From an uncultured Clostridia bacterium (lineage in GTDB: Bacteria; Bacillota; Clostridia; TANB77; CAG-508), in the NCBI GenBank assembly GCA_934162365.1, contig CAKPIK010000001.1, positions 44,227 through 76,226 on the forward strand: DNA of 32,000 bases. The letters run 5' to 3'. Of the stretch, positions 1 through 32,000 are shown in pieces. Numbering within the stretch: the stretch's first letter is position 1; each line of letters opens with the position of its first letter. Position numbers and translations under genes: made by a program. The notes beneath the pieces are model-generated. The model did no database searches, was not told the DNA's origin, and saw only the letters and a program-made list of their open reading frames with translations.

Positions 1-337
1 AAATTGCCTTTGATAAGTGTGCATTGTTTGAATGTTCACTTTTCCCCAAGTATAAGAAATCACTAAAATTATGCTTTACAGCTATTTTATATAAACTATC
101 TTCACAAACTACAGTAGCTCTAACTTTAGTCATTTCTCCTTCTTTTAAATTTTCATAATTATTAAATAAATATTTACTTGATATAAATTCTAATATGCTG
201 TCTCCTAAAAACTCTAATTTTTCATTACTCTGTACATTGTTTTCATATGCATACGATGTATGAGTTAATGCTGTTTTTAGTAATTCTATATTTTTAAATG
301 TATAACCTATCTCTTTTTCAAATTTTTGAAACTCCAT
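1..337 (-). CDS. rnc: Ribonuclease III, N-terminal part (gene runs off the left edge of the window)
   Basis: Not in the ORF track. Minus-strand ATG at 335-337 is preceded by GGAGGTG (344-350). My translation MEFQKFEKEIGYTFKNIELLKTALTHTSYAYENN...NEKLEFLGDSILEF carries the RNase III signature (E-K-LEFLGD-S). The frame stays open to position 1. Confidence 0.8.
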   Translation of the reverse strand, partial: MEFQKFEKEIGYTFKNIELLKTALTHTSYAYENNVQSNEKLEFLGDSILEFISSKYLFNNYENLKEGEMTKVRATVVCEDSLYKIAVKHNFSDFLYLGKSEHSNNAHLSKAI

Positions 338-462
338 TCTTTTCACCTCCATTTAATTTTCATTACATATTATATAACATTTTGAAATTATTGGAAAGAG
401 TTTTGTGGTAAAAATACTTATATTAATAATAAGAAAAGCCTTGATTTTTCTTATGCAATAAC

Positions 463-494
463 AAAAAAATAATCCCATATGGGATTATTTTTTA
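463..494 (-). terminator. Intrinsic (bidirectional-looking) terminator right after the cohesin-like gene
   Basis: Perfect palindrome AAAAAAATAATCCCATATGGGATTATTTTTT. The GC core is CCC/GGG, flanked by an A-run and a T-run. It starts 7 nt past the stop codon at 501-503. Confidence 0.6.
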
Positions 495-500
495 TTATTG

Positions 501-1190
501 TTATATATTTTTATATTTTCTATATGATATATAAGATGCTATTGAAACAGCTCCTAATGCAATTATTGCTATTAACCCTGCATCATTTATACCTGTTTGT
601 GGTAATTTTTTTGTTGAACTATTTTTACTAGTATTGCTAGAAGTATTAGACTTATTACCACTATTACTGGAATTATTATTTCCTGTTGTATTTTTATTGT
701 CATTATTATCAGCAGTTGTATCATCTGCTTTAACAGTAATTGTTACAGAATCATCAGCAATACTAACATTTTCTTGTTCAGAATTTTCATTTACTAAGGC
801 TAATGTTACATTTGATATGTTAATTTGTGTTGTTCCTTCTGCAGCATTATCTAAAACTTTAAATGTTATTGTATATAAAGTTCCTGATTTTGATAAATTT
901 TCATTACTTGATGCTGCTATTGCAATTTCATTACTACCAGACAAATCTGAAAATCCTGTTCCAGCTTGTTTACTTTCTATTTCTAATTTGCTTGTGTCAT
1001 ATTTAAGATTTGCCTTCATTCCTGTTATATTTTCATCTGCTGTTCCTGCAATTGTTATTGTAAATGTTTTTCCTTTTAGAACACTATCAGAACTTGCGCC
1101 AAAAGATATATTCCCTGTTGCTGCATTTACAGTTATAGCCATAGATATAATAAAAATCATTGCTAAAATTGAAATTAAAACTTTTTTCAT
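501..1190 (-). CDS. Secreted cohesin-like domain protein with N/S/T-rich linker and LPQTG cell-wall sorting signal
   Basis: ATG at 1188-1190 follows AGAGAGGT. Signal peptide MKKVLISILAMIFIISMAITVNA. A ~130-aa domain shows a cohesin-like pattern (ITGMKANLKYDTSKLE ... GTLYTITFKVLDNAAEGTTQINISNV). It is followed by a low-complexity N/S/T linker, then LPQTG, a hydrophobic stretch and a RKYK tail. Confidence 0.65.
   Translation of the reverse strand: MKKVLISILAMIFIISMAITVNAATGNISFGASSDSVLKGKTFTITIAGTADENITGMKANLKYDTSKLEIESKQAGTGFSDLSGSNEIAIAASSNENLSKSGTLYTITFKVLDNAAEGTTQINISNVTLALVNENSEQENVSIADDSVTITVKADDTTADNNDNKNTTGNNNSSNSGNKSNTSSNTSKNSSTKKLPQTGINDAGLIAIIALGAVSIASYISYRKYKNI
591..605 (-). other. 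LPQTG sortase recognition motif of the cohesin-like protein
   Basis: The reverse complement of 591-605 is TTACCACAAACAGGT, which reads L-P-Q-T-G. It is followed by INDAGLIAIIALGAVSIASYISY and basic RKYK, the classic tripartite sorting signal. Confidence 0.7.
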
Positions 1191-1217
1191 TTTTTTACCT
1201 CTCTTTTCTTATTTAAT

Positions 1218-1246
1218 AGTATATACATATTGTAAAATAAAATCAA
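1218..1246 (-). promoter_or_regulatory. Candidate sigma-A promoter of the cohesin-like gene
   Basis: The minus strand reads TTGATT-N17-TATACT. It lies downstream of the hairpins that follow the giant gene and about 30 nt upstream of the RBS. Confidence 0.4.
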
Positions 1247-1274
1247 GTTTTTTTAGATTTTTTTTTAGGTATCT

Positions 1275-1325
1275 TTGGGGCAAGTTTTTATGCTTGCCCC
1301 AAGCTAGGGAAATCCAAACCTAGCT
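1275..1325 (-). terminator. Two adjacent GC-rich hairpins downstream of the giant gene (atypical terminator or processing site)
   Basis: Hairpin 1: TTGGGGCAAG (1275-1284) pairs with CTTGCCCCAA (1293-1302). Hairpin 2: AGCTAGG (1302-1308) pairs with CCTAGCT (1319-1325). On the minus-strand RNA there is no U-tract after the second stem, so the terminator call is tentative. Confidence 0.4.
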
Positions 1326-1357
1326 TTATATAATATTTTTATTATATACTTGTGTTA

Positions 1358-4300
1358 TTATAAGTCTTTGATTATACCTAATCTGTAATTATTAATTGCA
1401 ACTATATCAGGTATGAAATCTATTGTTCCATTGTTGTTTATATCTGATGCTAATTTTTGTACAGTAGATAGATTTATTAATCCTAATCTGTAATTATTTG
1501 CCATAATTACGTCTTCTAAGAATGTTACTTTACCATCTCCATTAATATCACCATTAACTACAACAACATATTGTGTTTCTCCGTTTAGTATTATTTCTGA
1601 ACCAGTTCTTATCTTGCCATCTTCTGTTAAGTTTTTGTATTCTGGTACATTGTTTTCTAAGGCTTCTTTATTCATTTTTCCATTTATGCTTTCTAAATTC
1701 ATATTGCCTGAAACCTTAACATATTTTTTACCTTTTACTTGAATTGTTGGTAAGTCTTCAAATATTATCTCTGAAGTTGTTGCTTTTTTAACTACATTAA
1801 ATTCAAGTTTTTGAACTTCACTTGTATTTCCAGATTTATCTGTTGCTTTTGCATATAAAATATGTTTTCCAATACTATTTGATGTCTTAGATGCATTTTG
1901 GCTTCTTACATAGTCTGTTGTTGCTACCCAGTCTTCATTGTCCCATTTATATTCTATTTTTGCATCTTCATCTGTTAATATAGTAGCTCCTAGTGGTTCA
2001 TTAACTGTTACTGTTGTTAAAGTATATCTAAACATAACTGTTGGAGCAGTTGTATCTTTTTCTTCTATATTTGTTACACTTGCTGTAGCTTTTCCAGCAT
2101 TGCCTGCCTTATCTTTAAATTCAAATGTAAATTCTCCATTTTCAGTAAATTTATAAGTATCATTTCCTGAATTATTTGTAATTATTACATCTTCTTCGTT
2201 AAAGCTAATTTTTGCAGTTATACTTCCATCTTCATTTGTTGTATAATCTATTGTTGCTTCTGGTGCAACTTTATCTATGTTTGTTATTTCTAATGTTTTA
2301 TATACTTTATTTCCAGCTAAATCTGTAGCTTCGGCATATACTGTTCCATTTTCAGAAATAATAACTTTTGTTACATCTGCTGATGAAGTTTTACCACTTA
2401 CTCCAGCTTTTCTATTTTCTGTTAAGTTTGTTCCATAAGCTACATTTACTATAACATCTTGATTTGTTAATTCTGTTGTGCTTGCCGTTAAAGTTATCTC
2501 ATCTTTTGTTACTTTAAATCCATTTGTTCTTGCTTCTAAAACATTTCCAGCTAAATCTGTAGCTCTTAAGTATAAATAGTATGTGTTTTCTTCGCCAACT
2601 TCTGTTTTTATTGTTATATCACTATTTACAGTTAATCCACTAATATCTGCTTGGTTCCAACCTGTTTCTGGTAAAGTTTCAGAAGTTGACCAAATATATT
2701 CGAATTTTGATAATTCTTCATTAATTACTATATTTTCAACTAAAGTTGATTTATTGCTGTCAGTAGCAATTACATAATTTCCACCATTTACTTTTGCTCT
2801 TATAATAGGTTTTGTACAATCTATAAATACTTTATTATATGTAACTTTTTCTTTATTTTCATTACCTGCTAAATCCTCACAAACTCCTGAAGAAATTTTT
2901 ATAACTTGCATACCCTCTGCAATTCTATCTACTTTTAATGTATAAACTTTTCCATCTGTATTTGGAACTACTTTGAATTCACCCTTTAATCCATTAGTTA
3001 TTTCTATATCATTTGCTGTAAATCCAGTTACTGTTTCACTCCATGTAAATGTATATGTTACTGTATCTTTATTTGTTCTTTCTACATCTGATGTAATTGT
3101 AACTGTTGGGGCTATTGTATCTGCTATTGCTTCTCCATCTACTTGTATATTACTAAAGTTAAATATGTTCTTTTGATTTCCATATTTATCTTGTACATAT
3201 CCATAGGTTTTATCTGTTAAGCTTTCATCTTCTAAAGTATTTCCTTGTACATCTAATATTGTAAAGTTTCCATTATCTCCATCTTTAACTGTATAATTGA
3301 ATATTACTTCTTTTTTGTTATCATTATTTATTGTTCCAGTAATTTCTTGCTCTTGTCCTTCACCTATTTTAATTTTAATTTTCATGTTTTGATTTGCGAT
3401 ATCTTCGTCAAATACTGCTACTGCTTTAATATTTATATCTTTCTTGCAATATACTCCTTGTGTTGAATCTGAAGTTATATATAATTCTTTTAATTCTGGA
3501 GCTGTTGTATCTGTTGTTTCTTGATAGTATTCATTTCCTGCTCTATCACATAAGTTTCCTTTTGCTAATTCATAGTGTAAAGTTCCATTATCTTTTACTG
3601 GATCTTTTGTAATAACATATGTTATTACTGCTCCTGATACATCTGAAGCTGAAATTTCATTATTAGCTCCCGTTCCAAAACTGTATATTAATTTTGGAGC
3701 ATTTGCAGGTGATAATGATACTCTTGTTTTATCATTCAAATCATATACATCTTCACTGAATGTTGCTTTAACTGTTATTGTTTGATTTGCTTGGTTAAGT
3801 TCTGTATCTTTTAATAATGTTATTGTTGGGTTTATTGTATCTGCATATAAGTTTAATTTAGTAGCTTCTTTTGCAATATTTCCATTTCCAGCTGCATCAG
3901 CAAACTGATCTTCTGGAACTTTTACCCATAAATAGCCATTGTCTCCATCTTTAATCTTATAAGTATATTCAACAGTTGTACTATCTGCATTCCAATTGCT
4001 CTCATAACTATCTTCATTATAATTTGTTGGCTCTTCTGTATCACTTTCTGAAAATCCTACTAAGATTTTTGGGTATATTTTAGCTGAGCTTACTTTCTCG
4101 CTAAATGTTAATGTTATTTTTATATCATTTTCTGCTTTATAATATGGATTTGTATTTTGTACATTTGGATTTTCTACAGTTGCTGTTATATTTGTAACAT
4201 TAGGTCTTATTGTATCTGCAATTATTTTGTTGCCAGTTTGATTAACTGTAAGTATAGCTTTATTTCCAGCTAAATCACATACAAATACATTTTCTTTATT

Positions 4301-6988
4301 TTCATATTTTGTGATTTTAACTTCTCCATTATCTCCTGCATATGTTACAACATCTTCTTCGTTCTTTTCTTCTCCTCTTATTGTGTATGTATATATAAGT
4401 TTTGATTCATCTACTTTTCCATCTGTTGTTCCATATCCTACGAAAATTGCTTCTACTTCATTTGCATTTCCAACACTAACTTTTAATGTTGGTGCACTAG
4501 ACTCAGTTATTTTCTTAATCTCATTATTTTCTAATGCATATACTTTTTCATCATATTTTGCTTCTATTGTTACTATTGTTCCTGCTTTATATGATCCTTC
4601 GCTTGGAGATGTGATATTAAGTTCTTGTAATCTTGGAGCTACTGTATCTGCTATTATTGTGTCTCCATCTAATGTTCTTTTAGCTACTCTTGTAATATTT
4701 CCAGCTTCATCTATTACTGTTCCACTAAATCCTTTTACAGATAAAGTTCCTTCATCTCCACTTGTAATAGTATATGTATATGTTATTTTATTTCCTTCTA
4801 AAGTACCTGTTACTTCTCCTTTAGCATCTCCACTTTCACTAAATTGTAATGTAAGTTTTGGAAGTCCTGTAACATCTTCTTCTAATGATGCAATCTTCTC
4901 ATCAAATGTTGCAACTACAGTTATTGTTTCCCCTATTCTATAATTTTCTTTTACATTACTTATTTCGCTATTCAATACTATTTCTGATGTTGAATAAGCT
5001 TCTAAGCTTAATAATAATGGAGCTTTTTTATCTACTCTTATTATTTTTTCTGTTCTTACATTGCTATGTCCAACTAAATCTTGGCAAGCATCTTGTTCTA
5101 TTATAACTTGTAAATCTCCAACATTTCCATTTGTTACATTAGGAGTGATAATCATTTTATATGAGTATGTTCCATCTTCATTTTCTATAACATCAGATAA
5201 TGTTCCTTTAGTTCCATTATTTACTGTTATTTTATCTGCTGTAAATCCTTCAACTTTTTCAGAGAATGTGAAAATATATTCTATTTCATCTTTATTAGTT
5301 ATAGATTTTACATCCTTTGTATCAATTGTAATCATTGGTGCTGTTGTATCTGCATAAATACTTTCAATTTCTTTCTTTTCTAGTTTAGTTAAATCTGTTT
5401 GATTATTTGCTAAATCTGTTAAACTTCCTGATACAAATTCTATATTTAATTTTCCTTCATCTCCTGGATTTATAATATATGAATATGTCCAAGTTGTTTC
5501 TCCATTTTCGTCAATTACAGCATCTATATGTTTTGCATTTCCTAATGTTGTATTTTCTTGATAATTATATTTTCCTAGTCCACTTTCACTAAAACTTACT
5601 CTTACTTCTGGTGCCATATTAGCTTGAACTTTTTCTGTTGTTTTTACTGTTATTATTATTTCTTTTCCTTCAGGATATCTTTTTGATTCTGTTGCATCTT
5701 CTAAATATGCATTTATATCTACTGAAGGTTTCTTTGTATCAACCTTAATATCTACATTTCCAAAAGATTTACTTGAATTTGAACCTTTTAATTCATTTGC
5801 AGTATCAAAGTTATTTTCTCTTACATCATAATAAACAAATAAGTGTTCATCATTTAAATTTTTTCTAAAATTAATTGTTACATTATTTGATGTAAATTCA
5901 GTATCTGTTTGTTCAACAGTTGCTTCATATACTAAAAAGGTTTTTGGTGTTTTTGTTCCATCTCCATTATCAATTTCTTCTTGAGTAGCACTTACTGGTT
6001 TGAATACTAAACTTCCTAATGAAAGTTTTGGATATATTTCTTCTGCTGCTTTACTTGTTACATTTCCTTCTTCATCTTTTACATCAGCAAGTTTAATTTT
6101 GTTTCCATTTTCTAATCCAGTATATATATATTTATCTATTGATATTTCAAATTTAACTTTATCATTTTCTTGTAAGTATACTGTATTTAAGAAATCTGTT
6201 ATTTCTTTGTAATCTTCTTCACCATGTTTAACATATATTGTTGGATCTAAATTTATAGTATCTGTATTATTTGTTATTTCTACTTTACTTATTTCTTTTG
6301 CTTCGCTTTTTTCAATTCCATTATTTGCATTTTTTCCTGCAATTAGTCCAACGTATTTATTAGCATCTGTTCCTTCTTCTACGTTTGATAATCCTAATGG
6401 CATTTTATTAGCATTGCAATCTTTTATCTTTCCATTATTAACACCAGCGATATTTCCTATATTAAAATAATCGTTGTTAGTTGATACTTTTGCAATTTTT
6501 GAATTATTAACAGTTAATTTTTCAATGTTACCATTTGAAACACCAAATAATCCAATATTTCCATTAGACTCTTTTGTAAGTGTATATGTTAGATTTGTAA
6601 CCGTATATCCATTTCCTTTAAATGTTCCTTGGAACGGTGTATATTCTGTTCCTATTGGAGTCCAATCTACATTACTATTAATCTTTATATCATTTATTAA
6701 TTCAATAACTTTGCCATAGCATGAATTTCCTGCATTTACGTATTCAGCTAAAGCTCTTAATTGAATTTCGTTAACTATATATAATGTAGTTTTTGATTTA
6801 AAGTGCTCTTCTATTTTTCTTACTGCACTTCCAACCTCACCATACATTAATATTTCTAAAGCAGTACTAGCTTGTAAGGTTAAACCTTCTACCGCATATG
6901 TAAAGCTTGATGAAATAAAAATTAAGCTTAATGCAATTAAAACTCCTTTCATTAAAATTGCTTGCATCTTTTTTGTTTTGGATTTCAT
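1358..6988 (-). CDS. Giant secreted surface protein: GLUG/beta-helix-like N-terminal module, about 12 tandem Ig-like modules, C-terminal dockerin
   Basis: I place the start at ATG 6986-6988 (MKSKTKKMQAILMKGVLIALSLIFISSSFTYA signal peptide, AAGAGG RBS). The track start at 7120 lies inside the upstream terminator. N-terminal module motifs: FQGTFKGNGYTVTNL, NIGLFGVSNGNIEKL, IGNIAGVNNGKIKDC. Module boundaries recur as ADT(T/I/V)AP. D-x-AGN motifs are present and a dockerin closes the protein. Confidence 0.8.
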   Translation of the reverse strand: MKSKTKKMQAILMKGVLIALSLIFISSSFTYAVEGLTLQASTALEILMYGEVGSAVRKIEEHFKSKTTLYIVNEIQLRALAEYVNAGNSCYGKVIELINDIKINSNVDWTPIGTEYTPFQGTFKGNGYTVTNLTYTLTKESNGNIGLFGVSNGNIEKLTVNNSKIAKVSTNNDYFNIGNIAGVNNGKIKDCNANKMPLGLSNVEEGTDANKYVGLIAGKNANNGIEKSEAKEISKVEITNNTDTINLDPTIYVKHGEEDYKEITDFLNTVYLQENDKVKFEISIDKYIYTGLENGNKIKLADVKDEEGNVTSKAAEEIYPKLSLGSLVFKPVSATQEEIDNGDGTKTPKTFLVYEATVEQTDTEFTSNNVTINFRKNLNDEHLFVYYDVRENNFDTANELKGSNSSKSFGNVDIKVDTKKPSVDINAYLEDATESKRYPEGKEIIITVKTTEKVQANMAPEVRVSFSESGLGKYNYQENTTLGNAKHIDAVIDENGETTWTYSYIINPGDEGKLNIEFVSGSLTDLANNQTDLTKLEKKEIESIYADTTAPMITIDTKDVKSITNKDEIEYIFTFSEKVEGFTADKITVNNGTKGTLSDVIENEDGTYSYKMIITPNVTNGNVGDLQVIIEQDACQDLVGHSNVRTEKIIRVDKKAPLLLSLEAYSTSEIVLNSEISNVKENYRIGETITVVATFDEKIASLEEDVTGLPKLTLQFSESGDAKGEVTGTLEGNKITYTYTITSGDEGTLSVKGFSGTVIDEAGNITRVAKRTLDGDTIIADTVAPRLQELNITSPSEGSYKAGTIVTIEAKYDEKVYALENNEIKKITESSAPTLKVSVGNANEVEAIFVGYGTTDGKVDESKLIYTYTIRGEEKNEEDVVTYAGDNGEVKITKYENKENVFVCDLAGNKAILTVNQTGNKIIADTIRPNVTNITATVENPNVQNTNPYYKAENDIKITLTFSEKVSSAKIYPKILVGFSESDTEEPTNYNEDSYESNWNADSTTVEYTYKIKDGDNGYLWVKVPEDQFADAAGNGNIAKEATKLNLYADTINPTITLLKDTELNQANQTITVKATFSEDVYDLNDKTRVSLSPANAPKLIYSFGTGANNEISASDVSGAVITYVITKDPVKDNGTLHYELAKGNLCDRAGNEYYQETTDTTAPELKELYITSDSTQGVYCKKDINIKAVAVFDEDIANQNMKIKIKIGEGQEQEITGTINNDNKKEVIFNYTVKDGDNGNFTILDVQGNTLEDESLTDKTYGYVQDKYGNQKNIFNFSNIQVDGEAIADTIAPTVTITSDVERTNKDTVTYTFTWSETVTGFTANDIEITNGLKGEFKVVPNTDGKVYTLKVDRIAEGMQVIKISSGVCEDLAGNENKEKVTYNKVFIDCTKPIIRAKVNGGNYVIATDSNKSTLVENIVINEELSKFEYIWSTSETLPETGWNQADISGLTVNSDITIKTEVGEENTYYLYLRATDLAGNVLEARTNGFKVTKDEITLTASTTELTNQDVIVNVAYGTNLTENRKAGVSGKTSSADVTKVIISENGTVYAEATDLAGNKVYKTLEITNIDKVAPEATIDYTTNEDGSITAKISFNEEDVIITNNSGNDTYKFTENGEFTFEFKDKAGNAGKATASVTNIEEKDTTAPTVMFRYTLTTVTVNEPLGATILTDEDAKIEYKWDNEDWVATTDYVRSQNASKTSNSIGKHILYAKATDKSGNTSEVQKLEFNVVKKATTSEIIFEDLPTIQVKGKKYVKVSGNMNLESINGKMNKEALENNVPEYKNLTEDGKIRTGSEIILNGETQYVVVVNGDINGDGKVTFLEDVIMANNYRLGLINLSTVQKLASDINNNGTIDFIPDIVAINNYRLGIIKDL
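1361..1558 (-). other. Dockerin module (two Ca-binding loop-helix repeats)
   Basis: C-terminal 66 aa: VNGDINGDGKVTFLEDVIMANNYRLGLI ... ASDINNNGTIDFIPDIVAINNYRLGII. Both halves have the D-x-N-x-(D/N)-G-x-(V/I)-x-x-x-D spacing of dockerin F-hand loops. Confidence 0.7.
1787..5743 (-). repeat. Protein-level tandem array of divergent Ig-like modules inside the giant gene
   Basis: Boundary motifs, by ORF-track residue number: VDTKKPS(460), YADTTAP(589), VDKKAPL(696), IADTVAP(823), IADTIRP(967), YADTINP(1092), TTDTTAP(1202), IADTIAP(1332), IDCTKPI(1433), IDKVAPE(1615), KDTTAPT(1688). Spacing is about 75-145 aa. Confidence 0.6.
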
Positions 6989-7046
6989 AATAAGATACCT
7001 CTTTCTTTCGATTTTCATTCGAATAAATTTTATTATACTTAATTTT

Positions 7047-7074
7047 ATTATAAATTCTTTTACAAAAAAATCAA
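7047..7074 (-). promoter_or_regulatory. Candidate sigma-A promoter of the giant surface-protein gene
   Basis: The minus strand reads TTGATT-N16-TATAAT. It lies between the upstream terminator (7106-7154) and the ATG at 6988. Confidence 0.35.
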
Positions 7075-7105
7075 TACTGAAAATTTTGGTAATTTTTATT
7101 ATTAC

Positions 7106-7154
7106 AAAAAAAATCGACAAAACTTTTTACGGAAATAGTTTTATCGATTTTTTT
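7106..7154 (-). terminator. Intrinsic terminator after the AI-2E transporter gene
   Basis: The minus-strand RNA pairs UCGAUAAAACU with AGUUUUGUCGA (11 bp including one G-U), with a 12-nt loop. A run of 8 U follows. Confidence 0.65.
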
Positions 7155-7226
7155 AAACTTAAATATTAAATTTGTATTACATTTATGTAATAATATTTTA
7201 TTTATCATTTTTAGTATACATAATTT

Positions 7227-8354
7227 CTATATTGTATACTTTCTTTTTTCTTGTTTATATTCTAAATAATCATTTATTATTAATTTTAGCATTGCAATTA
7301 CAGGTACAGCTAAGAACATTCCTAATACTCCAAAGTAAGCTCCTGCAAAGGTTACAGAGAAGATTACTAATATTGGGCTTATTTTAAGTTTGTCTCCTAA
7401 TATCTTAGGATTAATAATATTTGCATCTATTTGTTGTAATATTATAACTACTATTGCAAGCCATATAGCTTTGCTAATTCCACCTGTACATATTGTTATA
7501 AATATTGCAATCGCAACGGCTACAATGGCTCCAAAGAATGGTATTAAGTTAAATAATCCAATCATAAATCCTAAAAGTGCTGCATACTTAACTTTCATTA
7601 TTGCCATTGCTATCGTTGTAATAACCCCAACTATAACTGCATCTATAATTTGTCCTGATATAAAGTTAAAGAATATTTCATTTGTTCTCTTAAAGTATTT
7701 TGAAACAACTTTATATTTGTCTTCTTTAAATAAAGCTAATCCAACTCTTTTTAAAAAGCCTAATATCTTTTCTCTTTCTGCTAGAGTATATATAGATATT
7801 ATTAAAGTTACAAAAACATCAAATATACCAGATGCTACGCTTATTGCTCCTTTTATATAGCTTGTTATACTTTCTATGCTTAAATATTTAGCTAAATCAA
7901 TACTTGAAATTTGATTTATAATTTCTTGCAGATTTAGCTTCTGCAAAGTTGCATCTTCTGGAAGACTATTAACAAAATTCGTAAGTCCTGAATAATAGCC
8001 AGGTAAATTGTTTAATAGATCTCCAACACTCACAATTATTGGTGGCAATATAACATTTATTAATATAAACAAAATAATTGCCAAAATTAAATAACATGTA
8101 AATATTGATAAAGTTCTTGATTTCTTCTTTAATATTTTAAGCTTTGTGTTCTTAAAGCATTCTTCTATCTTTTTACATGGAATATATAATATATATGCAA
8201 TTAAAATTCCCATTATAAATGGCATTAATATTCCTATTAAATTCGATAAAAATTCTCCTATTGCAGTAAAATTATCTAAGAATTTATAAATTACTATTAC
8301 TGCCACAGCTAAAGAAAACCAGTATAACCATTTTTTTATATTGTTACTTTTCAT
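7227..8354 (-). CDS. AI-2E family (PerM/UPF0118) membrane transporter
   Basis: Polytopic membrane protein with family-typical C-terminal segments (LIPFFGAIVAVAIAIFI, NIINPKILGDKLKISPILVIFSVTFAGAYFGVLGMFLAVPV). I chose the start at ATG 8352-8354 (MKSNNIKK) because AGGAG precedes it and the xth stop is at 8365. Confidence 0.8.
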   Translation of the reverse strand: MKSNNIKKWLYWFSLAVAVIVIYKFLDNFTAIGEFLSNLIGILMPFIMGILIAYILYIPCKKIEECFKNTKLKILKKKSRTLSIFTCYLILAIILFILINVILPPIIVSVGDLLNNLPGYYSGLTNFVNSLPEDATLQKLNLQEIINQISSIDLAKYLSIESITSYIKGAISVASGIFDVFVTLIISIYTLAEREKILGFLKRVGLALFKEDKYKVVSKYFKRTNEIFFNFISGQIIDAVIVGVITTIAMAIMKVKYAALLGFMIGLFNLIPFFGAIVAVAIAIFITICTGGISKAIWLAIVVIILQQIDANIINPKILGDKLKISPILVIFSVTFAGAYFGVLGMFLAVPVIAMLKLIINDYLEYKQEKRKYTI

Positions 8355-8364
8355 ATTTTTCTCC

Positions 8365-9121
8365 TTATAATTTAATCTCAAGTTCTATTGGGCAGTGGTC
8401 ACTCCCCATAATTTCAGAATGAATTTTGCTATCTATTATTTGGTCCTTAATACTTTTTGATACTATAAAATAATCTATTCTCCAACCAATGTTTTTAGCT
8501 CTAGAATTTGCCATATAAGACCACCATGTATAAGCATTTTCTTTATCAGGATATAAGTATCTAAATGTATCAATAAAATTTTCTTTTAATAACTCTGTCA
8601 TTTTACTTCTCTCTTCATCTGTGAAGCCTGCATTTCCGTCTATTAGTTTTTGGATTTTTTAAATCAATTTCTTCATGTGCAACATTTAAATCTCCGCACA
8701 AAATAACAGGTTTTATTTTATTTAATTTATTTAAATATTCTCTAAAATCATCTTCCCAAACTTGTCTATATTGTAGTCTTTCAAGTTCTCTTTTAGAATT
8801 AGGAGTATAGCAATTCACCATATAAAACTCTTTAAATTCTAATGTTATTACTCTTCCTTCTTTATCATGTTCTTCAATTCCAATGCCATATTTTTCTGAT
8901 ATTGGCTTTTCTTTTGTTAAGATTAATGTGCCAGAATATCCTTTCTTTTCTGCACAATTCCAATATTCATAATAACCAGGAAAATCAAAGGTTGCTTGCT
9001 CCTTTTGCATTTTAGTTTCTTGCAAACAAAAAATATCTGCTTGTATTTTATTAAAGAAGTCTAAAAAGCCTTTATTGAGTACAGCTCTTAGACCATTTAC
9101 ATTCCATGAAACAATTTTCAT
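8365..9121 (-). pseudogene. xth: Exodeoxyribonuclease III (ExoA/Xth family) interrupted by a +1 frameshift
   Basis: Fragment 8615-9121 reads [13 protein letters not shown]...CLQETK...[26 protein letters not shown]. The +1 frame continues ...[17 protein letters not shown]...GSDHCPIELEIKL (the 8365-8601 ORF). The junction is within CGGAAA (8633-8638). Removing one nt restores KNPKTNR(R/G)NAGFTDEER. Confidence 0.8.
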
Positions 9122-9143
9122 TAGCTACCTCCAATATGTTTTT

Positions 9144-9172
9144 ATTATACTATACATTAATTATTTTAGCAA
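9144..9172 (-). promoter_or_regulatory. Candidate sigma-A promoter of xth / AI-2E transporter operon
   Basis: The minus strand reads TTGCTA-N17-TATAAT. It is followed by a GGAGG RBS and the ATG at 9121. Confidence 0.45.
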
Positions 9173-9190
9173 ATAAAAAACAAAAGGAAA

Positions 9191-9222
9191 TAAAGAAAAA
9201 TTCCTAGATAAACTAGGAATTT
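9191..9222 (-). terminator. Intrinsic terminator after the yabE-like gene
   Basis: AAATTCCTAG (9198-9207) pairs with CTAGGAATTT (9213-9222) around a 5-nt loop. On the minus strand the stem is followed by TTTTTCTTTATTT. Confidence 0.6.
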
Positions 9223-9229
9223 TAAATAT

Positions 9230-10252
9230 TTATTTTACATATATATAACATTCAACATTTTTTCTACCAAATTTTATACATTCATTATATGTATCCATAT
9301 ATATATCTAATTTGTTATTTGAGATTGCTCCACCTCTATCTTGAACTACAAACCATCCACCATTTGGTTTGTTTTTCATTGATGGTATATATATTACTGT
9401 TCCAATAGGATAACCTTTACCAGCAGCTACTGTATACCAAGATGTAGCTTTTGCACCTGATGCAGTTTTTCCATAGCCTTTACTTGCTGGGCTTTTTCCA
9501 CATGTAGACGCTGTATATGCTGATGTATTTAGAGTTTTTATAATTGGCGTTATTCCTTCAACTTTTTTAGCCAATGCATTACTATTTGCAGCAGCACTTG
9601 CTATTGATGTAGAAGCAGTTCTTGAATTTTCTTCTCCATCTCTTGAAGTTGTTTTTGTTACTTGTACTATTTTATTAACAGCTTTTTTTATAATTTCTTC
9701 TTTAACAACTGTTCTTGATATTTCTATATCATTTTGATATTTTACTTTATAAGTTACTTTTTTTAATCCATCTTTTCCTTGTTGTAAAACTTTATTTGTT
9801 CTATCTTCTGAACTTACTGAAGAAGCATTTTTAGTTATTGTTTCGTATGGAATTACTTCCTCTTTAGTCTCTATTTTTTCTATTATACTAGTATAATTTC
9901 CTAAAACTTGTTCTAAAGATACTGTATCACTGCTATTGGCAATTTCTACTGTTTCTCCTTCTTCTGAACCAGTTTTAGTTATTTTTATTGTTTTACTATC
10001 TCCCAATTGAGCATCTTTTGATGGAAATACTGTCTCATCTGATAAAACAACTATATGATTTTCTTCTAATATTTCTGATATTTTCTTTTTTGTAGTTATT
10101 ACATTCATTTCATAATTATTGGCCAAAACAATTTTTACAGAATCTACATCTGTATTAAAAGCTCTTACTGCTATACTACATGTAAACATTAATATTAAAG
10201 CAACTATTGTTATTTTTAATATTTGCAAAGAAGCTTTTTCATTACTTTTCAT
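9230..10252 (-). CDS. yabE: DUF348-G5-3D domain cell-wall protein (YabE / RpfB-like architecture)
   Basis: N-terminal TM anchor. DUF348-like segment VKIVLANNYEMNVITTKKKISEILEENHIVV. G5-like segment VIPYETITKNASSVSSEDRTNKVLQQGKDGLKKVTYKVKYQNDIEISRTVV. C-terminal 3D domain GTVIYIPS...WFVVQDRGGAISNNKLDIYMDTYNECIKFG. Confidence 0.75.
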   Translation of the reverse strand: MKSNEKASLQILKITIVALILMFTCSIAVRAFNTDVDSVKIVLANNYEMNVITTKKKISEILEENHIVVLSDETVFPSKDAQLGDSKTIKITKTGSEEGETVEIANSSDTVSLEQVLGNYTSIIEKIETKEEVIPYETITKNASSVSSEDRTNKVLQQGKDGLKKVTYKVKYQNDIEISRTVVKEEIIKKAVNKIVQVTKTTSRDGEENSRTASTSIASAAANSNALAKKVEGITPIIKTLNTSAYTASTCGKSPASKGYGKTASGAKATSWYTVAAGKGYPIGTVIYIPSMKNKPNGGWFVVQDRGGAISNNKLDIYMDTYNECIKFGRKNVECYIYVK

Positions 10253-10283
10253 ATGTTTTAACCTCCTATAAACTACAAGTGAA

Positions 10284-10312
10284 ATTATAACATTAATCTA
10301 AAAAAAAGTCAA
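10284..10312 (-). promoter_or_regulatory. Near-consensus sigma-A promoter of the yabE-like gene
   Basis: The minus strand reads TTGACT-N17-TATAAT. It lies about 30 nt upstream of the GGAGG RBS and the ATG at 10252. Confidence 0.5.
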
Positions 10313-10358
10313 TTTTTTATTGCATATTATATTATATTCTTTTGTACAAGTTTTATTA

Positions 10359-11234
10359 CTATTTTATATTTCTTAATGCTTCGATTCTATCCTCTATTGC
10401 TGGGTGAGTAGAAAACAAGCTTGTTTTCTTATCTCTAAATGGATTACATATATACATATTTTCTGTTGCTTTATTTGCAGTTTCAAGTTCATTTGGGTCA
10501 CTTGATATTTTTATTAAAGCTGATATTAATCCATCTGGATTTCTTGTAAACTGCACTGCCGTAGCATCTGCTAAGTATTCTCTTCTTCTAGAGACAGCAA
10601 GTTGCAATAATTTAGAAAATATAGGAGCAATTATTAAACATATTAAACCTATAAGCATTAATATTGAGTTTCCTTTATTATTATCACTGTCTCTATCTTT
10701 GTAAAAAAATGTTCTTGTAAACATATCAGATAGCATAACAATAAGCCCTACCATTACAGTAACAACTGCTGAAAGTCTAATGTCATAATTTGCTATGTGG
10801 CTTAACTCATGTGCTAAAACTCCTTCTAATTCATAATAATCTAATTTTTCTAATAATGAAGAAGTAACACAAATAACAGAGTGTTCTGGATCTCTTCCTG
10901 TTGCAAATGCATTTGGTTGGTTATCATCAACAACATATAATTTAGGTCTATATTCAAGTCCAGAACTAATCATTAATGCATCTAATATGTTATTTAATTT
11001 CTTAAACTCTTCTTCTGTTGCTGGTCTTGCTTTGCTAACAGATAAAATTATTTTATCGCAATTATGATACGAAAGATATGCAGACAATATAGAAAAAGCC
11101 AAAGCTATAATTATAGACATATATCCCAAATCAAAGGCATTGCATATATAATAAACTATTAGCGTAATTATAACTATAAAACCACTTACTATTAACCCAG
11201 TTTTCATTTTATTATTTTTTATATTTTCAATCAT
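10359..11234 (-). CDS. htpX: M48 family zinc metalloprotease, HtpX-like
   Basis: HELSHIANYD (HExxH) sits between TM segments, and a downstream E (REYLAD) is present. I placed the start at ATG 11232-11234 (MIENIKNN), preceded by AGAGGTG. The track start at 11270 lies inside the upstream hairpin. Confidence 0.8.
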   Translation of the reverse strand: MIENIKNNKMKTGLIVSGFIVIITLIVYYICNAFDLGYMSIIIALAFSILSAYLSYHNCDKIILSVSKARPATEEEFKKLNNILDALMISSGLEYRPKLYVVDDNQPNAFATGRDPEHSVICVTSSLLEKLDYYELEGVLAHELSHIANYDIRLSAVVTVMVGLIVMLSDMFTRTFFYKDRDSDNNKGNSILMLIGLICLIIAPIFSKLLQLAVSRRREYLADATAVQFTRNPDGLISALIKISSDPNELETANKATENMYICNPFRDKKTSLFSTHPAIEDRIEALRNIK

Positions 11235-11247
11235 TTTTTTCACCTCT

Positions 11248-11281
11248 AAAAAAGGAAAGAAATCAAACAATTTCTTTCCCC
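11248..11281 (-). terminator. Strong hairpin plus U6 between lemA and htpX
   Basis: The minus strand reads GGGGAAAGAAAT-TGTTTG-ATTTCTTTCC-TTTTTT (10-bp perfect stem). The htpX RBS follows immediately. Confidence 0.55.
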
Positions 11282-11293
11282 TTTATTGAATTT

Positions 11294-11845
11294 TTATTTA
11301 TTAAAATCAACTTTTACATTCTTTTTTGCTTCTTCACTTTCAGCTGCAAATAATGGTTCAGCTGTAAAATGGAACATATTAGCAATTATATTGCTAGGGA
11401 ACAATTCTAACTTAGTATTATACATTGTAACACTATCATTATAAAATTGTCTTGAGAATGATATTTTGTTTTCTGTATTACGTAGTTCTTCTTGTAAATC
11501 TAAAAAGTTTTGATTTGCTTTTAATTCTGGATAACTTTCAGAAACAGCCATAATAGTTTTTAAGGTACCAGACAATTGATTGTTTAATTCTGCTTTTTCA
11601 TCTACTGTTGTAGCATTTGCCCAAGAAGTTCTTAAAGCAGCTATTTTTTCAAAAGTTTCTTTTTCATGGTTCATATAGCCTTTTACTGTTTCTACAAAAT
11701 TTGGTATTAAATCAAATCTTCTTTGTAATTGTACATCTATTTGACTCCAAGCATTTTTAACTTTTTGTCTAGAAGCTACTAAACCATTGTATGTAGCAAT
11801 TATAAATAATACAACTACAATTAATATAGCTAATGCAATCCACAT
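11294..11845 (-). CDS. lemA: LemA family protein
   Basis: N-terminal TM helix, then [33 protein letters not shown], which is the typical LemA core. A GGAGGA RBS is present. Confidence 0.8.
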
Positions 11846-11912
11846 AATAATTCCTCCTTAAATAATTATGATATTCATATAATAACATATTTATGTTTTA
11901 TTTTCAATAATA

Positions 11913-12692
11913 TTAACATTTAATTTTTTCAAAAATTCTTTTTGTGTTATTAAAAGTAATATCTGCAATTTCTTCTAAAGTTTTATTTTTTACAATTGCA
12001 ATTTTTTCTGCAACATATTTTACATTCATTGAGTTATTTCTTGTACCTCTTACTGGTTCTGGTGCTAGATATGGGCTATCTGTTTCAATTAATAATCTAT
12101 CTTCTGGAATTAAGTTTATTATTTCTTCTGCATTTTTGGCATTTTTAAAAGTTATTACTCCAGATAATGAAATATAATAGCCAAGTTTTAATGCTTCTTT
12201 TACCAATTCTCTATTTAATGGACAACAGTGAAAAACGCCTCGTTTATTTACTGTATGTTCTTTTAGTATTTCTAATGTATCACTTACAGCATCTCTTGTA
12301 TGAATAACTATTGGTAGTTTAAGTTTGTTTGCTATTTCTATTTGTTCTATAAACATCCTTTTTTGTACTTCTTTATTTTCTTTACTCCAATAGTAATCAA
12401 GTCCAATTTCACCTATTGCAACAACCTTTTTATTTAATGCAAGCTGTTCAATAATATTAAGTTGTTCTTTTTCATCTTGTATTTCTTGCACATCATTTGG
12501 AGAAATCCCAACAGTAGCATATAATTCATCATACAAATCAGCTATATTTACTGCCTTTTTAGAACCTTCTATATTATATCCAGCCACTATAAAATTAGAA
12601 ACACCAGAATTTAGTGTTTCTTTTATAATTTCATCTCTATCATTATCAAATTTTTCATCATTGTAATGTGAATGTGAATCAAATAAATTCAT
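11913..12692 (-). CDS. tatD: TatD family metal-dependent hydrolase/DNase (YabD-like)
   Basis: Family motifs are present: FDSHSH, IGEIGLDYYW, PIVIHTRDA, LLIETDSPYLAP. Confidence 0.85.
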   Translation of the reverse strand: MNLFDSHSHYNDEKFDNDRDEIIKETLNSGVSNFIVAGYNIEGSKKAVNIADLYDELYATVGISPNDVQEIQDEKEQLNIIEQLALNKKVVAIGEIGLDYYWSKENKEVQKRMFIEQIEIANKLKLPIVIHTRDAVSDTLEILKEHTVNKRGVFHCCPLNRELVKEALKLGYYISLSGVITFKNAKNAEEIINLIPEDRLLIETDSPYLAPEPVRGTRNNSMNVKYVAEKIAIVKNKTLEEIADITFNNTKRIFEKIKC

Positions 12693-12705
12693 TTTTATAC
12701 CTCTT

Positions 12706-13083
12706 CTATTTGCAAATTAATACTACTGTTGCCACAGCATATTCCTTTGAATGAGATATACTTATATCTATATCTTCAATTTTTTCATTAATATTGGTAT
12801 TTATAAAATTTACTACTGGTTTTCCATCTTCTAAGTTAATTATTTCAGCATTTTGCCACGAAATTTCATATTTATCACTTAACAGTTTTGATACTGCTTT
12901 AAATATCGCCTCTTTTGCAGCAAATCTAGCTGCATAATGTTGATATTTAGCCTTTTTTTTGCTTTCGCAATATTCAATTTCTTTTTTTGTATAAATTTTA
13001 TTTATAAAATTTTCTCCCAAGTCTTCTATACTTTCTCTTATTCTATAAATTTCAATTATATCTGTTCCTGTTAATATCTTCAT
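12706..13083 (-). CDS. acpS: Holo-[acyl-carrier-protein] synthase
   Basis: 125 aa. Motifs GTDIIEIYRI and FAAKEAIFKA, with ISISHSKEYAVATVV at the C-terminus. Confidence 0.85.
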   Translation of the reverse strand: MKILTGTDIIEIYRIRESIEDLGENFINKIYTKKEIEYCESKKKAKYQHYAARFAAKEAIFKAVSKLLSDKYEISWQNAEIINLEDGKPVVNFINTNINEKIEDIDISISHSKEYAVATVVLICK

Positions 13084-13093
13084 TTTTCTATCC

Positions 13094-14323
13094 TTATTTA
13101 AAGAATAACCAACTTGCTAAATTTCCCATTCCAAGTGCTAAGCAAGCAAGCATTATCCAAATTAATATTCTATTTATCTTTTTATTTTTTTCAATATTTA
13201 ATTTCTTATAATAAATATCATATTTCTTTTTTACATCATTAAAAATTTCTTCTAAATTTAATTTTTCTTTACATCTTTTATATATTTTTTCTCCTAAAGA
13301 GTCAGTAGTTACCTCACTTATCCATATATTATTTGTAAAGTTTATGAATTTATCTATTGCCTCATTAGGATTTTTATTAAAATTATTACCTAATTTTTTT
13401 AAATAATATCTTTGGTGTAGAGCAATTATATAAGTGTAAAAATATTTACTCTCATACTCTTGATAAAATTTTGTGTAATTTTCTGTATCAGTTGATGAGC
13501 ATATTGCAGCCACACATTTGTTATTTATTCTTATTTTTCTAAAACTTGAATTTGCAATTACTGATAGTTTATCATAGTCAACATTTATATTAATATCACT
13601 TGGTTTTAATTCTGCAAGTTTAACAAACTCATTTTCTATACTTTCAAAATCATCATCTTTATTCCAATAATTAGAATCTATACATGCATATGTATAAATT
13701 AAGAATAAATCATCATCTATATCTAATTTTCGGCTTTCAATTTTTTGTCCTGTAATATCTGAAATAATTTCAGATATTTTACTCATATTGTTAAACATAC
13801 TTGTTTGAATTTTAATTGTATCTAATTTTCTAATATTCTTATTTTCAAGATTTATATTTTCAAACTTATAATTGAAATTTAAGATGTCAGAAAACTTATC
13901 TGTTTCTACCAAATGTGTTTTTATACTTAAAAAACATATACCAGTATTAAAGCAAATCAATTCAATTTTAGGAATGTTAAAAAATATTCCATCTTTTTCA
14001 TCAATTTTACCTTGCATTTGTTCTTCTAATACATATTCAAATATTAAGCAATTTTGCTTGCTTAATAAATTTACTTTTTGTCTCATGCTTAATTTGTTAA
14101 TACTATTTATTTTATCATTGCTAAAAGAAAAATCTTGAAACAATTTTTCTTTTATTGTTGGTACAAAATATTTATATAGTTCAACATCTTTAAATGCATC
14201 AAAGAACTTAATTTTGCATTTTTTACTTTTTATTAAATTAGTTACATATCTTTTGTATTCTCCTTCTTTAATCGCAAAAGGATAAATAAAATATGTGTAT
14301 TGATAATTTGTCTTAAGTTCCAT
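13094..14323 (-). CDS. Hypothetical protein, about 380-aa soluble domain with one C-terminal TM helix (tail-anchored); no family recognised
   Basis: GAGGGAG RBS. It is tightly packed with its neighbours (14 nt after the upstream stop, 10 nt before acpS). Coding-like composition. The C-terminus is RILIWIMLACLALGMGNLASWLFFK. Confidence 0.6.
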   Translation of the reverse strand: MELKTNYQYTYFIYPFAIKEGEYKRYVTNLIKSKKCKIKFFDAFKDVELYKYFVPTIKEKLFQDFSFSNDKINSINKLSMRQKVNLLSKQNCLIFEYVLEEQMQGKIDEKDGIFFNIPKIELICFNTGICFLSIKTHLVETDKFSDILNFNYKFENINLENKNIRKLDTIKIQTSMFNNMSKISEIISDITGQKIESRKLDIDDDLFLIYTYACIDSNYWNKDDDFESIENEFVKLAELKPSDININVDYDKLSVIANSSFRKIRINNKCVAAICSSTDTENYTKFYQEYESKYFYTYIIALHQRYYLKKLGNNFNKNPNEAIDKFINFTNNIWISEVTTDSLGEKIYKRCKEKLNLEEIFNDVKKKYDIYYKKLNIEKNKKINRILIWIMLACLALGMGNLASWLFFK

Positions 14324-14337
14324 TAAATCTCCCTCTA

Positions 14338-15831
14338 TTATTTATCTGTATAAAACATTAAATTAAGGTCTTCTCCTAAGTGATATTCTCCAATAAAATC
14401 TATTAATAAGTTTTCATCTAAATTATATTTAGGTTCGCAAATGATATTTCCTTTTTTATCTAAGCTTCCCCACAATCCATTTTTCTTAACTGCTATATAT
14501 CCAAAATTATTTTGACCTCTAGCATCATCATAAATATAATCAACTACAACTTTTCCATCTTTATCTACAAAACCATATTTACCATTTTGTTTGCTTAGGA
14601 ACAAGTTGTTTTGAGTTAAGATTTCACTTTCTTTTTTTTCATCACCATTTAGTTTATAATATTTATACCCTTCTTCTGTCCAAACCTTTATATATGATTT
14701 ATCATAATTTGTATCATTAACTATTCCTATTGCTATTTCTTTTAAGCTTTTATCTAATATAGTATTTAGATCCTCATTGTTTTCTAATTCATATATATTT
14801 ACATCTTCATAATAATTTATTTTAGCATATTTTGCTTCTAATTTTATTTCTCCATCTATATCTATGATTCCATAATTGTTATCTATTTTAGCAATAAACA
14901 TGTTGTCGCTTGTATATCTTAATTCTTTATATGCTTTGTTAATTTTCTTTTCTGCATTATAGTTGTAAGCTAAGAATTCATTTTTATATTTATATACAAT
15001 TATTCCATCTTTTATATCTTCAATGTTATCAAATTTTTCATTTAAAACTTGTTTTTCTTCTGCATTTATTACTTTATATTTTCCATTTTCTTTTACACAG
15101 AATGCATCTTTGTTGTCAATTATTTTAATGTCTTGGTATTTGCAATCTAATATCTCATTTACACCATATTTGCCATCTTTTTTTACTACATATGTTTTGC
15201 TGTTATCCCCAAGATATTTAATTTCTTCAAATTCATTATTTATTATCTTTTTTCCTGAATCATTTACTAATCCAAGTTGTTTATCCTTAACTGTTACTAT
15301 GCTATTCTTAGCTCCTTTTAAGGCATATATATCATCGTATTCTGCAGCTAAAATAACTTCTCCATTAAAATTAATTAAACCATATTTGCCATCTTTTTGA
15401 ATTAAAAGAACATTTTCTTCATACCACAAATTTTTATTTTCATCATAATTTTCTAAAGCTTTTATATTTTCAAAATCAGTTAAAATTTCTTTTCCTTTTG
15501 AATTTAATACTTTTGTTTTATATGTGTTATTATCATAGTCGACATCATAATTAATTATAAATACATCTTTTTTATTATCCGGAATTATAATTGTTTCATC
15601 ATATATTGGCTCAATTATAACTTTTGAGTTATTATCAATAACTCCCCATTTATCATCTTTATTTATTAAAAAATAACTTGCACTAACCAACTTACTTGAT
15701 GAAGAATCTGAATTAAGTAAATTTTTAATTGCAATTACAAACATCACAATAACTGCAATTGCAATAATAACTGCGATTACCTTTTTTATATTTAACTTTG
15801 GTTCATTATTATATCTTCTACCTCTACTCAT
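14338..15831 (-). CDS. Membrane-anchored WG (KWG-type) repeat protein
   Basis: Start at ATG 15829-15831. The TTG at 15843 used by the track is actually part of the GGAGGA RBS. N-terminal TM helix. At least 6 repeats of the form (D/N)GKYG(L/V/F)(I/V)(N/D)xxG.(V/I)...YD.I and NGLWGSLDKKG. Confidence 0.75.
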   Translation of the reverse strand: MSRGRRYNNEPKLNIKKVIAVIIAIAVIVMFVIAIKNLLNSDSSSSKLVSASYFLINKDDKWGVIDNNSKVIIEPIYDETIIIPDNKKDVFIINYDVDYDNNTYKTKVLNSKGKEILTDFENIKALENYDENKNLWYEENVLLIQKDGKYGLINFNGEVILAAEYDDIYALKGAKNSIVTVKDKQLGLVNDSGKKIINNEFEEIKYLGDNSKTYVVKKDGKYGVNEILDCKYQDIKIIDNKDAFCVKENGKYKVINAEEKQVLNEKFDNIEDIKDGIIVYKYKNEFLAYNYNAEKKINKAYKELRYTSDNMFIAKIDNNYGIIDIDGEIKLEAKYAKINYYEDVNIYELENNEDLNTILDKSLKEIAIGIVNDTNYDKSYIKVWTEEGYKYYKLNGDEKKESEILTQNNLFLSKQNGKYGFVDKDGKVVVDYIYDDARGQNNFGYIAVKKNGLWGSLDKKGNIICEPKYNLDENLLIDFIGEYHLGEDLNLMFYTDK

Positions 15832-15861
15832 AAATTCCTCCAAATATTTTATTCCATTAAT

Positions 15862-15890
15862 ACTATACCATACTTTACTAGAAATGTCGA
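15862..15890 (-). promoter_or_regulatory. Candidate promoter of the WG-repeat/orphan/acpS/tatD operon
   Basis: The minus strand reads TCGACA-N17-TATAGT with an extended -10 (TGgTATAGT). It lies about 30 nt upstream of the ATG at 15831. Confidence 0.45.
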
Positions 15891-15932
15891 TACATAATTT
15901 ATTTTATTGTCAATGCTTTTTTATTAATTATG

Positions 15933-15941
15933 TGATATAAT
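15933..15941 (+). promoter_or_regulatory. Extended -10 element (TGaTATAAT) upstream of the thioesterase gene
   Basis: TGATATAAT lies 34 nt upstream of ATG 15975 and is followed by an AGGAGGG RBS. I found no good -35. Confidence 0.3.
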
Positions 15942-15974
15942 ACGTTTTAGATTAATATTTTTCAGGAGGGTTAA

Positions 15975-16703
15975 ATGTCATTTTTTAATTATAAATATAA
16001 AATAAAATATTCAGATATTGGTATTACAAATAAATTAACTTTAAAAGCATTACTTGCTATTCTTCAAGAAGCTGCTACTGAACATTCTGATGCAGCTGGA
16101 TATAGTATTAATAATATAGAGCAAACACATTGTGCGTGGCTTGTTCTTAATTGGAAAGTTCAAATGTTTTTAGAACCACATTTAAATGAGATTTTAACAA
16201 TTAAAACATGGCCTAGAACTTTTGAGAAAATGTATTCATATAGGGATTTTGAAGTTTTGGATAGCAATAACAATTTAGTTGCTATTGCTAGTTCTAAATG
16301 GTTATTAATAGATGCAATAACTAAGAAAATTAAAAAAATGACTCCAGAAATTTCTGTTGCATATGGCGGAATTGAAGAAAAGCAGGTTTTTGATGTTCCT
16401 ATGCAAGAAAAAATTATTCCACCAGAAGATTCAAAGCTAAATTTAACTTACACTATTCAACGAAGAGATTTAGATACAAATAAGCATGTTAATAATTTGC
16501 ATTATTTAGAATTTGCATTTGAAACTTTACCAGAAGAAATTTATAATAATAGTAATTTTAAAAATTTAGAAATTTTCTATAAAAAAGAAATTAAATATAA
16601 AGAAAATATTAATTGCTATTATTCTTTTGAGAATAACAAAAATATTATAACTATAAAAAATAATGATAATTCTGTTTTACATGCGGTTATTGAATTATAT
16701 TAA
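15975..16703 (+). CDS. Acyl-ACP thioesterase family protein
   Basis: This is the only plus-strand gene. It has a strong RBS. Size and layout fit a double hot-dog fold: an N-terminal half with HCAWLVLNWKVQM and a C-terminal half with RRDLDTNKHVNNLHYLEF. Confidence 0.8.
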   Translation: MSFFNYKYKIKYSDIGITNKLTLKALLAILQEAATEHSDAAGYSINNIEQTHCAWLVLNWKVQMFLEPHLNEILTIKTWPRTFEKMYSYRDFEVLDSNNNLVAIASSKWLLIDAITKKIKKMTPEISVAYGGIEEKQVFDVPMQEKIIPPEDSKLNLTYTIQRRDLDTNKHVNNLHYLEFAFETLPEEIYNNSNFKNLEIFYKKEIKYKENINCYYSFENNKNIITIKNNDNSVLHAVIELY

Positions 16704-16717
16704 TTTTATCTATATAT

Positions 16718-16753
16718 AAAAAAAGAAATATATAAATATATATTTCTTTTTTA
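16718..16753. terminator. Bidirectional terminator between convergent thioesterase and spoIIE genes
   Basis: AGAAATATATA (16724-16734) pairs with TATATATTTCT (16737-16747). An A-run lies on one side and a T-run on the other. The stem is AT-rich, so it is weak. Confidence 0.5.
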
Positions 16754-19228
16754 TTTTTTAATTATTTTTGTAACTATAATGGTCATATCGTCTTTTGCTT
16801 TTCCATAGTCGTTATCAATTGCTTCTTTTAATAAAATATCTGCAATCTTCTGGCTATTTTCTGTTTCTATTTGTGTTAATAGGTCTTTTATCCATAATTC
16901 TTTATTTTTATATTCTGAATTAGATTCTAACACTCCATCACTACACATTACAATAATGTCATTATTTTCTATATCTCTATCATAAACAATTAAGTCTATA
17001 TCTTTTAATATTCCAGCTGGTAAAGCTATATTTTTTATAATATCTACCTGTTTTTTGTTTTTTATAAAAGTTGGCGCTGCTCCATTCTTTATATATTCAA
17101 CATTTCCAGCATACAAGTCTAGCACCATTATATCAAGTGTTGCATATGTTTCATCTTTAATATTAGCAGCTATAGTATTATTTATTAATTCAATTGAAGT
17201 TTCTTTATCAAATCCATTAGAAAGCAGTCTTCCAAGCATCTTTATAGCAATTTGACTTGATTTTCTTGCATTAGGTCCTGAACCCATTCCATCACTTATT
17301 GCTAAAAGATATTTGCCATCTTCTAAAGATATTTGCAAATTACTGTCTCCTGAAACTCCTTCACCATCTTTATGAGTTTTTGCTACTCCAATTTGCATTC
17401 CAAATTTATCTTTTGATATATATGTTTGATAACATATATTTTGACTTTGTTTTATTCCACAATTTTCTTTTTTTATTACAATTGGTTCTTGCAAAGTATC
17501 TGTTAATATTTCTTCAATCTTGTTTGTTGGACATTCAATTATTTTGCTATCATCACAAGTATTCAAAAATGCCTTTATTACATATCTTCCAGTTCTTTCT
17601 TGTTTAATATTAATGTCTAACATATCAATTTGTCTTTGTTTACATTTTAGTATTATTTCTTTTTTCTTATCTAAAAATTCTTCTTTTTCGTTGTTTTCAA
17701 TATTATTTGCAATATTATCAATAACTTTAGATACTCCATCTAATTGAGCAGAAATATTTTTATTGTTTTCATTTATTTTAGCTGCAACAACAAAGTTTTT
17801 TCTAATTGCTTTATATGAATTATTAACTACATTAATCATTTCTAGGATATTTTTTTCTATTTTTTGTGAAGTCTCATAGCTATCAAACCCAACTATATAG
17901 TTATTGTGTTCTTTATATATTTCTAATAAATCTTCTCTAGTTAGTCTATCTTTTTTTACTAAGTATTCAAACACTTCATTAACAATAGTTTCATCGTCAT
18001 CAATAAAATCTTCATATAACATGTTTTCTGGTATTTGCCTTACATTGTTTTGTAATTCTTCTAAAAATATTTCTCTGTCTTCATTTATATTGTCATCAGT
18101 CTTAGCAGTTTCACTTGTGGCTTCTTTATATGTATCAGACATTTGTTTTATTACATTAGATACATCATTTAACTTATTAACCGTTTCTTTACTTTCTTCT
18201 AATCTATATGTTGCTCCTTCTGGCAAAACATTATTTTTTCCAAATAGATCAACAACATTTATTTCTATTTTATTAGGTATTAGTATTAGTGCAAGTGAAG
18301 CTACTAATATCTCTTTAAGACATATCAATTCTACAAGTCCACCATTATACACATATGTTAATACAAGATTTCCAGCAATAAAGCCTACAATTACACCAAT
18401 TTTTCCAAATTTGCTAAGTATTCCAGCAATTAAACCTGAAACTGCAAAAACAGCTATAAGTATTGGGTTAGAGTTTGTTATTATTCCTAAAACCACACCA
18501 ACCGTAACACCAGAGGTTGTCCCTATTAAAATTCCATTTTTCCACCCTAAAATTAATACTAATAATATACTAATAATATTGCTAAGCTGTAACCCAATTA
18601 TTTTTGTATCTCCCAAACAGGTAGCAGCAATTGATACTAAAAGCGTTGCTCCAATTACTTCTTCTATTGAAAATACTTTTTTATTTTTTATCTCATTTAC
18701 AACTATAATTGATTTACTAAATATTTTATAGAAAATATATGCTGTCATTGCCGAAGTTATTGCAACTAATAAATCATAAACTAAAAACTGTTGAAATAAT
18801 AATTTTATAAGTTGTCCAAGAAAAACTGATATAAATACATATTTTCCAATTTTAATTTTTTCACTTTCAAATTCTAGTAATAATTTCTTAGGTTTAAAAG
18901 TAAGTATTAAAGCCACTAAAATTGCACTAGTAAACAAATATGAAAGTAGTCCAGCTGTTTGAAACTTAATTAAAGTTCCAACCATAGTTAATACAAATAA
19001 AACTCCAACTGGTATTCCATTGCTTATTGCTGCTGCAAATATAGCAATAGCAAATACAGAATAGCTTAATCCTATTCCATTTACGCATGACAACATAAGG
19101 GATAGAATATATAAAATTATACTTTGTCCCTTTACTATGTTTTTTAATATATCTTTTATACTTTTATTATTTTTTATATTTATTTCTTTATTATCTTCTG
19201 TATAATCTTTTGAAACGTTTTGAAACAT
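16751..19228 (-). CDS. spoIIE: Stage II sporulation protein E (membrane PP2C phosphatase)
   Basis: About 10 N-terminal TM helices, a central domain, and a C-terminal PP2C domain (GVSGDS...AISDGMGSGPNARKSS...MCSDGVLE). The preferred start is ATG 19226-19228 after GGGGTG. The track uses GTG at 19246. Confidence 0.85.
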   Translation of the reverse strand: MFQNVSKDYTEDNKEINIKNNKSIKDILKNIVKGQSIILYILSLMLSCVNGIGLSYSVFAIAIFAAAISNGIPVGVLFVLTMVGTLIKFQTAGLLSYLFTSAILVALILTFKPKKLLLEFESEKIKIGKYVFISVFLGQLIKLLFQQFLVYDLLVAITSAMTAYIFYKIFSKSIIVVNEIKNKKVFSIEEVIGATLLVSIAATCLGDTKIIGLQLSNIISILLVLILGWKNGILIGTTSGVTVGVVLGIITNSNPILIAVFAVSGLIAGILSKFGKIGVIVGFIAGNLVLTYVYNGGLVELICLKEILVASLALILIPNKIEINVVDLFGKNNVLPEGATYRLEESKETVNKLNDVSNVIKQMSDTYKEATSETAKTDDNINEDREIFLEELQNNVRQIPENMLYEDFIDDDETIVNEVFEYLVKKDRLTREDLLEIYKEHNNYIVGFDSYETSQKIEKNILEMINVVNNSYKAIRKNFVVAAKINENNKNISAQLDGVSKVIDNIANNIENNEKEEFLDKKKEIILKCKQRQIDMLDINIKQERTGRYVIKAFLNTCDDSKIIECPTNKIEEILTDTLQEPIVIKKENCGIKQSQNICYQTYISKDKFGMQIGVAKTHKDGEGVSGDSNLQISLEDGKYLLAISDGMGSGPNARKSSQIAIKMLGRLLSNGFDKETSIELINNTIAANIKDETYATLDIMVLDLYAGNVEYIKNGAAPTFIKNKKQVDIIKNIALPAGILKDIDLIVYDRDIENNDIIVMCSDGVLESNSEYKNKELWIKDLLTQIETENSQKIADILLKEAIDNDYGKAKDDMTIIVTKIIKK

Positions 19229-19268
19229 TATTACACCCCGCAACACCTTAAAATTTTCTTCGACGATA

Positions 19269-19303
19269 ATTATAAGATGTTAAACATATAAAAGTTTGTC
19301 GTT
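19269..19303 (-). promoter_or_regulatory. Candidate spoIIE promoter with overlapping Spo0A-box-like element
   Basis: The minus strand reads AACGACAAA (reverse 0A-box core TGTCGTT at 19297-19303), then a 22-nt spacer, then TATAAT (19269-19274). Confidence 0.3.
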
Positions 19304-19441
19304 TTTAGAACTCAAATCAAAAAAGTTTTTGACCTTTTATGATATACATTTTTCTTTAGTAAACATTTTCAAAAAAATAAAACAAATTATGTATATTATT
19401 TTACTATAATTTGTCGTATTTTTCAATATAAAAGCTTATAT

Positions 19442-20155
19442 TTATAAATAAAAATAATCCATTATTCCATTATAAATTCCCAAAGCTAATTTACTTTGAT
19501 AATTATCATCTTGTAAAAGTTTTTCTTCTTCTGGATTTGATAAAAATCCACATTCCACAATTGCAATAGGTATCTTAACATGATCAATTATATATTTTCC
19601 ACTTATTTTTAATGCTTCTCTCTTATTTTCTTTTTGAATACTTGAATTTAATTCTTCTTGCAAGCTCTTTGCAAGTTCTTCACTTTTTTCATCATTTGCT
19701 TTAAAAAATGTTTGCCACCCATAATATTGGCTTTGTGGTATTTTATTTAAATGAATTGATATAAAAGCATCTGCACTTGACGAATTACCAATTTCTACTC
19801 TATTTTTTATATCCGAAACTTTCATTTCTCTTAATGTTTTTGAATTCAAATTATATATTCCATTCTCATCAGATCTAGTTAAAATAACTTTACAACCACT
19901 TTGTTCTAATAATAATTGAACTTTTTTAGTTATTTTTAAATTAATACTTGCTTCACTTACTCCATTTGCGCTTTCGGCTCCCTCATCTGGAATTCCATGC
20001 CCCGCATCTAGCACTATTGTTTTATTACTTACTGGTAAACTTACAGTTTCTATGCTGTTCGATTTTTGAGGAATAATTGCCACATAACATGCAACAACAA
20101 TTAAACTTAATATAGAAAACATTATAACAATTTTCTTTTTTCTTATAATTAACAC
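19442..20155 (-). CDS. cwlD: N-acetylmuramoyl-L-alanine amidase, CwlD-like (Amidase_3)
   Basis: GTG start at 20155 after GAGGTG. N-terminal TM helix. Motifs VLDAGHGIPDEGA, FISIHLN and AIVECGFLSNPEEEKLL. The size and single-domain layout match germination-specific CwlD. Confidence 0.7.
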   Translation of the reverse strand: MLIIRKKKIVIMFSILSLIVVACYVAIIPQKSNSIETVSLPVSNKTIVLDAGHGIPDEGAESANGVSEASINLKITKKVQLLLEQSGCKVILTRSDENGIYNLNSKTLREMKVSDIKNRVEIGNSSSADAFISIHLNKIPQSQYYGWQTFFKANDEKSEELAKSLQEELNSSIQKENKREALKISGKYIIDHVKIPIAIVECGFLSNPEEEKLLQDDNYQSKLALGIYNGIMDYFYL

Positions 20156-20202
20156 AAAAACACCTCGCTACTAAATTGTATGCAAGGTGTTTAATTTAAT
20201 TC

Positions 20203-21129
20203 TTAAATTTTTCTTCTATTAATTGCGTATGCACTACCGGTTTGAGTTTTCGCTAAATGTTTAACTTGTGCTCCGACTTCGCCTATTTCCAAATGATTTG
20301 TATATTCACCTGGTGCAACTTTAACAACTCCAATTGAAATTGATGTTATAGGAAATTGCTCTATAATTCCTCTCCTGTTTGCAACTTCTAAGTAACCACG
20401 TTCTATGTCTTCTTCATTAAAATAGTCTTTTATATTCTCATCAAATTTCATTATTATATCTTGGCATAATTTTTCATAATCCACATTAGAGATTATTCCT
20501 ACAAAATCATCTCCACCAATATGTCCAACAAATGTATCTTCTATTTTATAACTATGCATTACTTTTAATATTGTTTTAGCAGTAAATTTAATTACTTCAT
20601 CACCCTTTAAAAAGCCATATGTATCGTTATATTCTTTGAAGTTATCTAAGTCAAAATACAAAATTGCAAATTCTTCTTTTTTTAATAATCTCTTTCTAAT
20701 TTCAACTTGAATTTGCAAGTTTCCTGGAAGTCCTGTAAGCGGACTAACCTTTCTATTACTTGTCATTAACCTTATTATATTTCTTATAGTATAATATATA
20801 TATTCATCATCAATTGGTGCTTTTATAAAATATTCTACATCGCTTTTTAATATATCTAGTCTATGTTGTTTGTCAATGTTTGAACTAATTACCATAATTG
20901 GAGTAATTGAGTTTTCGCTGTAATTTCTAATTAAACTACAAATCTCAATTACGTCTTCATTTATATTATCTTCATCAATTATTATTAAGTCTGGAATAGA
21001 TTTAATTCCATCTAATACATTTTTAGGATCTATACAATTAAAAATATAATCTTTTTCTTTTTCAAAAATGCCTTTTAACCTTGTTGTAAGCTTATCATTA
21101 TTTTCAATAATTGATATTTCTTGATACAT
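20203..21129 (-). CDS. Response-regulator receiver + GGDEF-family domain protein (motif variant GGDDF)
   Basis: REC-like N-terminus (LIIIDED, VISS, IKAP). GGDEF-like C-terminus (PLTGLPGN, FDLDNFKEYNDTYGFLKGDEV, VGHIGGDDFVGII). Confidence 0.75.
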   Translation of the reverse strand: MYQEISIIENNDKLTTRLKGIFEKEKDYIFNCIDPKNVLDGIKSIPDLIIIDEDNINEDVIEICSLIRNYSENSITPIMVISSNIDKQHRLDILKSDVEYFIKAPIDDEYIYYTIRNIIRLMTSNRKVSPLTGLPGNLQIQVEIRKRLLKKEEFAILYFDLDNFKEYNDTYGFLKGDEVIKFTAKTILKVMHSYKIEDTFVGHIGGDDFVGIISNVDYEKLCQDIIMKFDENIKDYFNEEDIERGYLEVANRRGIIEQFPITSISIGVVKVAPGEYTNHLEIGEVGAQVKHLAKTQTGSAYAINRRKI

Positions 21130-21179
21130 TAACTAATTCACCTTCTTCTTTTGTTATATAAATTCATACTATATTACTA

Positions 21180-22139
21180 CTAATCTTGGGTTGTATACTC
21201 ATATTTCCATACAGTTGTGTCAACTGCACCACTATCTGTTGTACTTATTACTTTTAAATAATTCCATCCTTGAACCATTTTAACTTTATAATGTACTGTT
21301 GTTGTTTCCTTAAAAGTATCTTTATTCATTAAGAATTTATCGCCATTAAATTCAAATTCAACTTTGTTAATATTTTCTTCACCAGTTACAGTAAAGTTTA
21401 AATATCCTCCACTTGCTAACACGCTAGTTTTAGCTTTTGTAACACCTTTTATTTCTTGGGATTTTTCTGTACTGTTATTATTTTTATCTACTGCTACAAT
21501 TTTTAATGTGTTGTGGCCTTTAGGAATTTCTATAAGTTTTTCAAATTTAGTTCTATCTTCATAAGTAATCATATCTTCCTTATTTTCTGCATCTGTATTC
21601 CATTTATATGTTACATATGATAACTCTTCTTTTGAAGTTACTGAAATTTTTATATCATTTCCTATAACAAATAAACTTATTTCTGGCTTTGTTGTTTCAA
21701 CAACAAATGTTTCTTGTCTTTTAAATTCTTTTCCATTTGAGTTAATTATTGATATATTTAAAACATTTTCTCCACTTGGTATATCTATTATTTCTTCAAT
21801 ATTAGTTTTTCCACTTTCTTCTATTGTTTCAGATGCATTATTATTCCAATTATATATTATATGAGAAATTGCACTATCACTTTGAATGTCTATTATTAAT
21901 TTATTATCCTCAGTTTTAGTTAGAGTTATATCAGGGTTAAACACTTCCTCTGTTGTTGTTCCACTTGGATTATTATCAACACTTTTATTTATTATTTTTT
22001 GATACACTCCATATGCACCTTGTCCTAACAAAATCAAACCAAATACAATAATTGCAATAGCAAAAACAAGCACAATCTTTTTTGTATCTATTGTACCTTT
22101 ATTACCACTATTTCTTTCTACTTGTAATATCTGGTTCAT
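21180..22139 (-). CDS. Membrane-anchored extracytoplasmic protein with three Ig-like modules
   Basis: GGAGG RBS and one N-terminal TM helix (IVLVFAIAIIVFGLILLG). Three ~85-aa modules follow, sharing the pattern P.I.L....(I/V)..V.S....(Y).(Y/F).(W/F)N ... IP.G.N.L.I.A.D..(N/G). Confidence 0.6.
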   Translation of the reverse strand: MNQILQVERNSGNKGTIDTKKIVLVFAIAIIVFGLILLGQGAYGVYQKIINKSVDNNPSGTTTEEVFNPDITLTKTEDNKLIIDIQSDSAISHIIYNWNNNASETIEESGKTNIEEIIDIPSGENVLNISIINSNGKEFKRQETFVVETTKPEISLFVIGNDIKISVTSKEELSYVTYKWNTDAENKEDMITYEDRTKFEKLIEIPKGHNTLKIVAVDKNNNSTEKSQEIKGVTKAKTSVLASGGYLNFTVTGEENINKVEFEFNGDKFLMNKDTFKETTTVHYKVKMVQGWNYLKVISTTDSGAVDTTVWKYEYTTQD

Positions 22140-22164
22140 TTATTGCCTCCATTTTTACGATTTT

Positions 22165-22194
22165 ATTATAGCACATTAATTAATAAGATGTAAA
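22165..22194 (-). promoter_or_regulatory. Candidate internal promoter for the Ig-like membrane protein gene
   Basis: The minus strand reads TTTACA-N18-TATAAT with TGc immediately upstream of the -10. It lies in the 68-nt gap after walK. Confidence 0.4.
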
Positions 22195-22207
22195 CAATAT
22201 TTTAACA

Positions 22208-23614
22208 TTATTTTGTTGGTATTCTTATTACCACTTCAGTTCCTTTTCCTTTTTCACTCTTTATATCAATACTACCATTATTTTTGTCTAAAATTTCCTT
22301 TGCAATTGATAATCCTAATCCTGTTCCGCCCATTTGTCTTGTACGTGCTTTATCAACTCTATAAAATCTTTCAAATATTCTATTTAAATCTTCTTCTGGA
22401 ATTCCTAAACCATTATCGATTACTTTTATATAAGCATCATTATAAACAAATCCAACATATATTTTTATTGTTCCACCATCTGGTGTGTACTTTATACTGT
22501 TAGTTAAAATGTTTAATACTACTCGTTCTATTCCCTCTCTATCTGCATAAACATTTGGAACATCTGCTGTAACAAAACATTCAACCTTATGTTTCTTTTT
22601 ATCTATTTCTATTTGTACTTTTTCTTGACACTGTTTAACTAAAGCACCCAAATCAAATTTTACCTTTTCTTGTAAGATTTGATTATTATCAAATCTTGAT
22701 AAAGTTAATAGATCTGTAACAAGTTTTGCCATTCTTCTTGCTTCTTCTGCAATTACATTTAAAAATCTATTTTGTGTATCTTTATCATATTCGCCTTCTA
22801 ATAATGTATCTGCATATCCCATTATTGACGTTATAGGTGTTTTTAATTCATGAGACACATCAGCCACAAATTCCTTTCTCATATTGTCTAGTTTTACATG
22901 TTCTGTTATATCTTGAATTAAAACCATTACACCAGAAGGTCTGTCATTTTCGTCTTTAAATTGAGCAAAAAACATATTTAAAACTTTATCTCCAACTGTT
23001 ATTTTTTGCTCAGTTGATGTCCAATTTTCTAGATAAATGATTTTTTCCATATTTATATCTAAATTTATTTTTCTATTAAAAATCGTTTTAAAATCTTTGT
23101 CTTGTGGCAACAATCTTAAAAGTCTGTTAGCTGCCGGATTTACTAAAATAACCTCACCTTGCATATTAAAAGCAATTATACCATCTGTCATATGTAGTAT
23201 TATTGTTTCAATTTGCTTTTTTTGTCTTGTCATTTCATTCAAGCTTTCCCTTAGCTCATCTGTCATCATATTAAATGCATTAACAACTTCATCTGATTTT
23301 TTATTGTTTCTTTGAGATTTGTTTTCGTTAGATACCATTTTTTCTGCATCTGAAATTAACTTTACAATTGGTCTATTTAAAAACATAGAAACTACTATTG
23401 CCATAATCAAACACAAAATAGCATATCCGATATCTAAAGCAACAGTTAGTTTTCTCACATCAGATATTTTTTGTTCAAAATTGATATTAGAATCAATTGT
23501 TTGATCTTTTATATCTTCTAAATTTAATATATTTAACATTCCTAGTCCAGTTATAATTATTAATCCAATAACTAAAAAAGCGGTTATTGTTTTTACATGA
23601 GTCCTTTTAAACAT
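22208..23614 (-). CDS. walK: Sensor histidine kinase, WalK/VicK-like (short extracellular loop, HAMP-PAS-HisKA-HATPase)
   Basis: Two TM helices about 35 aa apart. PAS-like segment ILHMTDGIIAFNMQGEVILVNPAANRLL. H-box EFVADVSHELKTPITSIMGYADTLLEG. ATPase boxes NSIKYTPDGG, DNGLGIPEEDLNRIFERFYRVD and GGTGLGLSIAKEI. Confidence 0.75.
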   Translation of the reverse strand: MFKRTHVKTITAFLVIGLIIITGLGMLNILNLEDIKDQTIDSNINFEQKISDVRKLTVALDIGYAILCLIMAIVVSMFLNRPIVKLISDAEKMVSNENKSQRNNKKSDEVVNAFNMMTDELRESLNEMTRQKKQIETIILHMTDGIIAFNMQGEVILVNPAANRLLRLLPQDKDFKTIFNRKINLDINMEKIIYLENWTSTEQKITVGDKVLNMFFAQFKDENDRPSGVMVLIQDITEHVKLDNMRKEFVADVSHELKTPITSIMGYADTLLEGEYDKDTQNRFLNVIAEEARRMAKLVTDLLTLSRFDNNQILQEKVKFDLGALVKQCQEKVQIEIDKKKHKVECFVTADVPNVYADREGIERVVLNILTNSIKYTPDGGTIKIYVGFVYNDAYIKVIDNGLGIPEEDLNRIFERFYRVDKARTRQMGGTGLGLSIAKEILDKNNGSIDIKSEKGKGTEVVIRIPTK

Positions 23615-23719
23615 TATTTTTCTCCTTTTACAATTAAAGAGCAGGCATTGTAGTAGGTTTTATCCACCTGTTAGCCTGCCCCTTATATAGGGAATATTCC
23701 CATTTTAATTTATATTACT

Positions 23720-24454
23720 TTATTTACTTGCAATATAATATCCTACACCTCTTTTGGTTATTAGAATCTTTGGAGCAGAAGTATCCTTTTCTATTTTTTC
23801 ACGAATTCTTCTAACAGTAACATCAACAGTTCTTATGTCTCCATAATATTCATATCCCCAAACTTTTTCAAGCAAAACTTCTCTTGTAACAACTTGTCCC
23901 GGTTGATTTGCTAAATATTTTAAAACTTCAAATTCTCTTAAAGTAAGGTCTATTACCTCATCTTTAACTTTAACTTCAAATTTATCAAAATCAATACTTA
24001 AATCTCCAATTTTTATTTTTTTAGTTTCCTTATTTGAGAAATTAGAATTAGCATTTGATGTTGAAGCTTCAAATTTTCTTAAATTTGCTTTTATTCTTGC
24101 CATTAATTCTCTAACACTAAATGGTTTAGTTACATAGTCGTCAGCCCCTAATTCTAATCCAACAATTTTATCTATTTCTTCATCTCTAGCAGTTAACATT
24201 AAGATTGGAACATTAAGAGTTGTCCTGATTTTTTTACAAACTGTTAGGCCATCCATTTTAGGAAGCATTATATCTAATAGTATTAAATCTGGTTTTTTAC
24301 TTAATGCAATTTCAACTGCTGTTACACCATCATTTGCTTCTATTGTATTATATCCTTCTTTTTGAAGATTATATACTAAAATATCTACTATTGGTTTTTC
24401 ATCATCTACTATTAATATTGTTTTCTTATCTTGATTTAATTCATTTTCCATCAT
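23720..24454 (-). CDS. walR: OmpR-family response regulator, WalR/YycF-like
   Basis: The sequence ILIVDDEKPIVDILVYNLQKEGY...PDLILLDIMLPKMDG..VC...PILMLTARDEEIDKIVGLELGADDYVTKPFSVRELMARIKANLRK matches the Bacillus WalR receiver closely. A winged-helix C-terminus is present (RTVDVTVRRIREKIE...TKRGVGY). Confidence 0.8.
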   Translation of the reverse strand: MMENELNQDKKTILIVDDEKPIVDILVYNLQKEGYNTIEANDGVTAVEIALSKKPDLILLDIMLPKMDGLTVCKKIRTTLNVPILMLTARDEEIDKIVGLELGADDYVTKPFSVRELMARIKANLRKFEASTSNANSNFSNKETKKIKIGDLSIDFDKFEVKVKDEVIDLTLREFEVLKYLANQPGQVVTREVLLEKVWGYEYYGDIRTVDVTVRRIREKIEKDTSAPKILITKRGVGYYIASK

Positions 24455-24483
24455 ATGAAAACCTCCACAATTAATATATTATG

Positions 24484-24512
24484 AATATATCATATCCCTA
24501 AGAATTGCACAA
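24484..24512 (-). promoter_or_regulatory. Candidate sigma-A promoter of walR-walK
   Basis: The minus strand reads TTGTGC-N17-TATATT, about 30 nt upstream of the GGAGG RBS. Confidence 0.35.
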
Positions 24513-24519
24513 GTTTTTT

Positions 24520-24536
24520 TGTAAAATTTCTGTAAT
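24520..24536 (+). promoter_or_regulatory. WalR-type direct repeat TGTAAA-N5-TGTAAT just upstream of the walR -35
   Basis: Exact match to the Bacillus WalR consensus TGT(A/T)A(A/T/C)-N5-TGT(A/T)A(A/T/C). It lies 8 nt beyond the putative -35. Confidence 0.35.
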
Positions 24537-24587
24537 AATTTGTTTATTTTTGAAATATCTTATTAATATAATTGTAATTTAAAGTTT

Positions 24588-24941
24588 CTAAAGTTCAATT
24601 TCTACTTCGTTAATCCTTTTATTATCAATCAACTTAAGCATTTTCTCTTCTTTAATTTCACCATTTAGTAAAAAACTTTGCACTTTATTTGTTTTATTCT
24701 TATTTTTTATTTTTATATTATATATACTTTCTTTATATTTATACTGAATAAAATACTCTTCCCACTCAAATGGAATACATGGTTTTATTGTCAAATTTTC
24801 ATTATTAATTTTTAACCCTAATATATATTCTATTCCAGCATCATAATACCAACTTGAAGAACCCGTATACCAACTCCATCCACCTCTTCCGAAGCAAACT
24901 TTCACTGCCATATATATCTGCTGGTATAACATATGGTTCAA
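24588..24941 (-). pseudogene. cgs: C-terminal fragment (GH94 tail) of the cyclic glucan synthase-like gene, in a shifted frame
   Basis: From about 24890 downstream, this frame reads GRGGWSWYTGSSSWYYDAGIEYILGLKINNENLTIKPCIP.... That is the conserved GH94 segment expected directly after ...EPYVIPADIYGSESLL of the main ORF. Confidence 0.7.
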
Positions 24942-27900
24942 TTTTATATTTTTCTGACTTTTCTTTACTAAGCGAATGTTCTATTGGATTAATCATATTA
25001 AAATATTTATGAGCTTTTTCCTCTAAATTTAATTTTGCAAAAGCTATTATTGCCCAAACAGCTGCATGTGTGTATTGACCACCATTTTCTCTTACTCCTG
25101 GCAAATATGCTTTTATATATCCTGGTTCTAAATCACTTGTTTCAAAAGGAGGAGTTAGTAATTTTATAATTTCTGTATTTTCATCTATTAAGTATTTTTC
25201 TAATGATTCCATTGCTTTATATTGTTTCTCTTCGTCCCCCGCTTCTGAAATTACAGACCAACTTTGAGCAATACTATCGATTTTACATTCTTCATTTTCT
25301 TTGCTTCCTAAAATTTTGCCATTATCCATAAAAGCTCTTCTGTACCAATCATTGTCCCAACCATTTGAATTTAAAGCATTTTTTATTTGATTTTTTATAT
25401 TAATATATTTATCTATAAGTTCATTATCTTCTTGTTTTTCTTGCATTATTTTAGTAAATTCTTCAAGTATATTGTACAAAAAGAAACCAAGCCAAACACT
25501 TTCACCTTTTCCTTTGTTTCCAACTGTACTAAATCCATCGTTCCAATCTCCAGAACCTATTAGTGGTAAACTGTTCTTTCCTAAACCAATACTAACATCT
25601 ATCGCTCTTAAACAATGTTTATATAAACTTTCTTCAATTTGAGATCTTAAGTGTACATCATAATCCTCATCTTGCCCCTCTTTTAATTTATTACCTTCTA
25701 TATACGGAATTTTTACATCTAAAATACCTTTATCTCCACAAAATTCTATATATTGTAAACACAGATAAACAAGCCACAATCTATCATCTGAGAATTTAGT
25801 TCTTATTCCTCTTGAAGTTTCTTCATGCCACCAATGTTCTACATCTCCATCTATGAACTGATGAGCTGCATGTTTTAATATTTGTTTTTTAACCATTTCT
25901 ATATTTAAAAACTTAACACCAATTGAATCTTGAAGTTGGTCTCTATATCCAAATGCTCCTCCAGACTGGTTAAATCCGGATCTAGCATAAAGCCTAGATG
26001 CAATTGTTTGATACATTGCCCAACCATTCAGCATAATATTAGTAGCATCACTTGGAGTTTTAACTCTTACCTTTTCCAATAAAGTAGACCAATAATTTTT
26101 AACATTTATATATTCATTTTTGCAAACTTCAATATCTTTATAATTTAATTTAAAATCTTCTTCTTTATCTTCTGCCCCAACAACAAAAGATATTTCTTTT
26201 TCTTCAAAAGCTTTTATTTCTATTTCCATTTTAATTGCAATACAAGGTTTATTGCCTAAACTATTTTCAAAGTTTAAATCTTTATCACAAGCATAATTAA
26301 CACTACTAACATTTCCTGTATAACTATTTATTTTTTCACTACTATACACATAACAAATATTTTTAATGCCAGAATTATAAAGGTTTTTTGCATAAATTAA
26401 GTTTTCTTCTTTATTAAAGTTTAAAACTATATTTCCATTTGATTTTATCTCATCCTCATCTAAAACTAAATCTAGTATATATAACAAATTTATTTTTTTA
26501 ATATTATTAGTATTGTTTTTTAATTTTAATAAATTGATTTTTATATTGTCATTAATACTTACAAAAATATCTAATTGTTGTTTTAAATCTAATTTATTTT
26601 GTTCATATTTTGAATACCCAAAGCCATAAGTTGTAATGTGATTTCCATTTCCAATTCTCCAATATTTCCCCATATCAACATCTTGAACATAAATACTTTC
26701 AGAAGGTGTATCTATAATAGTATCATTAGACCATTTAGTTATTCTGTTTAATCTACTATTTTTATACCAACTAAAGCCACCTAAGTTTTGAGTTACAATA
26801 GTCCCAAATTCTTCATTAGCTAATATATTGCACCATGCAGATGGAGTAGTCACACTATCTACAATTACATATTCTCTTCCATCTTCACTAAATCCACCAT
26901 AACTATTTTTAAATTTTAAATTCATTTCTTCTATTGCATATTTTTCAAACTGTTTTTCTTCTTCTAAGTTCTTTTTTGCTTTTACATTATATTTTAATAA
27001 ATATTCTTCTTCTTGTTCTAGCATTATATTTTCTAAGCTGCCTTTTTTTGCATCAATTATCAAATTAGCTTTTAAAAATAAAACTTCTTTATTCTTAACT
27101 TTATTTGCTTCTAATAAAAATATTTTATTATTCATTAAATATGTTAAATTCATATCTGTAATTTCTTTTTCTATTGCATCTTTCACATATTTTTCATATA
27201 CATTTTTTTCTTCATTTAATATCACTAAATTAATTTCTATATTTTTATTTTCAAAATATAAATACATTTTTAATAATTCTCTTATAACATATACATTATT
27301 AATATCCTTTATCTTTACTAAAATAATTGGTTTGTCACCAGAAATTCCATATTCCCACAAATTTTCATATCTAAATTCACTTATATTTAACTTTTGTAAA
27401 TATAATTTTTTTAACGGATTTAAATTAAGTATATAAGATAAAACTTTTTGATATAATATCATACTTTTTCCGTTTATTTGCAAATATCTAGATGTTTCCT
27501 CATTTCTTATCTTAGATATTTCAAATATTCTTTTTACATTTTCAAAGCTTTTATATTTATCAAGATTATCAATAGCTAATTGTTTATCTTCAGCTACACT
27601 TATAACTAAATTTAATTCTTGTTGAGAATTAGCTTCTACTTTTATTGTTCTTCTAAATGCTATAATTGGATCTACTACTAATCCAATATTATTGCTAAAT
27701 CTTTCTGATTCCTCTATTTTTTTAGGTATACCCAAATTTAATCTTCCATATAATTTTTCTTTATTTATTTCATATTCTAAATTTCTTACATTGCCATTAT
27801 TAGAAAAAAATCCAACACATAAAAATATTTCTTTGTTTGTCCCTCTTTTACTTCTTTTAATAAGAATTCCATCCGCAATCTTTTCATACTTTAAAAACAA

Positions 27901-30900
27901 ATTATTAAATGCTTTATGTGCATAATCTTGTTCTGCCGTAGATAATACTGGTTCCAATACTGTACTTATTTCTAATATTTCATCATAATCACTTAAATTA
28001 TTTATTTTTATATTTCTAATTTCAACATTATCATTTGGAGCTACAATAGTTTTAATTCTTGATTTTATATTGTTATATCTTGTTGTAGTTTCATTCATAT
28101 CTGGTGTATATTTTATACTATAATTAGAATTTTCTTCTTCTAAATAACTAGTCCATATTTTTTTGTTTTTTATGTTTTTAAAATAAACAAATATTCCTTC
28201 TTTATAACTATTTGTATTTTTATATCTATTAATTAAAATATCTTTATATTTACTAAATCCACTTCCATCTTTATTAGTAACAATAGTATAGTTTTCATTT
28301 GATATAACATTAGAATCTGGCAGGTCATTATTAAACCTATTTAGTTCTTTAACATAATAAGCATCTGTACCAATATACTTAATTTTTTGTACTTTTTCTT
28401 TTCTTTCTTTTGTTATAATTACATCCTCTGGCATTTTTTCTTGTAATAAAATATCAATTGCTTTTATTTGTGGTGAAGTGTGAAATCTCTTTTGTAAAAT
28501 GTTGTTATTTATTAAATTATTTATAGACAAAAGTATTAAAGCTTGATGATGTGCCATATAAGTTTTTACTACTTCATATTTTTTATTTTTACCTAATCGT
28601 TCTGGCGTAAAATCTATTGATTCATAAAATCCATATTTATTATACATTTGATATTTTTTTAAAAGTTTTATATTTTGAATTACGTCTTTTGGTTCATCTC
28701 CAATTGCAAGTATGCTTCCATAACTTGATACAACTATATCATCAGCCAAGCCTCTTTTTAATCCAAGCCATGGAATTCCAAAAGCCTTGTATTGATAATT
28801 TGAATTCAAATCTTTTAAATTAAAAGCCGCTTCAGATATTCCCCATGGAATCCCTAGTTTATTAGCATACTTTTTTTGAGACATTATTGCAAATTTACAA
28901 GACTCTTCTAGCAAACTACCTTTATATTTTTTTATATTTATATTTGGCATAAGATATTCAAATGCAGTTCCAGACCATGAAACCAGACCTTTTTTTCCAT
29001 CCATTGAAGTTAGAGTCCTGCTTAAATTATTCCAATGCTTAGACGGTATGTCTTTTTTGGCAATTGCAATTATACTAGCTTGTCTTGCTTCTGTTGCAAG
29101 TAAATCGTAATAAGAATCGGTTATTGTATTTTCTCCAACATTAAATCCAATAGAAAATAATCCAATATCATTATCATATAATTTAGAAAAATCGGTCTTT
29201 TCTATTAATTCATCAAGTAATTTTAAATTATCATCTATTAAATATTTACTCCTTAATTCCTTATCTTCTATTTCTTCTAGAAAATATTTAAGAGTAATTA
29301 AATATCCAATAAAATTTCCACTATCAACAGTAGATACATATTCAGGTATTAATGGCCTTAAAGTTTTTATATTATACCAGTTATATAAATGTCCATTCCA
29401 TTTAGGTAATTTATATATTGTTTCTAACATTTTTTGAATTAGGAAAAGTGCCGTTTCTAATTCTATAAATTTCAAATCATATGCTGAAACTACACTTATT
29501 AATCCTAAACCAATATTGGTTGATGACGTTCTATCTACAATTTTTTCTTTTCTTGATTCTTGATAATTATCTGGTGGCAAGTAATTATTTTCTTTATTTA
29601 TAAAGTCATAAAAATAATTCCAGGTTTTTTGTGCAATTTCAATAACTTCTTTCTTTTCTTTTAAGCTTAAAAGTTTAACTTTTTCAATTTCTTCTATATT
29701 TTTACTTATTCTATAACAAATATATGCAGAAAAAATCCACAGAATTGCTATTGCTGCCATATATATACTATTTTTGTTCATAGATATAATTAATAAAATT
29801 ATTCCAAATAATTCATTTATCCACATTTCTTTTATATAACTATATAAATCAACTTTGGAACTTTTTTCTGCCTCATCTGCTGTTGTCCATTCTAGCAAAT
29901 GTTCTTTTGTTTTTATTAATCTTTTAAGTGTAACTAAAATTGCTTTTAATGCCACAAATGCTTTATATACTATACAAGAAAAATTTATTATTGTTCTAAC
30001 AAAACTTAGCTTTAAACCTGGCAATTTATTTTCAAAAGAAGCTTGTTTTTTTATTCCTTCTTTTTTAAATATTATTGTATTTAAGAAGTCTAAAAACAAC
30101 TCAATAAAAATGCTTAAAAAAATTATTGAATAAAACCAAATCATTTTGCTATTATTAACAAGTAATAAAATAAATAAAGATAAAACCTGAAAAATTTCTA
30201 AAGTACTTCTTCTTAAATTATCTAGTATTTTATATTTTCCAAGTTCATTAATTGGATTATCAATTAAATCACCTTTTGCATTTCTTACCTTATTTTTTAG
30301 CCATAAAATTATCTGCCAATCTCCTCTTATCCATCTACTTGCCCTTAGCATATAACTATTAAATTTTGTAGGATATGAATCAAGCAAAACAATATCTGTA
30401 ACTAATCCACATTTAGCATATATTCCTTCTAGTAAATCATGGCTAAGTACTGTATTTTCTGGAATAGCATTCTCAAGTACATTATAAAAAACATCTAAAT
30501 CATAAATTCCTTTTCCAGTAAAAATTCCTTCATCAAAGTTATCTTGATAAATATCTGATATTGCATTTGAATATGCATCTGTTCCACCCATTCCAGCAAA
30601 AATTTTAGTAAATAAACTTTTCCTACTAGAATCTATATCTATTCCAATTCTTGGTTGCATTATTCCATATCCATCCACTACTATATTTTTTTCTTTATCT
30701 ATTACAGGTTTATTTAAAATATGAGCCATAGCCCCAACTAATTCTTTTGCTGTATCTAATACTAATTTTGTGTCTGAATCTAACGTAATAACATATTTTA
30801 TTTTTGGAATTTCTTTATTATCAAAAGAATTATATTTAAAGCTATTATTCTTTTCACCTAATAAATACCCATTAAATTCTTCAATTAATCCTCTTTTTCT

Positions 30901-32000
30901 TTCCCAACCCAAAAAGTTATTTTCTTTACTATTCCATAATCTTTTTCTATAAATAAAATTAAAAATATCTGTTGATTTAGAATACTTTGCATTCAACTTT
31001 TCAATTATTTTTTTACCATTTTCAATTACCTCTTCGTCGTACTCCTCTACTTCTTTAGAAGAAGTAGAACAATCACCAAGAAGTGTAAAATATATATTAT
31101 TAGATTTGTTTGCTAAATAATATACTTCAAGTTTTTCCAACATGTCACTAACATCTTTTTTACTTTTAAGAATTGTTGGTACAATTACCATGGTAGCACA
31201 ATTTTCAGGTATTCCATCTGAGAAGTCTAATTTAGGTATTAATTTAGGTTTTACAATCTTAGATAAAATATATTGAGTAAATTTTATAATTACTTCACTT
31301 ATTGGTACATATGAAAATACTAAAAATAGTATTGTATATATAATATTGTTTGTTACTTTAAAAAATAAAAAACTAATGCAAAGCATTATTAATGAAACTA
31401 CTAATTGTATTTTTCCAATATATTTTTGTGGATTTTTATCTTTTTTTATTTTTATATTTAATTCTTTTGATAATTCTCTTAGACCATCTCCTATAATATA
31501 ATATCCAATATGACTTTTCCTTTTATCTATGGCATCTTTATTTTTATTAGCAAGTTCTAACGCCTTTGTTGTTAAATAAATTTCCGCAACATGATTTTCA
31601 GTTGAAATTTCTTTTATTGTATTTCGATAATATTCTTTGGTTTTATATGTCATACTTTCATATATTCCAGCTGGATCATTTTTTAGTATATCTTCCACAC
31701 CATTTATTTGTTCAAATATTTTTGTAAAATCAATTCTTTGTATATCTTTAATACTTTTTATACAATTTCCTATAGAAAGTTTTTTTAATGCGATATCAAA
31801 ATGTTCTTTTTTTATTATTTCAGAAATACTAGTTCCTGTTTTTATAACTTGTTCTTCAAGTACTTGCAGATATGGCTGCCCCTTTTTTCCGTACTGATTT
31901 AGCCTATAAGATAAATATTCGATAAATGGTTCTTTTGAAAAAAATAGTTTATTATTTTCTACATTTTTTCTAAAAATTAAATCTTCACTTTTTTTATTTT
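24841..32000 (-). CDS. cgs: Cyclic beta-1,2-glucan synthase-like megaenzyme (GT84 membrane glycosyltransferase + central domain + GH94 phosphorylase-like domain); 5' end outside window, 3' end frameshifted
   Basis: GT84 motifs are VITLDSDT, LSHDLLEG and RWIRGDWQ, with several TM helices. GH94 motifs are DDRLWL, GSGDWNDG and GGQYTHAA. My translation of 31699-32000 (..NKKSEDLIFRKNVENNKLFFSKEPFIEYLSYRLNQYGKKGQPYLQVLEEQ..) stays open in the same frame. The true start is therefore beyond 32000, and the GTG at 31698 is internal. Confidence 0.8.
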   Translation of the reverse strand, partial: NKKSEDLIFRKNVENNKLFFSKEPFIEYLSYRLNQYGKKGQPYLQVLEEQVIKTGTSISEIIKKEHFDIALKKLSIGNCIKSIKDIQRIDFTKIFEQINGVEDILKNDPAGIYESMTYKTKEYYRNTIKEISTENHVAEIYLTTKALELANKNKDAIDKRKSHIGYYIIGDGLRELSKELNIKIKKDKNPQKYIGKIQLVVSLIMLCISFLFFKVTNNIIYTILFLVFSYVPISEVIIKFTQYILSKIVKPKLIPKLDFSDGIPENCATMVIVPTILKSKKDVSDMLEKLEVYYLANKSNNIYFTLLGDCSTSSKEVEEYDEEVIENGKKIIEKLNAKYSKSTDIFNFIYRKRLWNSKENNFLGWERKRGLIEEFNGYLLGEKNNSFKYNSFDNKEIPKIKYVITLDSDTKLVLDTAKELVGAMAHILNKPVIDKEKNIVVDGYGIMQPRIGIDIDSSRKSLFTKIFAGMGGTDAYSNAISDIYQDNFDEGIFTGKGIYDLDVFYNVLENAIPENTVLSHDLLEGIYAKCGLVTDIVLLDSYPTKFNSYMLRASRWIRGDWQIILWLKNKVRNAKGDLIDNPINELGKYKILDNLRRSTLEIFQVLSLFILLLVNNSKMIWFYSIIFLSIFIELFLDFLNTIIFKKEGIKKQASFENKLPGLKLSFVRTIINFSCIVYKAFVALKAILVTLKRLIKTKEHLLEWTTADEAEKSSKVDLYSYIKEMWINELFGIILLIISMNKNSIYMAAIAILWIFSAYICYRISKNIEEIEKVKLLSLKEKKEVIEIAQKTWNYFYDFINKENNYLPPDNYQESRKEKIVDRTSSTNIGLGLISVVSAYDLKFIELETALFLIQKMLETIYKLPKWNGHLYNWYNIKTLRPLIPEYVSTVDSGNFIGYLITLKYFLEEIEDKELRSKYLIDDNLKLLDELIEKTDFSKLYDNDIGLFSIGFNVGENTITDSYYDLLATEARQASIIAIAKKDIPSKHWNNLSRTLTSMDGKKGLVSWSGTAFEYLMPNINIKKYKGSLLEESCKFAIMSQKKYANKLGIPWGISEAAFNLKDLNSNYQYKAFGIPWLGLKRGLADDIVVSSYGSILAIGDEPKDVIQNIKLLKKYQMYNKYGFYESIDFTPERLGKNKKYEVVKTYMAHHQALILLSINNLINNNILQKRFHTSPQIKAIDILLQEKMPEDVIITKERKEKVQKIKYIGTDAYYVKELNRFNNDLPDSNVISNENYTIVTNKDGSGFSKYKDILINRYKNTNSYKEGIFVYFKNIKNKKIWTSYLEEENSNYSIKYTPDMNETTTRYNNIKSRIKTIVAPNDNVEIRNIKINNLSDYDEILEISTVLEPVLSTAEQDYAHKAFNNLFLKYEKIADGILIKRSKRGTNKEIFLCVGFFSNNGNVRNLEYEINKEKLYGRLNLGIPKKIEESERFSNNIGLVVDPIIAFRRTIKVEANSQQELNLVISVAEDKQLAIDNLDKYKSFENVKRIFEISKIRNEETSRYLQINGKSMILYQKVLSYILNLNPLKKLYLQKLNISEFRYENLWEYGISGDKPIILVKIKDINNVYVIRELLKMYLYFENKNIEINLVILNEEKNVYEKYVKDAIEKEITDMNLTYLMNNKIFLLEANKVKNKEVLFLKANLIIDAKKGSLENIMLEQEEEYLLKYNVKAKKNLEEEKQFEKYAIEEMNLKFKNSYGGFSEDGREYVIVDSVTTPSAWCNILANEEFGTIVTQNLGGFSWYKNSRLNRITKWSNDTIIDTPSESIYVQDVDMGKYWRIGNGNHITTYGFGYSKYEQNKLDLKQQLDIFVSINDNIKINLLKLKNNTNNIKKINLLYILDLVLDEDEIKSNGNIVLNFNKEENLIYAKNLYNSGIKNICYVYSSEKINSYTGNVSSVNYACDKDLNFENSLGNKPCIAIKMEIEIKAFEEKEISFVVGAEDKEEDFKLNYKDIEVCKNEYINVKNYWSTLLEKVRVKTPSDATNIMLNGWAMYQTIASRLYARSGFNQSGGAFGYRDQLQDSIGVKFLNIEMVKKQILKHAAHQFIDGDVEHWWHEETSRGIRTKFSDDRLWLVYLCLQYIEFCGDKGILDVKIPYIEGNKLKEGQDEDYDVHLRSQIEESLYKHCLRAIDVSIGLGKNSLPLIGSGDWNDGFSTVGNKGKGESVWLGFFLYNILEEFTKIMQEKQEDNELIDKYINIKNQIKNALNSNGWDNDWYRRAFMDNGKILGSKENEECKIDSIAQSWSVISEAGDEEKQYKAMESLEKYLIDENTEIIKLLTPPFETSDLEPGYIKAYLPGVRENGGQYTHAAVWAIIAFAKLNLEEKAHKYFNMINPIEHSLSKEKSEKYKIEPYVIPADIYGSESLLRKRWMELVYGFFKLVL

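Follow-up and report, generated by a model that had tools for sequence, protein, structure and literature searches.

The anchoring of a surface protein through a single wall-bound cohesin is known from the CttA-ScaE adhesion complex of Ruminococcus flavefaciens, in which ScaE, which pairs one cohesin with an LPXTG sortase signal at its C terminus, holds the non-enzymatic binding protein CttA by the C-terminal X module plus dockerin of the latter, so that the load path runs from the wall through the cohesin and the X-dockerin to an N-terminal binding domain (PMC4266597, PMC2930009). CttA is not the only dockerin protein on ScaE, which also takes ScaB. In the amylosome of the human-gut Firmicute R. 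bromii, the 534-aa protein Sca2 combines one cohesin with a sortase signal, has been proposed to be a general cell-surface anchor, and binds the dockerins of amylases (its main cargo being GH13 amylases), a peptidase and an LRR protein (PMC4611034). These two systems are direct precedents for the gene pair described here, the logic of which is not new, although the sequence-only reading of this DNA had regarded such a use of cohesin and dockerin as poorly described. Cohesin-dockerin pairs outside cellulose degradation are also found in low-GC Clostridium, namely in the glycoside hydrolase and toxin modules of Clostridium perfringens, where they reportedly lie inside large secreted enzymes and join these enzymes to each other.

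The window analyzed here, a stretch of 32,000 nucleotides from an uncultured, very AT-rich gut Clostridium (GC 26-28%), contains two adjacent genes on the minus strand (ORF list), as the sequence-only reading had claimed, which encode an 1876-aa giant protein ending in an X-dockerin and a 229-aa cohesin anchor protein (Table 1). We consider it likely that they represent a non-cellulosomal cohesin-dockerin system for cell-surface protein display in this low-GC gut Clostridium. As in the CttA-ScaE complex, a wall-linked single cohesin would hold a protein via its C-terminal X-dockerin. However, CttA binds cellulose via CBMs and is encoded, like ScaE, in a cellulosome gene cluster whose scaffoldins carry enzymes, whereas the cargo here is a GLUG/Ig protein, and neither the window nor any of 25 related loci yielded a scaffoldin, CBM or dockerin-bearing enzyme; moreover, the dockerin loops in the window have 13 residues, and ScaE is absent from the best 50 structural matches of the window's cohesin (Foldseek). 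In contrast to Sca2, the analysis revealed no cargo that is an amylase or another CAZyme; the comparison with Sca2 covers protein features only, whereas the adjacency of anchor and giant and their matched type swaps are documented for the lineage of the window. The closest fold to the window's cohesin is that of the C. perfringens modules (2jh2, 2w1n, 2vo8, 2o4e; Foldseek), but the cohesin of the window is a wall anchor in its own right. The tip domain, repeated Ig-like stalk and variable repeat number are shared with the LPXTG-anchored fibrillar adhesins of Gram-positive bacteria, which, however, carry their own LPXTG and are covalently linked, whereas here the signal resides on a separate small protein and the proposed joint is non-covalent. 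Of the earlier statement that the window lacks a glycoside hydrolase, CBM and scaffoldin, only the latter two parts stand, given that a giant ORF of the GH94 family is present at 24841..31698; this ORF lacks a dockerin and is not cellulosomal.

The layout that had been read in the anchor protein (signal peptide, single cohesin, N/S/T-rich stalk, LPQTG motif) agrees with profile searches and with the AlphaFold2 (AF2) model. Pfam Cohesin (PF00963) matches residues 38-151 with 47.9 bits (cutoff 24.1), the domain is modeled as a beta-sandwich with pLDDT >90 at residues ~26-154, and a Foldseek search of PDB with the model retrieves exclusively cohesins as the best 22 matches, headed by 2jh2 (E = 9e-9, target-normalised TM 0.75). 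The model further includes an N-terminal helix (residues 3-17), disorder at residues 161-204, and a terminal helix at 205-227; the stalk differs in length among orthologues. The sorting signal is recognized by TIGR01167 (20.6 bits, cutoff 15.9), and L196-P197-Q198-T199-G200 is (nearly) invariant in 19 homologues. No sortase gene was detected in the window, nor up to a distance of 10 kb in any locus. As for the promoter that the sequence-only reading assigned to the cohesin gene, a TTGATT-17-TATACT match is indeed present upstream, at 1246..1218 (-), but such matches in this DNA are not above the shuffled expectation (50 found versus 47.3 expected). The intergenic region folds strongly as RNA (z = -4.7) and is 93-100% identical to that of the closest relative, even though the modules on either side have diverged.

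The start of the giant protein is supported by an MKSK motif that orthologues share at the same point and by an AAGAGG ribosome-binding site 8 nt upstream; the promoter-like match before the gene follows the terminator hairpin that closes the AI-2E transporter gene, and an identical 1876-aa protein is present in sequence records. The signal peptide, as read from the sequence, begins K-rich, continues with a hydrophobic core and ends in an AxA-like cleavage site. The remaining architecture agrees with the initial description, namely a GLUG/beta-helix-like head, about 12 Ig-like modules and a two-repeat dockerin. Big_12 scores 72.6 bits on the protein, and an iterated hmmsearch resolves eight Big_12-like domains (E 1e-23 to 5e-34), each opening with a D-T/K-x-x-P motif, and four more Ig-like modules that form two pairs (1396-1496 with 1645-1735, and 1525-1572 with 1597-1642), giving 12 in total; in the region of these four, Big_13 (26.4 bits, cutoff 27), Y_Y_Y (24.6, cutoff 26.6) and an OmpL47-type barrel (26.5, cutoff 40) remain below threshold. 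The two dockerin repeats, DINGDGKVTFLED... and DINNNGTIDFIPD..., are similar to each other, and each contains a 13-residue loop. Dockerin_1 yields 20.6 bits on the whole protein, slightly below the cutoff of 22.9, and 27.5 bits if the scan is restricted to the last 81 aa; phmmer against PDB retrieves the dockerins 4uyq_B (8e-5) and 2ccl_B (3e-4), compared to which each loop has a one-residue insertion. The preceding X module accompanies the dockerin at the C-terminal end of hundreds of proteins and is conserved with it in all loci.

Table 1. Features of the gene pair and its surroundings (window positions; aa, amino acids)
Feature	Position	Strand	Basis
Two-way terminator-like hairpin	464..493	(.)	After cohesin gene
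Gene, 229-aa cohesin anchor protein	501..1190	-	ORF, Pfam, TIGR01167, AF2
Cell-wall sorting signal, residues 196-229: LPQTG, hydrophobic helix, RKYKNI tail	504..605	-	TIGR01167
N/S/T-rich disordered stalk, residues 156-195	606..725	-	pLDDT <50
Cohesin domain, residues 26-155	726..1115	-	Pfam, AF2, Foldseek
Variable cassette 2: cohesin core, residues ~47-146, differing from L004	753..1052	-	DNA identity 40-68%, flanks 83-100%
Anchor signal peptide, residues 1-23 (...VNA/A cleavage)	1122..1190	-	Read from sequence
Intergenic region: three hairpins without U tract, then promoter-like match, then GAGAGG RBS	1191..1357	-	RNA fold, scan
Variable cassette 1: X module plus dockerin stretch differing from L004	1352..1830	-	DNA identity 52-77%, flanks 87-97%
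Gene, 1876-aa secreted giant protein	1358..6988	-	ATG at 6988, stop 1358-1360
Dockerin, two repeats, residues 1810-1876	1361..1561	-	Pfam and PDB sequence matches
X module, residues 1737-1809 (73 aa), directly N-terminal of dockerin	1562..1780	-	Conservation
Four more Ig-like modules, two kinds, residues 1390-1735	1784..2821	-	Iterated hmmsearch
Eight Big_12-like Ig modules, residues 417-1389	2822..5740	-	Pfam and iterated hmmsearch
Distal head, residues 231-416, low-confidence model	5741..6298	-	AF2
GLUG-like beta-helix head, residues ~43-230	6299..6862	-	AF2 and Foldseek
Giant signal peptide, residues 1-32 (...FTYA/VEG)	6893..6988	-	Read from sequence
Promoter-like TTGATT-16-TATAAT upstream of giant gene	7047..7074	-	Consensus match only

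With respect to the function of the giant protein, its architecture suggests an adhesin: fibrillar adhesins usually have a stalk of Ig-like modules bearing a tip domain, and no peptidase or other catalytic domain was detected by Pfam or NCBIfam. Adhesin-like, too, is the variation in head and repeat number, which extends to strains with an identical cohesin (giant proteins of 2318 aa in L011 and 1946 aa in L012). There is nevertheless an appreciable, if lesser, chance that the pair anchors a giant protein of another kind, be it a fibre for protection or spacing, a variable antigen or decoy, or a protein whose head includes an enzyme not recognised as such. The AF2 model of the head is poor (mean pLDDT 51.6, with values of 63-91 confined to residues ~43-197), and its single significant Foldseek match, the GLUG-type protein 3n6z of B. 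ovatus (E = 2.5e-4), was deposited as a 'putative immunoglobulin A1 protease', and GLUG domains are found in IgA1-protease-type proteins; Pfam Glug is sub-threshold on the giant protein (E = 0.24), and PF07581 is carried by the distant homologues P0130 and P0131. Residues 231-416 have no Pfam match and no recognisable fold, and are only 71-73% identical to the closest relative, versus ~90% for the body. Furthermore, heads are exchanged wholesale between strains, which would also fit immune or phage evasion.

The gene pair occupies the same syntenic slot in 25 of 25 related loci from gut MAGs and metagenomes (given as L001-L019 and L023-L026; L020-L022 are other genes). Gene order is constant in that the AI-2E transporter precedes the giant protein with its terminal dockerin (1591-2965 aa in complete genes), and this in turn precedes the cohesin-LPXTG protein; rnc follows wherever the contig reaches, except in L003, sometimes with an extra small ORF in between. 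This invariable adjacency, together with the single cohesin and single dockerin-type module that hmmsearch of six-frame translations finds in the window and in every locus, would suit an anchor that serves solely its neighbor, the minimal, dedicated device of the sequence-only reading. Strict dedication is improbable, however, considering that the same family of X-dockerin ends other complete secreted proteins, namely BspA-type LRR proteins, a papain-family protease and shorter GLUG/Ig proteins. One of these, the 753-aa BspA-LRR protein P0166, is encoded on a second contig of the assembly that contains L011, a locus with type-B modules (see below), and its dockerin, of type B, is 82% identical to that of the giant protein of the L011 strain and 50% to that of the window. 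The contig has the same GC content and can be tied to this lineage because the GatB adjoining P0166 is 90% identical to that of L001. Since X-dockerins of this family end other secreted proteins, P0166 with its matching type among them, the cohesin looks like a general docking site, and the giant protein is probably not the sole client of the anchor; several kinds of cargo are likewise bound by Sca2 (PMC4611034).

The strongest evidence for binding between cohesin and dockerin is their matched divergence. Between the window and its closest relative, L004, protein identity is 93% for RNase III, 96% for the AI-2E transporter, about 87-96% for the giant body and 98% for the anchor signal peptide plus sorting signal (the first 26 anchor residues, signal peptide plus ATG, being the same), but it drops to 51% for the cohesin domain and 49% for the dockerin; at the DNA level, the 300 bp separating the two divergent patches (1351..1053) are 90-100% identical. 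The same two-patch mosaic is found in L026, whose background resembles L013: the signal peptide is 96%, the anchor 92% and the X module 79% identical to those of L013, whereas the cohesin domain (50% to L013, 62-65% to type B) and the dockerin (51% and 70%, respectively) approach type B. In these two independent backgrounds, the ~300 bp between the patches are 83-100% identical and divergence is confined to the dockerin and the cohesin core (40-77% DNA identity). The short distance between the patches would allow them to recombine as a linked unit with no selection for fit, but the two independent occurrences make this unlikely. Across 13 loci with distinct cohesin domains or dockerins (three of them nearly identical), the distances of the two modules are strongly correlated (Mantel r = 0.90, with p = 1e-4 overstating independence, many of the loci being close relatives; partial r = 0.91 controlling for rnc). 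Moreover, 12-residue dockerin loops occur in four loci, all four with a PIDGMYTKF-type cohesin, and 13-residue loops in all 16 remaining typed loci (typing left out L014 and L023-L025). We propose that there are at least two matched specificity types of socket and plug, exchanged together between closely related strains and presumably not cross-binding. Given that the modules were swapped together in related strains, the dockerin and the neighboring LPXTG-anchored cohesin very probably bind each other as a cognate pair, as originally suggested. That they are not partners, with the dockerin binding another cohesin or a non-cohesin ligand, the cohesin taking other proteins and adjacency being inherited gene order, is very improbable in the face of the two joint changes of type and the partial correlation, even though dockerins and cohesins so far without a partner occur frequently outside cellulosomes (Peer et al., 2009, cited in PMC2930009).

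Under the proposed scheme, the 229-aa protein would be secreted and presumably cut at LPQTG by a sortase that joins it covalently to peptidoglycan, leaving one cohesin on a flexible stalk of ~40 residues. The 1876-aa protein would be secreted separately and bind this cohesin non-covalently through its C-terminal X-dockerin, with calcium probably held in the two EF-hand-like dockerin loops. The outcome would be a fibre of 12 Ig-like modules that keeps the GLUG-like head, the likely ligand-binding tip, off the wall. Further proteins ending in the same X-dockerin, such as BspA-type LRR proteins, are probably held by this cohesin as well. An anchoring principle of the cellulosome would here be used outside plant-fibre digestion.

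The domain that the sequence-only reading had described as cohesin-like is a divergent but genuine cohesin. Pfam Cohesin (PF00963) matches residues 38-151 of the anchor protein at 47.9 bits (cutoff 24.1; E = 2.1e-12), and the same family is present in all but one of the 120 anchor homologues listed, each 225-270 aa long, out of 249 in total. In the AF2 model, built on 19 homologues, residues 26-154 form a beta-sandwich (pLDDT >90), followed by a disordered, N/S/T-rich stalk (161-204) and a C-terminal helix. The model fits the nine-stranded jelly-roll expected of cohesins, and the best 22 Foldseek matches in the PDB are cohesins only, led by 2jh2 (E = 9e-9; target-normalised TM 0.75); the closest folds belong to non-cellulosomal cohesins from Clostridium perfringens, and solved non-cellulosomal examples among the matches come from this species and from Archaeoglobus. 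The divergence is apparent because a PDB search with the cohesin sequence profile alone gives no significant cohesin match (best E = 0.56).

The flanking parts of the anchor are those of a predicted sortase substrate. Its signal peptide ends in ...VNA, with cleavage before A, and at the C terminus LPQTG is followed by the hydrophobic stretch INDAGLIAIIALGAVSIASYISY and a positively charged RKYKNI tail. This sorting signal, which had been proposed from the sequence, is supported by TIGR01167 (20.6 bits; cutoff 15.9), Pfam Gram_pos_anchor reaches 17.3 bits, under its cutoff of 20, and an LPQTG-type signal is (nearly) invariant across 19 aligned anchor homologues. One related locus, L002, has IAQTG at this position, a signal that may be degenerate or processed differently. 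No sortase gene was found in the 32-kb window or within 10 kb in any locus.

The giant protein ends in a 73-residue X module directly followed by a dockerin. Dockerin_1 (PF00404) scores 27.5 bits (cutoff 22.9) on the last 81 aa alone and 20.6 bits, under the cutoff, on the entire protein; the same 81 residues match the PDB dockerins 4uyq_B (8e-5), 2ccl_B (3e-4) and 1ohz_B (1e-3), so the predicted two-repeat dockerin holds. Both of its segments have D or N at positions 1, 3 and 5 of the loop, and each putative calcium loop is lengthened by one inserted residue, so that 13 residues precede the closing Asp (DINGDGKVTFLED, DINNNGTIDFIPD), as against the canonical 12-residue loops of the sister type B. 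Iterated HMM searches resolved the 12 Ig-like modules that had been estimated, eight Big_12-like (417-1389) and four further ones (1390-1735). The GLUG/beta-helix-like head is a tentative assignment: its single significant fold match, over 140 columns, is 3n6z (E = 2.5e-4), the Bacteroides ovatus 'putative IgA1 protease', which is of GLUG type, obtained with a model that has a mean pLDDT of 51.6 and is confident only at residues ~43-197; Pfam Glug (PF07581) stays below threshold (E = 0.24) and is 'faint' in the orthologues of L011 and L015. A PDB sequence search with the head gave nothing significant, and no catalytic domain was found in the giant with Pfam or NCBIfam. The X-dockerin and the head, used as queries, retrieved five and six homologues, respectively, from a word-indexed protein collection, these numbers being low because giant proteins are poorly represented there.

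Coordinates of the features discussed, in the window and in related or comparison loci
Feature	Sequence	Coordinates	Strand	Description
Cohesin anchor gene	window	501..1190	-	229 aa
Giant gene	window	1358..6988	-	1876 aa
Diverged patch	window versus L004	1830..1352		X module and dockerin; 52-77% DNA identity
Conserved stretch between patches	window versus L004	1351..1053		intergenic region, signal peptide and first cohesin strands; 90-100% DNA identity
Diverged patch	window versus L004	1052..753		cohesin core; 40-68% DNA identity
Exonuclease III gene (xth), split	window	8365..9121	-	ORFs of 168 aa and 78 aa
Adjacent ORFs	window	13094..15843	-	409 aa (no Pfam match) and 501 aa (WG-containing beta repeats)
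GH94 region	window	24588..31698	-	2285-aa ORF (domains: GH94 supersandwich, GH94 catalytic, glycoamylase) and the 117-aa ORF overlapping its end
GH94-family giant ORF	window	24841..31698		without dockerin
Giant gene	L001, L006	1963..9840		completely different head
Cohesin gene	L002	10001..10705		IAQTG in place of LPQTG
Extra ORF	L011-L014	~10864..11318		129-150 aa, between cohesin gene and rnc; not in the window
BspA-type LRR gene	L020	10001..12262		product ends in X-dockerin of the same family
BspA-type LRR gene	L021	10001..11638		product ends in X-dockerin of the same family

The pair is conserved as a unit. In each of the 25 related loci (L001-L019, L023-L026), drawn from GTDB MAGs ('uncultured Clostridia/Clostridiaceae bacterium'; Hadza human gut, rabbit) and from metagenomes in ENA, JGI and Logan, a cohesin gene lies directly 3' of a giant gene ending in an X-dockerin, in a common syntenic slot and with a gap of 111-186 nt between the two genes. 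The giants, 1591-2965 aa long where the gene is complete, differ strongly between loci in repeat number and head. The anchor of one relative was found on 136 contigs, and a near-identical variant from the cluster of the window strain on 115. L011 and L012, two loci from different metagenomes, share the same 242-aa cohesin protein, but the adjoining giants are 2318 and 1946 aa long and their heads differ, one resembling that of the window and the other being a long GLUG beta-helix; this is strain-level mosaicism of the displayed protein. In L001 and L006, whose head is unrelated, an EF-hand pair resembling a dockerin (GDVDNNGKINEYD... ADINGDGLINNVD; hmmsearch iE = 0.001) is present in the N-terminal part besides the C-terminal dockerin. 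The extra ORF of L011-L014 has no confident Pfam match, with one weak HmpF match in L013.

The strongest indication of a functional link comes from the way in which the two binding modules diverge together. Between the window and its closest relative, L004, protein identity is 96% for the AI-2E transporter, 93% for RNase III, ~87-96% for the Ig-repeat body of the giant and 98% for the signal peptide and sorting signal of the anchor, compared to 51% for the cohesin domain and 49% for the dockerin; in the DNA, two separate diverged patches lie on either side of a conserved stretch. An independent case with the same two-patch mosaic on a different background is L026, which resembles L013 with 96% identity in the signal peptide, 92% in the anchor, 81% in the giant body and 79% in the X module but is only 50% identical to L013 in the cohesin domain and 51% in the dockerin, these two modules being closer to the L004/L011 type (62-65% and 70%, respectively). 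Across 13 loci that differ in the cohesin domain or the dockerin, three of them nearly identical, cohesin-domain and dockerin distances correlate with r = 0.90 (partial r = 0.91 controlling for RNase III distance), with a permutation p of 1e-4 that overstates independence because the loci are related. Furthermore, a PIDGMYTKF-type cohesin is present in each of the four loci whose dockerin loops have 12 residues (type B), and 13-residue loops (type A) are found in all 16 other typed loci, L014 and L023-L025 not being typed. We read the two diverged patches as probable matched specificity cassettes, and their matched divergence is the best available computational evidence that the window dockerin would bind the adjoining cohesin.

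A tentative extension, to which we would give somewhat less than an even chance, is a lock-and-key polymorphism, in which at least two non-cross-binding cohesin/dockerin types circulate among near-identical gut strains and are swapped as matched cassettes, with all the X-dockerin cargo of a genome following the type of its anchor. If so, a strain could reserve for its own use the surface proteins that it secretes, or could evade phages or antibodies aimed at the anchor joint, and the cohesin-dockerin pair would be a site of diversifying co-evolution in loci where we saw no sign of cellulose or starch degradation.

The anchor had been thought to be dedicated to the giant, which overstates the case. 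An exhaustive search of representatives with the 140-aa X-dockerin retrieved 830 protein clusters, including 33 with E <= 1e-30; the top matches are mostly the C-terminal ends of giant proteins, 1.6-4.4 thousand residues long, and the module also ends complete, signal-peptide-bearing BspA-type LRR proteins (P0166, P0174, P0185, P0201, P0203 and P0209), a papain-family protease (P0190) and shorter GLUG/Ig proteins. Ten shorter relatives that were scanned contained LRR_5, Peptidase_C1 or Big_12 domains and no GH or CBM. The gene for P0166, a 753-aa LRR protein, lies on a 210-kb contig of ERZ27279231, the assembly that also holds the type B locus L011, with matching GC content; the adjoining GatB is 90% identical to that of L001, and the P0166 dockerin shares 82% identity with the dockerin of the L011 giant and 50% with that of the window. 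A second cargo of the matching type is therefore present in one sister strain at least, and the anchor probably does not serve the giant alone. The two LRR genes of L020 and L021 occupy unrelated chromosomal sites, one after mfd and a SpoU methylase gene and the other between murC and spoVG.

To our knowledge, few of the catalogued non-cellulosomal cohesin-dockerin pairs have a known role. The closest precedent is ScaE of Ruminococcus flavefaciens, a sortase-anchored single cohesin that binds the cellulose-binding protein CttA through its C-terminal X-dockerin, as well as the ScaB dockerin (PMC2930009, PMC4266597); the present pair shares with it the architecture of a single cohesin and a sorting signal matched to an X-dockerin protein. 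In R. bromii, Sca2, with one cohesin and a sorting signal, binds the dockerins of amylases, a peptidase and an LRR protein, and has been proposed as a general surface anchor (PMC4611034). In addition, non-cellulosomal cohesins and dockerins have long been catalogued, to go by the citation of Peer et al. (2009) in PMC2930009. Given these precedents, the novelty claimed for the anchoring logic was overstated. What sets this system apart from CttA-ScaE, Sca2 and other known cases is the absence of carbohydrate-active enzymes from the context in all loci surveyed, a giant GLUG/Ig cargo whose gene directly adjoins that of the anchor, and 13-residue dockerin loops together with matched cassette polymorphism; our search of the literature combining dockerin, cohesin and GLUG returned no paper. 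Unlike the ScaE cellulosome, neither the window nor any of the 25 loci contains a multi-cohesin scaffoldin, a CBM or a dockerin-bearing carbohydrate-active enzyme, and we reject a conventional cellulosome component for the surveyed loci.

The surroundings of the pair, in a region of 25-30% GC, consist of housekeeping genes, with RNase III downstream and an AI-2E transporter, a split exonuclease III, a G5/3D protein, an M48 peptidase, LemA, TatD and SpoIIE upstream, and a two-component system also among the neighbours. The statement that the window is free of glycoside hydrolases, CBMs and scaffoldins stands for the latter two but is not literally true for the first, because of the GH94-family ORF, which resembles cyclic beta-1,2-glucan synthase; a 117-aa ORF overlapping its end accounts for the final 29 positions of the catalytic GH94 domain, which indicates a frameshift near the 3' end. 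The same xth split recurs in the independent assemblies L004, L011-L013 and L023, with the 78-aa part also in L024 and L025, and an intact 251-aa xth is found in L003, L007, L014 and L018; the split thus has the appearance of a genuine frameshift or split that has been inherited, not of a sequencing error.

Behind the terminator of the AI-2E transporter gene, a promoter-like TTGATT-16-TATAAT and a good ribosome-binding site precede the giant gene. The promoter attributed to the anchor gene corresponds to a TTGATT-17-TATACT match in the intergenic region, but such matches are no commoner than chance in this AT-rich DNA. Three hairpins in the same interval are without a U tract, leading us to reject an intrinsic terminator there; co-transcription and separate transcription are thus both possible, the latter being plausible. 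Riboswitches control some clostridial adhesins; a riboswitch (c-di-GMP or other) 5' of the giant gene was rejected, as no Rfam family reached gathering thresholds in the entire window.

The earlier picture, in which a sortase-anchored cohesin holds a giant surface protein, appears right in its core, and we infer that the pair binds, in a calcium-dependent manner, that the anchor is processed by sortase, and that the giant acts as an adhesin. The pair is a natural example of a sortase-anchored single cohesin kept beside a giant fibre-like protein, in uncultured gut Clostridia represented in many human and animal metagenomes. For surface-protein attachment, a replaceable non-covalent joint would here stand in for a wall anchor of their own on large proteins. 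The type A and type B cassettes are natural variants that differ mainly in the binding modules and can be used to probe cohesin-dockerin specificity; they may also yield new non-cross-binding pairs for protein engineering. Finally, in this unstudied gut organism, the giants and the associated BspA-type LRR proteins become candidate colonisation factors.
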